Of a DNA stretch of 64,000 bases, positions 1 through 64,000 are shown piece after piece. Positions within the stretch are counted from its first letter, which is position 1; the number at the start of each line of letters is the position of its first letter. The position numbers and the translations under genes were made by a program. The notes below the pieces were generated by a model, which was not told the origin of the DNA, did not search any database, and worked only from the letters and a program-made list of their open reading frames with translations. Origin of the DNA: a virus (Duplodnaviria; Caudoviricetes); IMG/VR virus record IMGVR_UViG_3300032030_000073, positions 4,086-68,085 of that record; one strand, given 5' to 3'.

Positions 1-438
1 AGAGACCTCGAAGAGCGGGTCGCGGGCGTTGTTCACGACCTCCACGAAGCGCGACTTCGCGCCGCGCGTCTTGGTGGCCGTGAGGGACGTGAAGAGCTTT
101 TCCGCCGTCTTCCGGGGAATGATCGTAGACAGCGCGGCAAGCTGCTCTTCGGTAAAGCTGTTCGTGTTCGAGTCAAGCGCGTACTGGAGGCGTTCGGTCA
201 CGCCGGACGACGCGCGGAACGACACGTTGCGGCGCATGGCCGACGTGACGAGCGTCGCAAGGCGGCTCATCGGCTCGGCCTGCTCGGCCGGCGCGCCGTC
301 CTCGCCCGACGCGGCGCGAATTTCCTGAGCGGTCTGGACGGGCGACGGGGACGCAATGGCCTCGGCCCCCTGAGGGGCCGTCATGTTCCGCACGTCCGCC
401 GCAAGCGCCGCGCCGAATATTTGCTCCAATGCGTCCAT
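1..438 (-). CDS. Probable portal protein, N-terminal 146 aa (truncated by window edge)
   Basis: My translation MDALEQIFGAALAADVRN...SLTATKTRGAKSRFVEVVNNARDPLFEVS is open to position 1; lies immediately downstream of TerL. Confidence 0.6.
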   Translation of the reverse strand, partial: MDALEQIFGAALAADVRNMTAPQGAEAIASPSPVQTAQEIRAASGEDGAPAEQAEPMSRLATLVTSAMRRNVSFRASSGVTERLQYALDSNTNSFTEEQLAALSTIIPRKTAEKLFTSLTATKTRGAKSRFVEVVNNARDPLFEVS

Positions 439-445
439 GGCTCAA

Positions 446-475
446 ATCTTAAATCCGCTTTACCACCGCTTTACC
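446..475 (-). promoter_or_regulatory. Late-promoter-like motif, copy 1 (before portal)
   Basis: Minus strand GGTAAAG-CGGT-GGTAAAG-CGGATT-TAAGAT, then 7 nt to ATG. Confidence 0.6.
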
Positions 476-493
476 TCGCCTTTTCGCGAAAAT

Positions 494-2119
494 CTACACG
501 CACCCGAACACGCACCCGCCGACCGGCGCAGTGTCCATCTGCTGCGACGGCTGGAACCCGACGGCGGCGCCGCCGGGCAGGCTGTACGCAGCGCCGGCCC
601 CGCCCGTCGTGCCGACCACGACGTACTGCAAGGCGTCCGAGATGTGCGAGAACGGGGAATCCTTGTCGGGCTTGTCGTCGTAGCGCGACGAGCCGTCCGC
701 CGCCCGCATCTTCTTGTAGCAGTAGCCGCCGTTCATCGCCTCGCGGAGCGTCTTGCACTTCCGGGACATGAGGAACGCCGGGACGCCCTTGTAGATCTGG
801 CGCAGGATCGCGTCCACCGCCGTTATGCGCACCTTCACGTCGTTGTTCTTCAGCCCGTCCAGCGGCGAGATGCGGAGTCCCTTGCTCTGGAGGAACTGGT
901 AGGCCGACACGACGGACATCTCGGTCAAGTTCTTGCCGGTTGGGTCGCCGAACACGACGGCCGGCGTCTGCGGCCAGTTGAAGTCGCGGATGAGGCGCGG
1001 AATCAGCTGCTCGTCCACGAACGGCGGAACCATCTTGTTGAAGGCCGCCTCCTCGCCCAGCACCCGGAACTGCCCCATGCGCGTGCGCTGGCAGAACACG
1101 GCGGCGGGATTGCCGCCGAAGTCCATGCCGACGAGCGTCACCGTGCCGCGCTCGTGCGGCATCTCGTCGTCCGTGGAGTGGATGGCGTCCGAATAGGCAG
1201 GCCACACAGGAAGCCCGGCGCGGATCTTGCCGTACTCGTTCAGGAGCCGCCGCTTGATGTAGTCCTCGTCCGCGCCGATGAGCTGCTTCTCGTAGTAGTC
1301 CCACCCGTCCTGGAGGTTCTCGACGTTCTCACACACGCCGGACGTGCCGAACGCCGCGTGGCCCGCCTCGTCGTTGCGGACGTAGTACACGTCGCCGACT
1401 CGCTTGAACGTGCAGCCGCGCGGCGGCGGCTTCGTCGTGCGGATCATCGCCGGAGGCTGGATGAACCACAGCATCCTGTCCGGCTTCTCGACCTGCTCCA
1501 GCTGGTACCACCAGGACGAATCGACCGGCGTGTTCGTGTCCATCAGGATGCCGAACGAAAGCCCCTTCCAGCCCTGCGCCGACGCCCCCGGCGGCTTGAA
1601 GCGCCCAACGCGCTCCTGCACCTTGTGAATCAGCTCCCAGTCCTGCGCCGCCGCCTCGTTGAAGTACGCCCCCGAAAGCGAAAGACCGTCGATGTCGTTC
1701 ACGAACGTCGGCGCACCCGTCGCGTAGAACTCCAGCTCGATCCGAACCCACACGCCCTTCTCGCGGTCGTCGTCGCGCATGGACGGTATCTCGTACACGC
1801 CCCGGATCGGCGGCGACCAGTGCATCGTCATGTTCGGGCCGACGGGATGCCAGTCCAGCCAGTCGGGAATCGTCGTCTTCTGCAACGCCTGGAACGTGTC
1901 GCGGAACATCCCCCACCGCACCCAGCGGACCGTCTTCCCCGTCGCTGGGTCGAAGATCGGCGGCTGCATGTGCGACTTCATCACGATGTCCTGCTGGCAC
2001 ATGATCGTCTTACCGCACCCCGGAACGCCGCGCACCCCCTTGTACAGGAACGTCCCCGGCGCCGCCGAGTGGAACGCCTCGCCAGTCGGCGACGCCCTGT
2101 AGGTGAACTCCCGGCTCAT
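494..2119 (-). CDS. terL: Terminase large subunit
   Basis: Walker A GVPGCGKT, Walker B YFNEAA, RNase H-like nuclease motifs VGMDFG, FGDP and HISDALQY. Confidence 0.93.
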   Translation of the reverse strand: MSREFTYRASPTGEAFHSAAPGTFLYKGVRGVPGCGKTIMCQQDIVMKSHMQPPIFDPATGKTVRWVRWGMFRDTFQALQKTTIPDWLDWHPVGPNMTMHWSPPIRGVYEIPSMRDDDREKGVWVRIELEFYATGAPTFVNDIDGLSLSGAYFNEAAAQDWELIHKVQERVGRFKPPGASAQGWKGLSFGILMDTNTPVDSSWWYQLEQVEKPDRMLWFIQPPAMIRTTKPPPRGCTFKRVGDVYYVRNDEAGHAAFGTSGVCENVENLQDGWDYYEKQLIGADEDYIKRRLLNEYGKIRAGLPVWPAYSDAIHSTDDEMPHERGTVTLVGMDFGGNPAAVFCQRTRMGQFRVLGEEAAFNKMVPPFVDEQLIPRLIRDFNWPQTPAVVFGDPTGKNLTEMSVVSAYQFLQSKGLRISPLDGLKNNDVKVRITAVDAILRQIYKGVPAFLMSRKCKTLREAMNGGYCYKKMRAADGSSRYDDKPDKDSPFSHISDALQYVVVGTTGGAGAAYSLPGGAAVGFQPSQQMDTAPVGGCVFGCV

Positions 2120-2799
2120 ACGTCAATCGCCTCCGGCTCCGGCTTCGCAGCTATCCGCTCCGCCACGCCGGGCTGCGCGATTATCCACGTCGCCCTCATG
2201 TTCGGGAACGAGTACGTCACACTCTTCTTCGCGTCGGACGCGCCGCCACCCTCACCATCCCCGTAAACGTCCTTCATCGTCGCCTTCAGGCTCACCTCCA
2301 CCGCCTTCTGGTTCAGCTCGCAGCCCTCCTCCGTCACGAGCCGCATCTGGCTCTCCTGCGCAAGGCTCCCCGCCTCCTCCGCCAGAATCCGGTCCCGCTC
2401 CTTCCTGTTCCGGCTGATGTAGTCCATCACCAGCCACAGCTCCGGCCAGTAGTCCTTCCCGTCCGTGTAGTCCGAGATACGCGCCCCGCAACGGGCAAAA
2501 ACCCTCCGAATCCCAAGCGACCTCGCCGCCTCGAAGCAGTCCGCGTAGTACGCCACCAGCGCCTGCTTCACCTTGCCGCAGTCGGCATTCATCAGAAGCC
2601 CGCGCTCCTCCAGCCGCCGCCATTTCTTCTCCGCCACGTGCCGCCGCTTCTCCAGTGAAGTGACGCCATTCTCGTCAAGCCCGGCCTCCGCCCGCTCGAC
2701 AAGCTCGTCCCATGTCACCGACGGCACAGGCGCCTCGGACGACGCCGATCCCGACGCCGCAGCATTCTTCACCCGCTTAGTGTTCGCTTTTTTCGCCAT
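2116..2799 (-). CDS. Probable terminase small subunit
   Basis: Directly upstream of and overlapping terL by 4 nt; helical, about 227 aa; call is mainly by synteny. Confidence 0.55.
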   Translation of the reverse strand: MAKKANTKRVKNAAASGSASSEAPVPSVTWDELVERAEAGLDENGVTSLEKRRHVAEKKWRRLEERGLLMNADCGKVKQALVAYYADCFEAARSLGIRRVFARCGARISDYTDGKDYWPELWLVMDYISRNRKERDRILAEEAGSLAQESQMRLVTEEGCELNQKAVEVSLKATMKDVYGDGEGGGASDAKKSVTYSFPNMRATWIIAQPGVAERIAAKPEPEAIDV

Positions 2800-2809
2800 G
2801 GCGGCGAAC

Positions 2810-2839
2810 ACTATAACTTCACTTTACCTCCGCTTTACC
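2810..2839 (-). promoter_or_regulatory. Late-promoter-like motif, copy 2 (before terS)
   Basis: Minus strand GGTAAAG-CGGA-GGTAAAG-TGAAGT-TATAGT. Confidence 0.6.
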
Positions 2840-2944
2840 TATTTTTCGGCGGAATCCGTGTGCAGACACCCACTTCGCCCATCGCCGCCCCGCCATTCCC
2901 CCATACCCAAGCCCCTAAACCCACCTTGCCACAGAAGCGCGAAA

Positions 2945-3022
2945 AACGCCCCTAGAATCGCTCCGCGCTGCTCGGACGTATCATTTGCCGTCCAGACCGC
3001 TCCGCGCGCTCCTAGGGGCGTT
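2945..3022. repeat. 11-bp inverted repeat enclosing a 10-bp direct repeat
   Basis: AACGCCCCTAG (2945-2955) / CTAGGGGCGTT (3012-3022); CGCTCCGCGC twice inside. Confidence 0.6.
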
Positions 3023-3485
3023 CTTGCCGCGTTCTAGCGAATCTACCGCCCGTTCCGCCATTCACATACACACGGGGGCCCCCACGAGGCTACTCGGCCC
3101 CGGCCCCGCGCCGACACCCACCTGCGCCCCCATACCCGGTACGGCGGGGGCCGATGACGGCGCGGCGGCGCATCCATCGATCTGCGCTCGCGGCTCCGTG
3201 CGTCGGTGTTACGCTGCTCTGCGCTCTGCGATTGCGAGGGATTGCGCTCTGCGCCTGCCCTCGATTGCGCCGCTCTGCGCGTGGTGGAGGGTATCTAACC
3301 CTCCGCAGATTGGCAGAAATCCCAAACAAACGCCCATGCCAGACCGCACAGCCTTGCCAACTCGCAACAATCTCGCAAAAATCCCGCAGCCAACCCGCCG
3401 AGGACGGCACGGACGATCGATTGTCCAACGCGTGGCATGGTCCATCCTGGACGTCAACCAGTCAAATCCGGCAGCCGATCTATCG

Positions 3486-3567
3486 CATTTGTGACAGATT
3501 TCAGAATTGTGTCACAAATGAAGGCGGGCGGATGCCGTTTGTGACAAAATCCGCGAATGTGTCACAA
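3486..3567. repeat. Two tandem dyad sites TTGTGACA-N13-TGTCACAA, 50 bp apart
   Basis: CATTTGTGACA 3486-3496 / TGTCACAAATG 3510-3520; TTGTGACA 3539-3546 / TGTCACAA 3560-3567; both spacers 13 nt. Confidence 0.85.
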
Positions 3568-3641
3568 CACGGGAGCGCGCGCAAACGCCACAAACGCGAG
3601 ACCCGGCCTTATCGCGGAAAAACGGCCTCAAATATGCCGTT

Positions 3642-3972
3642 GGGCAGGGCGGGCAGACTTCGGACATGGCGACCCTGCCCAGAAATGCGACAAAAATAAT
3701 ACGGGAATGTAAGAAAATGTGAGATATTGCACAAAAACAGCTCTGGGCAGGGTGGACATACCCCGCTATCACGCGCGTACGTGCGCGTATAAAGCCGCCG
3801 TGACGCATTATAGGCCATCGGCCAACTATAGATTTTCTCACGCGTACGCGTATATAGTAGGTCTGCCCAGTCTGTCCAATGGCTATATCGGTATAGTATT
3901 GGGTGATTTTTGGCCGATAATTGCAATTATATCGGACAGGGCAGGTCTGCCCACGGTCTGCCCACCCTGTCC
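3642..3972. repeat. Iteron-like CTGCCC/GGGCAG cluster with palindromes (candidate ori or pac)
   Basis: 8 copies at 3642, 3651, 3675, 3745, 3863, 3939, 3947 and 3958, plus CTGTCC variants; palindromes ACGCGTACGCGT and ATAATTGCAATTAT (3917-3930). Confidence 0.6.
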
Positions 3973-4355
3973 AGATTTTGGGCGTTTGGCGATTTTGTGT
4001 GCGAAGAGCGGCAATTTGATTTTTGGCAGCGAGAGCGACGGTTTTGGCCGCTCGCGCTGGTATGAGGCGGAGGGCGGAGCGCATCCCCTAATATACCCCT
4101 AATATGGTACGCGCGTGCGCGTGGGCGTAGCGCGTGCGCGACATAGGGATGAAGATAGTAAGAGGAAGGGTTGGGAATTGATCGGTGGTGGATTTGACGC
4201 CCTGGGCGCCGCCCCGCGCTGGATGACGGGGGAGCGGGGGCCGGGATCGGGCGCAGAGCGTGCGCGGCCCGGGCCGTTATAATGCGCTTGTTTATATTTG
4301 TATATTGGCGAAATTGGGAGAAATAAGAAAAGTGAAATTTTTTGCGGTTGCCCCC

Positions 4356-4384
4356 TTGCGCGGTGGCCGTGGATTTGATATACT
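4356..4384 (+). promoter_or_regulatory. Sigma70-type early promoter
   Basis: TTGCGC-17 nt-TATACT with extended TG and an AT-rich UP-like tract at 4321-4345. Confidence 0.8.
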
Positions 4385-4407
4385 GTTGGCGTTCCCCCGT
4401 GATGGGG

Positions 4408-4527
4408 CTTGCGAGCTAGAAGGCGCAAGGCATGAAGCGAACACAACCGATTTTAGCCGGTTGCACGTCGGGCGAAAGCCCCCTTCTAGCGTGCAACCGG
4501 CTAATCTGCTAAATGGAGCTAGAAGGC
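4408..4527 (+). ncRNA. Structured leader / antisense-RNA switch, copy 1
   Basis: Hairpin CTTGCG-AGCTAGAAGG-CGCAAG; 15-bp perfect stem 4453-4467/4490-4504 with inner GGGC-GAAA-GCCC hairpin and bulge CCTTCTAGC; GAGCTAGAAGGC repeated at the RBS. Confidence 0.68.
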
Positions 4528-4528
4528 C

Positions 4529-4882
4529 ATGGAAGCGAAGAACGAGACGGCGGGAGAGACCGCGACGGCGAGCGGGGCGCGGGTGCGCCTCGATGACATC
4601 AGGGCGGAGCAGATCGCATTTTTGCCCGATTATGTGATAGTTAGGGGGCAGCTGTACTATCGTATTGTATGGACATATGCGGGCGAGGGTGACAACCTGG
4701 AGCGCGTCGGCTGGGGTTGGATCAACCTCGCCGGGCTGCCGCAGTGGGCAACGCCCGGTTGTGGCTCTGCGCGTCGTGGTGCGTTTGTTTTGGGCGACGT
4801 GCACCGGCGTGGCGCGGCCAACACTCGCCACGGCTGGGATCTGCTGATTGATTCCATTTCGGAAGAGGGGAGGGCCGAATAA
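4529..4882 (+). CDS. Hypothetical early protein (N-terminal TAGETA motif)
   Basis: 117 aa, first ORF after the promoter; stop overlaps the next ATG. Confidence 0.65.
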   Translation: MEAKNETAGETATASGARVRLDDIRAEQIAFLPDYVIVRGQLYYRIVWTYAGEGDNLERVGWGWINLAGLPQWATPGCGSARRGAFVLGDVHRRGAANTRHGWDLLIDSISEEGRAE

Positions 4883-5616
4883 TGGCTAAGATCCTCTATT
4901 TCGAGGGCGCGGGAAGCGCGACGGCTGAAAGCGTGGCCGCTGGCGTCGGCAATTGCCGAATCCGCACGGCGTTTCACACGGCGGACGGGCGGCGGGTTTA
5001 CCTGGAAATCTGGGGGAACGAGCGAGGAAAGCACAATGCAAATGCCTGGAAGTGCAAAACGGACATAGCGTGCTATGTAGACTTTGCGCATTATATCACG
5101 GGCAATTCGGAAGATTGCAATCTGCACCGGCTCCCATTCGAGCGCAAGGACGTTTGCGCGATCCCTTACACTCCAGAGGGCATTTTGTCAATCGTCCGCA
5201 AATGCGGCGGCGATTTCAACGCCGTGCGCGTCCTGCCGGATCTGGCCGGGTATCGCGTCCACGCTGACGATTACGGCTATAATTACGGCGACGAGTTCGC
5301 GCCGGACTGGGCCGCGATCGAGAAACGCGAGAAAATCGCGGCAGAATGCGACAGGCTGGAATATGCCGCACGCAAACGCGACGCCGAGAAGGGCGCGCGC
5401 AAATGGGTAAACTCTCCGAGCGGGCGCATTTTCACGAATGGGAGCGTTTGCGTCGATTCTGACAGGGCCAATATTTTGCATTGGCACCTGTGCGGCGGCG
5501 AGTCTGCCGGAGACCACGAAATCGACATAAACGCGGGCGAAACCGCGGCTGAATGCGTGCGCGCGGCCATGTCCTGGAACGCGGCGACATACGGCGATTT
5601 TTCCGCCGTCGCCTGA
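4882..5616 (+). CDS. Hypothetical phage protein
   Basis: 244 aa, RBS GGAGGG, translationally coupled; starts MAKILYFEGAG...NCRIRTAF. Confidence 0.75.
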   Translation: MAKILYFEGAGSATAESVAAGVGNCRIRTAFHTADGRRVYLEIWGNERGKHNANAWKCKTDIACYVDFAHYITGNSEDCNLHRLPFERKDVCAIPYTPEGILSIVRKCGGDFNAVRVLPDLAGYRVHADDYGYNYGDEFAPDWAAIEKREKIAAECDRLEYAARKRDAEKGARKWVNSPSGRIFTNGSVCVDSDRANILHWHLCGGESAGDHEIDINAGETAAECVRAAMSWNAATYGDFSAVA

Positions 5617-5712
5617 CGCCGTGCGCCGTGCCGGACGCGTCCGCTCCATGAGGCGGGCGGGCGCGCTCCGGCGGGCGAAACAATCATCAATCAGAGAGAA
5701 GGAGTTTTTATC

Positions 5713-5919
5713 ATGGCCAAAAAATTCATTTTGGATATTTATAGTGGCGAAAGCTACGACAAGAAAAAGCATTTCCCAAAGGTCTGCTTTTGGTCTGATG
5801 ATCGTTGCAGATACTGGGGCTGGATTTATGGCGCGAACGGGGAAATAGAAGGCGATTTTTCGGCAGAATCAATGCAGATCGCAGAAAAGCGGCTTGGCGT
5901 AAAGTTTTCGAAGGGCTGA
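5713..5919 (+). CDS. Hypothetical protein
   Basis: 68 aa, RBS AAGGAG. Confidence 0.7.
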   Translation: MAKKFILDIYSGESYDKKKHFPKVCFWSDDRCRYWGWIYGANGEIEGDFSAESMQIAEKRLGVKFSKG

Positions 5920-5922
5920 ACA

Positions 5923-6024
5923 ATGTACGAGAAACTTGAAGCCGTAATTGTGCTGGCGTGGCTTGCGTGGCCGTTCGTGTGGATGGCCGTGGACTTCTTC
6001 CGCGAGGAATGCCGCAGACGCTAA
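5923..6024 (+). CDS. Small membrane peptide (33 aa)
   Basis: MYEKLEAVIVLAWLAWPFVWMAVDFFREECRRR; one hydrophobic helix; below the ORF-track cutoff. Confidence 0.45.
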   Translation: MYEKLEAVIVLAWLAWPFVWMAVDFFREECRRR

Positions 6025-6052
6025 AATCAACCCCAAAGAAAGGAAACAAACC

Positions 6053-6313
6053 ATGAAACAGGAATCAATGAACCTCGAATCTCAGGCGAGCTGTGACTAC
6101 GCCGAGAGGATTGCGCGAATTACGCCGGAGCGACTTGGCACGATACGGACGGCCCAGGCCGACAGGTCGGCGCGCTTCCACGCCGCGCGGCGGGTGCTGG
6201 AGAAGCTCAAGGCGTGGCGGACGGATTACGCCATTTATCCGCTTGAACGGCTGGAGGAAGTCGCGGAGCGTGCGCGGGAAGTCGCGGACGCGAAGTCTAA
6301 AAAGAGCGTATAA
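6053..6313 (+). CDS. Hypothetical protein
   Basis: 86 aa from ATG 6053 after AAAGGA RBS. Confidence 0.6.
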   Translation: MKQESMNLESQASCDYAERIARITPERLGTIRTAQADRSARFHAARRVLEKLKAWRTDYAIYPLERLEEVAERAREVADAKSKKSV

Positions 6314-6331
6314 AGCAAAGAGGGCGAAATT

Positions 6332-6538
6332 ATGGAAAAAGAAATTACACGTTTCGAGGATCTAGAGGAGGCGGGCTACTGCGCCACATGCCTACATTGT
6401 CGCGGGATCGATGACAACACCGACCAGTGCATTTGCACGTTAGGCGACAGCCACGCGAACTGGCGCAACAATCCAGGCGACGAAAAATGCCCACGCTGGG
6501 AGGCTGATGCGATCATGTGCTCGATCATGATGTGCTAG
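6332..6538 (+). CDS. Small Cys-rich protein
   Basis: 68 aa, CATCLHC...CICT...CPRW. Confidence 0.6.
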   Translation: MEKEITRFEDLEEAGYCATCLHCRGIDDNTDQCICTLGDSHANWRNNPGDEKCPRWEADAIMCSIMMC

Positions 6539-6639
6539 ATTAGCCGAAACGCCGGATGCGTCCGGCGTCTGCGCAGGGGCGGCAACCCGCGCACCGACGA
6601 GGCAAGCCAAACAAACAACCAACCGAAAGGAAAAAGAAG

Positions 6640-7146
6640 ATGAACGAAGAAACCACCAACGAAACCCGCACGACAATCTGCCACCCTGCGCCGTCCGGCA
6701 AGGGGAGCGCGTTGCGCTTCACGCTCCACCCCGCCCACGGCAACGTGTCCGGCTGTGTCATGTTCGAGATTGCAAAGCAGAAAACAGCCGTTTCTGTGAC
6801 AGGCGAAACGCCCATGCCCGTGTTCGACTGGGACAACGCGATTGTAATGAAACTCTGCGTGAGCGACCTTGCGCAAATGCTCATGGTCTTTCGCGGGTAT
6901 CAGGAATCAATAGCCGACGGTAAGGGACTGTTCCACCGCACCGCCACGGCGAACGCTGTAATCAAATTTTCGCACGTGATCGAGCCGCGTCCCGGCTATC
7001 TGTTCAGCGTCAGCAAAAAACCGCTTGACGGCAAGTTGACGGATGCGTTTTTCGTGTTCCGCCCCGAGGAGGCGTATTGGTTTTCTAGGGCCCTCGAGGG
7101 CGCAATGTCTGCGCTCGTGTTCGGCGTGCCGTCTGTCAGGGCATAA
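6640..7146 (+). CDS. Whirly-like ssDNA-binding protein
   Basis: 168 aa; FDWDNAIVMKLCVSDLAQML and GLFHRT...VIKF resemble the Whirly-type signature. Confidence 0.5.
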   Translation: MNEETTNETRTTICHPAPSGKGSALRFTLHPAHGNVSGCVMFEIAKQKTAVSVTGETPMPVFDWDNAIVMKLCVSDLAQMLMVFRGYQESIADGKGLFHRTATANAVIKFSHVIEPRPGYLFSVSKKPLDGKLTDAFFVFRPEEAYWFSRALEGAMSALVFGVPSVRA

Positions 7147-7160
7147 CCGCCAACAACCAC

Positions 7161-7197
7161 AAAAAAGCCCATGCCGTAGGATTTCTACGGCATGGGC
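7161..7197 (-). terminator. Intrinsic terminator facing the minus strand
   Basis: 13-bp perfect stem GCCCATGCCGTAG/CTACGGCATGGGC with A6 on the plus-strand 5' side (U6 on minus). Confidence 0.7.
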
Positions 7198-7214
7198 AGA
7201 AAGGATAAGAGAAA

Positions 7215-7574
7215 ATGAGAACGCAAACAGTAATTATCATTCCTTCGGAGCTGGCTGAAAGTTCCGAGAAACTACACGAACTGGGCGGGCCGTCGGATGA
7301 TTACACGGTGGCGGACGTCGTGAAGGATACTGTGATGATGTACAATCACGTTATTTGGCCGTATGGCGAAATATCCGGGAGCGACTTTGAGCGGCTTCTG
7401 CGCAATGTCTACGCGCCGTCGGTGCGTCTTGATTATGCGTGTGCCGCGTGCGCGTGGATTGGTAAGATCAAGCGTACAGGGTCTGGCGTGGAGTGTTCGC
7501 CCGTGTTCGCGCCTTGGAAGATGGAGTTACTGAAAGTCTCGGATTATGGCAAGTCCTGGAGGGCCGCGAAATGA
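7215..7574 (+). CDS. Hypothetical protein
   Basis: 119 aa with RBS. Confidence 0.65.
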   Translation: MRTQTVIIIPSELAESSEKLHELGGPSDDYTVADVVKDTVMMYNHVIWPYGEISGSDFERLLRNVYAPSVRLDYACAACAWIGKIKRTGSGVECSPVFAPWKMELLKVSDYGKSWRAAK

Positions 7575-7686
7575 GAAACGGAACGGAAAACGGAAAGCAA
7601 AAAGGGCACGCGAAGTGCCGGAAAGCGAGTAAGGAAATGAGAAACAGGCTGAGAAATGTTGAAATCAAGGAAAGCGAGGTGCGCGC

Positions 7687-7869
7687 ATGAACTACCTGAA
7701 GGAGCATTGGTGCACGTTGTCGCTCATGTCCGCGTCTGTCGCGCCGTTCGCGGGGTGGTGCGCGTGCGACAATCTGCCGACCGTTTCCTGCGTCCCGGTT
7801 GCCGTAACTGCCGTGTGCGGCGTCGCGCTGGGCGTCATGCAGTTGTGCGGAATGACGGAGGTGGAATGA
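7687..7869 (+). CDS. Small hydrophobic protein
   Basis: 60 aa, RBS GAGGT, coupled stop/start. Confidence 0.5.
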   Translation: MNYLKEHWCTLSLMSASVAPFAGWCACDNLPTVSCVPVAVTAVCGVALGVMQLCGMTEVE

Positions 7870-8033
7870 TGCAACTCTTGAAATGCAAAGCCGGGCAGCT
7901 CCTGGCGGAGATAGACGGCGGATATTGGATATTCACGCCGAATCACGGAAAACTGTTCTACGGTTGCGACCGCGAGAAAGCCGTCGCCGCGTGGCGGTGG
8001 TATGTCAATCAGGAAATCAGAAAAGGAGAGTGA
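7866..8033 (+). CDS. Hypothetical protein
   Basis: 55 aa from ATG 7866, RBS GGAGGTGG, ATGA overlap. Confidence 0.6.
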   Translation: MMQLLKCKAGQLLAEIDGGYWIFTPNHGKLFYGCDREKAVAAWRWYVNQEIRKGE

Positions 8034-8036
8034 GCC

Positions 8037-8390
8037 ATGTGCAAACTGTTTATCAGACTATCCAGTTGTCCCGCCAAGGACGTGAAATGCGAAGAGCTGG
8101 ACTGGAACAAGGAGCAATCGGAGTTGCCGGAATACAACGCGGCGTTTGGCACGTTGCGAATGTACGAGGACGAGGAGGCCGCGAAGCCGGCCGCAAGCCA
8201 CGCGCTGGACAGGGCGATTGCGGATTGGCAGAAACGGGGCTATGCCCTGCGCTGTGCGCCAAAGACCGTTGACGATGAGCACCACAACTGGCGTCGGATC
8301 GCCCGCGTCGGCAAGCCCGGCAAGCCGTCCGTGTGCCTGCAAGTCGTGATTGACGGGCTGGAGGCAAGTTTTGATCCGTGGATGTACTAA
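8037..8390 (+). CDS. Hypothetical protein
   Basis: 117 aa, RBS AAGGAG. Confidence 0.65.
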   Translation: MCKLFIRLSSCPAKDVKCEELDWNKEQSELPEYNAAFGTLRMYEDEEAAKPAASHALDRAIADWQKRGYALRCAPKTVDDEHHNWRRIARVGKPGKPSVCLQVVIDGLEASFDPWMY

Positions 8391-8417
8391 AACCACAACG
8401 AGAAAGGAACAGACGAA

Positions 8418-8735
8418 ATGAAACTAAACCTAGTTGCGGATTACGTGGTGCCCGGCACGGGCGGAAAGCGGCATGTGGTTACGCTCTGTATTAACGGCAG
8501 CGCCAATTTGATGGGGCTAATCAACATGGCGACGCTGAACTTTCCCACAGATTTGGGAGGGTTTGAGAGGGTCCGCCCCAAAACGCTCACGATGTGCGAA
8601 AGTGGGAAGAAGGCTGAAGCGGTCGCCATGAGTTGGAGAAGCGACTACAAACGCGACGGGCGTTTGTGGGACTATTCGCCGATTGACGAATATCTGGCGT
8701 ACAAAGAAGCGGAAGCGGAAAGCGAGGTGGCATGA
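8418..8735 (+). CDS. Hypothetical protein
   Basis: 105 aa, RBS AAAGGA. Confidence 0.65.
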   Translation: MKLNLVADYVVPGTGGKRHVVTLCINGSANLMGLINMATLNFPTDLGGFERVRPKTLTMCESGKKAEAVAMSWRSDYKRDGRLWDYSPIDEYLAYKEAEAESEVA

Positions 8736-8917
8736 TGAAGAGGGCTGTTTTAGTCTGTTGGACCTCTCGCGGGTATTGCTGTTTGCATTGCGAATATCCG
8801 TCAATCGCGGCGGCTCGTCGCGCAGGGCGCGAAATGGTCGATGATGATTTTGCGTTTTCATTCAAAATCTATCCCGTGAAGGCGGCGAAGGAACAGGAAA
8901 GCGGGACGGCGAAATGA
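8732..8917 (+). CDS. Hypothetical protein
   Basis: 61 aa, ATGA coupling. Confidence 0.6.
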   Translation: MMKRAVLVCWTSRGYCCLHCEYPSIAAARRAGREMVDDDFAFSFKIYPVKAAKEQESGTAK

Positions 8918-9102
8918 TAGCAGATAAATGCTTTTGCACCGGCATACACTGGGTTATCTACGAAAACGGTTACGCCGGATTCAACTGGTATCACAACGAA
9001 ATCGAGGCGCGCAACATGCTAAACCGTTTGCGCCAAAATCCGAAAAACGGGAAACTGACGCTGTGCAGGGTGGAAATGAAGGTTGAGGAGGTGGCGAAAT
9101 GA
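8914..9102 (+). CDS. Hypothetical protein
   Basis: 62 aa, ATGA coupling. Confidence 0.6.
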   Translation: MIADKCFCTGIHWVIYENGYAGFNWYHNEIEARNMLNRLRQNPKNGKLTLCRVEMKVEEVAK

Positions 9103-9272
9103 TGGATAGCGCAATCATCGAAGTATGGGACGATGACGACACGGGCGAGTTGATAACCTTGGGGCGCAACGAGGAGGGCGCATTGTGTGCTGACTGTTCG
9201 CGCTGCGCCTATTGCGGGCGTTCCGTCGTGTATCAGTGCGCCGGATTCCGGCGGAAGGAGGTGACGAAATGA
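9099..9272 (+). CDS. Small Cys-rich protein (57 aa)
   Basis: MMDSAIIEVW...CADCSRCAYC...; GGAGGTGG RBS and ATGA coupling at both ends. Confidence 0.55.
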   Translation: MMDSAIIEVWDDDDTGELITLGRNEEGALCADCSRCAYCGRSVVYQCAGFRRKEVTK

Positions 9273-9436
9273 CGGCAGATGAGTATTTCAACATCGCCCT
9301 TCCAACGCGCGAGAACTTCCGCAGCTGGACGCAATCGCTCTTTGCGCGGGTCGATGCGCTAAACGCGCGGCTCGTTCAGAAGTACCCGCACCTGTTCAAA
9401 ACGAAATCGGCGGACGAGTTGCCGCTTGAAATCTGA
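9269..9436 (+). CDS. Hypothetical protein
   Basis: 55 aa, RBS GGAGGTG. Confidence 0.6.
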   Translation: MTADEYFNIALPTRENFRSWTQSLFARVDALNARLVQKYPHLFKTKSADELPLEI

Positions 9437-9448
9437 AAGGGAAACGCC

Positions 9449-9598
9449 ATGAAAAAACTGTACTACGTCCATACTCACCTCGGCAGGTTCGAGACGTGGG
9501 CCATCAGCGCGACGAAGGCGATTGCCAATATCCGCTTCCGCCTGTTCGGAGGCCGTTGCGGCGTGTCCACGGCCTATTGGAAGGCGGTGGAAGCATGA
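9449..9598 (+). CDS. Hypothetical protein (49 aa)
   Basis: MKKLYYVHTHLGRFETWAISATKAIANIRFRL..., RBS AAAGGG, ATGA coupling. Confidence 0.55.
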   Translation: MKKLYYVHTHLGRFETWAISATKAIANIRFRLFGGRCGVSTAYWKAVEA

Positions 9599-10023
9599 AC
9601 ATGAGGGAACAACTGGAAACCATCCGCGAGGCGTATGACCACGCGATGCGCGCGCAGGGGCTTTACAACGCCTACCGTAAGGCCGCAGGCGTGAACGGCA
9701 CGGCGACGCCGGAGCTTCCGTTCGCGCCGATCCTCGTTGCGCTAACGCACACGGCGGAGGACATCGACCGCAGGATCGCGGAACGCCGCGCCCGGTTCGA
9801 CGCCGCGCCGGTGCTTCAGGCGACGCTGCGCTTCCGCGACGGCACGACGCGCCGCGTGGCCGTGAGCAAGCCGACGGACGAGATCGACGAGCCGCATATA
9901 GGCGAGATGTTCCACGCCGCGCTCGTTAAGCAGGGCGTGGCCGCGTCGTGCGAGGCGTGGCCCGTGCTGGTCGTGGACAGGCGCGGGCGCGTGGCGGGGG
10001 AAATCCCGCATGAATCTAAATAG
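9595..10023 (+). CDS. Hypothetical protein
   Basis: 142 aa from ATG 9595. Confidence 0.65.
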   Translation: MNMREQLETIREAYDHAMRAQGLYNAYRKAAGVNGTATPELPFAPILVALTHTAEDIDRRIAERRARFDAAPVLQATLRFRDGTTRRVAVSKPTDEIDEPHIGEMFHAALVKQGVAASCEAWPVLVVDRRGRVAGEIPHESK

Positions 10024-10036
10024 CCTATTCGCGCAA

Positions 10037-10065
10037 TAGACAAACGGCGGCGGGCGTGGTATAAT
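10037..10065 (+). promoter_or_regulatory. Sigma70-type promoter
   Basis: TAGACA-17 nt-TATAAT with extended TG. Confidence 0.8.
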
Positions 10066-10080
10066 GCCCGCCGCTTTTTT
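10047..10080 (+). terminator. Intrinsic terminator overlapping the promoter
   Basis: GCGGCGGGC/GCCCGCCGC 9-bp stem followed by T6; the loop is GTGGTATAAT. Confidence 0.75.
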
Positions 10081-10101
10081 AACCAAGGAGACCGAAAGAC
10101 G

Positions 10102-10413
10102 ATGAAATCCCAAAAGCCGAAGCTGACCCCGGAGGAATTGAGCCGCATCCGATCTGAGGCGGGACGGAGAGGCGCGCAGGTCACGCGCGAGCGCGGGCAC
10201 TTCCGGGGCGGACGCCCGAAGGGATCGCCAAACAAGGATCCGGGCGTCCCATCGCGGACGCTGACCGTGCGCCAGTCCGACTACAACGTTTTCGTGCGCT
10301 GCGCGAACGCCGCCGACAAGCCCATTGTCTCGTTCATGCACGACGTGGCGGAAAGTCTGAAGAAGAAGAACCCCGCGATCTTCGCGCCGGACGCGCAGAC
10401 GGTGAGGATGTGA
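10102..10413 (+). CDS. Putative ribbon-helix-helix DNA-binding protein with basic GRP-rich N-terminus
   Basis: GGRPKGSPNK followed by beta-strand RTLTVR and two helices (SDYNVFVRCA, IVSFMHDVAESL). Confidence 0.5.
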   Translation: MKSQKPKLTPEELSRIRSEAGRRGAQVTRERGHFRGGRPKGSPNKDPGVPSRTLTVRQSDYNVFVRCANAADKPIVSFMHDVAESLKKKNPAIFAPDAQTVRM

Positions 10414-10437
10414 GCGGAATTTTCCAACAATGCCCCC

Positions 10438-10466
10438 TTGACCCGCGCGGCGGGGCGTGGTACAAT
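10438..10466 (+). promoter_or_regulatory. Sigma70-type promoter
   Basis: TTGACC-17 nt-TACAAT with extended TG. Confidence 0.82.
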
Positions 10467-10485
10467 GTACGCCGTTTTCGGACAA

Positions 10486-10620
10486 CAGGAAGTAGAACGC
10501 CTGCCGAGAACCGAATCGCGGAATCCCTAAACCACGATTGCCCGCCCGAACGGGTCTGTGCGTCCGCGCACACGTTCTACCCCGTTCGGCGCGGGTTTTA
10601 TCATGCGAATGGAAGTAGAA
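10486..10620 (+). ncRNA. Structured leader / antisense-RNA switch, copy 2
   Basis: Hairpin CAGG-AAGTAGAACG-CCTG; stem CCGAACGGGT/ACCCGTTCGG (10546-10555/10579-10588) with inner TGTGCG-TCCG-CGCACA hairpin and CGTTCTAC; GGAAGTAGAAC repeated before ATG 10624. Confidence 0.68.
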
Positions 10621-10623
10621 CCC

Positions 10624-10962
10624 ATGAGCAACAGAGAAAAGACGGCGGGAGAGACCGCAAATGCAAGCGCGGCGGGTGCCGCGAAGTTCACAGGAACCGG
10701 CTACATCGCGCGGATCGGCATCGACCGGGAAGGCAACTACTGGCTGGCGGACGACGGTAAGGGCATGCTTTCGAGGGAGCTTGTCAATCAAGATGGGACG
10801 CACGAAATAACGCCAGACATCTGCAAATGTCTGTTTTCGTCGCCGTTCGAAGCGTTGCGTGCCGCTTTCAACACGCGAAATGACTGCTTGATGAACATGT
10901 TCCCGAGGGTCGTGGCAGTTCGGATTGAGGCTACCGTCGTCAAGGAGGTGCGCTATGTCTAA
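10624..10962 (+). CDS. Hypothetical protein (TAGETA N-terminus; paralog of next ORF)
   Basis: 112 aa from ATG 10624. Confidence 0.65.
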   Translation: MSNREKTAGETANASAAGAAKFTGTGYIARIGIDREGNYWLADDGKGMLSRELVNQDGTHEITPDICKCLFSSPFEALRAAFNTRNDCLMNMFPRVVAVRIEATVVKEVRYV

Positions 10963-11371
10963 GGTCGCGAAGGACAGAGAGGCGCGCGCGGCGGGTGCCG
11001 CACACAACAGGTTCACCGAGGACGGCGACCTCATCTACAGGCCGACGGCGTATCCGTTCGAGGTAGTCGAAGGCTCCGGCTACGTCGTGCAGACGCGGTT
11101 GTTCACGGATGAGGCAGGCGTAATCAATACGTCATTCCTCACGGAGGACGGCGGCGAGGCGCTTTTCTCCGATCAAGTACGAATATTCGACGACGCGAAA
11201 AGCGCGGCGAAGGCCGCCGCGAAGGTCAAGGACTACCCGGAGGAGCAGGAGGACGGGAACTTCTACCCGCGCGTCCTGAAGGTGCGGCTGTCGTGGATCG
11301 TGGAGGGCGTGGCGTTCGAGAGCGTCGTGCGCGACATCGAGGGCGGCGCGAAGGTAAAGGGGGTGGCGTGA
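10955..11371 (+). CDS. Hypothetical protein (paralog of previous ORF)
   Basis: 138 aa, RBS GGAGGTG. Confidence 0.7.
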   Translation: MSKVAKDREARAAGAAHNRFTEDGDLIYRPTAYPFEVVEGSGYVVQTRLFTDEAGVINTSFLTEDGGEALFSDQVRIFDDAKSAAKAAAKVKDYPEEQEDGNFYPRVLKVRLSWIVEGVAFESVVRDIEGGAKVKGVA

Positions 11372-12270
11372 TGAACGACATCGTATGCTACCCCGGCAAC
11401 GCGCAGGTTCAGGTCAAATTCGACGGCGAGACCGTCTGGCTTACGCAAAGGCAAATGGCAGAGTTGTTCGGATGCGATACCGACAACATTGGTCTACATC
11501 TGAAAAACATCTACAATGACGGAGAAATTGACAAGAACTCAACTACCGAGGAATCCTCGGTAGTTCAAACCGAGGGCCAGCGCACGGTCACGCGGACTGT
11601 GACGCACTACAATCTCGACGCGATAATCTCCGTGGGCTACCGCGTCAACTCCAAGCGCGGCGTCCAGTTCCGGCAGTGGGCGACGAAGGTTCTGAAGGAG
11701 CGGCTTTTGCAGAACTACGTGCCGAAGTCCGCCGCCGCGCAGTCGCGCCCCTACGGCTACCACCTTCCGGCCAATGCGCAGGAGACCGTGCGGCGCGTCC
11801 TCGCGGACAACATCAACCGCGTACTGTCCGAGAACGGCGTGGAGGGCGCGGAGTCCGTGTTCGTCTGGTCGAGCGTGGCGCGGGAGTGGTTGCGCGGCAC
11901 GTGCATATCCGTCCACGCCGTCCAGACGATGGCGCGCGACGGCAATCTGGACTTCGTGCTGCCTCAGAAGGAGCGGTTCCCGACGTGGGACAAGAAACTG
12001 CGCGGGCGCGGCGTGTTCTGCGTGGGATCCCGCGTCGCGCGTGAGCGCATCCAATCCGGGCTGCACGTCTATGAGACTTACATCATCGGGCGCGACAGCG
12101 ACGGGCGCGTTGGGTGCCTGCGGTTCGAGACGCGCCCGGCGGTGGCGGCGGTTTCGTCTGTTCCAAAGGACGCCCCCGCGAAGATCCCGAAGCGCGTCAC
12201 GGAGTTCACGGCTCGGCTCGGCAGGGCGCGCGCCGCGCAGGTCGGATTCCTTCGCGGTTCGGACGTGTAG
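11371..12270 (+). CDS. RhuM-family DNA-binding domain fused to an unknown C-terminal domain (antirepressor-like)
   Basis: ETVWLTQRQMAELF, HLKNIY, YNLDAIISVGYRVNSKRGVQFRQWAT are RhuM-family motifs; 299 aa. Confidence 0.85.
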   Translation: MNDIVCYPGNAQVQVKFDGETVWLTQRQMAELFGCDTDNIGLHLKNIYNDGEIDKNSTTEESSVVQTEGQRTVTRTVTHYNLDAIISVGYRVNSKRGVQFRQWATKVLKERLLQNYVPKSAAAQSRPYGYHLPANAQETVRRVLADNINRVLSENGVEGAESVFVWSSVAREWLRGTCISVHAVQTMARDGNLDFVLPQKERFPTWDKKLRGRGVFCVGSRVARERIQSGLHVYETYIIGRDSDGRVGCLRFETRPAVAAVSSVPKDAPAKIPKRVTEFTARLGRARAAQVGFLRGSDV

Positions 12271-12293
12271 GCGGCGGGGCTGCACGAAACGTA

Positions 12294-12337
12294 AACGCGG
12301 ACGTGGACAGGTAACACCCTTTGTCCGCGTCCGCGTT
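12294..12337. terminator. Probable bidirectional terminator between convergent units
   Basis: AACGCGGACG-T-GGACA / TGTCC-G-CGTCCGCGTT hairpin, flanked by TAAA and GTTT. Confidence 0.6.
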
Positions 12338-12354
12338 GTTTATGCCGCTATCCT

Positions 12355-12894
12355 CTAGGCCGTCCTCTTGTTCAGCTCCGCAAGACACTTGGCGCTCAGT
12401 TCGTCAACCATCTTGCGGAGTTGTGGCGAAAGGCCCGCGTATGCGGCCTCTTGCCTGCGCCGTTCCGCTTCTTTTGCCTTTTGCGCCATGCCATTTTTCG
12501 CCGCGATTGCATCGTCGAGGATCATCCCGCGCAACTGCGCGGACTTCGCCGCCACTTCCGCCTGCGGCGATCTGAGCTGCGCCTCAAGCTGGCGGCATCT
12601 CTCTTCCGCCTTGTACTGGTCGTGCCTTGCGTACAGGCTGCGCCCGTACATGAGCAGGGACAGTACGGCGAAAAACGTGATGAAGAATGTTGCTGTCATC
12701 ATGGTGGCTCCTGGATTTTCTGAAATCAGACACCGCATATTATGCCACAATTCGTTCGTCTTGGCTAGTGCCGATGTTGCGCCGCCGCTCGCGGCGACAA
12801 CCGAAAGCGCAGTCCACAACGCGCGGTTGCAGGCGAAGAACGCCGCGCTTTTCGCGTAGTCCGCAAGAAGGGTCTTGAGTTTCGCAAAGGTCAT
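12355..12894 (-). CDS. Membrane protein with two hydrophobic segments and a coiled-coil tail, in the repressor operon
   Basis: 179 aa, RBS AAAGGAG; TM-like ALWTALSVVAASG and MMTATFFITFFAVLSLLMYG. Confidence 0.7.
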   Translation of the reverse strand: MTFAKLKTLLADYAKSAAFFACNRALWTALSVVAASGGATSALAKTNELWHNMRCLISENPGATMMTATFFITFFAVLSLLMYGRSLYARHDQYKAEERCRQLEAQLRSPQAEVAAKSAQLRGMILDDAIAAKNGMAQKAKEAERRRQEAAYAGLSPQLRKMVDELSAKCLAELNKRTA

Positions 12895-12919
12895 TTGTTT
12901 TCTCCTTTGGGTTGGTTGT

Positions 12920-13267
12920 TTACTTTGTCGCTTCGTTGAACTTCGAGATTGAGGCTAAGAGGTTGTTGATCGAAATCGTGGCGCGGTCTGCGCTTGTCTT
13001 CAGGTCGGCGATGCGCTTGTTCACGGAGCTCGTCATTTGCTGTTCCTCCGCAACAAATGTTGTCGGCAGCCCAAGCACCCAGTCCGCTGAAACGTGGAAG
13101 TGAGAGCAGACGTTGAACACGAATTCCAGCGACGGCTTGCGTTCGCCACGCATATACAGATCAACGGTCTGCGGCGTCATTCCGAGCAACCTTCCAAATT
13201 CAAAGTTTGAAAGGTCGTTTTGGAGCGTTTTGATACGCCCGATAACATTTGATAAGTTTTTTAACAT
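12920..13267 (-). CDS. XRE-family (CI-like) phage repressor
   Basis: LSNFEFGRLLGMTPQTVDLYMRGERKPSLE HTH and HFHVSADWVLG; divergent from a Cro-like gene. Confidence 0.88.
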   Translation of the reverse strand: MLKNLSNVIGRIKTLQNDLSNFEFGRLLGMTPQTVDLYMRGERKPSLEFVFNVCSHFHVSADWVLGLPTTFVAEEQQMTSSVNKRIADLKTSADRATISINNLLASISKFNEATK

Positions 13268-13273
13268 TTGCTA

Positions 13274-13302
13274 TTGCCTCCGCTAACAATTGTTGGTATA
13301 CT
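13274..13302 (+). promoter_or_regulatory. PR-like promoter with palindromic operator in the spacer
   Basis: TTGCCT-17 nt-TATACT; AACAATTGTT palindrome at 13285-13294. Confidence 0.75.
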
Positions 13303-13357
13303 ATCCACCGCTCCCCACAAAAGGGAGTAGCGGAAGTATAACAAAACGGACTAACCA

Positions 13358-13660
13358 ATGCTAGACAAAAACAGAGGCGGGCGAGCGCCCGAAGCGAAAA
13401 CGCGGGGCAAGCCCGTGAACATGAAGAGCCGAATCTGGCGCAAGGGCGTGAAGATCGACCGCCGCCGGAAGCCACAGTGCGTCGCCGTCCGCGTGGGCGG
13501 CAAGGTGCGCGTGATCGGGCAGTCCGCCGCCGCGAAGTGGCTTGGCATGAGCCGCTGCACGCTCGTCGCCGCCGTCGCGGGGCGCAAGGACATCGCCGCC
13601 GAGACCGTCGCGCTCGTCCGCAGGGAGTACCCGGGGCTTTTCAAGGAGGAGGCGAAATGA
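13358..13660 (+). CDS. Cro-like HTH protein
   Basis: QSAAAKWLGMSRCTLVAAVAG HTH-like segment; first gene divergent from the repressor. Confidence 0.6.
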   Translation: MLDKNRGGRAPEAKTRGKPVNMKSRIWRKGVKIDRRRKPQCVAVRVGGKVRVIGQSAAAKWLGMSRCTLVAAVAGRKDIAAETVALVRREYPGLFKEEAK

Positions 13661-13869
13661 GCGATCCAATGAGTGATTTTGTCCAAGATGCCGTTAGGGC
13701 AATGCTGACCATGTTTCGGGAGGCACCAGACGAATCGTATAAAACTGCCGTGCGTGACTGCATTCATGCTTGCGACTACACTGTGTTAATGTGCGAGAAC
13801 GGCGAAGAAGTTGCAGTGCCGTTAAACAGCATACTCACATCTTACGGAAAGGATAAGGAGGCGAAATGA
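13657..13869 (+). CDS. Hypothetical protein
   Basis: 70 aa, flanked by 17-bp direct repeats. Confidence 0.6.
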   Translation: MSDPMSDFVQDAVRAMLTMFREAPDESYKTAVRDCIHACDYTVLMCENGEEVAVPLNSILTSYGKDKEAK

Positions 13870-14078
13870 GCGACACGCAGGAACGGCTTGACGAGATCGC
13901 GGATGCGATAGCGCAGATAAAATCCGCCGCCGAAAACGCCTCTCGCGCCTTGGGCGACGACACGCAGAAGCATGTCATGGCCCTGAATCTCGGAATGATC
14001 CTCGGCCTCGCCGTCCGCGCGGAAGGAATCGTGAAGGACGCGAAAAGGTCTGCAAGTGTAATAACAAGCGGTTGCTGA
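13866..14078 (+). CDS. Hypothetical protein
   Basis: 70 aa, ATGA coupling. Confidence 0.6.
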   Translation: MSDTQERLDEIADAIAQIKSAAENASRALGDDTQKHVMALNLGMILGLAVRAEGIVKDAKRSASVITSGC

Positions 14079-14097
14079 AAAACGAAAGGAACGACAA

Positions 14098-14502
14098 ATG
14101 ATAACGTCTGCGCAGATGTACTGGCTGACAAGGCTCGACGGAATAAGTTGCATCATAATGACTTGTACCATATTACTTTGTATTGCATATGGTACTGGAT
14201 TGTTTTTTGGTTTAGTCAGATATCTTGACAATTTTCATTATGGTCCAGACGATAAAGACCTGAAAGCAGCAAAGTCGATGTTGCGATTCATTGCCAAGTA
14301 TTCTTTCGTCCCGATTGCCGGAATAGTCTTATCGTGCCTCGTCCCAACCACGCGCGAAATGGCGGCGATCCTCATCATCCCGCGCATCGCCAACTCCGAG
14401 AAGGTGCAGCAGGCCGGAAACAAGCTTTACGATCTCGCCGTCGAATGGATGGACGAGCTGAAGCCCAGCAAAAACAACAACAAAAAAGGAACAGACAAAT
14501 GA
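14098..14502 (+). CDS. Phage membrane protein
   Basis: 134 aa, YWLTRLD...LVPTTREMAAILIIP, 2-3 hydrophobic segments. Confidence 0.7.
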   Translation: MITSAQMYWLTRLDGISCIIMTCTILLCIAYGTGLFFGLVRYLDNFHYGPDDKDLKAAKSMLRFIAKYSFVPIAGIVLSCLVPTTREMAAILIIPRIANSEKVQQAGNKLYDLAVEWMDELKPSKNNNKKGTDK

Positions 14503-14924
14503 TGACGAACGAAGAGAAGCACCCGAAGACCGAGGACGCGCTCGCCGCGTTCAAAAAGCACAAGGAAGAGTGCAAGTGCGATTGCGCCTTCGACAAGTGG
14601 CTGAAGATGCCGTGCGATGATGACATAAAGAAGGCAATCAAGGAAATGCCCAAAGGATTCGGCATGGCATTGGCGGGGATTCTGGCTGGAACGCTAGTCG
14701 CAGATGCCCTCGAAAAGGGACTTGCGGACACGCCGAAGACCGTTGCCGACGAGAATTCCGACATCGAATGCCCGCTGTGCCACAAGAAGAACGGGGAGAT
14801 CGGCGGTGTTTTTACCCCTGTCTTCAAATGCCCTGACTGCGGAGCGATAATAAGTCGCAAGGAAATCGAAGACGAGGACGAGTTCGTCAAGTGGTTCTCG
14901 CAGTTCAACAAGAAGCAGGACTAG
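14499..14924 (+). CDS. Zn-ribbon-containing protein
   Basis: 141 aa, CPLC...CPDC. Confidence 0.65.
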   Translation: MMTNEEKHPKTEDALAAFKKHKEECKCDCAFDKWLKMPCDDDIKKAIKEMPKGFGMALAGILAGTLVADALEKGLADTPKTVADENSDIECPLCHKKNGEIGGVFTPVFKCPDCGAIISRKEIEDEDEFVKWFSQFNKKQD

Positions 14925-14926
14925 CC

Positions 14927-14965
14927 ATGGCCAACTATCTCAAGCGGAAATTCGCCTGCTTATGA
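14927..14965 (+). pseudogene. 12-codon remnant of the excisionase-like gene start
   Basis: MANYLKRKFACL* versus MANYLKRSFVCDML at 15505. Confidence 0.6.
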
Positions 14966-15084
14966 TTTCGGAAAAGTTCATGCCCACTCCGGAAAAGTAC
15001 CACCATGCCTGACCGACAGCATGTAAAACTAGGACAAGCGGTGACACATCGGAGAGACGATGGCAAATTTCGAGGAAAACGCGA

Positions 15085-15486
15085 ATGGAACACATGAGCA
15101 AGTACGCCCGCAAGGTTGCCGCGCGCCGAGAGGAATCTGCAACCCGCGACCGCACCCTTGCGGCAATCGACTTCGCGCTCCGTCTGACGGAGGGCCGGGT
15201 GGTTGTCAAGCCGAAGGCCAACAAGCCCAAGCAGCCGCCGCCGGAACCGCGCGGGGCGATTGCAGACCTCCACGGGCTGCCGGAACAATGCTCCATGCTC
15301 CTGCGCAACGCGGCATCGCAGCTCCGCACCGCGCTGAAACTCGCCTACGAAATCCAGGATGAGGCCAAGAAGGGGCGACAGGCGGGGGAGGCTTACGCGG
15401 TGGTTGGCATCATCGGCCAACTGCCCGACAAGATCGAATATGCGGCGACCCGCGTTGCCGCGATACCGAACAAGAGGAACGGTTGA
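15085..15486 (+). CDS. Hypothetical protein
   Basis: 133 aa. Confidence 0.55.
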   Translation: MEHMSKYARKVAARREESATRDRTLAAIDFALRLTEGRVVVKPKANKPKQPPPEPRGAIADLHGLPEQCSMLLRNAASQLRTALKLAYEIQDEAKKGRQAGEAYAVVGIIGQLPDKIEYAATRVAAIPNKRNG

Positions 15487-15504
15487 ACCGCAAACGAGGT
15501 AACT

Positions 15505-15897
15505 ATGGCAAACTACCTCAAGAGGTCTTTCGTCTGCGACATGCTGCGCGTCTCGCGCTGGCAGTCGTACCAGATCGTCGGCTCGTCCTACGGGCCGCGC
15601 ATCAGCTCCGACGACGTTCTCGCCGTGATGAACCGCGCGCGTCGTGGCGGCCTCGCCCCGCTCGTCTATCCGGGACTCCCGCACGACCTCCTCACGCCCG
15701 AGGAGCTGTCGGCGGAACTGGTGGAATCCGACATCTCCGTGCGCGAGTTGCTCAACTGGACGCGCCGCACGAAGCCCGGCGCGATCCCGCCCCATTTCCA
15801 CATTACGCGGCGCACGATCCGATTCCCCCGCGCCGAGTTCATGGCGTGGCTAGACGCCCGTTCACGCCTAAAGTCGCTGAAAGTGAGGGTCGCGTAG
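15505..15897 (+). CDS. Excisionase-like (MerR/HTH_17-type) winged-helix protein, probably two tandem domains
   Basis: DLLTPEELSAEL...LLNWTRR...HFHITRRTIRFPRAEFMAWL; the N-half shows a similar pattern. Confidence 0.7.
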   Translation: MANYLKRSFVCDMLRVSRWQSYQIVGSSYGPRISSDDVLAVMNRARRGGLAPLVYPGLPHDLLTPEELSAELVESDISVRELLNWTRRTKPGAIPPHFHITRRTIRFPRAEFMAWLDARSRLKSLKVRVA

Positions 15898-16308
15898 ATG
15901 ACCGAAGCCGTCGAGAAGCGCGCGATCGCGTTCATTCGCACAATCGGCAACCGCTGCACGTCGTGCCTGCGACGCAACGAGGAGAACTGCCGTCGGTGCA
16001 TCTCGTCGTGGGCGAACGAGATACTGCATGACTACGAGAACGAGTCAGTGCCACAGCCCGACTACTCGCTTTCCGCGCGGATGATGATGATCGCAGACGC
16101 TCTCGACAAGGCCGGGCGTCCGCTCCTCTCGTCCGAGATCGACCTGAAGAAACTTTGCACGAAGCAGCTCAAGCGGTGGACGCTCCAGAAGATGATACGC
16201 CTCGGATTCGTGCGCCGCACGAAGACGTGCAGCACGGCGCATTTGTACCGCTATTCGCTCAACCGCAACAAGCCATTTCCAGCATCTGCTGGACAACCCC
16301 AAAAGTAA
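15898..16308 (+). CDS. Cys-cluster plus winged-helix-like protein
   Basis: CTSC...CRRC, then SSEIDL...WTLQKMIRLGFVRR...YRYSL. Confidence 0.6.
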   Translation: MTEAVEKRAIAFIRTIGNRCTSCLRRNEENCRRCISSWANEILHDYENESVPQPDYSLSARMMMIADALDKAGRPLLSSEIDLKKLCTKQLKRWTLQKMIRLGFVRRTKTCSTAHLYRYSLNRNKPFPASAGQPQK

Positions 16309-16331
16309 AATCCAAAATGAAAAGAGACATC

Positions 16332-17336
16332 ATGAAACAAACAGCAGTACCGCAGGCGGCGACAACCGCCGTGGCAGTCGCGCCGCAGGGCGGCACCGCC
16401 CTCGCGAACATCATCCCGATCAACGGCATGGAGGACATTTCGCGCCTCGGCGTGGCCGTTGCGAAGTCCGGCTGGTTCGGCAGCATCGGGCAGTCCACAG
16501 GCGAGATGATCGCAATGACCATGCTCCAGGAGCGCATCAGCCCTGTGACGTTCAAGAAGAAGTATCACGTCATGGGCGACGGTTCGCTCTCCGTGGCAAG
16601 CCGCGCCATCGTCAGCGCGTTCAAGCGGCTCGGCGGCAAGATGAAGCTGCACGAGGTCGGCAAGGACAAGTGCGACATCACCTTCAGTTACGACGGCAAC
16701 GAGCTCCGCTACGCCGTCACGCTACAGGAGTTCATCGACAACGGCGTTGCCGTCTCCGCGAAGACGGGCGTGCTCAAGGACAACTGGGCGAAGTTCAGCG
16801 GCGACATGCTCTACGCCCGCTGCTGCTCGTTCGCGATCCGCAAGGTCTGCCCGGAGGCGGACGACGGCCTGTACACGTCAGAAGAGGTCGCGGACTTCGA
16901 CGATGCGCCCGCCGCGCCGAAGCCGGAGCCGGTCAAGATCGACAAGTCCGAGGTTGTCTCGCGCCTCGCGAAGTCCGAAGCGAAGCCCGTCGCGCCCGTC
17001 GCTCCGTCCCATGCTCCCGCTCCCGCCGCAAAGCCGGATGTCGTGGAGGCCGAAGTCGTAGAAACGTCTGTGCATCCCGATCCAATGGTTGAGGCACAAA
17101 ATAAACTTGAAGCAGCCCGTGCCGCAAAACAGCCAGATCAGCCTGTCGCGCCAGACGTTGAGGTCACCGTCTGCCCAATAAAAGGCAACTTCTTCAACGT
17201 CCCCTTCTCCGACATGGAGCCGGACATTCTCATGTTTGTACTGATGCCGGAGACCGCGCAGCGCCACCCCGAACTCACGCCCGCGCACGTCGAGGCCGCG
17301 AAGGCCGCCGCCCGCGCAAAGGGAATGGAGGTCTGA
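16332..17336 (+). CDS. RecT/Red-beta-like single-strand annealing protein
   Basis: NWAKFSGDMLYARCCSFAIRKVCPE...GLYTSEEV motif followed by a Pro/Ala-rich tail. Confidence 0.75.
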   Translation: MKQTAVPQAATTAVAVAPQGGTALANIIPINGMEDISRLGVAVAKSGWFGSIGQSTGEMIAMTMLQERISPVTFKKKYHVMGDGSLSVASRAIVSAFKRLGGKMKLHEVGKDKCDITFSYDGNELRYAVTLQEFIDNGVAVSAKTGVLKDNWAKFSGDMLYARCCSFAIRKVCPEADDGLYTSEEVADFDDAPAAPKPEPVKIDKSEVVSRLAKSEAKPVAPVAPSHAPAPAAKPDVVEAEVVETSVHPDPMVEAQNKLEAARAAKQPDQPVAPDVEVTVCPIKGNFFNVPFSDMEPDILMFVLMPETAQRHPELTPAHVEAAKAAARAKGMEV

Positions 17337-17337
17337 C

Positions 17338-17997
17338 ATGGGCACGAATAATTTACCAACCTTGCAGAACATGGTCTCCGCGTCCGTCGCGCAGGAGTTG
17401 GCCGACACTACCGCCGCCCTCATGCCCATCGTCGCCGTGCAGAACGACGCCGACGCCCGCCGCGCCAAGAACGCCGTCAAGGCCGTCAAGGCCGTCGTGA
17501 AGGTGATCGCGGAGACGCGCCTCGCTGCCACGCGCCAGGCCGACGCCTGGAAGAAGCGCGTGATCGAGCAGGAGCGCGAGTTCTGCGCCGCCGCGAACGC
17601 CGAGATCGAGCGCGTGGACGAGCTTGTCGGCTCGTATGTCGCCGCGAAGGCGCAGGCCGAGGAAGAAGCCCGCCGCGCAGAGGAGGCGAAGCGCGCGGCT
17701 GAACTTGCTGAGGCCCAGCGAGTCGCCGAGGCCGAAGCCGCGCTCACGGGAAAGGAGATCGCCGTGCCCGTGCCCGTCGCGGAAGAGTCGCAGAAGAAAA
17801 CGCCAATCGTGCAGGGCGTGACCGCCCGCACCGTGTGGACGTTCGAGATCACGGACGCCGACGCCGTCCCGCGCGCCTATTGTACGCCGGACGAGAAGGC
17901 AATCCGCGCCTACATGGACGCGGCCAAGAAGTCTGGCGCTTCCATCGAATCCCTGTCCATTCCAGGCGTGACATTCCGCAAGGAAATCCGCGTCTGA
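17338..17997 (+). CDS. Gp157-like coiled-coil protein
   Basis: Long coiled coil with C-terminal WTFEITDADAVPRAYCTPDEKAI...IPGV. Confidence 0.65.
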   Translation: MGTNNLPTLQNMVSASVAQELADTTAALMPIVAVQNDADARRAKNAVKAVKAVVKVIAETRLAATRQADAWKKRVIEQEREFCAAANAEIERVDELVGSYVAAKAQAEEEARRAEEAKRAAELAEAQRVAEAEAALTGKEIAVPVPVAEESQKKTPIVQGVTARTVWTFEITDADAVPRAYCTPDEKAIRAYMDAAKKSGASIESLSIPGVTFRKEIRV

Positions 17998-17999
17998 AT

Positions 18000-18040
18000 T
18001 TCGTGGGCGGCGGAGAAGGTGTCTCGCCGCCGCCCACGAA
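18000..18040 (+). other. Strong intergenic hairpin without U tract
   Basis: TTCGTGGGCGGCGG/CCGCCGCCCACGAA 14-bp perfect stem. Confidence 0.7.
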
Positions 18041-18092
18041 CCTTAAAACCAAGAGCCACCAGCAGAAAAAACAAAGAAGAAAGAAGCAAACC

Positions 18093-18659
18093 ATGAGCAC
18101 AGCAACAGCAACAATCCCCGCCCCGAAGAGCAAAACCTACCGCGACCTCTACGAGGGCCCCGCGACCATCGTCTCCACCGACGCGACAGATCTCCGCTTC
18201 ACGGACGGTCTGACCGACGAGGAGGCCGCCGCCGGATTCCTCGTCGTCCTGCGCGTCCAGCCGAAGGACGACAAGATGAGCGCGCAGACCATCGAGCTGG
18301 AGTTCTCCGACCGCGAATGCCGCCAGAAGAACTACATCGGCAAGAAGCAGAAGGACGTGACGCGCGACGAGCTTTTCGCGCACAAGCTCATTTCCGGCGC
18401 GGACGCCGCCAGCGCGAACGTCGCGGAAATCTTCGATGAGTCCGTCAAGGGCAAGGAGATCATGGTGCGCGTCACCGAGACCACCGACCCCACCAAGGAG
18501 CCTAATAAGCAGAAGCGCGTGAACTGCTACCTCTCCAGCCGCCCCCCCGCGCTGTCCGCCGCCGAGCGCGCCAAGCGCATCGCGTTGCTCACGGGCAAGC
18601 CCGTGCCCGCAACGCCCGCGCCGACTGCCGCCGCGCCCGTCACGGCCAACCCGTTCTGA
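18093..18659 (+). CDS. Candidate ssDNA-binding protein
   Basis: 188 aa, beta-rich core, flexible tail ending in NPF, located in the recombination module. Confidence 0.5.
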   Translation: MSTATATIPAPKSKTYRDLYEGPATIVSTDATDLRFTDGLTDEEAAAGFLVVLRVQPKDDKMSAQTIELEFSDRECRQKNYIGKKQKDVTRDELFAHKLISGADAASANVAEIFDESVKGKEIMVRVTETTDPTKEPNKQKRVNCYLSSRPPALSAAERAKRIALLTGKPVPATPAPTAAAPVTANPF

Positions 18660-18727
18660 TTTGAGTCCATGCACTCATAAAGAAGCCCTGCAACTAAAGG
18701 CAACCCGTCCAAAGGTAGGTTCCAGCC

Positions 18728-19216
18728 ATGCACGTCGTGATCGATAAGAGAGAGCAGCAGCCATGGGTATTTCCCGAAGGAGTGGAAGTCTCCGTCGGGA
18801 CTATACGCCAAGGCGACTACGCCCTCCGTGGAGACAATGCGTTTTCCATTGAGCGGAAGTCACTTGCCGACTTTCGCGGCACGGTCGTGCGTGGCTGGGA
18901 CCGTTTTCGGCGCGAACTTCTCCGCATGGATCTCGCGGGATTCGCGCAGAAGGTGATAATCGTGGAGGGCGATTTCGCCGACTACTGCTTCAAGGAACTG
19001 CCCGACGGCGAGGGCATCGAGGAGCCGTCCGCCGGAGCGGACGAGGTTTTTACGCCGTCGCTTGCCGCGCGCCGCGTAGCCGAGCTAACCATCTTCCACC
19101 GTGTTGCCGTCCTCTTCGCCCGTGACGAGGGCATCGCCGCCGCGCTTGCGTTCCAGATTCTCCTCCAGCGGCAGAACCAGCTCACGGGCATCGTCAAACT
19201 TCCGAAAGACCAATGA
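18728..19216 (+). CDS. ERCC4-domain nuclease
   Basis: IDKREQQP, GDY and IERKSLAD motifs. Confidence 0.9.
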   Translation: MHVVIDKREQQPWVFPEGVEVSVGTIRQGDYALRGDNAFSIERKSLADFRGTVVRGWDRFRRELLRMDLAGFAQKVIIVEGDFADYCFKELPDGEGIEEPSAGADEVFTPSLAARRVAELTIFHRVAVLFARDEGIAAALAFQILLQRQNQLTGIVKLPKDQ

Positions 19217-21297
19217 TCTCGTCCGCCACACAGACAATCTCCTGCACCGTCTCCCGCGTCGTCCATCCGCGCGAGCCGTTCACCGACGGACAGCCCCGCT
19301 TCTGCGTCCTGCTCACGTCCATCGGCAAGGCCACGGGCATGCTGCCCTTCTACCCCGAATCGGGGATGCGTCTCAAGCTCACTGGCGAACGCCGCGAGTG
19401 GAACGGCGAATTGCAGTTTCGTTTCTCCCGCGCCCTGCACGACGCGCCCGCAGACCCCAAGGCCCTGCTCGATTACGTCGCGACCATCGCGAAGGGCGTA
19501 GGCCCCAAGACCGCCGATAGGATTTGGGCGGACTACGGCGCGGACTGGCAAGCGCACATCGACGACCTCAAGCCGTCCGTCTCGCTCGCCCTGCGTCGCA
19601 CGATGGACGCGCTCGCCGCGAACAAGGCGCGCTTCGACCTCACCGTGTACATGGTCTCCATCGGTGGTTCGCCGCGCATGGCGGACGCCGCGTGGGCCGC
19701 ATGGGGCGAGAACGCTTCCGCCACCATCGAGGCAAACCCCTACCTCCTCGCCACGCTCCCCGGCATCGGATTCAAGACAGTGGACGGCGACATCCGCCGC
19801 CACTTCAAGATCAAGGACGAGGACATCCGCCGCGCCGTGGCCGCGATCGACTACGCCTTGCGCGAGCTGATGGAGCAGTCCGGCGATTCCGTCGTGCGGC
19901 GCGACTCGCTCTATTCGCAGTTCCACGACCTCGGCATCTCCCGCGCCGTCGCGTCCCTTGCGCTCGCCAAGCTTATCCGTTCCGGGCGTATTCGCTACAT
20001 CGGCATGGACATGGTGACGACGAATGCCGTTGCGACGCATGAAGGTGACATCTACCGCTACATCACTGATCACATTTCCGAACCGCAGAAGTTGTCTATT
20101 CCATACGATGCGATTCGGGATATTGAGTATAAGTTTGACGATTCTCAAATTCTCGCCATCTCTGCCGCCACCTCCAACCTCGGCCTTACCGTCATCAACG
20201 GCGGCGCCGGCGCGGGCAAGACAACCATCATCAAAGCCATCTGCCGCATCCTTGAATATCGTGGCTGCGCCGTTTCGCTCTGCGCGTTCGCGGGCAAGGC
20301 GGCGGCGCGTCTGCGCGAGGCTACAGGCCACCACGCATCCACCATCCACTCCATGCTCATGTACTCCGGCGACGGCCTCGGCTTCACCGCCGGGAACCTG
20401 CACGGGCGCACGGTGATCGTGGACGAGGCTTCGATGGTGCCGTCCGCCCTGCTATACGAGATCACGAAGCGCGACCCCGAACGGCTCATCCTCGTCGGCG
20501 ACCAAGCCCAACTCCAGCCCGTCGGCATCGGCTCGCCGTTCCACGACGTTATCGACACGTTGCCGACAGTTGTTCATACTCTGACGACGTGCTATCGCAA
20601 TAAGGAGGCCGTGTTTGCCGCCGCCGCGAAGATACGCAATGGCGAAATGCCGTCCGAGGGGAAGTCTGCGCGCGAGGAGTTCGCCGTCCGCCGATTCGAT
20701 TCGCCCGAAGCCGTCCATGCGTTCATCGAGGAGGCTGTCAAGGCGGGCGAGATAGACTTCGACCAGGACCTCGTTCTCTCCCCACGCAACGGCGAGGGCG
20801 AGGAGCCCGCCGCCGCCACGGTGAAGTCGCTCAATGCAAGCATACAGGCCATCGAGAATCCGCACGAGGACGGCGTGAAGTTCATGCCGGAGGACCGCGT
20901 GATGTGTACCAAGAATTTTCCGAAACTGGACATCTGGAACGGCACGACGGGCTGGATCACCCGCGTTGACCGCGACGGCAAGCCCTTCTTCCTTCCCGAC
21001 GACGCCGATTCCGAGTACGACGAAATCCGCCTGGGCGAGAAGGAGCAGCAGCAGGCCATCGCGCCCGCGTGGTGCCTCACCGTACACAAGGCGCAGGGCT
21101 CGCAGTACCGCGACGTTTACGTGGTCTGCCTCCGCCGCGACGCGGCCCGGCTCTTCGACCGCTCCATGCTCTACACCGCCGTCACCCGCGCAAAGCGCAA
21201 GTGCGTTCTGCTGTGCGACGACGGCATCGACCGAATTATCGGCGCGGTCCGCCGCCGCCGCACGTATCTTCAACTGCTCTTCAAGGGAGAGGCGTGA
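19213..21297 (+). CDS. RecD2-like SF1 helicase
   Basis: HhH region NPYLLATLPGIGFKTVD, Walker A GGAGAGKT, IVDEASMV, LVGDQAQL, LTVHKAQGSQY, LYTAVTRAK. Confidence 0.92.
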   Translation: MISSATQTISCTVSRVVHPREPFTDGQPRFCVLLTSIGKATGMLPFYPESGMRLKLTGERREWNGELQFRFSRALHDAPADPKALLDYVATIAKGVGPKTADRIWADYGADWQAHIDDLKPSVSLALRRTMDALAANKARFDLTVYMVSIGGSPRMADAAWAAWGENASATIEANPYLLATLPGIGFKTVDGDIRRHFKIKDEDIRRAVAAIDYALRELMEQSGDSVVRRDSLYSQFHDLGISRAVASLALAKLIRSGRIRYIGMDMVTTNAVATHEGDIYRYITDHISEPQKLSIPYDAIRDIEYKFDDSQILAISAATSNLGLTVINGGAGAGKTTIIKAICRILEYRGCAVSLCAFAGKAAARLREATGHHASTIHSMLMYSGDGLGFTAGNLHGRTVIVDEASMVPSALLYEITKRDPERLILVGDQAQLQPVGIGSPFHDVIDTLPTVVHTLTTCYRNKEAVFAAAAKIRNGEMPSEGKSAREEFAVRRFDSPEAVHAFIEEAVKAGEIDFDQDLVLSPRNGEGEEPAAATVKSLNASIQAIENPHEDGVKFMPEDRVMCTKNFPKLDIWNGTTGWITRVDRDGKPFFLPDDADSEYDEIRLGEKEQQQAIAPAWCLTVHKAQGSQYRDVYVVCLRRDAARLFDRSMLYTAVTRAKRKCVLLCDDGIDRIIGAVRRRRTYLQLLFKGEA

Positions 21298-23897
21298 TGG
21301 CGGTCGCAATCTACGACTTCAACGAGATCAAGCGGCGCGTGACGTGCGAGGACTACCTCCGCGAGCGCGGCGTGAAGGTCAGCGCGGGACGATGCGCCGC
21401 CACATGGCGCGGCGGCAAGGGCCAGAACGTGTCCATTGACGGCGCAGTGTGGCACGACTTCAAGACGGACGAGGGCGGCTCCGTGCTTGACCTCTGCAAG
21501 CGCGTCGAGGGGCTTTCTGACTTGCAGGACGCCGCCCGCGTCCTCGGGGAGCGCTTCAACGTCGAGCCGAAGATCAAGACGCACAAGTCCACGCCGCTCG
21601 TCACACGCGCGCAGAAGCTCCTTGAAGCCGGCTACGTGCTGCAAGAAACCTATTGCTTCGAGGACATAGACGGCAAGCCCGTGTACTACGTGGACCGCTA
21701 CCGCTGGCCCAATCCATTCATCGAGCCGCCGGACGGCAAGGCGAAGGAGTTCGTGCAGCGCACCACGGAGCACGAGGGGCTTGACCCAGACACGCCGCAC
21801 CTTCTCTACCACCTTCCCGAAGTCGCCAAGGCGCAGGAGGTGTTCATCGTCGAAGGCGAGAAGGACGTTGAAACCCTGCGCAAGTTGGGGTTCGTCGCCA
21901 CAACTAACTCCGGCGGTGCGTCCAAGAGCGGCTCGTCCAAGTGGCCGGCGGAACTCAACGCCTGGTTCAAGGGCAAGGACGTGACGATCATCGCGGACAA
22001 CGACGACCCCGGCAAGGCCCACGCGCAGAACCTCGCCGCCATGCTCGCGCCCGTCGCGAAGTCTGTCCGCTGGTTCGTCATATCTGCGCTCCCCAAGGGC
22101 GACGTGACCGACTGGGTGGAGAAGGAAGGCGGCACCGCCGAAGCCCTCCGCGCCGCCGTAGCCGCGCTCGTTCCCGTCGCGAAGCCAGACGACGAGGCCG
22201 CCGCCGTCGCCGCCGCCAAGCTCGCGAACGAGACGGCGCTGACGAACTATGTCTGGACGGGCGAGGGAAAGAAGCGCAAGCCCGCGCCGATCAAGATTCT
22301 CGACATCGTGAAAGACATTCATACGCGCTTCCTCGGATTCCCCCGCCTCGTCGGAAGCACGCTCTTCGACCACGACAGGGACACGAATGAGATCAACGAG
22401 CTGAAGAAGGAGTATGACCTTTTCTCGTGGATGCAGGAGAAGTCCGGCCATCCGATAGACTGGGAGCGCGGAAGCCGCTTCACGTCGCGCCTGGAACTCT
22501 ATTCGTCTCTCGTCCGCAACTCCGCTAAGTACGAGCGCATTTCCGACATCCCCGACTGGCCGATGCGCAGGGACGTCTATTATTCCTACCGCGACAAGCT
22601 CGTCCCCACGAATGGGCACGAAGCCTTCGACAAGATGGTTTCATTTTTCCTGCCCGACGGGCGGCTCAACGAGATTCTTCTTCGCGCGTTCGTCCTCGCC
22701 GTCATGTACTACAGGCCGAACATCCCACGCCCCTGCTGGATCATCGACTCCACCAACGGACAGGCAGCAGGCAAAACTACGCTCGTTGACATGATCAATA
22801 TCCTCTTTAAGAATGAATCCATCAGCGTCCCGATACGGATGCTCGACTTCCAGCCGGACGAGGTGTGCAAGCGCATCGTGTCCTTCCAGGGTCGAAAAGC
22901 GAGAGTATTTCTGCTTGACAACGTGCGCGGCAACTTCTCGTCCTCGTTCTTCGCCGATCTCGTCACGCGTAACTCCATTGCCGGGCGCGCTCCATACGGC
23001 GAGGGGCACGAGACGCGCCCGAACGACCTCACCTACGTTATCACGTCCAACGCCGCACGCGTCGATTCCGACATCGCGTCCCGCGCGTTCACCCTCTATC
23101 TCCGCAACCCGAAGGTTTTCGACAAGGGCTGGCGCACCAAGTTCTTCGACTTCATCCAGCAGTTCCGCTATTCCGTTTTCGCCGACTGCATCGACATCCT
23201 CGACGGCCCGTCCTTCTGCGACCGCGACGCCGCGCTCACGCGGACGCCCGAGTTCGAGTACGACGTGCTGGGCAAGGTCTGCTCGTCGAAGGAGGAGTAC
23301 CGCGACGTGGTGGACTTCATCATCGAGACGCGTAAGAACATCAACGTGGAGAACGAGCTTGCAACGCTCGTCCAGGAGACAATCGAAATGCGCCTCGACG
23401 AAATCCTGAAGGCCGAGGGCGCTCACACCAACAACTCCATGCCGCAGCATCACGACATGGTTTGCGCGTGGATCCGCACGGCAGTCGTGGACTTCTGGCT
23501 AAAGAAGCAGTACCACGTTGACGTGCAGACGCTCCGCAACATGGTGGACACGGGCAAGACAACGCGCTTCCTAAAAGGGTTAAAACGCTATCCCAAAAGT
23601 TCAAGCACCGAAATCCGCGCCTCCGGCATCCTATACGTCGGGCGCAACCCGACGTGCCAGTACGTCCCGATCATCAACATGAACAAGGAGACTTCGGCCG
23701 GCCTCCTTCCCGGCAACGGATGGTTCCTCGACCCCGACACCGTGCGCGAGGCGACCGCCGCCATGCGCCAGGGCGTCTCCGTGACGATAGACGCGGAATC
23801 CTCCGCGCCGGCGGCTCAAATTCCCGCGTCCGCCGAACAGCCCGCCCTTCCCGTCGCTGACGCCGACGACATCCCTACGGAGGCGCTTCCTCTATGA
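21297..23897 (+). CDS. TOPRIM primase fused to a P-loop (helicase-like) domain
   Basis: FIVEGEKDVE, IIADNDDPGK; C-terminal GQAAGKTT and FLLDN; 866 aa from ATG 21297. Confidence 0.85.
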   Translation: MAVAIYDFNEIKRRVTCEDYLRERGVKVSAGRCAATWRGGKGQNVSIDGAVWHDFKTDEGGSVLDLCKRVEGLSDLQDAARVLGERFNVEPKIKTHKSTPLVTRAQKLLEAGYVLQETYCFEDIDGKPVYYVDRYRWPNPFIEPPDGKAKEFVQRTTEHEGLDPDTPHLLYHLPEVAKAQEVFIVEGEKDVETLRKLGFVATTNSGGASKSGSSKWPAELNAWFKGKDVTIIADNDDPGKAHAQNLAAMLAPVAKSVRWFVISALPKGDVTDWVEKEGGTAEALRAAVAALVPVAKPDDEAAAVAAAKLANETALTNYVWTGEGKKRKPAPIKILDIVKDIHTRFLGFPRLVGSTLFDHDRDTNEINELKKEYDLFSWMQEKSGHPIDWERGSRFTSRLELYSSLVRNSAKYERISDIPDWPMRRDVYYSYRDKLVPTNGHEAFDKMVSFFLPDGRLNEILLRAFVLAVMYYRPNIPRPCWIIDSTNGQAAGKTTLVDMINILFKNESISVPIRMLDFQPDEVCKRIVSFQGRKARVFLLDNVRGNFSSSFFADLVTRNSIAGRAPYGEGHETRPNDLTYVITSNAARVDSDIASRAFTLYLRNPKVFDKGWRTKFFDFIQQFRYSVFADCIDILDGPSFCDRDAALTRTPEFEYDVLGKVCSSKEEYRDVVDFIIETRKNINVENELATLVQETIEMRLDEILKAEGAHTNNSMPQHHDMVCAWIRTAVVDFWLKKQYHVDVQTLRNMVDTGKTTRFLKGLKRYPKSSSTEIRASGILYVGRNPTCQYVPIINMNKETSAGLLPGNGWFLDPDTVREATAAMRQGVSVTIDAESSAPAAQIPASAEQPALPVADADDIPTEALPL

Positions 23898-24484
23898 ACA
23901 TACGAATCTACCACAACAGCCGCAACGAGGCGGCGTCAACCGACGGCGCGCGCTGGTGGATCGGTACGGCCACGGACGAGCGGTCAATCGCGCTCGGCGA
24001 GTTGCAGCCTGTGTCAACGCTCTTCCCCGAAACGGACGGAGGAATCTGCCACGCGACGGTCGCGAAGGCCCGCGCCGTGTTCATGTCCGCCCTGCGCAGG
24101 TCCGCGCCAACGGTCGCGCCGAGCGACGACGCGGAGCGCGCTATCCTCCGCGCGGCGTGGGACGATGCAACGAAGTACGCGGAATCTCACGATGTGTTCG
24201 GCGTCGGCGTGCCGGTGTTCGACGGGAAGATGCTGCTTGTCGGCACGGCTGACGCGCTCTGCAATGATGCCAAAGGCGAGTTTACGTATTGCTATGCGCC
24301 GGACGGCTACAGGTGGGCGGGCGAGATGAACGCTGTCGTGCGGATGCTCCATCGCGGGCTTCCGATAGACGCGGAGGATGACCCGCACGGAACATACACA
24401 CTCCGCGAATTGTCGCGCGCGCTGTTGGCGGTCATCAACCGAGACAACACGGAGTGGTGTGCCAACAAGCAGAATCAGTTTTGA
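23894..24484 (+). CDS. Hypothetical protein
   Basis: 196 aa, ATGA coupling. Confidence 0.65.
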   Translation: MNIRIYHNSRNEAASTDGARWWIGTATDERSIALGELQPVSTLFPETDGGICHATVAKARAVFMSALRRSAPTVAPSDDAERAILRAAWDDATKYAESHDVFGVGVPVFDGKMLLVGTADALCNDAKGEFTYCYAPDGYRWAGEMNAVVRMLHRGLPIDAEDDPHGTYTLRELSRALLAVINRDNTEWCANKQNQF

Positions 24485-24507
24485 CAAACAAAAAGGAGAC
24501 GCAGAAA

Positions 24508-24657
24508 ATGATCGAACTCACAAAGACTAAACTTGCGATGGCGAACGAGATAGTCCGCCTGCGGCGCGCCCTGTCGTGGGCGTGGCTTGCGATAGGCGCG
24601 CTTTCGCTGACAACAATAGGCGCGTGCGTCGCGATGGTGGAGATCGCGCGGCATTGA
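24508..24657 (+). CDS. Small membrane protein
   Basis: 49 aa, RBS AAGGAG, one TM segment. Confidence 0.55.
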   Translation: MIELTKTKLAMANEIVRLRRALSWAWLAIGALSLTTIGACVAMVEIARH

Positions 24658-24792
24658 GAGATTTCCCCGTCCGGGTGGGCGGGGGCCGTCCGCGCGTGGC
24701 CGACACGCCGGATAGCGGATGTGCGGTGGGTTGGTGTTTTCCCCATGCGCGCGGGCGGCTTGTTTTTGAACGAGGAACGAGAAAGGCAAAAG

Positions 24793-25020
24793 ATGAAGTG
24801 CAAAAAAGCAGAGAAATGGACGGACGTTGCAACGCTCGTCGCGTCCGTTGTCCAGTCTGTGATATGCGCGACAACAGGCAGGTGTCACGAAATGCTTGCT
24901 TGGGCGTGTGTCGCGATGTGGGTGTGCATTGCCGCAATACGCCGCAGTACACGAGACACGCTATACGGGCGTTGGCTGAATGCCGTAGGTGGGCCGAAGG
25001 AAGGCGAGGTGGCGGAATGA
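24793..25020 (+). CDS. Small membrane protein
   Basis: 75 aa, two hydrophobic segments. Confidence 0.5.
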   Translation: MKCKKAEKWTDVATLVASVVQSVICATTGRCHEMLAWACVAMWVCIAAIRRSTRDTLYGRWLNAVGGPKEGEVAE

Positions 25021-25193
25021 TCGACACGAGCATAACGGACGCGGCATTCGAGGACGGATTGGCCGAGCGCCGGCATTCAAGGACGCGCAAGCGGCAGACG
25101 TGCGACACGTGCGCGCACTACGGGTGCTGCGCAGACCTGCACAACTGCGGAGGGATGCGATGGGAGGAGGCCGAAGATGGAACTGACAACTGA
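25017..25193 (+). CDS. Small Cys-rich protein
   Basis: 58 aa, CDTCAHYGCC...C...W. Confidence 0.55.
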   Translation: MIDTSITDAAFEDGLAERRHSRTRKRQTCDTCAHYGCCADLHNCGGMRWEEAEDGTDN

Positions 25194-25629
25194 AATCTGC
25201 GTCTATAGCAACTGGGACGGAAATGAAGTCGCAGATCGCGCAAAGCGTTTGAAGAACGACATCAAGGCGTTTGCGAAGATGCGGAATTGCGCGTTCTGGA
25301 CGGAGGGTTCCGACAAGGACTCAACTCATTGCATCGTCGTCCGCAGTTTCATGGGAGACATCGAGAGCGGTCTATACATCGAGAACGCGCGGATAGAAAA
25401 AACGGTCTTTGGATGGTGCAACGAAGTGGCGGCATTGTGCAAGGACGATCCGGACGAGGGCGACGGAGAGTTTGAGCACAAGACGATGAGGGTTGAAATC
25501 TGCGACTTGGAGAACGATGGCGGGTTGCAGGTAATCTGCTATGACAAGAAAGGAGAGGACATGGGAATCCGCGTCCTGCCGATTTACAAGCCACTGGAGA
25601 TTGAAAGCGAGGCCGAAGATGGCGAATAA
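25177..25629 (+). CDS. Hypothetical protein
   Basis: 150 aa, RBS GGAGG. Confidence 0.7.
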   Translation: MELTTEICVYSNWDGNEVADRAKRLKNDIKAFAKMRNCAFWTEGSDKDSTHCIVVRSFMGDIESGLYIENARIEKTVFGWCNEVAALCKDDPDEGDGEFEHKTMRVEICDLENDGGLQVICYDKKGEDMGIRVLPIYKPLEIESEAEDGE

Positions 25630-26356
25630 AAAATACGAGTTCACAGGCGAGACCCGATTAGTCGAAGGCCGAACCCTCCACAGGATTCGCGCGATCATCA
25701 CTTTTTCGCATGTAGAAGTTGGCGAAATCGGCGGGTGGATTGAGACTGAAAGCAATCTATCGGTGTCCGGCGACGCGAGGGTGTACGGCAACGCTTGGGT
25801 GCACGGCGACGCGAGGGTGTACGGCAACGCTTGGGTGCACGGCGACGCGAGGGTGTACGGCTACGCTTGGGTGCACGGCGACGCGAGGGTGTACGGCGAC
25901 GCGAGGGTGTACGGCAACGCTTGGGTGTCCGGCGACGCTTGGGTGTCCGGCGACGCTTGGGTGCACGGCAACGCGAAGGTATACGGAAACGCGAGGGTGT
26001 CCGGCGACGCTTGGGTGTCCGGCGACGCTTGGGTGTCCGGCGACGCGAGGGTGCACGGCGACGCGAGGGTGTACGGCGACGCGAGGGTGTACGGCAATGC
26101 GGATTACATCGTCGTAAAGAACTGCTGGAGTTCGATGCGATGGTTCACATACACGCGGTCAAACAGGAAGTGGAAAGTCGGGTGCTTCTATGGGACAGGC
26201 GATGAGCTTATTAAAAAAGCATACGCCGACAGCGAGAAGTCTGGGAAGTGCTACGAGGCGATTGTGCGGGCGGTCGAGGCGATTGAAGCGGCGACGAATG
26301 AGAAGGAGGCCGAAGGTGGGGAACAGGAGGAGGGCGAAAATGCGACGCGCAACTGA
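25619..26356 (+). CDS. Hexapeptide-repeat (left-handed beta-helix) phage protein
   Basis: KKYEFT...TLHRIRA...GEIGGWIE N-terminus, 18 x G[DN]A[RW]V[YHS], C-terminal VGCFYGT. Confidence 0.85.
   Translation: MANKKYEFTGETRLVEGRTLHRIRAIITFSHVEVGEIGGWIETESNLSVSGDARVYGNAWVHGDARVYGNAWVHGDARVYGYAWVHGDARVYGDARVYGNAWVSGDAWVSGDAWVHGNAKVYGNARVSGDAWVSGDAWVSGDARVHGDARVYGDARVYGNADYIVVKNCWSSMRWFTYTRSNRKWKVGCFYGTGDELIKKAYADSEKSGKCYEAIVRAVEAIEAATNEKEAEGGEQEEGENATRN
25769..26092 (+). repeat. 18 tandem 18-bp coding repeats
   Basis: GGCGACGCGAGGGTGTAC / GGCAACGCTTGGGTGCAC-type units. Confidence 0.92.
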
Positions 26357-26519
26357 AAGGATGCTTGCATTTGCAAGAGACATCGCCACGGGGTTGGACT
26401 TGGAACTCCCAAAAACGACCGATGCAGATGGTTGGATTGTTGACGATGAATCGTTTGACGCAATCAGCGAGTTCATCGCAGAGAACAGGGATGATTACTA
26501 TTTCTGGAAGAGAGGTTGA
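26340..26519 (+). CDS. Hypothetical protein
   Basis: 59 aa, RBS GGAGGAGG. Confidence 0.6.
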   Translation: MRRATERMLAFARDIATGLDLELPKTTDADGWIVDDESFDAISEFIAENRDDYYFWKRG

Positions 26520-26521
26520 CT

Positions 26522-26767
26522 ATGAGTGACGAGAGCGTGAAGCTTGAGACGCTGACGGACATCGCGGATTGGTTGCGCGATCCTAAAATCAAGAGCCCGA
26601 TGCGAAAGACATGGCGGGAGGTACTGGCCAATCGCCTGGAGAAGGTGGCGAAGCGCGCATACGAGGAGATAGATAAAGCGGTGACAGGAATCGAGGATGC
26701 GTCGTCGAGTGAGAAAGACGACGTGCGCAAGGTGATGGAAAGGACAATCGGTGATTATTATGAGTGA
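26522..26767 (+). CDS. Hypothetical protein
   Basis: 81 aa, RBS GAGGT. Confidence 0.6.
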   Translation: MSDESVKLETLTDIADWLRDPKIKSPMRKTWREVLANRLEKVAKRAYEEIDKAVTGIEDASSSEKDDVRKVMERTIGDYYE

Positions 26768-27089
26768 TAGTGCATATACAAGTGGGTGGCTTGTAGATAA
26801 AGAAAAGGAGGAGGGTGCAAGAGCAACACTTCGCAAGGCGTTGTCTGAAGCAAATTTCGAGTATTATTGCGCGAACTACGCAATCGCAACGGCGCAGCCA
26901 GAACTAGAAGAGTGCCCATTCTGCAAAAACAAGCTGGTATATTTGCGTGAAGATTATGGTGATGCTTATGTGCATTGTCCAAAATGCAACGCGAGGGGTC
27001 CTGGCATATATCTGTTCAGAAATGAATTGGGGTATCTTAAAGCATTGGAAAAAGCGGTGAACGGATGGAACAGGAGGGCCGAGGCATGA
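26760..27089 (+). CDS. Lar-like restriction-alleviation Zn-ribbon protein
   Basis: LEECPFC...VHCPKCNARGP...AVNGWNRRA. Confidence 0.72.
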   Translation: MSDSAYTSGWLVDKEKEEGARATLRKALSEANFEYYCANYAIATAQPELEECPFCKNKLVYLREDYGDAYVHCPKCNARGPGIYLFRNELGYLKALEKAVNGWNRRAEA

Positions 27090-27439
27090 AGAAGCTGAAG
27101 AGAAGTGATTGTGCGGTGCTATATCTCGGTTTGAAGCACTACTGGTATCGGATGATCGAAAGCGGCGTGAAGAAGGTAGAGTTCCGGGAGGCGTCGCCAT
27201 ATTGGAATGTTCGCATCAATAATTGGTCGAGACGGATGCCAGGGAAGACGCCGGTCCTGGAGTTCCAAAGCGGGTACGGAAGGTTCTCGCCGAGGATGTG
27301 GTTCATCGCCGGGAGAGGCGAGGGCGTGGTATTCACGTACAGCGGCGCCGACGTGCCGGTGCAGCACAGGGAGCTGGGCGAGTTCCAGAAAGCGCGATAC
27401 GCGCTCTTGATCGGCGAGAGAGTGATGTTGGAAGGATAG
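27086..27439 (+). CDS. ASCH/PUA-like domain protein
   Basis: LGLKHYWYRMIESGVKKVEFRE.SPYW..RI. Confidence 0.72.
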   Translation: MKKLKRSDCAVLYLGLKHYWYRMIESGVKKVEFREASPYWNVRINNWSRRMPGKTPVLEFQSGYGRFSPRMWFIAGRGEGVVFTYSGADVPVQHRELGEFQKARYALLIGERVMLEG

Positions 27440-27452
27440 GAGCAATGAACCA

Positions 27453-28025
27453 ATGAGAGAGAAAGACCAAGAGACGCAAGTGGACATCATAGCGGAGATG
27501 CGCATGGGAAATCCAGTCGGGCCGTGCGCGTACAGGATCGGACTCCCAGACAAGGAAGAGGTCTATGAAAGCGGCGCTAAAATGCGCATCACGATGATCA
27601 AGAACGTGACCGTGCAGGAGCTGGCTGACCGGTTGGAGGCGACGGAGAAGAGGAAGAAGGCACAGCACGGCAACGCGGCGAAGATGCGCGAGGCGCTGGC
27701 AACGCTGCGGAAGCGGTTCGATAATAACACGATGGCATACCAAGACCGCTACTTCAAATTCAGCGGGTGGCATTGGCACAAGAAGGCCAAAGAGGCAGCG
27801 CGGTGGCGCGACGTGTTCCACGAACTGCGGGAAGTGTGTGACGCCGCCCTCTCCGCGCCCGCGAGGAACTGCGACAAAATGCCAGACATAGACAATCTAA
27901 CCATGCACGACCTCGCAAATAGTCCGTGCAAATCAACTCTGGAGTACGCCTCTCGTGAGGAGCTGCTTGCGCTGGCGCGTTGGCTCCTCACCCCGGCGGC
28001 GGAGCGGGAAGGCGGGAATGAATGA
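27453..28025 (+). CDS. Hypothetical protein
   Basis: 190 aa, RBS AGGAG. Confidence 0.65.
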   Translation: MREKDQETQVDIIAEMRMGNPVGPCAYRIGLPDKEEVYESGAKMRITMIKNVTVQELADRLEATEKRKKAQHGNAAKMREALATLRKRFDNNTMAYQDRYFKFSGWHWHKKAKEAARWRDVFHELREVCDAALSAPARNCDKMPDIDNLTMHDLANSPCKSTLEYASREELLALARWLLTPAAEREGGNE

Positions 28026-28176
28026 AGATGAAGATTACTTTTCAAGCAGGGATTCACGTTGTCGAATCTGAAACGGATTGCAATCCGGCTGATATGCGCC
28101 GTGTTTTCAATGCGCTAATTGCGGAAGTTGACAGGGCAATGACCATTGTACTTCACCGTGAGGAAGGAGCGGAGAA

Positions 28177-28497
28177 ATGATTTACATTGCAGGGCCAATG
28201 CGGGGATTGCCGCATTCCAATTACCATTCATTCCGCGCGGCGGCGGAGCGGTTGCGCGCCGTGGGGCACAAAGTACAGAATCCCGCAGAGATCGGGGAGC
28301 GTTTCGGCGGCATTGACGAACTGCTTTCAAATGACGCCACGCTTGCCGCGTGCGTGAAAGAGGAATTGCGCATCCTGGCGGAATGTGATTCTATCTATCT
28401 CTTGCACGGATGGCAGTATTCAGAGGGCGCACGCGCCGAATTGAAGCTTGCCATTGAAAAGGGATTGGATATCTTCCTGGAGCCTGATTATCCATAA
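28177..28497 (+). CDS. DUF4406 family (nucleoside deoxyribosyltransferase-like fold)
   Basis: IYIAGPMRG...NYHSF...NPAE...CDSIYLLHGWQYSEGARAE. Confidence 0.85.
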   Translation: MIYIAGPMRGLPHSNYHSFRAAAERLRAVGHKVQNPAEIGERFGGIDELLSNDATLAACVKEELRILAECDSIYLLHGWQYSEGARAELKLAIEKGLDIFLEPDYP

Positions 28498-28507
28498 AGG
28501 AGATCAA

Positions 28508-29719
28508 ATGTGGAAAAGCCGAAATACTCGCTGCACCTTTTCGCCGGAGCCGGAGGAGGACTGCTCGCCGACATCATCGACGGGATACGCCCCGTCTGCG
28601 CCGTCGAAATCGAGAAGCATCCCCAGCGCATCCTCGCAAAGCGGTTCCCCGACCTCGCAATCTGGGATGACGTGCGGACGTTCCGCGCCGACAATCCGGA
28701 CTGCGCGGAGGCGTTCACGCAACTTCGCGCTCACGCCGACGAACTTGTCATTGCCGGAGGCTTCCCGTGCCAGGATATCAGCTGCGCGGGACGCGGCGCG
28801 GGCCTACGCGGAGCGCGTAGCGGCCTATGGCGAGAGTATGCGCGTATCATTGGCGAGATACGACCGCGATTCGTGTTCGTGGAAAATTCACCCATGCTTA
28901 TTCGGCGGGGACTTGGCGACGTTCTCGGAGGCTTGGCCGCGATGGGGTATGATGCTGCGTGGTGTGTCGTGTCGGCTGCCGACATGGGAGCCATGCACCT
29001 GCGCGAGCGGTTCTGGCTCACGGCCCGGCGCATGGCCGATGCCGACGGTCCACGGGAATAACAACTACAAAGGCGCAAGCGCAAAAAGCGGCGATGGGCT
29101 GATGACGGTGGTTAGACGCAAAGAGGAAATGATACCTTCGCCACAGGCAAGGGATAGTCATGGCGGTACGGCGCGTCCGCATGGCTGGGCGAAGTCCGAA
29201 GCGGGTGAGCAGCGCAACATCAACGACTTTGTGCTGCGTTTTCCGACATCTAAAGCGAGAGACGCCATCAAGTGTTCGCCCGGGCAAAAGCCGCGAGACG
29301 ACTTGAAATGCGCCGTCGAAATTGGCACGACGAAATCAGCGACATATCCGACGCCGCGAGTCAATTCATTGTGCGGCGGTACGGGCGCATGGAACGCGAT
29401 CCAGAATAATCCGAACCTCACCGTCGAAGAAAAACGCGGCATGACATCTACACACGGCCTGCTTAACCCCGACTGGGTGGAATGGCTCATGTTCTGGCCT
29501 GTCGGCTGGACTAACCTCGATACGCCGAACCACCGCCTCGTCTGGCTCGACCCGTCAATCGACCCCGCCGATTTCGATGACGGCGCGAGGATCCCTATAA
29601 TCACTACGCGCCGCGAGAACCGTCCCGCGCGCATCAAGGAGTGTGGCAACGGGCAGTTCCCCCTCTCCGCCGTTGCCGCGTTCTTCTGGGGCCTCTGCGT
29701 TTTGGAGGTCGTAGTATGA
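28508..29719 (+). CDS. C5-cytosine DNA methyltransferase, beta subunit (TRD plus motifs IX/X), overlapping alpha in another frame
   Basis: TFSEAWPRWGMM, PTP-like repeats, LNPDWVEWLMFWPVGWT, RIKECGNGQ. Confidence 0.75.
   Translation: MWKSRNTRCTFSPEPEEDCSPTSSTGYAPSAPSKSRSIPSASSQSGSPTSQSGMTCGRSAPTIRTARRRSRNFALTPTNLSLPEASRARISAARDAARAYAERVAAYGESMRVSLARYDRDSCSWKIHPCLFGGDLATFSEAWPRWGMMLRGVSCRLPTWEPCTCASGSGSRPGAWPMPTVHGNNNYKGASAKSGDGLMTVVRRKEEMIPSPQARDSHGGTARPHGWAKSEAGEQRNINDFVLRFPTSKARDAIKCSPGQKPRDDLKCAVEIGTTKSATYPTPRVNSLCGGTGAWNAIQNNPNLTVEEKRGMTSTHGLLNPDWVEWLMFWPVGWTNLDTPNHRLVWLDPSIDPADFDDGARIPIITTRRENRPARIKECGNGQFPLSAVAAFFWGLCVLEVVV
28510..29061 (+). CDS. C5-cytosine DNA methyltransferase, alpha subunit (motifs I-VIII)
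   Basis: HLFAGAGG, GGFPCQD, VENS and HLRERFW motifs; ends before motifs IX/X; GTG start. Confidence 0.88.
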   Translation: MEKPKYSLHLFAGAGGGLLADIIDGIRPVCAVEIEKHPQRILAKRFPDLAIWDDVRTFRADNPDCAEAFTQLRAHADELVIAGGFPCQDISCAGRGAGLRGARSGLWREYARIIGEIRPRFVFVENSPMLIRRGLGDVLGGLAAMGYDAAWCVVSAADMGAMHLRERFWLTARRMADADGPRE

Positions 29720-29771
29720 GAGCGGTGAGGACGAGAGCCATAGTCAAGGCGATATTCAGCAAGGAGTAGTG

Positions 29772-29999
29772 ATGTACGCAGACGATGAAGAGTATTATCG
29801 CGCCACGACGATCACCGCCGTCCCGACGATCGAACTTCTCGATGACATCATGCTTCCGCCGACCAAGCTCTTCAAGCTCGGCACGGAGTATGGCATACGC
29901 GATGCGTCAAAACGCCACGACGAGCTTGCCCGTCGCAAGTACGTCAAACCCTTCAAATGGTTCAAGTTCAACCGCGCACGAAAGGCAACCGCAAAATGA
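29772..29999 (+). CDS. Hypothetical protein
   Basis: 75 aa, RBS AAGGAG. Confidence 0.55.
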   Translation: MYADDEEYYRATTITAVPTIELLDDIMLPPTKLFKLGTEYGIRDASKRHDELARRKYVKPFKWFKFNRARKATAK

Positions 30000-30220
30000 T
30001 GAGAATGACTAAATTCACGCTCACGCACAAGCCGTCACATTCAGAAGTGGTCGCTCTCGCCATACGTTCATGGCCCATGCCGTGCGTTATAGAAGTTGTT
30101 CGCCCGATACCGTACAGCACAGACTGGTTCTACATGTACCGCGAGCGGGTCATCCCCAAGTACATGAGACGCTATCTCAACAAAGGAATCAAGAGAAACC
30201 ACAGGAGAAAAATGCCATGA
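29996..30220 (+). CDS. Hypothetical protein
   Basis: 74 aa, ATGA coupling at both ends. Confidence 0.5.
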   Translation: MMRMTKFTLTHKPSHSEVVALAIRSWPMPCVIEVVRPIPYSTDWFYMYRERVIPKYMRRYLNKGIKRNHRRKMP

Positions 30221-30678
30221 ATTGCGACCATTGCGAATCTCGCCACGGATGTTCGATCAGGAAAGCGCACGACGATGGGACGGCTGTCTTTTCGTGCGGC
30301 ATCGACTTCGGGCGCGACAAGTCAGAGACCGCGATACTCGAATCGCGCAGGGGCAAATTGGCTGTGAGATACGAGTTGATCGACGATTCGCGTCTGCGCT
30401 CGTGCCGCGATTGGTTTGACGAGGAAATAAAGAAGCGGCTGTCGAAGTTCTTCGCCAAACGGGTGAAAAAGGTCGAGGCCGATGTTCTTGCATGGATCAA
30501 GCGCAACCCGCTATGCTACACGAATCCGTGCAGGGCGATTCTTGACGGAATCTGCTGCGCCACAACGCCTGCGATATATCCGCATGGCAACGTGCTTGCC
30601 GAGCGACACGACGTATCGGAGTTCTTTCTCCGCTTCCCCCGCGCTCTGCCAACCGAGCTGAAAGGAATCGCAGTATGA
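30217..30678 (+). CDS. Hypothetical protein with N-terminal Cys cluster
   Basis: 153 aa, MNCDHCESRHGC...C. Confidence 0.6.
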   Translation: MNCDHCESRHGCSIRKAHDDGTAVFSCGIDFGRDKSETAILESRRGKLAVRYELIDDSRLRSCRDWFDEEIKKRLSKFFAKRVKKVEADVLAWIKRNPLCYTNPCRAILDGICCATTPAIYPHGNVLAERHDVSEFFLRFPRALPTELKGIAV

Positions 30679-31061
30679 AAATCCCCTCTGTCTCTCTTCT
30701 TCTCCTGATGATTCTCGGGCACCTCGTCGCCGACTACACCTTGCAGGGCTGGCTCGCCTCCGGTAAGCAGAAGAAATGGTGGGACGGCCAGTTAAAGGAC
30801 GCGCCCGACTCCGTGAAGCGCAAGTACAGGAACGACTACAAGGTCGCCTTGATCTGCCACTCGCTCTACTGGTCGATAATCGTGTGCCTGCCGCTGCTGT
30901 TCCATCCTGCGTTGTTCACGATAAATGCCATCGGCCACGCCGCATTGCATTATCTGATCGACGACGCGAAGGCGAACAAATTAGCAATCAACCTCGTTGA
31001 AGACCAGGCTTTTCATTTCGTCCAGATTCTTTCGGTCTGGCTTGTCTGTGTAATTGCATGA
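30675..31061 (+). CDS. DUF3307-family membrane protein
   Basis: GHLVADYTLQ, CHSLYW, HYLIDDAK, DQAFH. Confidence 0.85.
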   Translation: MKIPSVSLLLLMILGHLVADYTLQGWLASGKQKKWWDGQLKDAPDSVKRKYRNDYKVALICHSLYWSIIVCLPLLFHPALFTINAIGHAALHYLIDDAKANKLAINLVEDQAFHFVQILSVWLVCVIA

Positions 31062-31074
31062 AAGGAACTTCCCT

Positions 31075-31998
31075 ATGAACAAATCCAACATCATAAAAAC
31101 CAACTTCGACCGAAAGGTGTTGTCGTCAAGTGACACCAACGTCTTCAAGTTCGTCTTTACAAAACCAGACGTTGCCGTCGAGGCCGTCCTCTACCGATAC
31201 GGTTCGTTTCGCAAGCGAACGGTCATCTGCTGTTCGACGCAATGCGGATGCCCCGTGGGATGTTCCTTCTGTGGCACGGGGCGCGGATTCGTCCGTTCGC
31301 TGTACTCGGACGAGATAGTCGATCAGATACAACAGGTGATGGAGATTGTCGAGAAAGATTGCCCATCTTCGGAAATCGAGAAGTTCCAGATAATGTTTAT
31401 GTCGATGGGCGAGCCGTTCCTGAACTACGCAGGACTTCACCTGGCGATAGTTGCGCTCCATGACATGTACCCCAATGCCCAGCTTCTCGTATCGACTTCC
31501 GCGCCGAAAAAGATGATTGATGAAGTTGACTTTCGCACCTTCACCGATCTTTCACAAAGGATTTCTGAAATCGGCATTCAGTTCTCGGTACATGAAAGCA
31601 CGGATGAGGCGCGGCGCAAGATCATCCCGACCCCTACATGCAGCCTTGAGCAGATTGCCCGGCTCGGAGAAACCTGGGCGGCGCACACGTCGCGCAAGCC
31701 GTTCTACAACTATTGCGTCCATGTCTGGAACTCGAGCGACGCGGACGTTGCGCGGCTTGTGTCCCTGTTCAATCCGGCTGTATGGGAAACGACGCTTTCC
31801 GTGATATGCGAGAAAGACGAAACCGTAAAAGCGTCTCACGAGCGCCAGCTTCCGTTGATACGGGATTTCTCGCGGAGGTTGCTTGAAAAAGGCGCGTCCG
31901 TGAGAATTTTCAACCCGGCCGGACAAGACGACATCGGCGGCGGATGTGGACAGCTTTGGTTTTTTCAGAAATGGCTACGTGAACACGGAGGCAAGTAA
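31075..31998 (+). CDS. RlmN/Cfr-like class A radical SAM methyltransferase lacking the N-terminal domain
   Basis: CCSTQCGCPVGCSFC (CxxxCxxC plus upstream Cys), MSMGEP, FSVH, DDIGGGCGQL; 307 aa. Confidence 0.88.
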   Translation: MNKSNIIKTNFDRKVLSSSDTNVFKFVFTKPDVAVEAVLYRYGSFRKRTVICCSTQCGCPVGCSFCGTGRGFVRSLYSDEIVDQIQQVMEIVEKDCPSSEIEKFQIMFMSMGEPFLNYAGLHLAIVALHDMYPNAQLLVSTSAPKKMIDEVDFRTFTDLSQRISEIGIQFSVHESTDEARRKIIPTPTCSLEQIARLGETWAAHTSRKPFYNYCVHVWNSSDADVARLVSLFNPAVWETTLSVICEKDETVKASHERQLPLIRDFSRRLLEKGASVRIFNPAGQDDIGGGCGQLWFFQKWLREHGGK

Positions 31999-32435
31999 TG
32001 AGAAAGAAGAAACCCATAAAGAAAATGACCCTGCGCGGATGCCAGACCGCACTCGGGATCGCAAGACGTAAAATGCGCGATGCAGAAGCTCGTCATGAGA
32101 CACGCTATCAGCTCGCGTTAGAGAACATTAGACTCCTTCGGCAAGCCCTTGGCGAACCCGACCCAGGGTTTGGAATGCGCGACTATAAGCAATTCAATGT
32201 TGACATCGCGCTTGACAGGCGCGAGTTCTGGCCGTTACCTCCAATCCACATCCACATCACGCCAAAGCGCGAGTTGTTCAATCCATACAGCGATGCCATT
32301 CCGTACACGTTTAAAATGTACATTCCAAGGGACGAGGTACTTGATTATCGAACGGCGAGGATAGTCCACAACGCCCTGCACCAGCTCGTTGACTTCGCAG
32401 AGATGCGTCCGAACACGGAGGCGAGCGAGAAATGA
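31998..32435 (+). CDS. Hypothetical protein
   Basis: 145 aa, TAATG coupling. Confidence 0.6.
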   Translation: MRKKKPIKKMTLRGCQTALGIARRKMRDAEARHETRYQLALENIRLLRQALGEPDPGFGMRDYKQFNVDIALDRREFWPLPPIHIHITPKRELFNPYSDAIPYTFKMYIPRDEVLDYRTARIVHNALHQLVDFAEMRPNTEASEK

Positions 32436-32953
32436 ACAAATCCTATAACATGAACATCGACACCGGCGAGAAGACATGGCTCACCCCGCCGCACATCATC
32501 GAAGCCCTCGGCCCGTTCGACCTCGACCCGTGCTGTCCGCCGACGATGCCGTGGCGCACTGCGACGCGCATGGTGCATTGGCCGGAGGACGGCCTGAATG
32601 TGGACTGGACAGGCAAGCGCGTTTGGTGCAATCCGCCGTACGGGCGCGACGCCGTGCCGTTCCTCCGCAAGATGGCGGAAAACAAGACGGGGGGTGGGAT
32701 TTTGCTTATATTTGCGCGGACTGACACCTCCGCGTGGCAGGACTATATATTCCCGTACGCAAGCGGCGTTCTGTTCCTTCGCGGGAGGCTGCGCTTCCAC
32801 AGGCCCGACGGAACGCAAGGAGAGACGGCTACGGCGCCCTCTGCGCTCGTCGCGTACTTGGATCGGGACTTCATGCGTCTGCGCGAGAGCGGGCTTAGAG
32901 GCGCGTTTTTGCGCGTCTCGAGTTATGCTTTAGGCGGCAGTATCGCGAAGTAA
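32432..32953 (+). CDS. Phage DNA N6-adenine methyltransferase (phage Dam-like)
   Basis: WLTPP, FDLDPC, VWCNPPYG, ARTDT.W, LFLRGRLRF. Confidence 0.9.
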   Translation: MNKSYNMNIDTGEKTWLTPPHIIEALGPFDLDPCCPPTMPWRTATRMVHWPEDGLNVDWTGKRVWCNPPYGRDAVPFLRKMAENKTGGGILLIFARTDTSAWQDYIFPYASGVLFLRGRLRFHRPDGTQGETATAPSALVAYLDRDFMRLRESGLRGAFLRVSSYALGGSIAK

Positions 32954-34131
32954 GCCTCGCCCTCCGCGCGCAGCTCCACGCCGTTGTAGTTCCGCGCGCG
33001 CACGTCGTCCGTGTTGCCGACTATCGCCGTCAGCGCGTTCGCGTCGTGGTGAACGGCCTCGAACATCGTGATGAACGTATGACGCCCCGCGTTCTTCGTC
33101 AGCTTCGCCTTCGCCGCCGACGCCGCGTCAACGAGGTGCCGGCGGAACTGCTTGTTCCTCGTGGTGGCTCCGTCCATGAAGTCGAACGCGCGCATCCACG
33201 CGACGGCCTGCTCGGGGATGGTGAACGCCCTCGGCTTGATCCCCTTGCTGACGCCCTTCGGGATTCCAACGCGGATCGTGCGTTCGTCTATGCTTATCCT
33301 GATTGCGTGCTCGCCGAGTGGAGCGCGGTCGATTTCGCTCTGGCGCATCCCGCAGAAGAACGACAGGATGGCGCATGCGAGGTCCGCGCGTCCGCACGGA
33401 GAGTCGCGCCTGTTCCAAAGCTCGCCGAACAGCTTCTTCACGTCCTCCGCCTTCATGTACTCCGGCTGCCGGTACGGAATGACAATCTTCTTCATCCCGT
33501 CCAGCGGGTTCTCGCGAAGGTACTTCTGCTCGACGTTCGCGCACCACGAGACGAACGCTTTGATGTTGCCGAGGTGGTTGTTGTACGTCACCCACGAGCC
33601 GATGTCGCCCTGCCTGTAGAAGCCGTCCACAAGGTACTTCTTGACTTCCGGCGCGTTGATGTCGGACACGGGCCTCGCCTCTCCGAACGCGCTCACGAAC
33701 GCTCCAACGCGCAGGCGCACGTCCTTCTTGTACGGCTCGCTCTTGTCCTGCACGGCCTTCGCGTAGCCGGCATACGCCTCGCCAATCGTGACGGACGGCG
33801 TCTCCTCCCTTTCAGGCTCGCCCGCGAGCACGATCTTCGCGCACTCCACGAGCGTCATGCTACGCCCGCTCTGCGCGATCATGTCAATAGCCTGCTTGGC
33901 GTCCATCGCCTGGTATCGCGTCAGCACGGCCCCGGCCTCGCCGCTCTGGTCAAGCGTCTTGTAGAACTCGGCTATCTTCTGCTTCAGCCTCTTCTCGTTC
34001 GTCGCGGACTTGCGCACCGGCTTGCCCGTGAAAGGGTCTGTTCCGAAATACGCCTCGTAGATGGCGTACCCACCCTTCTGGACCCTCGCCTTGACCGTGG
34101 CAAGAGCCTCGTTTTTCGGCAAAAAACTCAT
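32923..34131 (-). CDS. int: Tyrosine integrase
   Basis: FFCGMRQSE (R), K in the beta hairpin, KNAGRHTF (His-to-Asn variant of HxxR), RNY (Tyr); N-terminal arm and core-binding regions; adjacent attP. Confidence 0.9.
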   Translation of the reverse strand: MSFLPKNEALATVKARVQKGGYAIYEAYFGTDPFTGKPVRKSATNEKRLKQKIAEFYKTLDQSGEAGAVLTRYQAMDAKQAIDMIAQSGRSMTLVECAKIVLAGEPEREETPSVTIGEAYAGYAKAVQDKSEPYKKDVRLRVGAFVSAFGEARPVSDINAPEVKKYLVDGFYRQGDIGSWVTYNNHLGNIKAFVSWCANVEQKYLRENPLDGMKKIVIPYRQPEYMKAEDVKKLFGELWNRRDSPCGRADLACAILSFFCGMRQSEIDRAPLGEHAIRISIDERTIRVGIPKGVSKGIKPRAFTIPEQAVAWMRAFDFMDGATTRNKQFRRHLVDAASAAKAKLTKNAGRHTFITMFEAVHHDANALTAIVGNTDDVRARNYNGVELRAEGEAYFAILPPKA

Positions 34132-34229
34132 TTTCAACTCCTGTTTTTTGCACCGATTCCTTTGCGAAAAACTTACGAGAAACCGAAGTTTACTCGCAAG
34201 AAACCTAATGCTTGTTTTTCATGCCGCAT

Positions 34230-34258
34230 AGTGTATCATGGTTTTTTCGCGTTGTCAA
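34230..34258 (-). promoter_or_regulatory. Sigma70-type promoter of int
   Basis: Minus strand TTGACA-17 nt-TACACT. Confidence 0.8.
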
Positions 34259-34286
34259 GCGGAGGTTTTTATTTTGCGAGTGTGGC

Positions 34287-34312
34287 GGGTTCAAATCCCT
34301 CCGCTCCGACCA
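34287..34312 (+). other. attP core: 3' end of a tRNA-Pro gene
   Basis: GGG-TTCAAAT-CCCTC-CGCTCCG-A-CCA = T arm, acceptor strand ending in G72, discriminator A73 and CCA; no 5' half present. Confidence 0.85.
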
Positions 34313-34533
34313 ATCCCACAGTTTTGAGAACAAGCCGAATTGTCTGCAATACCCGTGAAATATGGGCAAATTCACCCTCTTTAGGTTTTTGGGCGTTGTT
34401 GGCGGAGGGTTGCCAATATGTGCGAAACGGGATATTTTTCTTGCGAGTTTCTTGCGAGAAAATGCGGATGGTGGAGTACCCTCAGTCGCGAGCGAGGGTC
34501 AAACCGTCTCTTTTGCGAGTTTTTTTCGAGTGG

Positions 34534-37500
34534 TCACTTCCGGCGCGAACGGCGAATCTTGTCCAGCAGGATCGACTTCTGCCGTTCGATCTCGTTTGTC
34601 AGCGATGCCGTTGGCGTGCCGCCCTTCTTCTCGATGTCCTTCGCCTTGCGCTCAAGCCGGTTGACGGCCTTGATGCGCGCGTCGATGTCGCCGCGCACGG
34701 AATCGGCCATGAGCGGGCTTTCAGACTTCATGCCGTCAAGCAGCTCCTTCCTTTCAGACTGCGTGAGTTCCGCGTCCTTGCTGATGGCGTCGTATGCCCT
34801 CTTTTCTTCCAAGAAGCGGTTGACGGCGTTGTCGTAGGGCTTTCGGTCGTATGTCGAGCCTCCAGCGCCGAGAATCGACAGCGGAACCGTGACAAGCGAT
34901 TTGCCGACGCCGTTCTGCACGATCTGGTCCTTCACGTCATCGAACGTTAGCGGGACGAGCATTTCCCAAACCATATTGCCGACGCCGTACTCTTCGCCCA
35001 CGTAGTCCTTGCCTTCCCAGAGAGCGACAATGGTAGACGCCGACGGGGACAGCTTGCCTTGCAGATAGCGCCCGATCGCACCCATGGTCGTCGGACCGTT
35101 GAAGTCTCCAAACTTCATCACGCGTCCCGTGCTAGAGCGCTTGGACTTCGTTGCCAGCTGATGCACAAGCCTGTTGAACGTCGATTCGCCGCCCGTAAGG
35201 TCTATCGTAGTGTTGCCGATCTTCGGAGAGGCTATCATCATCATCTTCTCGAACCAGTCGGCCTGCGAGAAGTCGTACTTGTCGTCGTCGTCCGAAAACA
35301 GCCATTTGAGGAGCGAGCCGATGGCAAGCATCGCGACGGTCGATCTCAGATGCTCGCGAAGACCGATCTTCGCCGCCGTCTTGCGCTCGTCGTTCGACAC
35401 CTTATCGAACGAACCGTCGGCGTTCTTTATCCCCTTCGCGACGAGCGGATGCCAAATGTCGTATCCGACGGCGGACTGGACGCGGGAAATGGCGAGCTGC
35501 GGCGCCCAGAAGATGTCGTTCACCCACGCCTTCTGCAACGCCTGGCGGCGCTCCTTCGAGAGCGCGGCGGAGCCGTTCCAGATGTTGATCATGTCGGCTA
35601 TCATCTTCTTCTGCCACGGCGTCGCGCCACCTGGAATGCCGTTTACGATGGACGTGTAGAGGTCTGCGGACATGGCGTTGAGGTACGTCAGGTAGTGACG
35701 TTCGCTCTTCAGCATGAACTCGCCGAAGAGCGGGATGTCCGTGATGGCGTACTCCTTGCCGAAAATCTTCACTTTGTTGCGCTCCATGCCGTGGAACATC
35801 TCGACGTCGCGGTCGCTCTGCGCGTCCACTTCGCGGAGGTGAAGTCCGAACTTCTTGACGGCCTCCTGTACGGTCGGGTCGGACAGAATCTCCGTGTTCA
35901 CGTCAAGTAGGCTCGCCTCGGAGCGCGCCGCCGTCCACGCCTTGCCGAACGACCGCGCCGCCTTGACGGGATGTCCGAGCGTCATGCGCGCGGCCTGCCG
36001 AAGGACGGCGGAGAAGTCCATCGTGGCACGAAGCGCGCGCTGGGCGGTCGTGACGAAGCGCAGGAAGTTGACGCCCTTGCGGACGAACGTCGGCACGGTG
36101 GCGTTCTCCGCCTCAAGGCGAAGTTCCGCCAGCTTCTGCCGTCCGCGCTTCATCTGCTCGCCAAGCTCGTCGTACCGCTTCTGCTGGTCTTTCGTCATAG
36201 GCGGCTGCGGCTTCTTCTGCGGACGAATGTCGCCCGTCGCGATGCGTTCCGCGAGACGCGCCAGGGCCTTTTCGCGGCTTGCCATCTTCCGGGCGTTCAG
36301 CGCCTCGATCTCCTCCGGCGTCATGCCGAACGCGTACTTAGCGTTCTTCAGTTCGCGGATGGATTCGCGCACCTGCCTGATGCGGTCGCGCAGCGTCTCT
36401 ATCGTCTCCGAGGTGACGCCCGGACGCTGCGGACGCTTCGAGAAGTCGCCGGACTGCGCACGGGCGAAGTCCTCCATCGCGCGTTCGAGCTCTTTTGCGA
36501 GGAGTTTTTCCGTGAGCGCGATGCGCTGCGCGTCGGTCATCTCGCGCGTCGTTCCGAAAAGTTCGTCGTACTGCTTCTGCAACTCGTCCTTCTCCGCGCG
36601 GAGTTCGCGGACTCGGATGTCGTCAACCACCTTCCGCTTCGGGACTGGTATGCGCTCGCCGGTCTCAATGGCGCGTTTCAGATCAGCGATCCTGTTTTCA
36701 AGGTTCCGTTTTATCGTGTCGAGCGTGCTTTTCAGCCGCCGCTCGTCACGTCCGGCGTCGGGGACTTCCGCCTTTCGGTCGCGCACCCTCTTCGCCCACT
36801 CGCGCTCGTCCTGCGTGGGCTCGTCGCGGATGGGGCCGGTCGCGGGCGGCATCGTGTTCGTCTCGTCCATCCAGTCGATCTGACGCTTCGACCTCGAAAT
36901 GTTGCGGAGGCTGTTCATCAGCCGCTGCGCGTCATAGCGGGACTGCTTGTAGTTGTGCCCGAAGCCCGTCAGCGCGTCACGCACCTGGTTCGCGTCCACG
37001 CCGTCCATGAACGGCGAGATGTCCCGGACAATCGCGTCTATCACCTCTTCCTCGGTGATCTCCGGGTTGAGGAAGCAGTGGTACTCGCCGATCTGGCGGA
37101 GCCACTTGCCCCACGACGGGTACTGCTGGTCGGAAAGCCCGATGAGCGTGCCGCCCGTCTCGGCCGCGCCGACCTCGATCTGCGTGAGCGCGTCCTGGTA
37201 GTTCTGCGCGACCTTGCGCGCCACGTCGCCCACCTTGCGCTCCGTGGCCTTGCGCACCTTCAAGCCGTTCTTCGTCTGGTCGATGACCTTCTTGGAGAGC
37301 GGGATAAGCCGTTCCGTCGCAAGGCGCAGACCTTCCTCGTCAAGCCCCTCGAAGAGCTTTGCGAGGTCGCGTATCCGCGCGTTCATTTCTGGCGTAATCT
37401 TGTCAATGCCGCCAAGGGTCTGCGCGATCCTGCCCGCGATTCCCGCATACGAATAGTCGTGCGCGGCGATGAGCGCGCGGTTCGAGCGCAGCGCGCGGCC

Positions 37501-40500
37501 CTGCTCGGACGCGCCCATCATCGCCGCCTTGCCGGCCTCCGCCATCTGCGCCTTGGCCTGCGCCAGCTTCGCCGACACCTGCCTCAGCTCGTCCCGCAGC
37601 TCCGGCGTCTTGTTCATGTCGTCCTCCGGGATCGCCGCAAGTTCGGCGCGGCGTCTCTCCAGGTCGTTCACGGCGGCCTGCCGCTGGCGGAACAGCACAT
37701 TCAGCGCGACGTTCTCGTAGTCGCGCGTCGGGCGCGGGAACTTCGCCACGGCGCGGGAGAGCTTCGCCATGTACGTGGGGTTGGAGAGCAACGTCTCCAC
37801 CTGCCTCCACATGTCCGCGTCCGTCTTCCTGACGTGCGCGGGTGGCTCCATGCCCGCCGCCTTCAGCGCGGTGGCGATCTCGTCGTTCGTCATGCCGTAC
37901 ACCTCGCGCATGATCTTCTCGGTGGGCGTCTTGTCCTCGCTTGCGGCATACTCCGCCTCGGCGGGCGTAAGCTCCGGCGTGTCGAAGCTGACAAGAGATT
38001 CGCCGAATGGGCCGCGAGGGTCTTCAATGTCGCGTTCGATAGCTTTGTACGCATCGTTTATCTTCTGCGCGACGCGATTAAGCCGTTCAAGGTCTTCTCC
38101 CTTAAAGTTGCCCGACTCTACAAGGTTCTTCAACGCCTCCGCGAACGGCCCGGCCTCTCCTGGGCCGATCGCATACGGATCGAAGTGCATGGAAATGCTG
38201 GCTTCGCCGGATTCGATGGAGTCGAGGATTTCCAGCAGGTCGCCGTTTGTGTACCAGTCAATTTCCTCACGGTCCTCACCAATTCCGTTCCGTTTAAGTT
38301 CTTTCAGCTGGTCGCGCAGTTCCTTCGCGTCCTCGCGATAATACGTCTCTCGTTTTTTGTAATAGTCCACATTGAGCGGATCTTCTTCGGCTAATCTTTT
38401 TTGCTCCCTCGCCTTTGCGTTATCCTCATTGATGCGCCGCTTGAGGTCACGCGCCTCAGATTCCGACGGCGTGTCGTCGGCACCCGCTTTGATATTCCGC
38501 TTCGCAGTCTTGCGCAGGGCGGCGATGTCGTTCAGCATTTGTTCATCATGCGTGGAAATCCACCACAGAGAATGGTCAAGGCGTTCTGGAACCGACGAAT
38601 AATCGGCGCTTAGTTCCGGCGTGTCGAATTGCAGGACGCCGTCGGTCCACTTGTGGTCCACGCGGATGTGCTCGTCCGAGAACGCGACGTAGTTCCACCC
38701 CGCCTTGTCGCCGTCCTTAAGAGTTTTGCCATACGAGTCGACCGGGTACTTCACACCGTCGATGCCGGCTCGCGCAAGGAACTCGGAAGCGGCTTTGGGT
38801 CTATTTGACGTTCTCGGGAAGAACTGGCATGTCAATTTGTATAGGTCTTCGCCTGTCTTGACATTGATGTTTATGTAGCCACCGTTCAACGTAACCGGCT
38901 GATAATAATGTCCGGTTCCATCGTCCGCCCACAGAAGAATCTTACCGTCTTCGTCCGTCCTTCCATATTCATCTTCACGTATTACCCCCTCTTCTTTGGC
39001 TTTGTCTATGATACGATTCACAAGTTCTTGCTCTACCGGCTCGTACCACTTCAAGAGGTGGCTCTCGTCGCCCGGCGCCCGGTTCGTGAAGAACGTTTGC
39101 TCGTAGAGGTGATTGTTTGTACCATACCCTTTAGGGATTATCGCATCATGCCAAGTCGACTTCTCAAGAATGTCTTTAACAACTTCCAAGCCTTCGGCAA
39201 ACTTGTCGTGAGCAAGGCTTTTATGCTTATCAATGGCTTCGGAGACTTCTTCGATAGCCTTTTGTCTTGATGTCTGATTCCACCCGTGCTTTCTCAACTT
39301 CTCACGTGCAGAATCAATCGCCCATTTGGGAAATCCATTTTCGGGCATATCATAACCAGGGTCTTGGGCCAATCCAGATTTGCGAAGACTATCATCATGC
39401 GCATACCCCTCCGCGACGCCGCGCTCTGTGCTCCCGTAGAGCCCCCAGCCGTAGACCTGGCTGCCCTCGCCCGTGCCGATGTACTTAACGCTCGGCCCGT
39501 CGTCCACGCCGCCCTGGCGCGAGCGGTTCGCGTAGTCCGCCGCCGTGCCGGTGTAGATGCCGGGCGTGTCGAAGTCCACGCCGCCCTGCAACGCCCGGAC
39601 GCGCTCCGCGAACTGCGCCTTGAGTTCGGCGCGCTCCGCGTCCGTCTTCGCCGCCCTGTACGCCGCGTCGATGCGCTGGAGGGCGGGGTCGCTGCGCATG
39701 GCCTCCCTTGTCTGCTCCGCCACTCCGCGCCGATATGCGTTGCGCTCCTCTCCCGTGAGCGTGTCCTTCATGCCCGTGGCGGAAATGTCGCCCATCGGCA
39801 CGGTGCGCGTCTCGACCTTCTCCGGCGCGTAGCGGTTCGCGCCCGGCGTGCGCACCTGCACGTCCGCCGTGCCGTCTGCGTTCGCCTTCAGGAACGTGAC
39901 GCGCTGGCCGTCCTTCGCGCCCTTCAGGAACACGCGGTCGCCGCGCTTGAACGCGGGCTTTTGGGGTTTTTCGCCCGTAAAAACGGGCGACACTGGACGC
40001 GTCGCCGTAGGTTTTGCGGCTGGCGCGGCGTTTTCCGCCGACTCCCCACCCTGTGGCGCGCTTGCGGGCGCTTCGTCCCACGAATCGTCGTACTCGCCGA
40101 TCTCGTCAAAAGCCTGATTGGTGGCGCGCCTGACGGCCTCCTCGTATGCCGCGACCTCGCGCTGACGTTGACGGGCAATCTCGCTTCCGTTCGCGTAGTA
40201 TTTCCCAGTCTTGGGGTTTATCACCGAGTGGAACGGCGCTTTCTTCTTGAGTTCGTCGGCGATCTTCTTTGCCTCGGCCATCTTGGCTTCCCAGTCGGCC
40301 TTTGAAGTCGCCTTCGTGAATGTCTTTGGGAACTTCACGTCCGGCAGTTCGACTTCGTACTCCCTGCCGTTCTGGACGATTCGTACAGATTCGCCGTCTC
40401 GCGTCGTTTTCACCACCTGTGGCGCGTCCGCGCTCTTCGGTGGCGTAGTCGTGCCATCCGCGCGCGGCGCGCTTGCAAGGGCGGCTTTGGCGGGTTTCCG

Positions 40501-43500
40501 CGCCGCCTGCTTGCGCTGCCATTCCGCGAAACGCCCGTCGGTGTCCTTCATCTTGTACTTTTCAAGCCACGCAAGGTATTCTGCGGGGCGTTCCGCAGCC
40601 TTCTCCTTCGCGGCGGGCGCGGTCGCTTCACTCTCCGCGATAGGCGAGAAAAGGTCCTGCTGGCCGGTCTGGCCCAGGTCCATCTCCGGCTGCACGTTCA
40701 CCGCGCCGCTGCCCTTCAAGGGCGCTTCCTGGCGCTTCTTGATCTCCGCCTTTTCGCGGCGCTTCTTCTCCTCGGCGGTTATCTGCTCTGCCGTGACACT
40801 TTCGAGCGAGAGTTGCGGCGCGATGCCGAGGTCCGCGTCCATCTGCGCCTTGTCCGCGTCGTCCAGGCGGATCGCGTTCTCCCAGTAGTTCGCCCTCTCC
40901 ACCGCCTTGTCGCGCGCGGCGGCGAGCTGCGCCTTGTCCTTCGGATCGGATATGCCAAGCTCCTTCGCATAGTCCTTGTTGAGGTCGAGACGTCCGCCCT
41001 TGCGCATGGCCGTGCGCAGGTTCTCCGCGATGCGCTTGTACTCGTTCGCCTTCTTCGCGCGGTAGTCGGCGCGCTTCTCCTCCTGCTGGAGCAGAGCAAC
41101 ATCCTCCTCGCTCGTGAAGAGGTCGAGCTGCGTACCGCTGTCGGCCTTCGGCGCGTTCTTGCGGTTCTTCGCCTCCTCTGCGAGCGAACGCGCGAGGATC
41201 GCTAGCTTCTTCCCGCGAACGCCGTCAAGCGCGCGGCGCACGAGGATGCGCTGGAGCGCGGCCTGTTTCGGCGCGGCGTCCGCGATGATTGCGGCCTGCT
41301 CGGCGGAGATCAGTCCGTCTCCGCCTGTTCCTTCCCAGTCGATTGCGCCTCGCGTATCGTCTGTCGCATTTTGGACAATGCCGAACGCCATGCGGCCTTT
41401 CTGCCTGTTGAGGATGCCGGAGGATTTTGCGTCCTCCTCGCTGAATCCCGATTCCTCGAAGAATCTAACATAGTCTTTCACCGTTCCTTTCTCGTCGAGA
41501 ATGTTCGCAACCGCGTCGTAGAGACGCATGTCCTCCGGCGTGTAGCCGTCGGCCTCGCGGAATATGCGCGCGTCGATGTCCTTCCAGCCGGAGCGTTTCG
41601 CCGCGTCCAGCCTGTGGCGGCCCGTCACGATTTCCATTGTGCCGTCCTTGCGCTCGTAGATCGCGATGGGGTTCTCGGCGTTCTCGTAGTATTCGCCAAG
41701 CTCCTGCCCCTTCACGACGCCCGTCTTCGGGTCGGCGTTCTCCTTGAACTGGGTGTCGGGAATCTTGATTCCGTCAACCGGCACGCGACGGCGCTCGCCC
41801 TTGCGGTGCATGACGTTCCAGAAGCTGCTCTCGCTCATGGGCTGCCGCCCCGCATCCCCGCCGATGGTATCGGCGGGCGCAGGACGCTCGGCGGTGTTCA
41901 AATTTTGACCGCCGTTGTCAGATTTTGACGGCTCTACCACTCCCGCATCTGGCGCTTGCGCTCCCGGCTCCGCTCCCGCTTCGGGTTGCGGCGCTTCTTG
42001 CCCCCGCTCTTCGCCCTGTTCGGGCTGCGGCTGTGCTTCATCGGTTCCATTCCTTGCTTCATCCGTTACTCCTTCTTCGTATCTCACTCCGCTGTCACCC
42101 GGCAGCGTTTCAAGCTCGTTCTCGCCCTGCGCGCCCTGTTTCTCCGCCTCGGCGAGCATCACCTCAAGGTCGGACTGGTCTATCGGCACGTTCTCGCCCG
42201 CGTCGCGGCGGCGCTGGTTCAGCTCGTGCTTCCGCTTCTCGTACCACGTCGGCTGGTGGAGCCGTCCCTGCGCGTAACGCGCCATGGCCTCGCGCGCGTA
42301 CTCGTCCATGGACATCGCGGCGGCGACCTGCATCCTCGCCGTGTCCTCGTCCATGCCGGCCGCAACGAATCTCTGCACGGCCCTCTCCTGCTCCGCGAGA
42401 ACGAACTTGCTGAAACCTTCCGCCTGCGCGTTCTGGATGAACTCAACCGTGTTCGCGCCGCGCCCCGTGGCGCTCTCCACGCCCTCGTGGCCCGTCGCCT
42501 CGTGCGCAAGCACGCGCTCCATTTCAGCAGGAGACGGCACGTTGTCGAGGATCACCACGATATGCCCGTCTGGCGTGTGGAAGCCGCCCGCGCCGGGCTG
42601 CTTGAGGCTTCCGTCTGCCTTGAAGAGCTGGTCGGCGCGCGTGATGCCGTAGATGTTTCCGCCGTCGTTGATTGCCTGCGCAACCTGCCAGCGCAGCGCG
42701 GCCTCTGACGGGATGGAAACGACGTTTCGCCCAGCATACTGGCGCTGTACGAGCCCCGTGAGATACTGCGCCTTCTGCGCGTTGTCCGCGTCCATCGACT
42801 GGTTGCGCACGACTTCCTCGTCTGCCTTTTTCTGCGCCTCCTCGAACGAGTACGCGGGAACGGCGTCAAGTCCCCGGAAGTCGTTCATCACGTAGAACGT
42901 GCCGTCGCCCTGGTCCACGATCGTCACGCCGTGCGCGGCGTCGGTCATCGCGTTCATCGGCGCCTGCTTGCCGTCTGGCGTGAAGCGCATCATCTGCTGG
43001 AACACCGGCTTGCCATCCTCTCCGGTCTGTATCGTGAACCTCTCTGGCGCGATACCGCGCTGTTCAAGCGACTGGCGCATCTTCAACCCGTCGCGCGCCG
43101 TCAACTCGTCAACAGCGGCCCTCATCGAATAACCGAGGTTCTTCACTTCTTCCTTCAGCTTGTCCGGGTCGGCGGAATACTGTTGCCACATCTCAGTCAG
43201 TTTTTGCTGCTGCTCCGGCGTGAGCGTGGAGATCGTCTCGTCTGAAATGCCGGAGCGCTTCAGCGCCATGCGGATGTCGCGGCGGGCGTCCGCGGACGAT
43301 ATGTGCTGCGCGACACCCTCGCTCGTGCTCTTCACCGCGCCGATCGCAAGCTGGGCTACGAGCCCGTAGAAGATGTCCCACTGCGTCTGCCAGTTGAGCT
43401 GGTTGTCCTTGAAGTCCTGCCATTCCTGCGCAAGCCCCTTGTATTCAGAAGACTTCCCGTCAAGGCCAATCACCTTCTCGAACGCCTGCACGTTCTCTTC

Positions 43501-45450
43501 CGCAAGTTCCCCGAGCGGGGAGTTGATCTGCGTCATGGCGGTGAAGTCCTGGTACGCCCTGTTGATCGAGCGCAAAGCCTGTCCGGTTTCGGACGCCATG
43601 AACTTGTTGAACCTCTTCGTGCCGAACTCCCTCACCGCGCTCGGCGTCGCCTTGCCGAAAGCCCACCCCGTCGCCTTGCCCGCGCCGCGCAGAAGCCCCA
43701 TCGTGACCGATTCAAGCCCCACCTCCACGGCGGTGTCGAATATCGCGCCGCCGATTGCCTTGTACGCGGCTTCCTCCTCGTCGTCGGGGGCCGCGACCAT
43801 CTTGAACTCGCCGTTGTCGTCAAAACCGTACTCGGGCGTGACGTTCTCCTGGTAGCGGGACATGGCCTCCGTCGCGACAACAGGCACGGCGGAGCCGAGC
43901 ATGGTGGCCGCGCGCACGGCCTTTGCGCCCCAGTTGAGCGCCTGCGCGCCCTTGAACATCGCACCGCCGGGGAGCGCGAACTCCAGCGCGTAGCCGCCCG
44001 ACTCGATGCCGCCCTTCACGATCTTGTCGAGGATGCTCTGCTCCGTCGCGGACAGCTTTCCGCCCGCGTCGAGCTTCGCGATTGCGTCAAGGCGCAGCTC
44101 CTCTCCCGCGTCGTGCTGGATGCGGCCCATGAACTCCGCGTCGTTCTCGTCTGGACGCAGCGATTCAAGCGGGTTCCACGGCTCCAGTCCCGCCTTGCGC
44201 GCGGCGTCGCGGTATTTCTCCGCTTCCGTCTTGCCATCGTAGCCGTCCAGCTTGCCTTCGTAGATGTTGGAGAGGTGTCGCGTGCGCTCGCGCTGCTCGT
44301 TCGGGGCCGAGCGCCCCGCATACGGCATGAGCCTGTCGTACACGGCCTTCGCCGTGCCGAGCCAATCGTCGGTGTAGCGGCGCCTGTCGCCAGTCTCCGC
44401 GAGCGCGCCGAGCCGGACCTGCTCGAACGGCGAGCGCTCCACCTTGCCCTCGCCCTTGCCCATCATGCGGTCGAAGTCCTCGTCGCGGACGTGCAGCTTG
44501 CCCGCCACCATCGCGCCCTCGGACGAGACGCCTTCCGTCTCCTTGAACACGGGCTTGCCGTCGTCACCAACGCCGGTGAACTCCATCAGGCGCGCCGCCT
44601 GCCCGGCCTCGCCCGTGAACGGCCCGTCTCCCTCCTTGTGGTAGACGGCTATCGCGTCGCCGGGCTTGATGGCGTTGCCGTCGGCGTCCTCCAGCACGTC
44701 TCCAGTGAGGAACAGCTCGGGCGCGACCTGCGTGGTCTTGTTTTCCAGCTCCCGCTTGCCGTAGACCGGGCCTGCGATGGACTGCCCGAGCAGGACATTC
44801 TCGTACTTCTTGGTCGCCATCTGCGCGGCCTTGTCGCCAGACTCCTTGACTCGCGCCTCGCGTTTTCTGCGCGCGCGTTCGCCGCGCACGCCTGGGTCGT
44901 GGCGGATTTCGTCGCCCATGTCGTCCCAATGCGACTGGATGTATTCGTTCCAGCCTTTCTGGTAGGCTTTCTGGTGCTCGTCGTGGACGGCACGCGCCAT
45001 CTTGCGCGCCGAATCCTCGTCGTCGGCCTTGCCCCAATGCTCGCCCGTATCGGCGTAGTGCCTGACGGCATCTTCCTGTGACAGCTCCTTGCCGTCAACG
45101 ACCATGGGGATTACCGCAATCTTGCCGTCGCGGTCTTGCACGAGCATTGACTTGGTGGTTGAGTACCCGCTGACCTTGCCGTTCGCGCCGCGCCGGATGA
45201 GCGGCTTGCGCCCTTCCGTGCGCAGATTGCCGCCCCATTGGTTCGTCTGGCCATCAGGCATGGTGGCTGCGCCGCCGTCGCCAGACTCCCATGTGGGGAC
45301 GGGTTGTGCGTCCGCAGAAGCTGACGCCACGGAACCAGTTTCACCAGACGGCCCACCCTCGTCGTCCTCTATCTCGAAACCGCCAAACGCGGAAGAAGAG
45401 GACGGCTTCTTCTCGTCGTCCTCTATCTCGAAACCTCCAAAATCTGCCAT
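34534..45450 (-). CDS. Giant (3638 aa) polyvalent internal-virion/ejection protein: metallopeptidase-like HExxGH, ParB-like and ART-like domains
   Basis: LAHEATGHEG (about 42490), IVTGRHRLDAA (about 41610), IGTGEGSQVYGWGLY...GIDGVKY...NYVAF (38640-39560); last gene of the late operon after two other ejection-type genes. Confidence 0.85.
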   Translation of the reverse strand: MADFGGFEIEDDEKKPSSSSAFGGFEIEDDEGGPSGETGSVASASADAQPVPTWESGDGGAATMPDGQTNQWGGNLRTEGRKPLIRRGANGKVSGYSTTKSMLVQDRDGKIAVIPMVVDGKELSQEDAVRHYADTGEHWGKADDEDSARKMARAVHDEHQKAYQKGWNEYIQSHWDDMGDEIRHDPGVRGERARRKREARVKESGDKAAQMATKKYENVLLGQSIAGPVYGKRELENKTTQVAPELFLTGDVLEDADGNAIKPGDAIAVYHKEGDGPFTGEAGQAARLMEFTGVGDDGKPVFKETEGVSSEGAMVAGKLHVRDEDFDRMMGKGEGKVERSPFEQVRLGALAETGDRRRYTDDWLGTAKAVYDRLMPYAGRSAPNEQRERTRHLSNIYEGKLDGYDGKTEAEKYRDAARKAGLEPWNPLESLRPDENDAEFMGRIQHDAGEELRLDAIAKLDAGGKLSATEQSILDKIVKGGIESGGYALEFALPGGAMFKGAQALNWGAKAVRAATMLGSAVPVVATEAMSRYQENVTPEYGFDDNGEFKMVAAPDDEEEAAYKAIGGAIFDTAVEVGLESVTMGLLRGAGKATGWAFGKATPSAVREFGTKRFNKFMASETGQALRSINRAYQDFTAMTQINSPLGELAEENVQAFEKVIGLDGKSSEYKGLAQEWQDFKDNQLNWQTQWDIFYGLVAQLAIGAVKSTSEGVAQHISSADARRDIRMALKRSGISDETISTLTPEQQQKLTEMWQQYSADPDKLKEEVKNLGYSMRAAVDELTARDGLKMRQSLEQRGIAPERFTIQTGEDGKPVFQQMMRFTPDGKQAPMNAMTDAAHGVTIVDQGDGTFYVMNDFRGLDAVPAYSFEEAQKKADEEVVRNQSMDADNAQKAQYLTGLVQRQYAGRNVVSIPSEAALRWQVAQAINDGGNIYGITRADQLFKADGSLKQPGAGGFHTPDGHIVVILDNVPSPAEMERVLAHEATGHEGVESATGRGANTVEFIQNAQAEGFSKFVLAEQERAVQRFVAAGMDEDTARMQVAAAMSMDEYAREAMARYAQGRLHQPTWYEKRKHELNQRRRDAGENVPIDQSDLEVMLAEAEKQGAQGENELETLPGDSGVRYEEGVTDEARNGTDEAQPQPEQGEERGQEAPQPEAGAEPGAQAPDAGVVEPSKSDNGGQNLNTAERPAPADTIGGDAGRQPMSESSFWNVMHRKGERRRVPVDGIKIPDTQFKENADPKTGVVKGQELGEYYENAENPIAIYERKDGTMEIVTGRHRLDAAKRSGWKDIDARIFREADGYTPEDMRLYDAVANILDEKGTVKDYVRFFEESGFSEEDAKSSGILNRQKGRMAFGIVQNATDDTRGAIDWEGTGGDGLISAEQAAIIADAAPKQAALQRILVRRALDGVRGKKLAILARSLAEEAKNRKNAPKADSGTQLDLFTSEEDVALLQQEEKRADYRAKKANEYKRIAENLRTAMRKGGRLDLNKDYAKELGISDPKDKAQLAAARDKAVERANYWENAIRLDDADKAQMDADLGIAPQLSLESVTAEQITAEEKKRREKAEIKKRQEAPLKGSGAVNVQPEMDLGQTGQQDLFSPIAESEATAPAAKEKAAERPAEYLAWLEKYKMKDTDGRFAEWQRKQAARKPAKAALASAPRADGTTTPPKSADAPQVVKTTRDGESVRIVQNGREYEVELPDVKFPKTFTKATSKADWEAKMAEAKKIADELKKKAPFHSVINPKTGKYYANGSEIARQRQREVAAYEEAVRRATNQAFDEIGEYDDSWDEAPASAPQGGESAENAAPAAKPTATRPVSPVFTGEKPQKPAFKRGDRVFLKGAKDGQRVTFLKANADGTADVQVRTPGANRYAPEKVETRTVPMGDISATGMKDTLTGEERNAYRRGVAEQTREAMRSDPALQRIDAAYRAAKTDAERAELKAQFAERVRALQGGVDFDTPGIYTGTAADYANRSRQGGVDDGPSVKYIGTGEGSQVYGWGLYGSTERGVAEGYAHDDSLRKSGLAQDPGYDMPENGFPKWAIDSAREKLRKHGWNQTSRQKAIEEVSEAIDKHKSLAHDKFAEGLEVVKDILEKSTWHDAIIPKGYGTNNHLYEQTFFTNRAPGDESHLLKWYEPVEQELVNRIIDKAKEEGVIREDEYGRTDEDGKILLWADDGTGHYYQPVTLNGGYININVKTGEDLYKLTCQFFPRTSNRPKAASEFLARAGIDGVKYPVDSYGKTLKDGDKAGWNYVAFSDEHIRVDHKWTDGVLQFDTPELSADYSSVPERLDHSLWWISTHDEQMLNDIAALRKTAKRNIKAGADDTPSESEARDLKRRINEDNAKAREQKRLAEEDPLNVDYYKKRETYYREDAKELRDQLKELKRNGIGEDREEIDWYTNGDLLEILDSIESGEASISMHFDPYAIGPGEAGPFAEALKNLVESGNFKGEDLERLNRVAQKINDAYKAIERDIEDPRGPFGESLVSFDTPELTPAEAEYAASEDKTPTEKIMREVYGMTNDEIATALKAAGMEPPAHVRKTDADMWRQVETLLSNPTYMAKLSRAVAKFPRPTRDYENVALNVLFRQRQAAVNDLERRRAELAAIPEDDMNKTPELRDELRQVSAKLAQAKAQMAEAGKAAMMGASEQGRALRSNRALIAAHDYSYAGIAGRIAQTLGGIDKITPEMNARIRDLAKLFEGLDEEGLRLATERLIPLSKKVIDQTKNGLKVRKATERKVGDVARKVAQNYQDALTQIEVGAAETGGTLIGLSDQQYPSWGKWLRQIGEYHCFLNPEITEEEVIDAIVRDISPFMDGVDANQVRDALTGFGHNYKQSRYDAQRLMNSLRNISRSKRQIDWMDETNTMPPATGPIRDEPTQDEREWAKRVRDRKAEVPDAGRDERRLKSTLDTIKRNLENRIADLKRAIETGERIPVPKRKVVDDIRVRELRAEKDELQKQYDELFGTTREMTDAQRIALTEKLLAKELERAMEDFARAQSGDFSKRPQRPGVTSETIETLRDRIRQVRESIRELKNAKYAFGMTPEEIEALNARKMASREKALARLAERIATGDIRPQKKPQPPMTKDQQKRYDELGEQMKRGRQKLAELRLEAENATVPTFVRKGVNFLRFVTTAQRALRATMDFSAVLRQAARMTLGHPVKAARSFGKAWTAARSEASLLDVNTEILSDPTVQEAVKKFGLHLREVDAQSDRDVEMFHGMERNKVKIFGKEYAITDIPLFGEFMLKSERHYLTYLNAMSADLYTSIVNGIPGGATPWQKKMIADMINIWNGSAALSKERRQALQKAWVNDIFWAPQLAISRVQSAVGYDIWHPLVAKGIKNADGSFDKVSNDERKTAAKIGLREHLRSTVAMLAIGSLLKWLFSDDDDKYDFSQADWFEKMMMIASPKIGNTTIDLTGGESTFNRLVHQLATKSKRSSTGRVMKFGDFNGPTTMGAIGRYLQGKLSPSASTIVALWEGKDYVGEEYGVGNMVWEMLVPLTFDDVKDQIVQNGVGKSLVTVPLSILGAGGSTYDRKPYDNAVNRFLEEKRAYDAISKDAELTQSERKELLDGMKSESPLMADSVRGDIDARIKAVNRLERKAKDIEKKGGTPTASLTNEIERQKSILLDKIRRSRRK

Positions 45451-45464
45451 CTTGAATCCTCCGT

Positions 45465-46943
45465 TTAGACGCGCTGCCAGGTGAGCTTGCCGGGGTTCTT
45501 CTTGCTAGGGAGCAGTTTCATCCTGATTCCGTTGATCTCCTGCACGTCGCCTTCCTTGAACTGCCTTCCGTCGCCGCCACCATTATCGCCCGTCTTTACC
45601 TCTGCTTTACCGGACGGCGACGGGGGTTCCGGGATTTTTTCACCGCGTTGCTTCAAGGACTCTTCAATTCGCTTGGCGTGCTCCCTCATGGCGTTGCGAT
45701 CGGTTTCGTCGTTCAGCAGATCGTTCGCGAACCGAAGCGCCTCGACATATTCGTGGGTCGTCGGCGGCCTTCCGCCTATCGTGCCCCTGCTCTTCATTTC
45801 CGCCATCTTGGTCTTCAGCTCGTTCGCCTGCTTCGCGCGCTCGTTGCGGCCCTTCTCGTTCTCGGCCTGCTGCGACTCGACGGCCTGGTTGTGCCGCACG
45901 GCCTCGGCGAGCTTCTTCTCGTCGACGTCGTACCCCTGCCGTTTCAGCTGTGCCGTGAGGTCGGCAACCGAAAGCCGCGTCTCGTTCTGCGCAGCCGCCC
46001 TCTCACTCTTCGCGTTCTCCTGTATCTGCGCGACGCGCTCCTTGTCGCTCACGCCTCGCGTCACGCTCTCTATCGTCTGGCCCTCCGGCACGAAAACCAC
46101 CTCGCCGGTCTTGTCGTTCTCGTAGCGCGTCCCGCGCCGCCCGTCGCCGTGCGACCCGCTCGACAGCACCTTCCACCTGCCCTTGTTGTCGGGCGAGCGC
46201 GTGCCGTAGCCCTCGCGCGACACGCTCCCGTCCGGGGCGATGCTCGTGTTAGAGAAGCCGCCGCGCCCGTCGGAGCTGAACACGGCGCCACCGCGCCTCT
46301 CGGGCGTCCCCATCCACGAGCCAGGCACGCGGATCCCGCCAGTAGGCGACCTCTGGCCGACCGCCGCCTCGCCCCACCCCTCCGGCAGCTCGGGAACGTA
46401 CTTGTTGGCCATGTCCATCGTCCAATGGTTCTTGCGGATGATGTTCTCCCTCAGCGACATCATCTCGTCCCTGTTGAGTATTCCGGGGTTCTCGCGCGAC
46501 ATGTTGTAGATGTCGGCGGCGGACACCTCCTTCTCCTCGTTGCTCATCTGCCCGGTCTGCGGGTCCCTGCTCGCGATTCCGAGGACCATGTTGAAGTTGG
46601 GCGTGACGCCCGCGCTGTACATCGCGCGCGTGTTCATGTCGAACCCCAGCGCGTCGTTGACGCCGGGAACCATCTGCTGCGGCATCCTGTTGTGGTTCAT
46701 CAAGGAGTATTTGTACGCGGCAAGCAGGTTCACGGCGCCGTTCCTCGCGCGCCGCGCCCTCTCCATCGCGTCTTTCTGCATGATCTGCCCGTAGTTGTCG
46801 AACACCGCGCGGTTGCCGTTGACGATTCCGGCCATCATCTCGGCGCGTCTCTGCATCGCCGCGTTCTCGCGCTCCGCGTTCTGCTGCCGAAGAGCCGCGT
46901 CCCAGCCGTTTTCGCCAAAACCATTTTCTTCCATCTCGTCCAT
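45465..46943 (-). CDS. Probable ejection protein 2
   Basis: 492 aa, helical and low-complexity, lies between the Ala/Gly-rich gene and the giant gene; C-terminal ...GKLTWQRV. Confidence 0.7.
   Translation of the reverse strand: MDEMEENGFGENGWDAALRQQNAERENAAMQRRAEMMAGIVNGNRAVFDNYGQIMQKDAMERARRARNGAVNLLAAYKYSLMNHNRMPQQMVPGVNDALGFDMNTRAMYSAGVTPNFNMVLGIASRDPQTGQMSNEEKEVSAADIYNMSRENPGILNRDEMMSLRENIIRKNHWTMDMANKYVPELPEGWGEAAVGQRSPTGGIRVPGSWMGTPERRGGAVFSSDGRGGFSNTSIAPDGSVSREGYGTRSPDNKGRWKVLSSGSHGDGRRGTRYENDKTGEVVFVPEGQTIESVTRGVSDKERVAQIQENAKSERAAAQNETRLSVADLTAQLKRQGYDVDEKKLAEAVRHNQAVESQQAENEKGRNERAKQANELKTKMAEMKSRGTIGGRPPTTHEYVEALRFANDLLNDETDRNAMREHAKRIEESLKQRGEKIPEPPSPSGKAEVKTGDNGGGDGRQFKEGDVQEINGIRMKLLPSKKNPGKLTWQRV
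45582..45611 (-). promoter_or_regulatory. Late-promoter-like motif, copy 3 (inside the upstream CDS, before the giant gene)
   Basis: Minus strand GGTAAAG-CAGA-GGTAAAG-ACGGGC-GATAAT. Confidence 0.55.
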
Positions 46944-46956
46944 TTCTCGTTCCTCC

Positions 46957-48549
46957 TTACTTGTTCATGTCTCGCCACATCTGGAGCTGCGCGTCAGTCT
47001 TCGCGTCGCCAGTCTCAAGAAGCTCTCCGCCGACGCCGTAGTGGCGTCCCGTGTTCGTGCTGACCGACGAGCCGCCGCGCGTCATCGCGCTGACGCGCGT
47101 CGACTCCGTGGAGTTCGTGATGTTCGCCTGCTGGAGCTTCGCGTTCGTGATCGAGTTGCCCGCGCTCTGCGTCGTGCCGGCGAGGTTGTTGTACGCGCTC
47201 GTGATCGCGTTGCCCGCGTTCTGCGTCGTGTTCGCGAGGCTCTGCTGCGCTCCGGCGATGTTCGACCCCGCCGTGTTCGTGACGCCGGCGAGCGTGCCGT
47301 ACGCGCTTGCGACGTTCGACCCCGCGGTGTTGTACAGCCCCGCGAGGACGTTGTACGCGGAGGCCAAGTCCTTGTTATGCCCAGTAACGAGGTTGGACGC
47401 GTTGCCGTAGATGTTCGCGACGGTGTTCCTGCCCGCCGCGACGTCGCCGAGCACGCCCGCCTTGTTGCCCTGAAGCGTTGCCGCCGTCCCCTGGAGCTGG
47501 CCGGAGCTCTGCAACACGCCGGCCGCCGCGTTCTGCGCATTGACCGCCGCTCCCTGCCCGGACGCGCCGATGGACGCGAGCTGTCCGCCAGTCTGGAGGA
47601 ACTTGTTAGCGTTGTTCGCGATGAGGTTCTGGAACGCCGTCGCCTTGTCGTTGATGCCGCGCTCCCTCGCGCGCGTCATGGCCGCCGCCTTCGCCACGGC
47701 GAGCCCCTGCTGGAACAGCTTCTGCAACTGCGCCTGCGCAGAGCCGCCGGACGGGTTCACGCCCTGCCGCGCGAGGTTGCGGTTCATCTGCCCCTGCGCG
47801 TTGTCCATGCTCTTCTGCACGTCCTGCGCGGCCGACGCGACGTACCTGTTCGGGTCGATCTGGCCGTAGACGCTCAACGCCTCCGCGACGAGCGGCGACG
47901 CGCCGGCGTCCATGTTGATGAAGCCGATGCCCGTGCCGAGCGTCGCGAGGGCCTGCTCCGTCACCTTCGTGCCGCTCTCCCACATCTGGTCGCCGTAGCC
48001 GCCGAGCTTGTCCGCGTACGGGAGCATCGCGGTCGCCGCGTCGCCCACGCCCCTGATATACGGGTCCATGCCGCGCGCGGCGTCCTCCGCGTCGTCGTAG
48101 CCCCTGTTCGCGGCCTCGGCCTGCGCGATCATGTTGTTGTAGGCGGAGTCCACGACGCCGCGCCCCGACAGTATCGCGTCGACGCCGCTCTGGCCGGACG
48201 AGATCGCGTTGTCGCCGTAGCTCGTCGCCGCGTCTACGCCGCTCTGCGCGGAGTCTATCGCGCGGTTGCCGTAGTCCTTCGCGTAGTCAACTGCGGCGCT
48301 CGACCTGTCTATCGCGTCGTCTCCGTATGTCTTCGCCGTGCCGACGCCGCTGTTCGACGCGTCGATCGCCGCGTCGCCGTAGGACTTCGCGGAGTCCACT
48401 GCGGACGCCGCCTGCGAGCGCGCCGTGGTAATCGCGTCGTCCAGCGCGTTGCTTGTCGCGCCGCTCGTGCTGGTCCTGCCGCTCGACAAGTCCGCAAGGC
48501 CGTCCACTTTCGCGTTGAACCGCGAATTCTCCAATATGCTTTGAGCCAT
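46957..48549 (-). CDS. Probable ejection protein 1 (Ala/Gly/Ser-rich)
   Basis: 530 aa from ATG 48549 (GGAGG RBS, ATGA coupling); AAQDVQKS...RNLARQGVNPSGG motif; 18-aa repeats. Confidence 0.72.
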   Translation of the reverse strand: MAQSILENSRFNAKVDGLADLSSGRTSTSGATSNALDDAITTARSQAASAVDSAKSYGDAAIDASNSGVGTAKTYGDDAIDRSSAAVDYAKDYGNRAIDSAQSGVDAATSYGDNAISSGQSGVDAILSGRGVVDSAYNNMIAQAEAANRGYDDAEDAARGMDPYIRGVGDAATAMLPYADKLGGYGDQMWESGTKVTEQALATLGTGIGFINMDAGASPLVAEALSVYGQIDPNRYVASAAQDVQKSMDNAQGQMNRNLARQGVNPSGGSAQAQLQKLFQQGLAVAKAAAMTRARERGINDKATAFQNLIANNANKFLQTGGQLASIGASGQGAAVNAQNAAAGVLQSSGQLQGTAATLQGNKAGVLGDVAAGRNTVANIYGNASNLVTGHNKDLASAYNVLAGLYNTAGSNVASAYGTLAGVTNTAGSNIAGAQQSLANTTQNAGNAITSAYNNLAGTTQSAGNSITNAKLQQANITNSTESTRVSAMTRGGSSVSTNTGRHYGVGGELLETGDAKTDAQLQMWRDMNK

Positions 48550-48722
48550 CACTGCCTCCTCTCTGTTGCCTTCAACCTCGCCTCCGCCGCCGCAAGCCGC
48601 CTTGCGAGCGCGCGGACGTTCTCGTTCAGCTTCATCACCGCGTCGCGCGCCTGCAAGTCCGCGATGTGGTGGAACGGTATTGAGCCGTGCGGCAGCGCCG
48701 CCATTGTCTTCTCGTTTGCCAT
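48549..48722 (-). CDS. Small coiled-coil virion-associated protein (57 aa)
   Basis: MANEKTMAALPHGSIPFHHIADLQARDAVMKLNENVRALARRL...; absent from the ORF track; coupled at both ends. Confidence 0.6.
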   Translation of the reverse strand: MANEKTMAALPHGSIPFHHIADLQARDAVMKLNENVRALARRLAAAEARLKATERRQ

Positions 48723-48725
48723 CAG

Positions 48726-51700
48726 TTAGCCTCCACGACGTTGGTCGCCACCACCACGGCGTCGATCTCGACGTCCGCGCGGACGGACACCTGCCAGAAC
48801 CGCTCCGGGCGCATCCTCGGGAGCCGCCGCGCGTCCTGCTGCGCGACCACAACGCCGTGCGTACGCCCAGCCGCCTCGTCGGGCGACGAGTACGTCCACA
48901 CGTCGGCGTCCACGGGATAGCCAGTCGCGTCCACGCGGACGGCAACGGGGTCGCCGGGGCGCGGCATCGTCATCACGCCGCTCTTCCACTCCATCGTCTT
49001 GTTGCTCTTCGCGCCCTCCCACGCGAAGACTGCGTTGTCGTCAAGGCGGAACCACGCCTCGAACACCTTGTCCGCGCGCACCTCGAACGTGTACTCCTCG
49101 GAAAGCGACACGAGGATGCCGCCGCTGTACCAGCCCGCGAAGACGTATCCGCCCGACGGATCGGGGATCGCCTTTATCGTGGTCGTCTGGTACACGCCTT
49201 GGTTGGGCGTGAAGCTCTTCTCGTGGACGTCGTGCCCCTGCTGGTCAGGAGGCTCGCCCTTGAACACGGCGCGTCCGCCAGCCGTCGCAAGGACGAGCGT
49301 CACCTTCGGAGACGAGAAGACACCCCAAGTAGACGTGACGAGAACGTTGCGCGAAATCGTGTACTCCATGTTCGGCACGACCGCGCCCTTAGTCGGGGAC
49401 ACCCCAAGCGGGAGCGGCTCGCTCTCGGACTCCTTCCGCTCCAGCGCATCCGCAGCGGAGGACTTCGTTGCGAACAGCCGAACGGTCGTGCCCTGCCTGA
49501 TTTTGTACCAACTCGCGCTGGAAACACCTTCCTTCACGTCGGACGGCACCGTTGACTCATCCACGGGCGCGAACACCCCCGTCTCGCCCCCCTCGTACGC
49601 AGCGGTGGTCGCGCCCACCGTGCCGCTCGCGCCACTCTCCGCAACGTCCACGCACGCAAGGTACACGTCGTCGGGGTTCGCGGAGAACGCAACGGCATAC
49701 GCGCCGTTCGCGCTCGGCGAGATCGTCGCACCAGCGCCGTATGGCGTCTGGCTTGCGCTCCCGCCAGTCGGCGTGAACGACATGCCCGTGAAGTGGTAGC
49801 CCTCGTCGGCGGTCGAGACGACGCGCATCGTCGCGCCGAGCGGAACCTGGAACGCACTGGTCGGCGCATCGACATTGCTCCCGAGGACGGACACCGCGAC
49901 CGAGCCGCCAGTCCCGCCCGTCACGGTCACGTCATGCGCGTAGTGCGCGTAGAGCGCGATGTCGCCCGACAGGGTGACTTGGTAGCTCGCGGAGGTCGAG
50001 ACCGGCGTTGCCGGCGCGTCCGCGCTCTCGCCCCATCCGTAGAACGACTGACCGGAAGTCTCCGTCCCAGCCGAGAACGTCACCACGTCGCCGACCTTGC
50101 GCGCCGTCTCGGCCGGCTCGATCCTGACGGTCTCTGCAACACTCGCCGACCCCGTGCCCTTGTAGACTGACGCGCTCACCACGTTACGGTCGTAGTACGC
50201 CGTGACCTCGATGTCGGCGCCGGGGACAACGAACTCCACCGTACCGTCCGCAGACGGCGAGATTGGCCCGCTCCAAGACGCTGAACGGAAGTTGGCGAGC
50301 GTGATTCCGTCCGCGCTCCCCGCGCTGACCGTGACGGACGCGCCCTCCATGACGTCCACGCTCGCGGTCGTGGCGGGTTCGCCGTCGTTGATCCTCACAA
50401 GCGGCGCGGACGCGACGGACGGTATCACGCCGTCGTTGTCGGTGCAAGCCGTGCTGACGGTGAGGTGAACCGTCTTGAGCCAATACGCGTAGAGAGTCGC
50501 GTTCCCTGCCGTTGTCCACTCGGAGTAGGCGTACCCGATTGGCGAGTAGACCCTCGTGCCGGTGCCGTTCGCGCCCGTGTAGTAGCCACGGAAGACGTAG
50601 CCCTCGCGGGTCGGGACTGCGACCGCGCCGGGCTTCTCGCCGTACTTCACGGTCGCGCTGCCAGACCCGCCGCTCCCGCCCGCGTCGTTGAGGGTCAGCG
50701 TGTAGGTGTTCGCAGACCACCTCGCGTAGACCGTCATCGCCGTCGCGGTCGAGGACGGAAGCCCCTTGAATGACGTGTTTGTGCCGCTTGTCGCGTATGA
50801 GCCGTTCCAGTACGTCCCGTCCACAGCAAGGGCGTTCGCGTCGTAGACCATCTCGCCGCCCGACGCCGCGTCGTAGTAGCCGAGGAAGGTGTGCCCCGTG
50901 CGCGTCGGGGCCGCGAGGACTGCGCCGTTGTAAGTGCCGACTGCAAGCGCCTTGTCGGGGTAGGTGTAGATCTGTCCGGTCGAGCCACGGAACGTGAGGG
51001 ACGCGCCGAAGTCTATGCGGATGTTGTAAGTCTTACCCGTCCAGTACGCGTAGAGCGTCGTCGCGCTCGTCTTATCCCAGTTCCGCGCGCTCGCGCCGCC
51101 AGACATGTAGTACCTCGTGCCGCCGCCGCTCGCCGCCGTGTAGTAGCCGTTGAACGTGAAGCCAGTGCGCGACGGCACGGCGATCGTCGGCATCGCGGCG
51201 TCGTATGTCGCCGTGACGGAGGACGTGCCGCCCGTGCCGCCCTGCCTGTCCAGCGTCACCGCGTAGGTGTTCGGCGTCCAGTACGCGTAGAGCGTCCTCG
51301 CCTCCGCGATGTTCCACGCCCTTGCGCTCGTGCCGTTGGAGTTGTAGAACTGCACGCCCTGCGAGGGAACCTTCGTCGTGTAGTAGCCCTTGAACGTGTA
51401 GCCCGTGCGGGTTGGCAGGGTGATCGCTGGCATCGCGGAGCCGTAGGTCGCGGTCACGGATGACGAGCCGCCAGTCCCGCCATTGTTGTCGAGGTTGACG
51501 GTGTACGAGTTGCCAGTCCACTTCGCGTACAGGGTCATCGCAGACGCGATGTCCCATACCTTCGCGCTTGCGCCGCCAGCAGTGTAGTATTGCGTCCCGC
51601 CGCCGTTCTGCCCCGTGTAGAAGCCGCCGAACGTGTAGCCGGTGCGCGTCGGCATCGTCGCGTACGGCATTGACGAGCCGTATGTCGCCGTGACGCTACC

Positions 51701-52168
51701 AGTGCCGTTAGAGCCGCCAGCCGCATTGAGGGTCACGGTGTAGGAGTTCGCCGTCCACTGCCCGTACACGGTGATGTCGCTCGTTACGTTGGTGAATGCG
51801 CCGCTCCATCCAGTGAACGTGTACCCCGTCCTTGACGCAGTGGGCGCGGTCGCGCTGTTTCCGTAGAGGACGGTTTGCGACTTCAGCAAATCCCCGCCGT
51901 TGTAGCGGTAGAAGTTGACGGTGAACTGCGCGGTGTAGATTTTGGCGTCAATAGAATAATCGTCAGTTATTTGCGCCGTGTAATCGCCCGTGATTGAGAC
52001 GACAGAACTTGTCGCTCCGTAAATCTTATTGGTGCACGTTATCGTGATCGGCAAAGGGTAGTTTGTGAATGTAACCTCTTGCACGCCGCTGTATATCGTC
52101 TGCCCGTTCTTGTTCTTGACGCTGAATGTTCCCGGGCCCGAAAGACTTACTTTCCCTGTATATCCCAT
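48726..52168 (-). CDS. Ig-like repeat stalk (about 6 Listeria-Bacteroides/InlB-B repeats plus about 5 divergent repeats) fused to the nozzle C-terminal fragment
   Basis: Repeats of YTVTL..GG..G...V.ATYG...PTRTGYTF.GYY...TLYA.W; the last roughly 95 aa are AWEG...MEWKSG...ATGYPV...RLPRMRPERFWQVSV. Confidence 0.82.
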
Positions 52169-52169
52169 C

Positions 52170-53594
52170 CTACACCTCCTCCGTCAAGTCCCGCACGAAG
52201 TACATCGTGTCCGTCACGTTGTCCACGCACGCGCACTGCGCCGCCTCGTCGTGCGTCGTCACCGCGTCCGCGCTCTCGTTCAAGTCAAGCACCAGCCCCT
52301 CGTCTGGCGACCCGTCAGCGCGCCTGAAGAACATGTGCAAGGCACCGTCGTGCTGCTGGAGGATGCACGAGGACGGGTTCTTCGCCTGCCACTGGTCCTT
52401 CGTGAATATCTTCTCCGTAACGTTCACGCACACCGTGCCCGAGTTCGCGTCGTTCACAATGGCCATCAGCCCCTCGTTCGACGCGTAGTACACCGAGTTG
52501 CGGTACACGCACACGCCGCGCGGGGAGACGCACGCGGCAGGCCCCGCGAGCTTCGCGGCGGTCATGCTCTCGGGCGCCGTGCCCGAAAGCACCCACGGCC
52601 AGCCGTCCGTCAGCGCAAACACCGTGTTGCTCGTCACGGCGAGCGCGACGATCGTGTCCTTGACGTCGTAGCGGTACGCGACGGGCCAGCTCGTCACGAG
52701 ATTGATGTCGCTGAACATGACCGTCTTGGGCGCGCTTGCGGAGAAGCCCGTGTAGAACCCGCCGGGGACGAACTGGAGACAGCGGAGGTCTGACGGGATC
52801 GGCTCGATCCCCGGCTCCGTCTCGCCCGTGTCCTCTGGGTAGACGGCGTGGCTGGTCTGCCCCTGGTCGAGGTCTGACACCTTGCAGTCGAACAGGAACT
52901 GGATGCCGTCGTTGGAGTCCTCCGTGCCGCTCATCGTCATGTAGACCCTAACTCCGTCCGCGTCTGGCGGGATGCCGTCGAACGCGAACTCCACCACCGA
53001 GCCCGTGTTTATCTCGATTATCTCGGTCGATCCGGTCAGCCCGCTCTCGTACCCGAACTCGTCGTACCACGACGCGAAGAAAGCGACGTAGAACACCGTC
53101 TTGGCGTCGTCGAACGCGGGATCGCCAGTGTCGGCGGCGGAGAACGTGGTGATGGGCGACTTGACGAGCGTGTGGCGGATGACGTTGTTTCCGCTCCGCT
53201 CGTGGATGAACACGGCCGGCGTGTTCTCCGTCACGGTCGTGCCGTCATCGTAGGACACGCCCGTGTCGCCCGTGATGAAGACGCGGTCGTACTCGTCGTC
53301 CGCGATGTTGCCCTCAGCCATCCACGTCATGCCCTTGAACGCGAGGAACGAGACGACCGTCCTGCCCGTGTTGTCGAGCCACTTCCACGCGTGGAGGCTC
53401 GTCGCGTCTGAGAGCTTCGTCAGCCCGCCCTCCTTGTAGACGCGGCTGTTCGACACTACTGACGGGTTGCGGAGCGGCACGAGCTTCCCGCTCTTGAGGC
53501 GGCAGTTGTGCGCGCGCACCGCCATCCCCGCGCTGAGAAGCGAGGGGTGGAGCCTTGGCTGCATGCCGTGGAAGTTGTCTATCTTCAACGTCAT
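52170..53594 (-). CDS. Tail nozzle / stabilisation protein (tail tubular protein B-like), lacking its C-terminal part
   Basis: IDNFHGMQPRLHP.LL...A.N..L.SGKLVP start; beta-propeller-like MFSD...SWPVAY, GPAACVS, YYASNEGL. Confidence 0.75.
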   Translation of the reverse strand: MTLKIDNFHGMQPRLHPSLLSAGMAVRAHNCRLKSGKLVPLRNPSVVSNSRVYKEGGLTKLSDATSLHAWKWLDNTGRTVVSFLAFKGMTWMAEGNIADDEYDRVFITGDTGVSYDDGTTVTENTPAVFIHERSGNNVIRHTLVKSPITTFSAADTGDPAFDDAKTVFYVAFFASWYDEFGYESGLTGSTEIIEINTGSVVEFAFDGIPPDADGVRVYMTMSGTEDSNDGIQFLFDCKVSDLDQGQTSHAVYPEDTGETEPGIEPIPSDLRCLQFVPGGFYTGFSASAPKTVMFSDINLVTSWPVAYRYDVKDTIVALAVTSNTVFALTDGWPWVLSGTAPESMTAAKLAGPAACVSPRGVCVYRNSVYYASNEGLMAIVNDANSGTVCVNVTEKIFTKDQWQAKNPSSCILQQHDGALHMFFRRADGSPDEGLVLDLNESADAVTTHDEAAQCACVDNVTDTMYFVRDLTEEV

Positions 53595-53929
53595 AGCTGC
53601 ATCAGCGCCTCCGCGCGGGTTCTCAAAGCCGTCACGAGCTGCATGTTCACGGTGTCGCTCATGTCCTGCTCGTAGATGAGCGACGCGACGTACTTCACCA
53701 CGGCGTCCTCGTGCTTGGGTTCGATGCGGACGTCCGTCTCCGCCTCGGGCTCGGGGATCGCGCTGTCGAGGAGCCCGTTCGGTCCGTACTCCTCCGACCT
53801 GTTGACGTTGCGGAGGTGGCGCACCGCATTGACCGCGAAGCGGAAGATGTCGACCTGCGTGAAACGGTACGGCTCCTGCGTGTCGTTCACGAGGAGCCTT
53901 GCCTCTCTCTCTATGTCTGCGTATGTCAT
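53591..53929 (-). CDS. Adaptor-like virion protein (DUF6682-like)
   Basis: EARLLVNDTQEPYRFTQVDIFRFAVNAVRHL...ALIYEQD pattern. Confidence 0.6.
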   Translation of the reverse strand: MTYADIEREARLLVNDTQEPYRFTQVDIFRFAVNAVRHLRNVNRSEEYGPNGLLDSAIPEPEAETDVRIEPKHEDAVVKYVASLIYEQDMSDTVNMQLVTALRTRAEALMQL

Positions 53930-54351
53930 GCCGCGCCTCCTTCCTTCGCGGGGGCGTTGGCCTTGGCGAGCGCCGCCGCGTTGTCGAGCTCCGTCTGCGC
54001 GGTGCGGATTTCTCCCGCGAGAAGGTCGATGTCAGCCGGGCGCACGTTCAGCCCGTTCGTGCCAGGCGCGTAGATCACGGCCGGCTCCTGCGCCACCACG
54101 TCGCGGAGGGACGAGACGGCGAGGTTGAAGAGCGCGTCGTCCGACGCGGCGGCGAAGAGCGACTGGAGCATCTGCCCCAGCCCAGGCGGCAGCACGTTCA
54201 TGAAGAACGCCTCCGCCATCGCGGGGTTCTTCTCCGCCATCACCACCGCCGTCGCGTGGCCCGCCTTCGCGAGCGAGAACGCCGGAATGTGCGGCACGAC
54301 ATTCTTGCCGTACCACCTCGCCACGCCTTTAACTATCGCCGTCTTCGTCAT
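53926..54351 (-). CDS. Hypothetical protein
   Basis: 141 aa, ATGA coupling. Confidence 0.65.
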   Translation of the reverse strand: MTKTAIVKGVARWYGKNVVPHIPAFSLAKAGHATAVVMAEKNPAMAEAFFMNVLPPGLGQMLQSLFAAASDDALFNLAVSSLRDVVAQEPAVIYAPGTNGLNVRPADIDLLAGEIRTAQTELDNAAALAKANAPAKEGGAA

Positions 54352-54375
54352 TGTAGAATCCTTTTACTTGTATTG

Positions 54376-54753
54376 TCAGGCCGTCTTTTGCCACACGAAA
54401 AGGAAGTCCCAGAGGTCGTCAATCGCGTCGACATACGCGTCAAGGAGCGCAAACCTCTTAGTGTCCGTGAGTCTCTTTAGTGCGGCGAAGTAGTCGCTGT
54501 CCTTACCAGGGCCATTGAGCCCGAGAGCAACATGCACGATTACGCTTTCGCAAGGCTTGCCGTCGAAGTTGCCTTTAGTCTTGAGGACGCTGTAGCAGTA
54601 CATGTTGTCCTTGTCGGTCGACTTGGACTTGACCATCGTTTTGATCTCTTTTGAAAGCGCAGACTTCTCGGAGCGCACCGCACTCTCGATGTCGTCAAAC
54701 TTCTTGATGAGGTAGCTCGGATCGCCGAACACGCCAATGTCTTTTCTGCTCAT
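54376..54753 (-). CDS. Hypothetical protein, lower GC
   Basis: 125 aa from ATG 54753 after AAAGG RBS. Confidence 0.65.
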   Translation of the reverse strand: MSRKDIGVFGDPSYLIKKFDDIESAVRSEKSALSKEIKTMVKSKSTDKDNMYCYSVLKTKGNFDGKPCESVIVHVALGLNGPGKDSDYFAALKRLTDTKRFALLDAYVDAIDDLWDFLFVWQKTA

Positions 54754-54818
54754 TTGTCTTTTCCTTTCGCACCGGCGCACCCGTGAAGGGCGCGCCGGCA
54801 GGTTGGGAGTTCAGTGGT

Positions 54819-55316
54819 CTACTCGACAATCACCCAGTCGTCGGAGAGCATGTCGGTCTGCGACGCAAGCCAGCCCATGACGATTGTGCCGTCCGCGGCC
54901 TTCATCGTGACGTAGGGCACGACCTTGACCGTTCCGCCGTTCTGCTCGGCGTACTCGGCGTTCGGCTTGCCCCAGATACCGTCAGCTGGAATCTCCTTGG
55001 GGCCGTCGCAGAGCGGGACGCAGAGCCACATACCCTTGCCGTTCCAGCCGCGACGGGCGACCTTCTTGCCGCGCTTCATGGCTTCAATGGCTTCGCCGAA
55101 GGTCATGCCGTCAACTGGGCGGCTGACTGCTTCAAACTCGGCCTTGGGGCACCACGAGACATACTCGTTCGGCTCGCCCTTGCGGTAGGTAATGACGTAG
55201 CCATCATCGGCAGGATCGCGCTCAATATTTGCACCGCCCGACTTCGGGAACTTCTCCTTGAACTCGCCGAACGCCATTGGCTCGGCCTCAACATGATTCA
55301 GTCTGATGTACTGCAT
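54819..55316 (-). CDS. DUF2829 / Tad2-like protein with an extra N-terminal domain
   Basis: MTFGEAIEAMKRGKKVARRGWNGKGMWL...PYVTMK...GWLASQTDMLSDDW; N-domain EAEPM...GY...YVSWCPK..FE. Confidence 0.82.
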   Translation of the reverse strand: MQYIRLNHVEAEPMAFGEFKEKFPKSGGANIERDPADDGYVITYRKGEPNEYVSWCPKAEFEAVSRPVDGMTFGEAIEAMKRGKKVARRGWNGKGMWLCVPLCDGPKEIPADGIWGKPNAEYAEQNGGTVKVVPYVTMKAADGTIVMGWLASQTDMLSDDWVIVE

Positions 55317-55428
55317 TGTTTTACCTTTCTTGCTTGTTTTGCCCAAGAGCGTCTTGGAATCGTCAGGGTCAAGCCCGCGCCAAGCGGAACGGGTTTGGCC
55401 CTGACGTGCGCCAACGCGCCCTGCGGGC

Positions 55429-56085
55429 TTACGAGCCGGAGCCGGCAGCCTTTGCGGTCTGCGCCGCCTGAATCTGGTTGAACACGGCCTGCGACGGCGC
55501 GAACGTCTGCGGCGTGATGTACGTGCCGAGCATCGAGTTCAGCGTCGCCTTCATGTTCGCGTTCTCCTGCTTGAGGGCCGCGATTTCGGCCGCCGCCGTG
55601 TTGTCAATGAGCTCCTGGCGCTGACGCCACTCCACGAGGGTCTTGATGACCGAATCCGTCTTGTTGTCGGTGTAGATCTGCGCCTTGAGCTGGCCGTTCT
55701 CCGCCGCGAGGGTGTTGTTCTTCTCGACGAGGCCAAGTTCGCGTTGCGTCACGAAGTCGCAGCCGGGACCGCCGGGACCGCCACCGAAGCCGGGGCCGCC
55801 AAACGCGCCGCGCAGAAGCGGAGCGCCGAGCGCCACCGCGCCGAGGACCGTGCCCACGACGCCGAGCGCGTTGCCGCCGCGTCCGATGTTGATGTTGCCG
55901 CCAAAGCCGCGGAATGCGTCTGCAAGCCCGCCGCCGTTGTAGCCGTAGCCGCCGTATGCCGGGACCATCGGCACCGCGCCGTACGCGGGATAGCCGTAGC
56001 CGCCCCAGCCGGGACCGCCCCAGCCGTTGTTGTTCGGGTACTGGTTGATCGTAGTCGATCCCTCAGTCTTTGTCACTTCATCCAT
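55429..56085 (-). CDS. Gly-rich protein with a hydrophobic segment and coiled coil
   Basis: 218 aa, GNALGVVGTVLGAVALG, CDFVTQRELGL...LKAQIYTD. Confidence 0.7.
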   Translation of the reverse strand: MDEVTKTEGSTTINQYPNNNGWGGPGWGGYGYPAYGAVPMVPAYGGYGYNGGGLADAFRGFGGNINIGRGGNALGVVGTVLGAVALGAPLLRGAFGGPGFGGGPGGPGCDFVTQRELGLVEKNNTLAAENGQLKAQIYTDNKTDSVIKTLVEWRQRQELIDNTAAAEIAALKQENANMKATLNSMLGTYITPQTFAPSQAVFNQIQAAQTAKAAGSGS

Positions 56086-56149
56086 TTGGTTTTCCTTTCT
56101 GAATTTGTTCGTGTTCAATCCCGCCCGCACCGTGCGGACGGGAAATCGT

Positions 56150-56602
56150 TCAGCCGCGCATGAGGCCGGAGAGGGTCGTGACCTCCTCCTTGACATCTTT
56201 CTCGGCGTCTTCCTCGTTGCAGGCCCAGCAGAAGTCGCTCGCGGCCATGATTGCCTCGGCGGCTTGCGTGTAGGACTTGTTCTTCATGATCCACGCAAGC
56301 GCCTTGACCGCGCCCTCGCGCGTCTCGACAGTCTCGCCCGTGATCGTCTTGAAGGTCTCCACGGCCTTGTCGTGCTTCTCCTTGTACTTCTTCATCTTGG
56401 CGCGGTACTCCAGCTTCTCGCGGACGCCCTCGCCGCCCTGCATGGAGTCGCCCTCCATGCCGCCCTGCATCATGCGGGACGAGCGCATCGCGGAGCCGCC
56501 CTGAATGAAACGCGGCATCGAGCCGTTGCCGTAGTCGCCGGACGAGCCGTTGCCCATCCCGCCCTGCATCTGCATCGAACCGTTGTTCTGTTCGTTTGCC
56601 AT
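56150..56602 (-). CDS. Met/Gly-rich N-terminus plus helical domain, hypothetical
   Basis: 150 aa from ATG 56602 after AAAGGA RBS. Confidence 0.65.
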   Translation of the reverse strand: MANEQNNGSMQMQGGMGNGSSGDYGNGSMPRFIQGGSAMRSSRMMQGGMEGDSMQGGEGVREKLEYRAKMKKYKEKHDKAVETFKTITGETVETREGAVKALAWIMKNKSYTQAAEAIMAASDFCWACNEEDAEKDVKEEVTTLSGLMRG

Positions 56603-56630
56603 TTCAGTTTTCCTTTCCTTGCCGCCTCCC

Positions 56631-56674
56631 CCGCGAGAGGGGCGAGCCGTTTTAATGGTTTGCCCCTCTCGCGG
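56631..56674. other. 18-bp intergenic hairpin
   Basis: CCGCGAGAGGGGCGAGCC / GGTTTGCCCCTCTCGCGG with G-U pairs. Confidence 0.7.
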
Positions 56675-56687
56675 CGGGGCGAAAGCG

Positions 56688-57182
56688 TCATTCCTGCGGA
56701 ATCTGCGCGAGGAACGCGTCAATCTCCTCGCGCGTCTTGCCGAGGGCTTGCGCGGCCCCGTCGAGGAGCGCGGCCCAGCGCGTGGCGTCGGGGTAGCCCT
56801 CCTCGATGTAGTCGCAGTCGGTTAATGCCTCCCACGCGGTGTAGCCCTGCGCAATCTCGGTTGCGGAGAGGAACTGCCGCGCAGCGGCGAGCATCCCCGC
56901 CTGCGCCAATGCCGTCTTTATGGAGAGGCGCGTCCACCTGCGCGGAGGCGGCGGCGGGTATTCGCGCACCTCGTACTGGCGGACGATCTCGCCGCCAATC
57001 TCCGCCCATCCAGTCGGCACGGCGTAGTGCGCGGCGTCGGTCTGCGGCGGCTCGTCCACGACGCGCTTGTAGCCAGCGGTCTCGTACTGCGCGGGCGTGG
57101 GGTGGCACACGACCGCCCCGCCGATGCGGATTGCGCGCGGCGCGGGGTGAAGTGTTCCGTTTTCAAGAGTTCCGTATTTCAT
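56688..57182 (-). CDS. Tail-associated hypothetical protein (possible fibre chaperone)
   Basis: 164 aa directly after the fibre genes. Confidence 0.6.
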   Translation of the reverse strand: MKYGTLENGTLHPAPRAIRIGGAVVCHPTPAQYETAGYKRVVDEPPQTDAAHYAVPTGWAEIGGEIVRQYEVREYPPPPPRRWTRLSIKTALAQAGMLAAARQFLSATEIAQGYTAWEALTDCDYIEEGYPDATRWAALLDGAAQALGKTREEIDAFLAQIPQE

Positions 57183-57919
57183 GTCAGGTTGAACCTCGCT
57201 TTGTCGATTGCGTAGTTGGCGGCAACTTCATCCGTAGTCAAACATTTGTTGTATATCCGCATACACCCGAATGACATCTGCGCCCCGACGTAATTCGTTC
57301 CTAGTATGGACACATTCGCGTCAGTCCGCGCACCTGTGTAATTCCAGGTGGCTGTAACCTCGACACCGTTGTAGTATATTTCGGCAGAGTTCCATGCAAG
57401 CGGACGACATGACGTTGCCGCCATGCGTGAAAGCATATCGCCCGGCCCCTGCTTCGAGATTGAATACAGTCTCCCAGAATAAAAAGTTCCAGCAACAGTA
57501 CCTTGCTGATAATTGTTGGACACTCGGATTCCGTTTCTGTATGCGTAGGCAATGGCTGCATTCGCCCACGCCCCGGTGTTAGGCAGAGACGCGACGCATT
57601 CCGTAGTGATTGCGTCCCCTGCTTCTGGCAACGGAGACACGTCGGTCGCAATGCCGCCGTACTCATAAGATTCAATCGTGCTTCCAGTAGCGCCCGATTG
57701 CGACGTGTAGGAAACGGAATTTGCCCCAATTATTGCCGATTCAGACAAGACGATTGGCGCACCTCCGCAAAGATTGACAAGTCTAGGCCTGCCGTCATGC
57801 ACGCCCGGCCCGGCGTTCCACTCCGCGTCCCACATGGCTATGAGGCCGTCGGTGACGTATGGATTCTGCCACCCGCCTCCGCCTCGCTTCTCGAAGAACT
57901 GTCTCGCGCCGAGGAGCAT
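57179..57919 (-). CDS. ConA/LamG-like lectin-fold protein, candidate receptor-binding protein
   Basis: 246 aa from ATG 57919; NPYVTDGLIAMWDAEWNAG...MRIYNKCLTTDEVAANYAIDKARF. Confidence 0.7.
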   Translation of the reverse strand: MLLGARQFFEKRGGGGWQNPYVTDGLIAMWDAEWNAGPGVHDGRPRLVNLCGGAPIVLSESAIIGANSVSYTSQSGATGSTIESYEYGGIATDVSPLPEAGDAITTECVASLPNTGAWANAAIAYAYRNGIRVSNNYQQGTVAGTFYSGRLYSISKQGPGDMLSRMAATSCRPLAWNSAEIYYNGVEVTATWNYTGARTDANVSILGTNYVGAQMSFGCMRIYNKCLTTDEVAANYAIDKARFNLT

Positions 57920-60450
57920 CACGCACCTCCCTGCGCTACTTCGTTGACCTTCTTCAGCGACACCGCGAACGTGTGCGCGACACAACTCTCCGTGAACGAG
58001 TACACCCAATTCCCAACCTCATCGGGCACGGGAAAATCGTCGCCGTCCGTCTCGTAGGTGATTGTCTCGCCCGTGGGCGCGGCGAACGTGATGGTCGGCA
58101 CCGCGGAGCCGCTAATCTCCAGCCGCACGAGGAAGTCGCGGAGGTAGCCGGGGACGGCGGCGGGTAGCGTGAGCGTCGTGTCGCCCGTCACCTCCACGCG
58201 GTTGCCAGAGCGATCGAGGAGGTGGCCGGGGAGAGAGGCGCGCGTCGCGGTGAAACTATCGCCACCGTGTGAAAAAGTGATTTCCAACGTCGCAAGCGCC
58301 AGAGCTTCCGTCTCGTAATTCTGCGAATAGTATGTAACACCATTGTAAGACGATTGATAAATCCAACCAATAGACTCGTCATCTGGACCATAAAGTTCTC
58401 TAGGCCCAGTTATTTCATGGCTTAAACCGTCGCTGAACTCCCACTTGCCCGGCTCCACCAGACGGTAGGGGAGGTCGGTCGCGTTCGCCTTCTGCGCAAG
58501 CGCGGCGTCCCTTGCCGAAAGGGCGACGTACAGGCACTTCGCTGACGGGTACTGCGCGTCCGTCGACTGACCCGTGACGGACGTGACCTTGTTCTCAAGA
58601 CGCTCAAGCAAGTACCTGCACTCGCGGGAGACGTACTCGGAGCCGGTCATCATGAAAGAATACCACCCGCTTTTCGCACGAAGCGTGAACGCATGCCCCT
58701 CAAACTCGAAAGACGCGGAGAAGCTCCCCGTGAACGGGTCGCTGTGATCAAATGATCCGACGGGGCCGTTGCTGTACACAACAGACGCGACACCCCCGGA
58801 ATGCGCCTCCACGCCGATGTAATACTCGGCGTTCCCGCCGGACGCAAGGGCGATTCGCATGGAAAACCCCTCGACGACCGCGAACTCCCCGTCGCCGACA
58901 ACTGAATACTGAGCGGGAAGGAGCAGCGCCGCGCCGCTCCCGTTAATGGAGAATTCGATGTCCGCGACGAGTCCGATGTCCTGCTGGGGCACGCCGTCCA
59001 GCGACCACTCGACCGTCTTGAGGACGTAGACGTTCCCGCCGGCGTCGGAGGCGAAATTGTCAAAGACGAAACGGCCATCACCCAGCGAAGACACGTTCGG
59101 GATCATGAAATCCGCCCCTCCGGCCAACGTCGAAGTCGAGGAGGCCTTCGACCTGAGCGCACCGCCAACCGCCTTCGCGTCCGCCGCCGCGCCCTGCACC
59201 GCGAGGGTAGCGTCCACGGCAACGAGCCCCTTGCCAGCCTCCTTCTGCACGAAACGCCCGTCAGCCGCCGTCTTGTCGTAGTAGTTCGCCGGGTTGAAGA
59301 TGTCCGTCAGCGGAATCTCGATGTCCTCCACGCCAGCGTCCGTGTTGAACGAAATCACCAAATTCCCGCCAGTAATCTCCACTGAATCTACCATGCCGTC
59401 CTTGATGAACGCGGTCGCATCGATACTCGCAACAACGGTAGAATCATGCTTCAGCTGGATTTCCTTCGCGGTAGAATCGTACCCTGCGGCGTTCACGTAT
59501 GCGTCAAGGCTCTGATGCGCCTGCACCGCCGTATCGGCCTTGCCGAGGCTGTCCTTCACGGCTTGCGCGAGGTCGCTCTTCGGTATGCCGCCCTGCGGCT
59601 TGTCGTATTTCGCTGTCCACGCCGTCTTCTGCGTCGCCGTGACGTGAATGCCAGCGTTGCCGGTATGCTCCGTCACGGCGTCCGAGACTTCCTTCACCGC
59701 GCCGTACACGCCTCCGCTCTTCACGGGGTTATCGCTTTCCTCCGTCGGAATGTCGTCGAACGTCAGCATGTTCTGCTTCGTCGCGCCCATCGCGGCGATT
59801 GCCGTGTTCATCTCATCGCGCGACACCTCGCCGTCGTAGACAGTTACCTCCTTGGGCGTTTCAAGCGTGCCGTCGTTCAGCGTGATCTTGGCGCCACCGT
59901 CTACGCGCTCCGCGTCCAGCGCGAGATTGTCCATCCTCGACGTCCACGCCGCCACCTGCTCCGCCCACTCGTCTATCCGCTTCGGCCACTTGTCCAAATC
60001 GTACGGCACCGTGTCGCCGATGCGCTCCGGCCAATACTCCACCTCGTAGCGGTCGCGGAAGTAGAGCGTCCTCGGGTCGTCCGTGTCGCCCAGTACAAAC
60101 ATCACGGGCACGCGAAGCATGTGCCGCGCGGCGTCCACCATGCGCGTGGTGTTGAGATTCAGTTCGCAGTAGAGGTCGTTCGAGTCATCCGTCGCGGGAG
60201 CCCACGCGTCAGCCGACGTGACATCATCCGGCCAATCCTCGCTGTTGTCCTCCGTCCAGTACGGGAACACCGCCAGCGTCCGCCCCGTCACGAGGTCCAG
60301 CACGCGGAGCGAGAGGTTCGCGCCCGCGTCGTCGCCAAGCCATTCCGCGCCGCCCTTTATCGTGACGGCGACGTGCTCGCCGGCCGCGACGGCTCCCTTG
60401 AACCGCGCGGTCTTGTCCGCAACCTTCGGCGTTATCGTCAGTTCCGTCAT
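57919..60450 (-). CDS. Tail fibre / spike protein
   Basis: 843 aa; fibre-shaft motifs DDIPTEESDNPVKSGGVY, GIPKSDLA..V..SLGKAD.A.Q, DATLAVQGAAADAKAVG, TDAQYPSAK. Confidence 0.78.
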   Translation of the reverse strand: MTELTITPKVADKTARFKGAVAAGEHVAVTIKGGAEWLGDDAGANLSLRVLDLVTGRTLAVFPYWTEDNSEDWPDDVTSADAWAPATDDSNDLYCELNLNTTRMVDAARHMLRVPVMFVLGDTDDPRTLYFRDRYEVEYWPERIGDTVPYDLDKWPKRIDEWAEQVAAWTSRMDNLALDAERVDGGAKITLNDGTLETPKEVTVYDGEVSRDEMNTAIAAMGATKQNMLTFDDIPTEESDNPVKSGGVYGAVKEVSDAVTEHTGNAGIHVTATQKTAWTAKYDKPQGGIPKSDLAQAVKDSLGKADTAVQAHQSLDAYVNAAGYDSTAKEIQLKHDSTVVASIDATAFIKDGMVDSVEITGGNLVISFNTDAGVEDIEIPLTDIFNPANYYDKTAADGRFVQKEAGKGLVAVDATLAVQGAAADAKAVGGALRSKASSTSTLAGGADFMIPNVSSLGDGRFVFDNFASDAGGNVYVLKTVEWSLDGVPQQDIGLVADIEFSINGSGAALLLPAQYSVVGDGEFAVVEGFSMRIALASGGNAEYYIGVEAHSGGVASVVYSNGPVGSFDHSDPFTGSFSASFEFEGHAFTLRAKSGWYSFMMTGSEYVSRECRYLLERLENKVTSVTGQSTDAQYPSAKCLYVALSARDAALAQKANATDLPYRLVEPGKWEFSDGLSHEITGPRELYGPDDESIGWIYQSSYNGVTYYSQNYETEALALATLEITFSHGGDSFTATRASLPGHLLDRSGNRVEVTGDTTLTLPAAVPGYLRDFLVRLEISGSAVPTITFAAPTGETITYETDGDDFPVPDEVGNWVYSFTESCVAHTFAVSLKKVNEVAQGGA

Positions 60451-60578
60451 CGTTCAATCCTCCTGAAAACCTCCCTGTTTCGGCCTCTCCGTGCGCGGGA
60501 GTCTCACGTCAATGAAGGCGGAGTGTCTCGCCCTGGGCCTGTACCGCGATAGTGCGACAGTTGAGCGCTATCCGGCAA

Positions 60579-61175
60579 TCATTTCGGCGTGCAGTCATCG
60601 CAGTCCGCGCCGCTAACGACCGTGCCGTCCTGGAACGTGCACGAGCCGCCCTTGCACTCCGCCGTGACGGTCGAGCCGTCCTTCTTCTGGAGTGTCACCG
60701 TGCCGGACTTCTTGTTGACGACGTAGTCCTTGAGCATGGCCAGCCCCTCGGCGGTCAGCGACCCCAGGATGCCGGCGGCGCCGGAAGCGCGCGCACCGCC
60801 TGTGCCACGGTTCGTGATGCCGCCGCCCTGCGCGTAGTTGAGGTTCACGTCGGGCTTGACGTCGGTGGTCTGCGTCGGCGTGGCCGTCTGCGTCTCGGTG
60901 CCGCTGTTCTCGATGCTCATGGCCTGCGTGGCGAGTTCGACGCGGGCGACCTCGTTGGTCTCCGTGCCGCTACCGTACACGTTGATGGTGCAGTCCTTGA
61001 TGGTCAGGTTCTGCGACCGGGACGGCGTGGAGGTGCCTTGGCACCCGCACAGCAGGGCCGACAGGCACAGGAAGGCCGCGATTGCCTTCGCGCACTTCCC
61101 GCACTTCTTGGCCACCTTCGCCTTGCCCTTGGCCACCTTCGCGGCCACCTTCTTCTTCACGTCCTTGGTCTTCAT
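60579..61175 (-). CDS. Lipoprotein (spanin-like candidate) with Lys-rich N-region
   Basis: 198 aa; AIAAFLCLSALLCG-C lipobox; C-terminal CKGGSC...CDDC. Confidence 0.65.
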   Translation of the reverse strand: MKTKDVKKKVAAKVAKGKAKVAKKCGKCAKAIAAFLCLSALLCGCQGTSTPSRSQNLTIKDCTINVYGSGTETNEVARVELATQAMSIENSGTETQTATPTQTTDVKPDVNLNYAQGGGITNRGTGGARASGAAGILGSLTAEGLAMLKDYVVNKKSGTVTLQKKDGSTVTAECKGGSCTFQDGTVVSGADCDDCTPK

Positions 61176-61513
61176 CACTTCACCGCCTTCCATGCGTCGA
61201 TGCACGTGTTGACGGCCTCGATGTTTGCGTTCAGTTCCGCGCTCGACAGTTCGCCGTCCTCGATGGACAGGGCGAGGTCCTTCAGCGCATCAACGGTTTT
61301 GTTCGCCGCGTCGCGATACTTCTCGTCCACGAACACGCCAACGGCCGCCGACACGACAGCGGCCACGTTGACCGCAATCTGCGACGCCCTCTTCAACTTG
61401 TCGCCATTCAGTTTCTGGAGTGCCGCGTTTACGAACCCCAGAACATACTTCATGAGGCCAGTCCACCCGTCTGTGACGAGTGCCCACATTGCCTTGATGT
61501 TGCTCCATTTCAT
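61175..61513 (-). CDS. Holin-like or membrane-associated small protein
   Basis: 112 aa, amphipathic/hydrophobic helices, coupled to the lipoprotein gene. Confidence 0.5.
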   Translation of the reverse strand: MKWSNIKAMWALVTDGWTGLMKYVLGFVNAALQKLNGDKLKRASQIAVNVAAVVSAAVGVFVDEKYRDAANKTVDALKDLALSIEDGELSSAELNANIEAVNTCIDAWKAVK

Positions 61514-61616
61514 CTGTTCTACTCCTTTCTCTTTCTCTTCGATAACCACGCGGGCGGGCTTCAACCAGAAAATGGCCTTTCAAAAGCCGCCCGCGTTCCC
61601 CGCCACCCGGCGGAAA

Positions 61617-61892
61617 TCACCTCGCCGCACCCGTCTCCTTGTTTCCCGGCTGCACCGCGCCGCCGGAAATCTGCCTGAACGTCTGCGCGTCCGCTTTCGA
61701 CGCGTCCGTGACCGTGCGAAGGCCGCTGTCGCCAGTCAGGAGGAATATCTGCGTGTTGAGCAGCTTGATAGCCATGAACGCCAAGACCAGGAACATCAAT
61801 ACGACCGTTCCCAGTATCACGTTCTGCTTCGCCTCCACCTTCGCCATGCGCTCCAGCAGGATGCAGCCTTCGGATGTTCCCTTCATGCACAT
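61617..61892 (-). CDS. Single-TM holin-like protein
   Basis: 91 aa; coiled segment LERMAKVEAKQ then TM VILGTVVLMFLVLAFMAI. Confidence 0.5.
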   Translation of the reverse strand: MCMKGTSEGCILLERMAKVEAKQNVILGTVVLMFLVLAFMAIKLLNTQIFLLTGDSGLRTVTDASKADAQTFRQISGGAVQPGNKETGAAR

Positions 61893-61905
61893 TGAAAAAA
61901 TCCTC

Positions 61906-62631
61906 CTAAACCATGCTGCCCATGTCGAGGGCGAATCCGCCGCCGGCGTTCGCAGCGGGGCCGCCGCACTGCGAGCGCTGGCGGGCCTCCGAAAGCGCGT
62001 TGGAGTACGCGACGCCGCGCTGGCGCGCCTGCTCCGCATCCGTCCACGCCCTGCCGGTCATCGAAAAGAGCCGCGCAAGCGCGCCGTCCACGAGCGCGTC
62101 GCCGTACCGTTGCAGGAACTCCCTCGGCGCGCGCTCCTCGCCGATGTGCGGAATCTCCACGGCCTCCACCCACACCATCGGCGGGCGTGTACGCGGAGCG
62201 TCGTCCGTCGGCGCGTTCCCCACAGGAAGCGTGCCGACGTTCGGCCTCTGCTGAACGAGGTTCGGGTCGCTCCTGCCGACGAAGAAATCGTGGTGCGACG
62301 GATGAGGAAAAACGAGCCTTGGCGGGTGGCCTTCTAGCCGCCAGCCGCGCACGTCGTGGCGGACGCCGCCGCAGTCGCTCACGACCCGCGTCACGCAGTC
62401 GATCTCGCCCGACAGCACGGGCGCGACGGCGAACGCCACGCCTAGCGGAAGTGCGACCCGCCGCCACGTCCGCAACGCTGCGGAGCGGCGGCAGAAGTCG
62501 CGGTAGGTCGCCTGGAGCGTCTTGCGGATCAGAACGGAATCGCAGCCGGGGAGCAGGTACACCATGTCCTCGGCGAGCGACGGCACGGAATCGAACTCCG
62601 GCCTCTCCCATTCTGTCGTGAAGTCGCCCAT
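61906..62631 (-). CDS. Head-tail adaptor (tail tubular protein A-like)
   Basis: LPGCDSVLIRKTLQATYRDFCRRS...YGDALVDGALARLFSMTGRAWTD. Confidence 0.75.
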   Translation of the reverse strand: MGDFTTEWERPEFDSVPSLAEDMVYLLPGCDSVLIRKTLQATYRDFCRRSAALRTWRRVALPLGVAFAVAPVLSGEIDCVTRVVSDCGGVRHDVRGWRLEGHPPRLVFPHPSHHDFFVGRSDPNLVQQRPNVGTLPVGNAPTDDAPRTRPPMVWVEAVEIPHIGEERAPREFLQRYGDALVDGALARLFSMTGRAWTDAEQARQRGVAYSNALSEARQRSQCGGPAANAGGGFALDMGSMV

Positions 62632-62632
62632 G

Positions 62633-63103
62633 TCAGACGTTCACCTTCATCTTCGGGGGCCTTGTGTGCGCCGGCGACGCAGGGGCGGCGTCAAATGGAT
62701 TCGCCGCCGGATGAGAAAGCCCGCCGACGTTCGTATTGTCCTCGGACGACGCGCCGCCCTTGTCCACGCGGTTCAGCTCGACGAACGAGACGGACGGGTT
62801 GACGCCCTTCTGCTCCGTGGAGCCGACGCCCGTCACGTCCTTGCCGGCGCTGTCCTTCAAATCGAACTTCGCCTTGCGGACGTTGAGCCGATCGCGCAGG
62901 ATGTCGTACTGCGCCCAGTCGAAGGACGGGTCGTTGTTGCGCTTGGCGCGCACGGCGTTCGCGACGGTCTGCCACGGCAGCTTTCCGCCCTTCACAGCGT
63001 CGTGGATTTCGTCGTCGAGATCCACGTAGTTGATGTTGGTGGCGGTGGCCGGGGACGTGAAAACCCACCGTCCGTCGTTGATGTTCATCGAGTATTTGCC
63101 CAT
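62633..63103 (-). CDS. Hypothetical virion-morphogenesis protein
   Basis: 156 aa from ATG 63103 after AAAGGA RBS. Confidence 0.6.
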   Translation of the reverse strand: MGKYSMNINDGRWVFTSPATATNINYVDLDDEIHDAVKGGKLPWQTVANAVRAKRNNDPSFDWAQYDILRDRLNVRKAKFDLKDSAGKDVTGVGSTEQKGVNPSVSFVELNRVDKGGASSEDNTNVGGLSHPAANPFDAAPASPAHTRPPKMKVNV

Positions 63104-63184
63104 TGGGTATTCCTTTCGTTGTGAAAGATGTTGGGCGGCGCGGAGCAAAATCAAGCATCCGCGCCGCCGGACGGCAGGTTGGCG

Positions 63185-63802
63185 TTAGCCCCTGACCGCC
63201 TTCTCCTGCCACGGGTCGATGCCGGCCGCGTTCTGCTGCGGCTGCTCGACGACGCGGTAAGGCGCCGTGACCACGTTGTCAAGGCTGTCGCCATCCGGGA
63301 CGAACCCGATGATGCCGACCGTCAAGGCGCCCTGCGTACGGTCCGCGCTGCCAAGCGCAAGGAACGCGTTGAGCTTGCCAGTGGTTGCGTCAACGGCGTC
63401 GAACACGGCGGGACCTCCGGTGATCGTCGCGGCGGATTCAGCGACCGTGCCGGCGTAGCCGTTGAGGATCGTCTGGCGCTTGTACGCGCTGTTGCTGGGC
63501 GTGAACGCCGAACCGATGGTGACGTCGTTTCCGTTCACGGTGTCCGCGACCTTGAGCGTGACCGCCTCGGCGGCAGGGTACTTGCCGTTCTTGTCCTTGC
63601 CGGACTCGAAGAACGCGCCGATTGCCACGAACGACTTCGGGATGCCGAAAGCCGCCTGGTTGGCGCCGACCTCGGAGACGTCGAGCGGCGTGACCGAGAA
63701 GTCGAACTTGCGCTTGATGCACACGAGGCCGGGGTGGAACATAACGGGATCGGAGGCGCCGGGCGCGCCGAAGAGCGTGTTTGCAGTTGATGTGGCTGCC
63801 AT
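63185..63802 (-). CDS. Probable capsid decoration / minor capsid protein
   Basis: 205 aa, beta-rich, directly after the major capsid gene. Confidence 0.6.
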   Translation of the reverse strand: MAATSTANTLFGAPGASDPVMFHPGLVCIKRKFDFSVTPLDVSEVGANQAAFGIPKSFVAIGAFFESGKDKNGKYPAAEAVTLKVADTVNGNDVTIGSAFTPSNSAYKRQTILNGYAGTVAESAATITGGPAVFDAVDATTGKLNAFLALGSADRTQGALTVGIIGFVPDGDSLDNVVTAPYRVVEQPQQNAAGIDPWQEKAVRG

Positions 63803-63862
63803 GATTTACCTTCTTTCTTTTTTGTGCGCGGGAGCGGTGTTGTCCGCCCCCGCGCGGTTTCG

Positions 63863-64000
63863 TTAGGCGGCGATCTTGACGTAGCCGACCGCGAGACGCT
63901 CCGGGTACTGGAGGAACCAGTCGTACACCAGCTTGGAGCGCGAGAACGTGCCCCAGTAGTCGATGTCGGTGAGCTGGCGCTCGTCCACCATCATGTCCTC
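63863..64000 (-). CDS. Major capsid protein, C-terminal 45 aa (truncated by window edge)
   Basis: EDMMVDERQLTDIDYWGTFSRSKLVYDWFLQYPERLAVGYVKIAA*; pattern of an HK97-fold capsid C-terminus. Confidence 0.6.
   Translation of the reverse strand, partial: EDMMVDERQLTDIDYWGTFSRSKLVYDWFLQYPERLAVGYVKIAA

Follow-up and report, generated by a model that had tools for sequence, protein, structure and literature searches.

Gene layout and the repeat elements

The window analysed here (64,000 nt) comprises bases 4086–68085 of a complete 68,085-bp IMG/VR virus record, the ends of which share a 127-bp repeat. A codon-usage gene call divided the genes into two blocks, one per strand. The early block lies on the plus strand at ∼4529–32953. 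The late block of ∼37 kb lies on the minus strand, in the order terS, TerL, portal, circular junction, virion genes, giant gene and integrase. The putative small terminase gene (terS, 2116–2799, ATG at 2799–2797) was named by position only and had no family match. The large terminase gene (TerL, 494–2119) is located between the two core elements described below and showed at most 30% identity to annotated TerL genes by tblastn. The portal gene encodes 759 amino acids in the full genome; its 5′ part occupies 1–438 with the ATG at 438–436, and it runs off the window. Past the circular junction from portal, virion genes run from 63994 down to a giant gene of 3,638 codons (34534–45450), and a tyrosine integrase gene (32923–34122) is the last of the late block. 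TerL and portal were merely 21–30% identical to those of cultured podoviruses. An N4-like phage with the giant gene as virion RNA polymerase was considered and rejected, as TerL is at most 30% identical to that of non-N4 podoviruses and the giant protein belongs to no polymerase family.

The phage is temperate, having an integrase gene, a repressor region of the HTH_3 type and an attP that includes the 3′ end of a tRNA. Five TTGCGAG units surround the tRNA-like attP core (34193, 34274, 34441, 34452 and 34513), including one tandem pair with an 11-bp period, and the matching attP position in the relative G002 carries TTGTGAA tandem pairs; the TTGCGAG units are probably arm-type sites of the integrase. 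A second TTGCGAG tandem pair, at 3361–3378 in a non-coding region upstream of terS, is unexplained. The attP region also contains GTCAAGCG, the half-site variant of the relative G001, once at 34255–34262, which may be chance. Between the late and early blocks, 1.7 kb (2840–4528) holds no convincing gene. This stretch contains four TGTGACA/TGTCACA units (∼3490–3570) and repeated CTGCCCAG/GGTCTGCCCA units (∼3640–3980), and might serve as an origin or as a group of operators.

The first-pass annotation had described a direct repeat, GGTAAAG-N4-GGTAAAG, at 458–475, 2822–2839 and 45594–45611. All three copies were found at these positions on the minus (late) strand, and a search of the window for CTTTACC-N4-CTTTACC on the plus strand gave exactly these three matches, compared with 0.00 expected from 100 dinucleotide shuffles. 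The described spacer C[GA]G[AT] fits all three sites, and the hexamers TAAGAT, TATAGT and GATAAT do follow the second repeat after exactly 6 nt. The site before portal (446–475) has half-sites at 469–475 and 458–464 separated by CGGT, then CGGATT and TAAGAT (446–451), and it takes up the 55 bp that separate the portal ATG from the TerL stop codon. The site before terS (2810–2839), which would be the first promoter of the late strand, has half-sites at 2833–2839 and 2822–2828 separated by CGGA, then TGAAGT and TATAGT (2810–2815). In the third site (45582–45611) the repeats at 45594–45611 are followed by ACGGGC and GATAAT (45582–45587). This site lies inside the 3′ end of a 492-codon ORF, within the codons for S-G-K-A-E-V-K-T-G-D-N, 131 nt before the ATG of the giant gene at 45450. 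Near the portal site, a degenerate third unit, GAAAAG, was seen at 480–485. A perfect 12-bp A/T palindrome, TTTTCGCGAAAA, at 481–492 directly follows the TerL stop codon upstream of the portal repeats and is kept in the relative G005.

The 7-bp unit and the exact 11-bp period hold within this phage, but comparison with relatives showed that the half-site is really the 8-mer GTAAAG[C/T]G and that the period is 10 or 11 bp. All four GTAAAGYG copies fall in the portal and terS sites, and none was found in the immunity or early region. A further copy had been predicted before the scaffold and capsid genes. It is absent: the complete 68,085-bp genome has only the three sites when up to one mismatch is allowed. 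Looser motif scans merely returned overlaps of the known sites and one match that is not a promoter.

A sigma-70 consensus scan recovered none of the three sites and no TTGACA-like hexamer 16–18 nt upstream, although the host is uncultured and its rules may differ. The sites were missed because the −35 hexamer is absent, its position being occupied by the distal half-site. Canonical hexamers were detected in the early promoters of the phage. At the 15 sites tabulated for this phage and its relatives, the downstream hexamer has A at position 2 and T at position 6 in 15 of 15 cases, with T or G at position 1, T at 3 and A at 5 preferred and the other letters variable, giving a consensus of TAtnAT. 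This is the variation expected of a −10 element read by the sigma-70 family, to judge from the letters. If the hexamer is set at −12 to −7, the half-sites lie at about −35/−34 to −28 and −24 to −17. The distal unit would then be placed where sigma region 4 binds, and the proximal unit within the spacer. An A4 or T4 tract occurs within 25 nt upstream of 9 of the 15 sites but in only 8% of genome windows; these tracts resemble an UP element.

The distance from hexamer to ATG is 7 nt at portal and 10 nt at terS, a closeness that leaves no space for ribosome binding and that the first-pass annotation had not remarked on. No Shine-Dalgarno sequence precedes either gene, whereas one of the AGGA/GGAG type is located 6–10 nt upstream of most others in the phage. 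A GAGGT in the repeats was rejected in this role since it is too distant from the ATG and is missing from the GTCAAG variant of the half-site. The portal ATG at 438–436 is the earliest possible start of its frame, and the N-terminal coding sequence is kept in relatives from this ATG onward. With no ribosome-binding site and a fixed short gap to the start codon, the simplest reading is that the terS and portal mRNAs are leaderless. The giant gene has its own strong Shine-Dalgarno sequence before the ATG at 45450. In metatranscriptome X24, contigs of a 90–95% relative end at 2793 (terS ATG at 2799) and at 387 (portal ATG at 438) and DNA contigs run across both places, but as contigs only, from one study, these ends are not counted as evidence.

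Conservation of the elements in related phages

Relatives were collected by TerL searches of IMG/VR and GTDB genomes and by p136 searches (p136 being an early protein described below) within one bacterial family. Altogether 17 sites, including the third site of this phage, were found in 10 related contigs, the TerL of which is 34–96% identical to that of this phage. The first-pass annotation had let its claim stand or fall with conservation of the motif upstream of late genes in relatives, and the motif was indeed found before terS and portal wherever these regions were covered. The layout of the portal site is kept in G005, G001, G002, G003, G004, L033, L047 and G556, and that of the terS site in G001, G002, G003, L033, L047 and G556. 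Common to them are two [G/A]T[A/C]AAG[C/T]G half-sites, 10 or 11 bp apart from start to start, with both periods present in the genome L047. The distance from the proximal 6-mer to the hexamer is a constant 6 nt in all sites, and the start codon follows the hexamer after 6–10 nt, being ATG or, in G556, GTG. The G556 hexamers, TATCAT and GATAAT, are outside the 15 tabulated sites and also fit the −10 pattern.

Three variants of the half-site were distinguished. GTAAAG occurs in this phage, G002, G005, L033 and L047, GTCAAG in G001, and ATAAAG in G003, G004 and G556. The two copies within a phage always agree, though they differ between phages. That both half-sites change together from phage to phage points to a phage-specific reader and not to the host sigma factor.

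Exactly two sites each were found in G001 and G002, which are complete, and in the G556 contig of 28.7 kb, indicating that the third site, before the giant gene, is an addition private to this phage. No copy of the motif precedes the capsid genes. With two or three promoters for ∼37 kb of late genes and none before the capsid genes, the "late regulon" of the first-pass annotation would have to rest on long operons.

In two distant relatives, G236:C9 (L062) and G477:C16 (L189), the portal gene has the same hexamer-N7-start arrangement, but the repeats are replaced by TTGAC(G/C)-16-TACATT. The canonical −35 of G236 and G477 indicates that the portal position is that of a promoter for host polymerase. 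Theirs may be the ancestral arrangement, or one that has replaced the tandem repeats. A CGTCA..TGACG palindrome overlaps the canonical −35 of G236.

A motif scan of IMG/VR gave more than 114 matches. Those in contigs above 55% G+C belong to this clade, apart from three unrelated matches without a start codon, and the remainder, in contigs of lower GC, are probably chance. Only in this clade does the motif with its hexamer occur twice per contig.

Contigs of the clade were binned into two ruminant MAGs, named Kiritimatiellae and Lentisphaerae, and both MAGs belong to one GTDB family. The early protein p136 was detected in 9 of the 221 genomes of that family, and a sample of 401 genomes of the class gave matches in that family only.

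Candidate readers of the half-sites

Two adjacent early ORFs with winged-helix character, here named p130 (15505–15897) and p136 (15898–16308), both on the plus strand, had been suggested as candidate activators in the first-pass annotation. Their candidacy is strengthened by conservation, since they are the sole adjacent early pair kept throughout the clade, and both model as winged-helix proteins; their proposed PhoB/OmpR type did not hold up for either. No receiver or OmpR-type (Trans_reg_C) domain came up when p130, p136 and a further 30 early proteins were scanned against Pfam and PHROG. The early regions of the three complete genomes differ almost wholly, and p130-p136 is the only adjacent early pair common to all of them. 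The pair is also kept in G003, G236, G477, G556, G572 and two contigs of G006. In every relative the two genes abut or overlap, which suggests that the proteins are produced together. Among the few other early genes kept in G001 and G002 is one encoding a 49-residue protein (9449–9598) without a family match.

p130 is a winged-helix protein of the HTH_17 kind (Xis/Cox/BldC/MerR-N type). It scored 26.9 bits against HTH_17 (PF12728), just below the cut-off of 27.0, and several close homologues have a precomputed PF12728 match. In fold comparisons the C-terminal half of the p130 model (pLDDT 85) matched the excisionases RdfS, GIsul2 Xis and Pukovnik Xis as well as BldC, P2 Cox and MerR N-domains, and also the DNA-binding domains of small terminases, at Z 4.6–6.9. 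Proteins of this fold bind direct repeats head-to-tail. One relative of p130 was labelled AlpA by its source. In the model the N-terminal half is beta-alpha-alpha-beta-alpha; an interpretation of p130 as two tandem HTH_17 domains was discarded, as profile comparison of the two halves showed no similarity. As p130 is the sole excisionase-like protein found in the phage, it may be the directionality factor.

p136 has four invariant Cys residues (C20, C23, C31 and C34) in a helical N-terminal domain, and its modelled C-terminal winged helix is MarR-like. It matched no Pfam or PHROG family, and its relatives form ∼118 clusters at 50% identity, none of them named. Searches for p136 in the ESM Atlas, of Pfam with distant p136 relatives and of GenBank phages with p130 and p136 gave no lead. 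Only two contigs in IMG/VR carry p136.

The predicted recognition helix of p136 changes with the half-site. (T/S)KQLK occurs with GTAAAG (three phages), SRALK with GTCAAG (one phage) and SNQLK with ATAAAG (two phages). The more alike the promoters, the closer p136 is to that of this phage, with identities of 82% for the genome that contains L047, 61% for G002 and 51% for G001. The pattern of p130 is another one: in phages sharing the GTAAAG class it is merely 38–41% identical to the copy of this phage, and its ranking matches that of the integrase, with G001 above G002. The class-consistent change in p130 is QSY versus TSY. This change comes down to G001, because the other TSY phage, G236, has a canonical −35 at portal; before terS, G236 has at most one proximal GTCAAG, which may be chance. 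In contig G006:C232 (L064), p136 is 82% identical to that of the window while p130 is 38% identical to it and 72% identical to that of G002, a mismatch that indicates that recombination has separated the two regulator genes.

By these comparisons p136 tracks promoter specificity and p130 tracks integrase divergence. The three specificity classes correspond to about three independent lineages, so that the association of helix and half-site is a lead rather than a result, and both the p136 substitutions and the Q/T change of p130 could reflect chance or shared descent. On balance we give p136 slightly better than an even chance of being the reader of the repeats. p130 is a distinctly less probable reader, and that both proteins or another protein read them is somewhat less probable again.

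A model for late transcription and its alternatives

From the motif, its layout, its conservation and its co-variation we infer a polymerase, transcription starts, activation rather than repression and a binding protein, as follows. The elements are probably activator-dependent promoters of the host RNA polymerase that have no −35 box and from which terS and portal are transcribed as leaderless mRNAs. A host polymerase of the sigma-70 type would read the three late promoters through the usable −10 (TAtnAT), and the two direct 8-bp half-sites at about −35 to −17 would stand in place of the −35 box. An early phage protein, most likely p136, with p130 as alternative or partner, would bind the half-sites head-to-tail in the same orientation on successive helix turns and recruit or position the polymerase. 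Transcription would start 6–8 nt after the hexamer, which is on the start codon of terS and portal or 1–3 nt before it, while the third promoter would give a leader of ∼125 nt ahead of the giant gene. It counts against this model that a protein covering −24 to −17 might equally obstruct the polymerase, and that winged-helix proteins of the MarR-like sort as a rule bind, as symmetric dimers, to inverted and not to direct repeats.

Late promoters that lack a −35 and depend on an activator are of a textbook kind, known from Mu, P2 and lambda CII. The first-pass annotation had compared the elements with promoters of the PhoB/OmpR type. In the pho box of E. coli PhoB, an OmpR-family class II activator, two 7-bp direct repeats with an 11-bp period replace the −35 and sigma-70 reads the −10. 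The elements are like it in having repeats in the −35 place and a period of 11 in this phage, with winged-helix candidates for which head-to-tail binding is proposed. The comparison thus stands for repeat length and period; it fails for the gap to the −10, which is 6 nt here and ∼10 bp in the pho box, and for the readers, which are not of the OmpR type. The proximal unit here also falls within the spacer (−24 to −17), the period can be either 10 or 11, the candidates lack a receiver or OmpR-type domain, and the proposed reader is encoded by the phage.

Lambda CII activates pRE, pI and pAQ at TTGC-N6-TTGC, a repeat with a 10-bp period straddling the −35, and is a phage activator working with the host polymerase. 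The elements share with these promoters the direct repeats at the −35 position, a weak or absent −35 and the proposed combination of phage-coded activator and host polymerase. They differ from them in sequence, in the unit (8 bp versus 4 bp), in the targets (late structural genes versus lysogeny genes) and in the predicted leaderless mRNAs, and no CII-like protein was found in the phage. The late promoters activated by Mu C/Mor and by P2 Ogr/P4 Delta likewise have a good −10 and no −35 and use host polymerase with a small phage activator that an earlier operon supplies, and Ogr and Delta are four-Cys zinc proteins, as p136 appears to be. However, their sites are dyad-symmetric at about −30 to −55, whereas a direct repeat at −35 to −17 is found here, and the searches run with p136 and p130 showed no sequence or fold relation to Mu C/Mor or Ogr/Delta. 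In design the elements come closest to the pho box and the lambda CII promoters, in which direct repeats likewise take the −35 position, and to Mu and P2 late promoters, with their good −10, missing −35 and phage activator. They depart from these designs in the recognition sequence, which is new, in the reach of the repeats to 6 nt from the −10, in the period of 10 or 11 bp, in the predicted leaderless targets and in the candidate readers.

P2 Cox is similar in another way. The cox-boxes, TTAAAG/CNCA, recur every 10–11 bp, and Cox activates the P4 promoter PLL (PMC3936717). The core TAAAG and the 10–11-bp spacing are common to both, with different flanking letters here. Cox, also from a temperate phage, is a small winged-helix protein resembling Xis that serves in excision as well as at promoters, and the C-terminal domain of p130 aligns to it (4lhf, Z 4.6). 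In contrast, Cox forms filaments, needs at least six boxes and wraps ∼70 bp, while there are two units here and possibly a third, degenerate one. At PLL the sites for Cox are outside the core promoter, and it is p136 and not the Cox-like p130 that tracks specificity in the present phages.

The alternative that survives best, though we consider it unlikely, is that the repeats are operators. The −10-only promoters would then fire alone or with a host factor, and a phage protein would repress them in the lysogen or in early infection. The phage is temperate, with its integrase and HTH_3-type repressor region, the sites overlap the core promoter, and the C repressor of P2 binds direct repeats in its operator (PMC3936717), a likeness that we count for this explanation. 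But with neither a −35 nor an extended −10, only weak activity is to be expected of the core promoters, and the immunity and early region, where a prophage repressor must act, has no half-site. The genes for p130 and p136, moreover, are part of the lytic early operon and do not adjoin that for the repressor.

Less probable still is binding of the repeats by a response regulator of the host, of the OmpR/PhoB type, with the half-site variants reflecting different hosts. The classical pho box has just this design, a 7-bp direct repeat at an 11-bp period where the −35 would be, and the individual relatives may have different hosts. However, the three variants occur in phages whose carrier genomes belong to one bacterial family, the p136 helix changes in step with the half-site, and late timing would have no clock internal to the phage.

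We think it very improbable that an antiterminator of the Q or AlpA kind loads at the repeats, inside the promoter, and makes the polymerase resistant to terminators instead of recruiting it. The AlpA binding element lies between the −35 and −10 of PalpB, at about −25 to −20 (PMC9371919), which is the place of the proximal half-site here, and the AlpA label of one p130 relative agrees with this. On the other side, there is no −35 that would make the promoter constitutive, and the start codon follows immediately, so that the pause site and terminator would need to be intragenic. No terminator-like site was found after the elements on the late strand, and p130 and p136 were unlike Q or Pseudomonas AlpA in fold searches.

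Equally improbable is a promoter for a sigma factor or RNA polymerase of the phage, or a pac site flanking terS-terL: a phage-specific motif of high conservation, with its two core sites on either side of the terminase genes, would fit, as would the likeness of the p130 domain to the small-terminase DNA-binding domains, but no polymerase or sigma family was detected in the genes searched, the giant gene included, a direct repeat is unexpected for a sigma factor, the fixed 6 nt to TAnnnT and the fixed distance to the start codon would be purposeless in a pac site, and the third site is far from the terminase genes.

If the elements are activator-dependent promoters, as we favour, a further step may be proposed tentatively. 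p136 would be the founder of a new family of late activators, composed of a four-Cys helical domain and a winged helix, which binds tandem half-sites at −35 to −17 and stands in for sigma region 4. Specificity would depend on two residues of the helix (K,Q with G.A; R,A with G.C; N,Q with A.A), and phages of Kiritimatiellae would thus have naturally orthogonal pairs of activator and promoter.

To our knowledge, there has been essentially no study of how phages of PVC bacteria (the Kiritimatiellae and their relatives, which are common in the rumen) regulate their genes. The model gives a precise and testable account of a late switch in such phages. It comprises a 30-bp promoter with three natural specificities, two short proteins as candidate readers, one of them of an unnamed family, and packaging genes as predicted leaderless cases. 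If the model is true, the activator-promoter pairs could serve as compact orthogonal expression parts, and the element could aid the annotation of late operons in uncultured phages. Close relatives of the phage were present in runs from the gut of sheep, goat and bovine animals, over 13 studies in all.

Follow-up and report, generated by a model that had tools for sequence, protein, structure and literature searches.

A candidate single-site, c4/CI-like antisense RNA switch in the leaders of two operons of a ruminant-gut phage

How is the large rightward gene block of this phage controlled? The DNA analysed here (the window, 64 kb) belongs to a contig of 68,085 nt whose 128-nt end repeat indicates a circular assembly of ~67,957 bp with 61% G+C. 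Its rightward genes extend from 4529 to ~32,950 and its leftward genes across the remaining genome, the divergent blocks being separated by a non-coding, repeat-rich stretch of 1.7 kb (2811-4528). In the last part of this stretch, a sequence-only reading had recognized a target, an antisense bulge and a second target over a ribosome-binding site (RBS), and had proposed an RNA-only immunity switch gating a whole early host-takeover operon. To our knowledge, the textbook examples of phage immunity based on c4/CI-type RNA are confined to P1/P7, P4 and their enterobacterial relatives. The locus raises the question of whether a switch of this kind is present and, if so, what it might control.

The elements of the leader (copy 1) and the first ORF are as follows:

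4356-4384, + strand: promoter, with a -35 box TTGCGC (4356-4361), a 17-nt spacer and an extended -10 box TGaTATACT (4376-4384; TATACT at 4379-4384)
4395-4407, + strand: 5' hairpin H0 (CCCC, 5-nt loop, GGGG), near the predicted transcript start
4408-4429, + strand: target hairpin a, with a 6-bp stem and the 10-nt loop AGCTAGAAGG at 4414-4423
4430-4452, + strand: A/C-rich single-stranded spacer of the GCGAACA type, almost invariant among relatives
4453-4504, + strand: antisense module of ~52 nt, with a perfect 15-bp closing stem H2 (4453-4467 / 4490-4504)
4470-4481, + strand: inner tetraloop hairpin H3 (GGGC-GAAA-GCCC)
4482-4490, + strand: unpaired antisense 9-mer CCTTCTAGC, whose last C doubles as the innermost pair of the 15-bp stem
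4513-4531, + strand: RBS target c, with the second AGCTAGAAGG at 4517-4526, between the Shine-Dalgarno GGAG (4515-4518) and ATG 4529
4529-4882, + strand: first ORF predicted to be regulated (117 aa), its stop codon sharing bases with the ATG of the following ORF (4882-5616)

The proposed arrangement, with an antisense bulge between one target and a second target at the RBS, is real, and all the elements named in the earlier reading are present, with promoter coordinates slightly shifted. The promoter is preceded by an UP-like A/T-rich tract (~4320-4345), and its -35 box, spacing and TG-extended -10 box are kept across all copy-1 relatives. The three recognition elements, i.e., the unpaired bulge (hereafter the key) and the two target copies (the locks), are carried by one transcript within ~115 nt of a leader of ~140 nt, and the RBS copy of the 10-mer ends two bases ahead of the ATG. 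The isolated stem-loop is very stable (-34.8 kcal/mol, z = -5.9; whole leader, z = -2.4). At the RBS, AUGG (4513-4516) can form a weak 4-bp hairpin with CCAU (4527-4530) (-2.2 kcal/mol, z 0.36), which, on this folding prediction, might tentatively be taken to present target c as a loop; equivalent pairs are possible in two of the related leaders described below (L008 and L010). As for the spacer at 4430-4452, we would guess that it is a processing or chaperone site. Three other features of the copy-1 sequence were discarded: two mini-ORFs in the leader (ATG 4402 and ATG 4513), whose reading frames are not conserved; an extended complementarity between a and the bulge (13/15 in the window), which is lost in relatives and was attributed to chance; and a third occurrence of CCTTCTAGC at 62330, which lies in a coding region, is no part of a layout and was likewise considered fortuitous.

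A triple of this kind is not rare by itself. In dinucleotide shuffles of the genome, at least one 9-mer arranged as direct copy, reverse complement and direct copy is found somewhere in 14.5% of cases, so that the window sequence alone is suggestive but not conclusive, and the case rests on geometry and on comparison. This figure would suit the idea that the arrangement is due to chance, or that a protein binds the 10-mers as an operator in RNA or DNA, and so would the identity of the a and c copies, which extends over up to 12-14 bases and is thus longer than the complementarity of the bulge. Geometry was assessed with a layout detector that required a direct repeat with its reverse complement in between, the latter lying unpaired within a helix of 8 bp or more, and a start codon adjoining the second copy. 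The detector recovered every known relative and, on both strands of the window, returned only two sites, namely copy 1 and a second element at 10467-10626, the existence of which had been implied by the wording of the earlier reading ("copy 1"). This second element has the same build as copy 1 and an unrelated sequence:

10438-10466, + strand: promoter (TTGACC, 17-nt spacer, TG-extended TACAAT), kept in the two related leaders L088 and L089
10474-10511, + strand: target hairpin a, whose 10-nt loop (10490-10499) carries GTAGAACG
10540-10595, + strand: antisense module with a 14-15-bp closing stem (10540-10554 / 10581-10595)
10557-10572, + strand: inner tetraloop hairpin, followed by the unpaired 8-mer CGTTCTAC at 10573-10580
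10609-10626, + strand: RBS target c, with GGAAGTAGAAC at 10611-10621 and ATG 10624
10624-12270, + strand: operon of a 112-aa ORF, a ~148-aa ORF and a 325-aa RhuM-family protein (11293-12270)

The copy-2 module has a folding energy of -33.8 kcal/mol (z -4.4) and is followed by TTTTAT (10596-10601), a terminator-like arrangement that also appears in the list of terminator-like sites. A covariance model built from copy-1 relatives scores copy 2 at only 6.3 bits, which is no detection; the two elements thus represent two separate sequence families with one common architecture.

In order to follow the evolution of the layout, the leaders of relatives were taken from the DNA upstream of the homologues of the 117-aa ORF, in assemblies and in IMG/VR; fifteen such homologues were found, with 61-87% identity. 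The full layout is kept in 10 distinct copy-1 leaders, each with its own key (the window, L001/L006, L004/L005, L007/L049, L009, L008, L010, L011, L013/L014 and L064), and in each of them the upstream loop, the bulge and the RBS site change together. The target core is, for instance, CTAGAAGG in the window, CTAAGAGG in L064, TTCAGAGG in L013, TTCGAAGA in L011, TTAGAAC in L001 and TGACTC in L007, and in every copy-1 case the bulge contains its exact reverse complement. The 112-aa ORF behind copy 2 has three homologues, from which two leaders (L088 and L089) could be retrieved; together with the window they provide three further keys, with all three sites altered in step. In a matrix of each key against each target, the cognate Watson-Crick run was 6-10 nt for every leader, at both the upstream and the RBS sites, and was the maximum of its row; non-cognate runs were mostly of 2-5 nt, with the exception of the L008 key on the L004 target (6 nt). 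It should be noted that the key is of just 6 nt in L004, L007 and L009, rather little for a stable duplex unless a chaperone or a kissing geometry helps.

The helices were examined on an alignment fitted to the covariance model, comprising 12 copy-1 leader matches and one partial, opposite-strand match to the palindromic stem; a whole-leader alignment (MAFFT/RNAalifold) misaligned the helices and gave a weak result, and the model-based one was used instead. In this alignment, 97.4% of the cells are paired, vs 36-48% when the partners are slid by 1-3 columns, a comparison that leans towards structure given the way in which the alignment was made; the minimum-energy folds of the individual leaders, which are independent of it, give the same module. 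Pairs changed on both sides amount to 19/25 overall and to 12/13 in the closing stem H2, and none of 500 shuffles reached the observed values. H0 (helix 1) is paired in 97.9% of the cells, and the stem of hairpin a (helices 2-3) covaries as well, while its loop changes jointly with the bulge and the RBS target. The G-U pairs of the closing stem fit only an RNA of the + strand, and so speak against a palindrome in DNA or a transcript from the other strand.

The joint changes of the three elements in the 13 leaders show, as far as sequence comparison can, that their complementarity is held by selection; on the same grounds, the fold can be regarded as well supported, and so can the three-way complementarity, the selection that maintains it and the position over the RBS. 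These observations bear directly on the protein-site and chance explanations. In all 13 leaders the reverse-complement copy changes with both direct copies, and it is always unpaired inside a covarying helix with G-U pairs, as would be expected for RNA-RNA pairing; moreover, the same geometry could not be attained 13 times by chance. Both explanations appear therefore extremely improbable.

Complementarity and covariation would be equally expected if the pairing took place only in cis. According to this alternative, the leader is a switch in which the bulge pairs either with the upstream loop (gene on) or with the RBS copy (gene off); it could then be a co-transcriptional timer or sensor, with no free small RNA and no immunity. 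The presence of the three elements on one short transcript speaks in its favor, as does the fact that the upstream site is made first and is pre-organized in a loop. The pattern of variation points in another direction. Among five close leaders compared in pairs (L001, L006, L004, L007 and L009), identity is 91-98% for the scaffold, recognition sites and hairpin a excluded, vs 66-81% for the DNA of the ORFs. The recognition columns are only 29-86% identical between leaders with different keys and 100% identical between L001 and L006, which share one key. Variable columns are 15/21 among the recognition columns vs 13/112 among the others (Fisher p = 4e-8). Drift in a cis element fails to explain changes concentrated in key and locks on such a scaffold; furthermore, the two non-matching versions in this one genome and the 13 keys in 13 leaders resemble the outcome of a selection that needs encounters in trans, and pairing of the bulge with the RBS in cis would have to span a rigid 15-bp helix with a linker of just 12 nt. 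A frozen scaffold carrying a fast-changing but self-consistent key is our foremost reason for preferring action in trans, and we consider a purely intramolecular switch, the chief rival explanation, unlikely.

The switch does not accompany the gene everywhere. In L002 (9800-10003) and L003 (6670-6876), where the first ORF is 61% identical, a like promoter is followed by a short, plain leader with one hairpin and neither key nor lock, which indicates that the switch is a module that can be gained or lost and is dispensable for that gene. Likewise, the copy-2 ORF is absent from three IMG/VR relatives, one of them a complete 67-kb genome, in which the detector finds copy 1 only. Pattern searches of viral contigs returned 67 stretches with the 5' hairpin, two of which were true members; a scan with a 14-nt spacer motif gave no member among the matches listed, and one with the inner hairpin of copy 2 gave no member.

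Can the element be assigned to a known family? The Rfam scan of the window gave no family at the gathering threshold. C4 (RF01695, gathering 45 bits) had no match at E up to 10 around copies 1 and 2, nor at E up to 5 in 11 relatives, and c4-a1b1 (RF03163, gathering 46.7 bits) had none in the two copies or in the 11 relatives, where no CI-type hit appeared either. With isrK (RF01394, gathering 50 bits), copy 1 gave nothing and copy 2 only 14.6 bits (E 1.7), which is at chance level and was rejected together with the RT-12 and miRNA matches of the permissive scans. In the same scan, the immI region of P1, used as positive control, scored 68.8 bits with C4, 51 bits with c4-a1b1 and 35 bits with isrK; reciprocally, the copy-1 model had no score on P1 immI. 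The earlier remark that the sequence is unrelated to the enterobacterial families is borne out by these searches.

A different picture emerges from the architecture. The annotated P1 record has the order promoter P1c4, a1/b1, the 77-nt c4, a2/b2 and icd, whose stop overlaps ant1; comparison with this record and with the Rfam consensus confirmed that the build of the leader parallels that of P1, as had been suggested. Both systems have a constitutive-type sigma70 promoter, an upstream hairpin target, an embedded antisense segment, a target at the RBS and a small ORF coupled to the next gene. Both also have a long closing stem around a tetraloop hairpin (UUCG-type in P1). In P1, a 4-bp hairpin displays a1 in its 8-nt loop, and here too the upstream target is shown in a hairpin loop; the complement of a1 within c4 is unpaired and directly precedes the 3' strand of the closing stem, the very place occupied by the key. 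The main difference is that P1 c4 has two recognition boxes (a' and b'), whereas the 13 leaders have one, the second inner hairpin with its 12-nt loop being missing. Each of them has at most one inner hairpin, and L010 has none, its key lying in the loop of a simple stem. The module and the leader are also shorter than in P1 (~52 vs 77 nt and ~140 vs ~240 nt, respectively).

The 5' end of c4 is matured by RNase P. The CCA-like tail of P1 c4 (CCACC) is absent after the closing stem in all the leaders, and the RNase P route of c4 and CI is therefore not indicated. The proteins regulated by P1 c4 are unrelated to those found behind the switches, and the hosts of P1 are enterobacteria, while those concerned here are ruminant-gut bacteria (~61% G+C). 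Taken together, the element is best placed among those that would work like c4/CI, and membership of the Rfam C4 clan cannot be demonstrated for it; judging from the sequences, its architecture is that of a one-site "mini-c4", with the antisense segment at the position of the a' box of P1 c4.

Other phage RNAs offer partial parallels. In the secondary immunity region (immI) of P22, the sar RNA is a small antisense RNA that blocks the translation of an anti-repressor; it is made from the other strand, with full complementarity to the target, unlike the present keys and locks, which lie on the same strand and pair through 6-10 nt between loops. The CI RNA of P4 is cut from a leader and pairs with one complementary site upstream and one downstream (PMC4825925). 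The one-key, two-lock logic of its seqA - CI/seqB - seqC arrangement, which was compared through that description and not by sequence, is the same as here; nevertheless CI, a member of the C4 family, causes premature termination of transcription, whereas the downstream lock of the present leaders is an RBS with no terminator after it. A third case is IsrK (STnc1160) of Gifsy-1 in Salmonella, whose short terminated form acts on the read-through mRNA; the locus precedes a small ORF to which an anti-repressor-like gene is coupled (PMC4825925). The effect of IsrK is to switch translation on, through the remodelling of a long-range helix, whereas the pairing considered here would cover the spacer between the Shine-Dalgarno sequence and the AUG.

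These precedents (PMC4825925) suggest a further alternative, in which the stem-loop is a leaky terminator and the resulting short RNA activates or terminates read-through transcripts instead of blocking ribosomes. A U-run does follow the stem in copy 2, L010 and L011, and the weak isrK match of copy 2 would point the same way, had it exceeded the chance level. On the other hand, copy 1 and the L001 group are without a convincing U-run, a duplex between the Shine-Dalgarno sequence and the AUG should hinder rather than help initiation, and no terminator was found downstream of the RBS target. This scenario seems to us decidedly improbable.

The reading that we regard as probable is that of a c4/CI-type antisense repressor of translation, embedded in the leader and targeting its own transcript, with a single recognition site and an immunity-like specificity. 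It would work as follows. A strong host-type promoter would produce the ~140-nt leader, in the middle of which the stable ~52-nt stem-loop would present the key, 8-10 unpaired bases that immediately precede the 3' strand of the closing stem. The key would pair with the two identical locks, one in the upstream hairpin loop and the other between the Shine-Dalgarno sequence and the start codon of the first ORF. As the latter target occupies the interval from GGAG to the AUG, 30S subunits should be kept out by a duplex at this lock, and the first ORF would be left untranslated; through the overlapping stop and start codons, and possibly through polarity, the following genes would be turned down as well. 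The stem-loop is expected to outlive the mRNA, being freed by cleavage or by stopping at the U-run of some versions; as such a U-run is present in some versions only, both ways of release are possible. Once freed, it would act in trans on new transcripts with the same key, including those of a superinfecting phage. The upstream lock might mask the key in the primary transcript or serve as a decoy setting a threshold, a helper role being another option; we know of no settled account of the function of this target copy, P1 included. That the leader represses, that a small RNA is set free and acts in trans, and what the upstream site does are inferred from the arrangement described above.

The key and its locks are hypervariable among related phages, and this genome carries two non-matching versions of them. 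It is proposed that this variability might give each switch a private, immunity-like specificity. A difference of specificity between related phages is known from the heteroimmunity of P1 and P7 (PMC12197685). In evolutionary terms, it is conceivable, although we hold it with more doubt than the mechanism itself, that a minimal one-key version of c4/CI, having arisen or diverged past recognition in phages other than the enterobacterial ones, serves superinfection immunity as a rapidly evolving RNA barcode.

What is new here is an uncatalogued, minimal one-box family from ruminant-gut temperate phages, with a clear record of the diversification of specificity; the principle itself is known. The comparative signal is unusually clean, consisting of 13 key/lock sets on two unrelated scaffolds. 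If the proposed reading is true, the c4/CI principle would be broader and simpler than the model systems suggest, new immunity specificities would arise through three coordinated changes on a frozen 140-nt scaffold, and a single phage could run two orthogonal switches on different operons. The 13 natural sets would then also constitute a panel of compact, orthogonal 52-nt translational repressors, and the upstream target copy would acquire a role that can be tested.

Which genes would such a switch control? The ORFs downstream of copy 1 have no Pfam, PHROG or ESM Atlas assignment, and the label "host-takeover" given to them in the sequence-only reading is not sustained, these ORFs being without recognizable function. 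Viral contigs searched with each of the two first ORFs singly gave no related loci, the profile of the 117-aa family had no match in species-representative genomes, and blastn of 4100-6100 against 50,697 phage records had none either. The claim that the whole operon is gated goes too far. The target spans the RBS of the first ORF alone, and a wider effect would depend on polarity or on coupled translation; the latter is made plausible by the overlap of stop and start codons at 4882, which is kept in relatives, so that repression could spread downstream. Behind copy 2, the order of the genes is the same in L089, and the RhuM-family protein (Pfam RhuM, 3e-21) has a weak match to the PHROG "anti-repressor Ant" (E 0.008). 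This end of the operon recalls the c4-icd-ant arrangement of P1, and one might, on thin sequence grounds, see in the protein an anti-repressor.

That the immunity is of RNA only, as had been claimed, is not borne out either, an XRE-type repressor gene and an integrase-like gene being present as well:

12930-13267, - strand: XRE-type repressor gene
32923-34137: integrase-like gene (PHROG integrase, 7e-20)

Together with the RecT-like, exonuclease, RecD-like helicase, primase and structural genes of the same genome, these suggest, at the level of gene content, a temperate tailed phage. A divergent promoter (13274-13302) faces the XRE gene and has a perfect palindrome, AACAATTGTT, between its -35 and -10 boxes; gene and promoter are likely to form a CI/Cro-type switch, separate from the RNA switches. 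No copy of this palindrome was found near the copy-1 promoter, which fits, if weakly, a constitutive promoter controlled post-transcriptionally. As to the provenance of the phage, the sequencing runs matching the window DNA are ruminant-gut metagenomes, no RNA run being among those listed, with a strong match only in one sheep-gut DNA run, which may be the source sample.

Some further features of the genome deserve mention. The stretch upstream of the copy-1 promoter (2811-4355) contains a 30-nt inverted repeat on TGTGACA (3489-3567), this repeat being present also in L001, copies of GGGCAGG/CTGCCCA (3641-3970) and short CTCTGCG/GATTGCG repeats (~3200-3290); its role may be that of an origin, a packaging region or an operator region. 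At 10037-10075, a consensus-like promoter (TAGACA, 17-nt spacer, TG-extended TATAAT) is interlaced with a terminator-like hairpin of 12 bp, which precedes a T-run and carries the -10 box in its loop, and hence the terminator of the long early operon overlaps the promoter of the ORF at 10102-10413. A near-threshold type II hammerhead ribozyme was detected in the copy-1 early operon at 6542-6612 (+ strand), before and over the start of the ORF at 6556-7146 (35.5 bits, the gathering score being 37; E 7e-6 for a search space of 251 nt). Its GAAAC and GUC core is present and its CUGANGA box reads CCGACGA (U to C); the homologous site in L001 (9290-9359) scores 30.9 bits. The relative L001 also carries a tRNA gene (15210-15280, 42.7 bits) beside leftward regulator genes, and none was found within the 64-kb window. 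The leftward structural block is headed by an ORF of 3638 aa (34534-45450, - strand) with no convincing Pfam or PHROG match, which could encode a giant virion protein. Lastly, the ORF at 25541-26356 (PHROG 7964, function unknown, 1e-83) contains ~18 tandem units of 18 nt, i.e., 6-residue repeats, at 25690-26157.

Follow-up and report, generated by a model that had tools for sequence, protein, structure and literature searches.

Sequence evidence for two differently coded c4-like antisense RNA leaders in the genome of a temperate caudovirus

The 64,000-nt stretch of DNA analyzed here (the window) comprises bases 4086-68085 of a viral record of 68,085 bp with direct terminal repeats, and it encodes an integrase (32926-34137), indicating that the phage is temperate. 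On the plus strand, a 210-nt gap that separates the end of one open reading frame (ORF) at 10413 from the start codon of the next at 10624 is filled by a structured leader, termed here copy 2. It opens with a predicted promoter at 10438-10466 (-35 TTGACC, a 17-nt spacer and a TG-extended -10 TACAAT) that matches the consensus at 10 of 12 positions and is, to judge from its sequence, a strong, near-consensus promoter of the sigma-70 type; its position would place the transcript start near 10473. The leader then folds into a two-tier hairpin, H1 (10474-10511), in which an outer stem (10474-10481 with 10504-10511) extends a CAGG/CCTG hairpin at 10486-10503, and the 10-nt loop of this hairpin, AAGTAGAACG (10490-10499), is present as a previous sequence-only reading had described it. 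Within the loop, the word X1 (GTAGAACG, 10492-10499) is a perfect 8-nt complement of a second word, X' (CGTTCTAC, 10573-10580), which forms eight unpaired bases in the 3' internal loop of P2, a c4-like RNA element at 10540-10596 (-36.1 kcal/mol, z = -4.9). P2 folds into a 15-bp outer stem (10540-10554 with 10581-10596) and an inner hairpin closed by a UCCG tetraloop (10557-10572); the long stem and its inner tetraloop hairpin had also been recognized before, and only the ends of the stem, then placed at 10541-10555/10579-10594, had to be moved. A U-run (TTTT, 10596-10599) directly 3' of P2 makes the element resemble an intrinsic terminator, and at the matching position most relatives (see below) have a longer run. 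The third site, X3 (GGAAGTAGAAC, 10611-10621), contains the pairing word GTAGAAC (10615-10621) and ends 2 nt before the ATG, the gap being filled by C's. Exact occurrences of GGAAGTAGAAC are confined to 10488-10498 and 10611-10621, with no other match in the 64 kb. The first regulated ORF (10624-10962, 112 aa) begins MSNREK-TAGETA, and a RhuM-family protein is encoded downstream of the copy 2 leader.

A second leader on the same strand, copy 1, spans 4356-4531 and has a like layout with other words, GCTAGAAGG and CCTTCTAGC. Its promoter (4356-4384; -35 TTGCGC, 17-nt spacer, TG-extended -10 TATACT) has in common with that of copy 2 the block (G)CCCCCTTG over the -35 region. A short 5' hairpin (4395-4407) precedes H1 (4408-4429), whose 10-nt loop AGCTAGAAGG (4414-4423) contains X1 (GCTAGAAGG, 4415-4423). 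P2 (4453-4504; -37.1 kcal/mol, z = -5.5) has a 16-bp outer stem, an inner hairpin with a GAAA tetraloop (4470-4481), and X' (CCTTCTAGC, 4482-4490) in its internal loop; X3, again GCTAGAAGG (4518-4526), ends 2 nt before the ATG at 4529, from which the regulated ORF runs to 4882 (117 aa). There is no U-run after P2 in copy 1, so that a terminated short RNA is doubtful for this copy. A 26-codon leader ORF in copy 1 (4432-4512) was dropped from consideration because it has no counterpart in copy 2.

The common three-site plan bears out the claim that copy 2 shares the architecture of copy 1, and both leaders fold better than 200 of 200 shuffled sequences (z = -3.9 and -3.5). The spacing that had been given for copy 2, with TAGAA exactly 4 nt before the ATG, was in error: this motif (10616-10620) is separated from the ATG at 10624 by 3 nt, and the 4-nt gap is that of copy 1. 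In both copies, X' is perfectly complementary over 7-9 nt to the start-region site ending 2 nt before the ATG, and comparison of the two sequences confirmed that the two differences between the copies in loop and bulge compensate for one another. Consistent with this, the cognate X3:X' duplexes were computed at -15.6 and -10.6 kcal/mol versus -8.2 and -6.5 kcal/mol for the crossed ones, and cross-pairing between the copies was in general computed to be 4-11 kcal/mol weaker than cognate pairing, which fits a model of two independent antisense channels that would not cross-react. Within copy 2, X1:X' is one base pair longer than X':X3 and has a computed energy of -16.7 versus -10.6 kcal/mol. Beyond their first 12 residues, the proteins encoded downstream (117 and 112 aa) are unrelated; at the DNA level, the copies have in common an exact 19-mer, AGACGGCGGGAGAGACCGC, and its 18-nt core, GACGGCGGGAGAGACCGC (hereafter the 18-mer), starts 15 nt after each ATG, at 4546-4563 in copy 1 and at 10641-10658 in copy 2, both on the plus strand. 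An identical stretch of DNA followed by unrelated proteins indicates that what is repeated is the promoter together with the leader and the first codons, fused in each copy to a different gene. Searches of Pfam and PHROG assigned neither regulated ORF to a family, a scan of the whole window for additional leaders of this three-site kind yielded nothing above chance level besides the two copies, and a search of sequencing runs for this phage listed no RNA run, its single full match being a DNA run from sheep gut, which may be where this DNA came from.

Several other features of the window were recorded along the way. Upstream of the ORF that starts at 10102, a strong promoter-like site on the plus strand (10037-10075; TAGACA, 17-nt spacer, TATAAT, 11 of 12 matches) has its -10 box inside the loop of a hairpin that resembles a terminator, with a 12-bp stem and TTTTTT behind it, such that a terminator and a promoter appear to overlap. 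Upstream of copy 1, TGGGCAG and its complement CTGCCCA alternate four times (at 3641, 3675, 3744 and 3863; 3641-3870 of the window), inside or beside a divergent 190-aa ORF (3512-4084, minus strand), and these sites may be operators. About 26 tandem 18-nt repeats with a six-residue period lie at 25690-26157 (plus strand) within the ORF at 25541-26356. Finally, a single 3638-aa ORF occupies 34534-45450 on the minus strand: Pfam gives no match to it and PHROG only a faint ParB-like one, it adjoins virion genes, with an internal virion protein gene nearby at 52173-53594, and its product is, on this sequence context, a putative giant virion-associated protein. A guess drawn from this ORF, that the phage is N4-like, was not supported by the follow-up.

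Relatives of the two leaders were collected with the 18-mer as bait, in exact-match scans of viral contigs, species-representative genomes and metagenomes, and were retained when they showed a word, its reverse complement and the same word again, adjoining an ATG. A second scan, independent of the 18-mer, started from a conserved segment of the inner hairpin found in the relatives and returned further leaders, some with and some without the 18-mer. Together these yielded 37 non-redundant related leaders, mainly from rumen and gut metagenomes, with at least 31 distinct X words, and we sorted them into three layouts, types A, B and C. Type A comprises nine leaders, namely both window copies and GC-rich relatives; leaders of types B and C carry promoters in the style of Bacteroidota (TTTG ... 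TAnnTTTG). One type A leader (L124) sits in a rumen genome bin assigned to Kiritimatiellae, and our guess on this basis is that the likely host belongs to that group. In all leaders, X3 is 1-4 nt from the start codon, and in nearly every relative X1:X' is computed to be more stable than X':X3. Type B relatives additionally have a second short conserved segment, in which GUUC pairs with GAAC (helix 1), and a second canonical terminator directly after X1, which covaries (helices 3 and 4). Homology between orthologous cassettes stops at or shortly past the 18-mer.

Several of these loci had noteworthy surroundings. Type A relatives adjoin a tmRNA gene (L224 1-341, plus strand) or a tRNA gene (L220 3995-4082), which is consistent with integrated prophages. 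In a Bacteroidota-type phage, two tandem cassettes of the c4-2 type (see below) lie 2.6 kb apart (L226 3087-3314 and 5685-5912; also L250 and L247); the second of these has kept X1:X', with a G.U wobble, and has lost the complementarity of X3, so that from its sequence it may be a decayed or a constitutively open copy. In a Bacteroidales bin, a SAM-II long-loop riboswitch (RF01726, 62.8 bits; L101 156-215, minus strand) precedes a type C leader by about 300 nt and is encoded on the other strand.

Across the 37 leaders, X1, X' and X3 change in concert: the three-site complementarity is kept as the word changes, which strongly confirms the functional loop-bulge pairing that had been proposed from the two window copies. 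To quantify this, we compared the longest perfect Watson-Crick run in fixed windows at X1, X' and X3 between each leader's own partners and those of other leaders of the same type, a test that was used in place of wide-window duplex-energy matrices, whose noise was too high for leaders of the GC-rich type A. Mean cognate runs were 8.1-8.2 nt in type A, 7.4 nt in type B and 6.8-8.4 nt in type C, versus non-cognate means of 4.0-5.8 nt, and the cognate mean lay beyond all 10,000 partner shuffles in each of six permutation tests. Pairs were counted in an alignment of 16 type B sequences (A2), with a structure that includes the pseudoknotted helices. Here, seven of eight pairs had changed on both sides in the X1:X' helix (92.7% of cells paired) and likewise seven of eight in the X':X3 helix (76.2% of cells paired). 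The covariation score of the whole structure was 0.357 when it contained the X1:X' helix, versus 0.162 +/- 0.010 after shuffling, and with the X':X3 helix 0.323 versus 0.160, neither value being reached in 500 shuffles; sliding the partners by 1-3 columns as a control lowered pairing to 31-42% of cells (32-41% for X1:X'). Covariation across homologs, which the sequence-only reading had named as the check on its proposal, is thus clear in both the permutation tests and the pair counts. The nested helices covary too.

Orthologous leaders, the most telling cases, show where these changes fall. Ten leader positions separate copy 1 from its near-identical ortholog L239, and six of these make up one dinucleotide swap at X1 (GA>AG), X' (TC>CT) and X3 (GA>AG). 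A second ortholog (L230) differs from copy 2 by the replacement of GTAGAAC with GCAACAAC at all three sites, and has compensatory changes also in the long stem and inner hairpin of P2. L214 and L226b/L247 have G.U wobbles in place of Watson-Crick pairs in the X1:X' helix, and the retention of these wobbles argues that the pairing takes place at the level of RNA. In type C leaders, X1 differs from X3 and both pair with overlapping parts of X', from which it follows that the conserved feature is a mutually exclusive pairing and not a repeated DNA site.

These observations bear directly on whether the repeated words might be DNA operators for a sequence-specific protein and not RNA pairing partners at all. 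An 8-9-bp word that occurs near a promoter twice in direct and once in inverted orientation would suit such a protein, but close relatives have at least 31 different words, wobble positions are preserved as pairs, and the unlike X1 and X3 of type C are both complementary to X'; moreover, all sites lie downstream of the promoter and within conserved RNA folds. We therefore regard operators as a highly improbable explanation.

As pairing RNAs, the leaders find their closest parallel in the immI region of phages P1 and P7. The P1 immI record lists a1, b1, a 77-nt C4 RNA, a2, b2, icd and ant, the same order as in the window copies and with similar spacing. There as here, a promoter, a decoy in a small hairpin loop, a rod-shaped RNA of about 60-77 nt and a target covering the ribosome-binding region of the ORF that follows occur together, and P1 and the window phage are both temperate. 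In the computed fold of P1 C4, a long stem and an inner UUCG hairpin are accompanied by a' in the 3' internal loop, the very position of X' in the window copies. For c4 RNAs, a2 and b2 are described as the pairing partners of a' and b', and either a2 or b2 overlaps the ribosome-binding site (RBS) of the ant operon; upstream a1/b1 may compete for this pairing, thereby freeing a2/b2 (the decoy model), and most inner loops are of the GNRA or UNCG kind (Weinberg 2010; PMC2864571, Additional file 1). The inner loops of copy 1 (GAAA) and copy 2 (UCCG) match this pattern, and both copies have a rod-like RNA with a stable tetraloop and an exposed antisense word, complementarity to the RBS site, and an upstream decoy between promoter and RNA. 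By analogy, we read H1/X1 of copy 2 as an a1/b1-like decoy site and its X3 as an a2/b2-like target over the ribosome-binding region.

The correspondence is not complete. P1 C4 has two recognition words, a' and b', whereas type A leaders have one, in the window copies a single word of 8-9 nt, with no second recognition segment of the a' + b' arrangement; P1 regulates icd and ant, whereas the window ORFs match no known family; the window copies have an extra conserved hairpin after the start codon; and the host of the window phage, unlike that of P1, is probably not a proteobacterium. The window copies show no detectable similarity to the Rfam C4 family (RF01695; c4-a1b1 motif). At Rfam gathering thresholds, a scan of the window returned no family of the c4 clan (C4 RF01695, c4-2 RF02944 or isrK RF01394), and neither leader matched the C4 or c4-2 models up to E < 10; the best c4-clan score for the window leaders was to isrK, at 14.6 bits (E = 0.37, copy 2) against a gathering score of 50. 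Over the window and 50 related loci, the same thresholds gave no family for the window leaders or the 18-mer, and among GenBank phages the leader had no DNA match. The link to the clan comes through the relatives: the Rfam c4-2 family (RF02944, clan CL00128) matches the X'-bearing element of four of them (L198, L226, L163 and L210) with 42-48 bits, above the gathering score of 41. In these matches X' is placed in the loop of a second inner hairpin, whereas in the window copies it is in an unpaired 3' internal loop; the c4-2-scoring relatives of type B/D and the window copies nevertheless share the order X1/X'/X3, the spacing to the start codon and the 18-mer. The ORFs directly behind the relatives' leaders encode Bro-N proteins or KilA-N + ANT (KilAC) proteins, and these are the class of antirepressors that is controlled by c4; a role as antirepressors for the ORFs regulated in the window would rest on this analogy in cargo. 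Because the window copies fall below all thresholds of the c4 clan, have one word and carry cargo of no known family, we file them as a c4-like variant and not as members of an Rfam family. Overall, the sequence evidence supports the view of a divergent variant of the c4/c4-2 antisense leader system, one that has a single word and is present in two differently coded copies.

Mechanisms of the c4 class have been known since 1990, and the C4 RNA of P1 is a stable small RNA that acts in trans and is processed by RNase P. It is probable, in our judgment, that each copy in the window is likewise a self-contained antisense RNA module of the c4 type in the leader of the operon that it controls. The host-type promoter would give rise to a transcript that first presents X1 in a hairpin loop, then P2, a rod of about 57 nt in which a long outer stem encloses a hairpin capped by a stable tetraloop and X' is exposed in the 3' internal loop, and then X3, which repeats the X1 word between a Shine-Dalgarno-like GGA(A/G) and the ATG. 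Pairing of X' with X3 (7-9 bp) would cover positions -9 to -3 of the start region and block binding of the 30S subunit or ribosome, and pairing of X' with X1 would free the start site. Since X1:X' is at least the length of X':X3 and has, in copy 2 and almost all relatives, the higher computed stability, the decoy would win at equal amounts. P2 would be released as a stable small RNA, by termination at the U-run or by processing as proposed for P1, and, when transcription is low, as in a lysogen, accumulated P2 would silence the operon in trans; a burst of fresh leader transcripts would then supply X1 decoys that titrate P2, turning the operon on.

The U-runs that follow P2 in copy 2 and in most relatives suggest that a short, P2-containing RNA could be released, and the terminator after X1 in type B would similarly release a small RNA consisting of X1 alone. 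The same terminators invite a different explanation, in which P2, on pairing with X1, X3 or both while the leader is still being transcribed, would end the transcript early or stop read-through, so that control falls mainly on transcription and not on translation. Phage-plasmid P4 has such a layout (seqA - CI(seqB) - seqC), in which the CI RNA (seqB) acts with seqA and seqC on transcription termination. The leaders of P4 CI and of Gifsy-1 IsrK (RF01394) resemble those described here in their three-site logic, in giving short and long isoforms from a leader terminator, and in a small RNA that acts on its own read-through transcript, although IsrK of Salmonella Gifsy-1 activates and does not repress. 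Type B, with its covarying terminator right after X1, fits this kind of control, but the constant proximity of X3 to the start codon points to occlusion of the ribosome, no terminator directly follows X3, and copy 1 is without a U-run after P2; we therefore consider control of the P4 type unlikely.

Covariation by itself does not distinguish an RNA that acts in trans from one that acts in cis: because X1 and X' are on one molecule, a purely intramolecular switch fits the covariation equally well. In such a switch, no RNA would be released, and X1, X' and X3 would compete within one transcript, for instance by acting as a timer during transcription or as a lock that shuts once the 5' end has decayed, with the diversity of words due to neutral compensatory drift. 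The presence of all three sites on one transcript, the default-ON fold implied by the computed advantage of X1:X' over X':X3, and the missing terminator after P2 in copy 1 all agree with this. Against it, substitutions between near-identical orthologs cluster at the three sites (the six of ten noted above), as though a new specificity had been selected, which would matter only in trans; one genome holds two copies with distinct words; and the homologous element of the relatives belongs to a family of trans-acting antisense RNAs. On balance, a switch confined to cis strikes us as quite unlikely. The concentration of substitutions in the X sites of near-identical leaders suggests selection on specificity and hence action in trans, as in the c4-type module that we favor, and with different words in the two copies, each RNA should act in vivo only on its own operon. 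By analogy, the rapid, concerted change of words among relatives looks like the divergence in immunity specificity between P1 and P7, which Citron and Schuster, in 1990, reportedly traced to a few compensatory bases.

The 18-mer has a distribution of its own. It folds into a 4-bp stem (GCGG/CCGC) with the loop GAGAGA, and it occurs exactly in 74 distinct viral-contig contexts and at more than 120 genome loci spread over many phyla, in most cases a short way 5' of where a gene begins; its flanks are without conservation beyond about 3 nt. The phages and prophages that have it unchanged beside gene starts belong to at least eight phyla. Natural variants maintain the stem by compensatory change (GCCG/CGGC, GCAG/CUGC) and have either GAGAGA or GAAAGA as the loop. 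In the leaders it is translated as T-A-G-E/K-T-A, with the covarying pair at two third-codon positions, and elsewhere it is found in untranslated leaders beside a Shine-Dalgarno sequence; from this combination, the RNA hairpin seems to be the selected feature. Leaders of the c4-2 type without it exist, and so the 18-mer is optional. Rfam has no family for it across the window and 50 related loci, a literature search returned only an unrelated paper, no antisense partner was found in the same genome, and it is not enriched on plasmids. Similarly, no neighboring protein is common to more than 22 of 84 loci, and the cluster with that number consists of ORFs overlapping the motif.

Several candidate explanations for the 18-mer were discarded. 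A pure peptide signal (TAGETA) does not suit its many occurrences in 5' UTRs or in a closed frame; a mimic of the sarcin-ricin loop, an RfaH ops-like site and a complement of the 16S rRNA 1400 region each failed on register; and a tmRNA mimic was set aside as the occurrence in tmRNA is on the same strand and in one lineage, the Acidimicrobiales. In this lineage, the 18-mer lies in the pseudoknot region of the tmRNA gene (RF00023; L091 1199-1216, minus strand, L104, L128 and about 30 other Acidimicrobiales loci) and is followed by two similar units (...GGCAAAGACCGC and ...GGGAAAG...), which may be a coincidence or a shared structural motif. In Pseudomonas-type phages (L014 2320-2398, L113 1048-1128 and L147 5016-5095), it is situated about 95 nt downstream of a Proteo-phage-1 RNA (RF03044), and in one of these (L113) a terminator and tRNA genes come after it; there the 18-mer may be part of a larger non-coding RNA.

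Taken more broadly, promoter, c4-like switch and first codons with the GAGAGA-loop hairpin could be regarded as a portable expression cassette, which phages of several phyla attach to varied cargo, with the X word as its rewritable address and the hairpin as a separate, hitherto undescribed RNA element read by host machinery that is conserved universally, be it the ribosome or RNA polymerase. This is a speculative reading that we put forward tentatively and would not expect to hold in full; if true, there would be many mutually blind regulatory channels, two of them in the window phage. The search also brought to light a very widely conserved small hairpin near phage gene starts for which Rfam and the literature searches offered no account. 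The leaders would extend antisense immunity control in the style of P1 c4 and c4-2 to temperate phages of rumen bacteria, with sister forms in phages of Bacteroidota, and they represent more than 30 natural pairing codes of 7-10 nt on one scaffold, with predicted orthogonality: a library that may be useful both for studying how immunity specificities diversify and as a source of RNA-based parts for gene control.

Follow-up and report, generated by a model that had tools for sequence, protein, structure and literature searches.

Organization of the locus

The window, by which we mean the whole stretch of DNA analysed, is 64,000 bases long and comes from a virus record of 68,085 bp that carries direct terminal repeats and is rated complete. 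The source of the phage was sheep gut (a metagenome run). The locus sits in the replication module, together with genes for an exonuclease V/Dda-like helicase and a primase on the same strand. Just upstream of it, a DUF4406 gene terminates at TAA 28495-28497. The locus itself begins with AAGGAG (28497-28502), followed by ATCAA and then by ATGTGG, in which ATG 28508 and GTG 28510 open two different reading frames. This double start had been pointed out in an earlier sequence-only reading of the same DNA, and it was confirmed in the sequence. The frame of ATG 28508 is open over 28448-29719 and encodes 403 aa from the ATG (beta), and the ORF of GTG 28510 extends to 29061 and encodes 183 aa (alpha). 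Because the in-frame TAA at 28495-28497 lies just upstream, GTG 28510 is the sole possible canonical start of alpha before motif I. The 549 nt of alpha contain no stop in either frame, in agreement with the approximately 550 double-coded nucleotides of the earlier reading. The features of the locus are as follows.

28497..28502, + strand: Shine-Dalgarno-like AAGGAG, common to both starts; 5 nt before ATG 28508 and 7 nt before GTG 28510
28508..29719, + strand: beta ORF, 403 aa, ATG start, TGA stop 29717-29719; leader, variable region and putative motifs IX and X
28510..29061, + strand: alpha ORF, 183 aa, GTG start, TAA stop 29059-29061; catalytic half with motifs I-VIII
28550..28810, + strand: beta leader, approximately residues 15-100, over alpha motifs I-IV; stop-free, apparently without amino-acid constraint (stop avoidance, codon identity, AF2)
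28820..29030, + strand: dual-coding segment, alpha motifs VI-VIII over beta residues ~105-175 (YDRDSCSWK...FSEAWPRWGMM) (codon identity, invariant beta columns)
29042..29461, + strand: beta variable (target-recognition) region with PTP-type repeats (homologue comparison)
29462..29512, + strand: motif IX-like LNPDWVEWLMFWPVGWT in beta (conserved columns, tblastn)
29645..29662, + strand: motif X-like GNGQFP in beta (alignment with main-clade alpha, P0027 model)

The segment 28455-29160, which includes both starts and the alpha stop, was identical (0 differences) in an independent assembly of the sheep-gut run. The anatomy of the locus is established as described. A near-DNA search of the phage collection returned only short matches, and these lay over alpha.

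Alpha contains the catalytic half of a C5 methyltransferase

Alpha matched positions 5-161 of 324 of Pfam PF00145 (DNA_methylase) with 92.9 bits (E 3e-26), passing the cut-off of 22, and it also matched PHROG 363 (1.1e-50) and residues 15-178 of M.HhaI (E 1e-19). Its score for NCBIfam TIGR00675 (dcm) was 77.1 bits, below the cut-off of 100.65, as expected because alpha is half an enzyme. By reading, motif I (FAGAGGG) was located at 28540-28560, PCQ at 28765-28773, ENSP at 28882-28893 and HLRERFW at 28996-29016. The catalytic motifs I, IV, VI and VIII (FAGAGGG, GFPCQDIS, ENSP and HLRERFW) were all found in alpha and were invariant in the family alignment. These matches indicate that the catalytic half is homologous to canonical C5 methyltransferases (M.HhaI, M.HaeIII; PF00145). 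The fold of this half is established.

Beta contains a variable region and candidate motifs IX and X

No match to beta was found in Pfam or NCBIfam models or among PDB sequences, and a search of PDB sequences with the beta profile gave chance-level matches alone (E 0.11). Residues 69-391 matched PHROG 1008 'DNA methyltransferase' (7.5e-26), and full-length homologues spanned 100% of beta. When the beta profile was searched among 1.84 billion, 33,683 cluster representatives (clusters at 50% identity) were matched at E <= 0.001 and 5,238 at E <= 1e-30. A scan of genome contigs with the C-terminal part of beta gave no confirmed relative.

Beta columns L319-T335, which form the motif IX-like LNPDWVEWLMFWPVGWT, were invariant or near-invariant, and tblastn with this segment gave matches of 65-81% identity in the +1 frame of viral loci. 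Further downstream, GNGQFP of beta aligned with GNGQVP at the C-terminus of alpha proteins of the main clade, which is described below. No HMM matched over either of the two motifs. The homologues have PTPTVxGNxN in common, and the window version of this first variable-region motif is PTVHGNNN. The alpha stop falls within PTVHGNNN, at beta codon 176-183 in all five tabulated loci of the window type (the window and L086-L089).

We compared these assignments with structural models. The AF2 model of beta alone had a mean pLDDT of 44, with values of about 30 over residues 1-94; as the whole model was poor, this is weak evidence about the leader, which was not confidently structured. In the model of P0027, a natural single-chain relative, pLDDT was 85-96 in the catalytic half and 73-81 in the motif X helix. 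The P0027 model superposed on M.HhaI residues 8-327, from motif I to motif X, with Z 21.2 and rmsd 3.4 A over 212 residues. Its motif X helix aligned with the C-terminus of M.HhaI, and its motif IX region had pLDDT below 50. The model thus supports the assignment of GNGQ(F/V)P as a putative motif X. The earlier reading gave motifs I-VIII to the GTG frame and the variable region, together with IX and X, to the frame of the ATG. This division was supported by Pfam, PHROG, the M.HhaI match and the alignment, with IX and X as candidate motifs.

Relatives show two architectures

Relatives of the locus were divided into a main clade and a window subclade. In the main clade, the methyltransferase frame contains motifs I-VIII, an unconserved linker and motif X, and the +1 frame contains the leader, PTP-type repeats and motif IX. 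Cultured examples of this clade are Acinetobacter phage vB_AbaM_ABMM1 and Salmonella phage S9-5 (P22-like). In the window subclade (the window, L001, L004, L081, L082 and L086-L089), alpha stops 10-20 codons past motif VIII, inside PTPTVxGNxN of beta, and motif X is in the beta frame. The same split was found in close relatives from other samples at 50-90% identity, namely L081 (an NCBI assembly), L082 and L086-L089. Among 139 further cluster representatives matched by the beta profile, 84 carried motifs IX and X in one frame; therefore, the window type is not rare.

In Mycobacterium phage Ryadel, a distant relative, two genes annotated as 'DNA methylase' overlap by 209 nt. Its beta starts just before FSGTWPxSGSMRNG, so that the dual-coding segment of beta is retained, and a stop lies farther upstream in that +1 frame. 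Since beta of Ryadel must start internally, a 5' beta start is not obligatory for such enzymes.

Single-frame or chimeric relatives were also observed (L045, L071, L092/P0027 and P0028), and these look like indel derivatives.

The +1 frame avoids stop codons across the family

The sequence-only reading had suggested examining stop-codon avoidance in both frames across homologs. A scan of viral contigs with alpha gave 80 loci at 51-62% identity, and the 79 distinct sequences among them were used for stop counts. Nearly all of the 80 loci had two frames open along the entire gene (280-350 codons), namely the methyltransferase frame and the +1 frame, while the +2 frame was interrupted every few dozen codons. 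Over motifs I-VIII of the 79 distinct genes, synonymous shuffles predicted 228 stops in the +1 frame and 534 in the +2 frame; the numbers observed were 6 and 678, respectively. All 6 stops of the +1 frame were confined to five loci (L032, L059, L070, L074 and L076), in which the matched region begins at the first or second codon of the gene. Judging from the loci concerned, these stops are probably the TGA directly before the beta ATG. The +1 frame is then stop-free back to the beta ATG family-wide, and the conservation of both frames is established. In L081 and L082, gene callers annotated a short beta, yet the frame is open back to the ATG beside the alpha start.

The open +1 frame is not due to composition, because many of these genes have a G+C content of about 50%. 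When the codons of alpha in the window alone were shuffled synonymously 300 times, the +1 frame acquired 3.3 stops on average, with P(0) = 0.01; the family comparison is much stronger evidence. We concluded that the two-frame layout is neither chance nor sequencing error.

Paired starts and the N-terminus of beta

Three arrangements of the two starts were found in the family, each behind one SD-like site located 4-12 nt from both starts. They are listed with the commonest values of the spacing.

ATGTGG: beta ATG 2 nt before alpha GTG; 9 diverged loci including the window; SD to alpha start 6-7 nt, SD to beta ATG 4-5 nt
ATGTCATGG: beta ATG 5 nt before alpha ATG; 6 loci; SD to alpha start 11-12 nt, SD to beta ATG 6-7 nt
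NTGAATGAGYTGG: beta ATG 4 nt after alpha start; approximately 45-50 distinct sites; SD to alpha start 4 nt, SD to beta ATG 8 nt

The count for NTGAATGAGYTGG comes from 65 pattern matches, about 20 of such matches being repeats of a site with the register shifted. Of the 65 matches, 52 have ATG, GTG or TTG where alpha would start; the remaining 13 have a Leu codon there, so that their alpha must start elsewhere. The double start noticed in the window thus recurs, both as ATGTGG in diverged loci and in two further arrangements with starts 4-5 nt apart, and the conservation of the paired starts is established. In a goat-gut variant of the window gene the upstream sequence is unrelated, yet it again contains GAGGAG, 5 nt and ATGTGG.

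The N-terminus of beta is M-(S)-W throughout. The Ser is encoded by an AGY codon in one arrangement and by TCA in another, and three different contexts in alpha give rise to the Trp, namely a Leu codon followed by G, GTG followed by G, and ATG followed by G. All 43 of the 43 type-1 genes had an aromatic residue at position 3 of beta (W in 40, Y in 2, F in 1), even though TTG and CTG together supply just 25% of the Leu codons in the rest of alpha. In the 139 further cluster representatives, the N-termini included MSW (69), MSY (12), MTW (7), MAW (6) and MW (12). We read the conservation of M-(S)-W as pointing to protein-level selection on a peptide that would exist only if translation starts at the beta ATG.

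Constraint on beta begins near residue 105

Codon identity was scored at positions where alpha residues were identical, in pairs at 50-68% alpha identity. It was at expectation over most of alpha (excess -0.09 to +0.12). An excess of +0.22 to +0.27 was observed only over VRPRFVFVENSPML..LGDLAxMGYDAxW, the block which overlaps YDxDxxSWK...FSxTWPxWGMM of beta. The invariant beta columns G108, W125, P144, G147 and G152 fall in this beta segment. These comparisons place the onset of amino-acid constraint on beta near residue 105, and residues ~15-100 appear to be merely stop-free. Together with the N-terminal motif, the rise in codon identity and the invariant residues therefore suggest that beta consists of a selected N-terminal tripeptide, an open leader of about 100 residues and a functional body, and that this body begins while still over alpha motifs VI-VIII.

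Conservation at four-fold sites was 0.38 against 0.24 expected, and in flanking genes it was 0.36 against 0.295. This average test alone is not decisive, as it is modestly above the flanking-gene baseline, and the per-segment codon test is more informative. Because most of the leader shows no amino-acid constraint and the four-fold excess is modest, it is solely the stop statistics and the N-terminal motif that exclude an untranslated leader.

A heterodimeric methyltransferase as the probable product

We consider it probable that two polypeptides made from one Shine-Dalgarno site form a heterodimeric DNA (cytosine-5) methyltransferase. Alpha (GTG 28510, 183 aa) would be the AdoMet-binding and catalytic half, and beta (ATG 28508, 403 aa, +1 frame) would contribute motifs IX and X as well as the variable/target-recognition region. 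From the single SD AAGGAG, ribosomes would pick either start codon; those that pick the ATG would traverse about 100 unconstrained, probably disordered leader codons and then make the functional part of beta. The alpha and beta chains would assemble into one enzyme, by analogy with M.EcoHK31I and M.AquI, for which assembly was demonstrated by experiment. From the comparative evidence, we infer that both products are made, that they bind each other and that their amounts are coupled by the shared SD.

The internal start of beta near 29030 and the frameshift fusion, both named in the earlier reading, do not explain the stop-free frame and the paired starts. It is unlikely, in our judgement, that the enzyme has two subunits with beta initiated internally, for example at ATG 29042 or ATG 29102, in line with the NCBI pipeline's annotation of the relative P0055, or at Met codons in the WGMM segment, so that the upstream open frame is untranslated. 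A short beta was chosen by gene callers in P0055 and P0038, the annotated beta of Ryadel starts internally, overlaps alpha by 209 nt and has an upstream stop, and the beta leader appears to be free of amino-acid constraint. In the case of M.EcoHK31I, beta can be initiated at internal Met codons, and its first 42-67 residues are partly dispensable; deleting 42-67 N-terminal residues weakens the association with alpha (PMC2836561). However, an internal start leaves unexplained the absence of internal stops in ~160-180 leader codons of 79 genes, many of them of about 50% G+C, and also the invariant ATG right after a +1-frame stop and the selected M-(S)-W. By eye, no SD-like sequence precedes 29042 or 29102, and L081 and L082, the two loci with a short annotated beta described above, are open back to the 5' ATG.

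A programmed +1 frameshift near the alpha stop (29040-29061), which would produce a single fused methyltransferase, has in our estimate only a very small chance of being correct. A single +1 shift ahead of TAA 29059 would, in the window type, yield the canonical order of motifs I-VIII, TRD, IX and X, and natural single-chain relatives such as P0027 do exist. However, the position of the alpha stop and the sequence preceding it vary among relatives (tails RRMADADGPRE, RQTNTNADG, RRHG, HTDGERQQ and RRGD) with no slippery motif in common, and no prfB-type conserved shift site was found at the frame junction among these alpha tails. GAA-TAA does not permit re-pairing in the +1 frame, and two shifts would be required in the main clade, as its motif X is back in the alpha frame. 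Such a frameshift would also not constrain the upstream +1 frame or the beta ATG. We give still less credence to a broken gene or an assembly artefact, in which a 1-nt indel follows motif VIII and the long +1 frame is a by-product of composition. Frameshifted copies do occur in the family (L045, L071, L090, L091 and P0028), and the G+C content of the region is 57-66%. Against these stand the presence of the same split in relatives from other samples at 50-90% identity, the reproduction of the window sequence by an independent assembly, and a stop avoidance that is peculiar to the +1 frame and also seen in genes of about 50% G+C.

Beyond the two-subunit enzyme proposed for the window, we lean slightly towards a broader interpretation. 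A phage methyltransferase family of the size matched by the beta profile may be obligately encoded by two same-strand genes with 180-300 codons overprinted, one RBS and starts 2-5 nt apart. The choice of start would co-ordinate the subunits, at the price of a stop-free leader of about 100 residues. Slippage on a poly-G tract directly following the starts could, in some members, turn off both products.

Comparison with known two-subunit methyltransferases

M.EcoHK31I (E. coli HK31, YGGCCR) consists of two polypeptides encoded in two frames of one DNA stretch, both of which are required for activity, and it is the only studied enzyme with the second chain in another frame of the first (PMC2836561, PMC3404938). 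The window resembles M.EcoHK31I in being a C5 methyltransferase locus with overprinted frames. In M.EcoHK31I, the whole of beta is nested in alpha and motif IX is its only motif, while alpha keeps the TRD and motif X. The partition is similar in the main clade (L012, ABMM1 and S9-5), where motifs I-VIII and X are in alpha and motif IX is in beta. In the window, it is alpha that is nested in beta; alpha stops after motif VIII, and the variable region, IX and X belong to beta, so the layout is not of the EcoHK31I type. Moreover, the beta start is beside the alpha start and not internal, the layouts being compared from the published descriptions of M.EcoHK31I.

In M.AquI (Agmenellum quadruplicatum, CYCGRG), the motifs are split into I-VIII and IX-X (PMC3404938). 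By that description, the window has the same motif partition, with I-VIII in alpha and the distal variable region, IX and X in beta. In the window, the IX-X chain is the longer of the two, as its N-terminal stretch of about 180 codons overprints the whole of alpha behind the same RBS; this comparison with AquI concerns the chains. The earlier comparison of the window with M.EcoHK31I and M.AquI was therefore apt, except that the nesting is reversed, with alpha inside beta. The window copy brings together the partition of AquI and an overprinting in the manner of EcoHK31I. Canonical single-chain C5 methyltransferases (M.HhaI, M.HaeIII) have one chain, whereas the window has two chains in two frames.

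The two-frame layout recurs, mostly unannotated, in thousands of phage genes. A literature search on overlaps of phage methyltransferases gave no paper in which the layout is described for the family. If both frames are translated from the shared site, few conserved same-strand gene overlaps in viruses of prokaryotes would be longer or more widespread, and these genes would provide a natural case of one Shine-Dalgarno site with two start codons from which partner subunits are co-produced. The two-subunit idea is directly testable in the cultured carriers, Acinetobacter phage vB_AbaM_ABMM1 and Salmonella phage S9-5.

In every annotated record examined that has a whole-gene frame overlap, only one of the two proteins was listed. 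In metagenome calls it was often beta alone, listed as 'hypothetical protein'. As a consequence, such phage methyltransferases are mistaken for truncated, orphan or unknown proteins.

Upstream boundary of the methyltransferase unit

Contigs of sequencing runs X1 and X10 diverged from the window directly after the stop codon of the DUF4406 gene (28495), and a goat-gut contig with a different upstream sequence joined the methyltransferase at window position 28507. The methyltransferase acts as a mosaic cassette unit, with its boundary just 5ʹ of its own SD.

The beta frame (motifs IX and X) was open for 20 further codons upstream of ATG 28508 (28448-28507, with TTG 28448), and this extension runs over the 3ʹ end of the DUF4406 gene. 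TTG 28448 was rejected as the beta start because homologues begin at the ATG.

Poly-G tract near motif I

Several related loci contained a G8-G12 homopolymer directly 3ʹ of the alpha and beta starts, inside motif I or just past it (GxGGG codons).

Poly-G tracts in related methyltransferase loci
L087:1545, G9
L090:1543, G8
L091:508, G9
L019:2499, G10
L078:761, G12
L079:2281, G12
L015:1327, G9
L057:2480, G9

Because of a one-base shift at the tract, the alpha start (the frame of motifs I-VIII) reads into the beta body in L090, L091, and L019. One base was missing at window position 28554 in a single low-depth contig of run X3. A phase-variable on/off tract could account for these observations, as could homopolymer sequencing error. 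The window's own methyltransferase gene contains no run of the G8-G12 type.

Interrupted copies among relatives

Two diverged relatives, L001 and L002, carried six additional bases between the proline and cysteine codons of motif IV, placing an in-frame stop, conserved between the two, within the alpha catalytic motif. The beta frame remained open there in both.

Six-base insertions in motif IV
L001:2747-2770, TAG CTG, alpha reads GGFP-stop-L-CQDIS
L002:2744-2767, TAA CTG, alpha reads GGFP-stop-L-CQDIS

The methyltransferase gene of another relative, L004, contained a large insertion (L004:2990-3600), after which the motif VIII segment AVDVGAPHRRERIWIV occurred again. By eye, a third-frame ORF in this insertion looks like an HNH endonuclease (CxxC...HH...N...CxxCH). 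Large insertions were likewise present in beta of the homologues P0010 and P0018 (619-635 aa).

P0028, annotated as a 469-aa protein on a 2.8-Mb NCBI contig, begins in the alpha frame (motifs I-IV) and runs on in the beta frame, starting with the GVKWRGSLAKY segment; because of this passage, it lacks motifs VI-VIII. It is probably a prophage copy damaged by an indel and annotated as a single gene.

Other phage genes in the window

A single 3,638-aa ORF occupies 34534-45450 on the minus strand, and ORFs near it match an internal virion protein and a tail protein.
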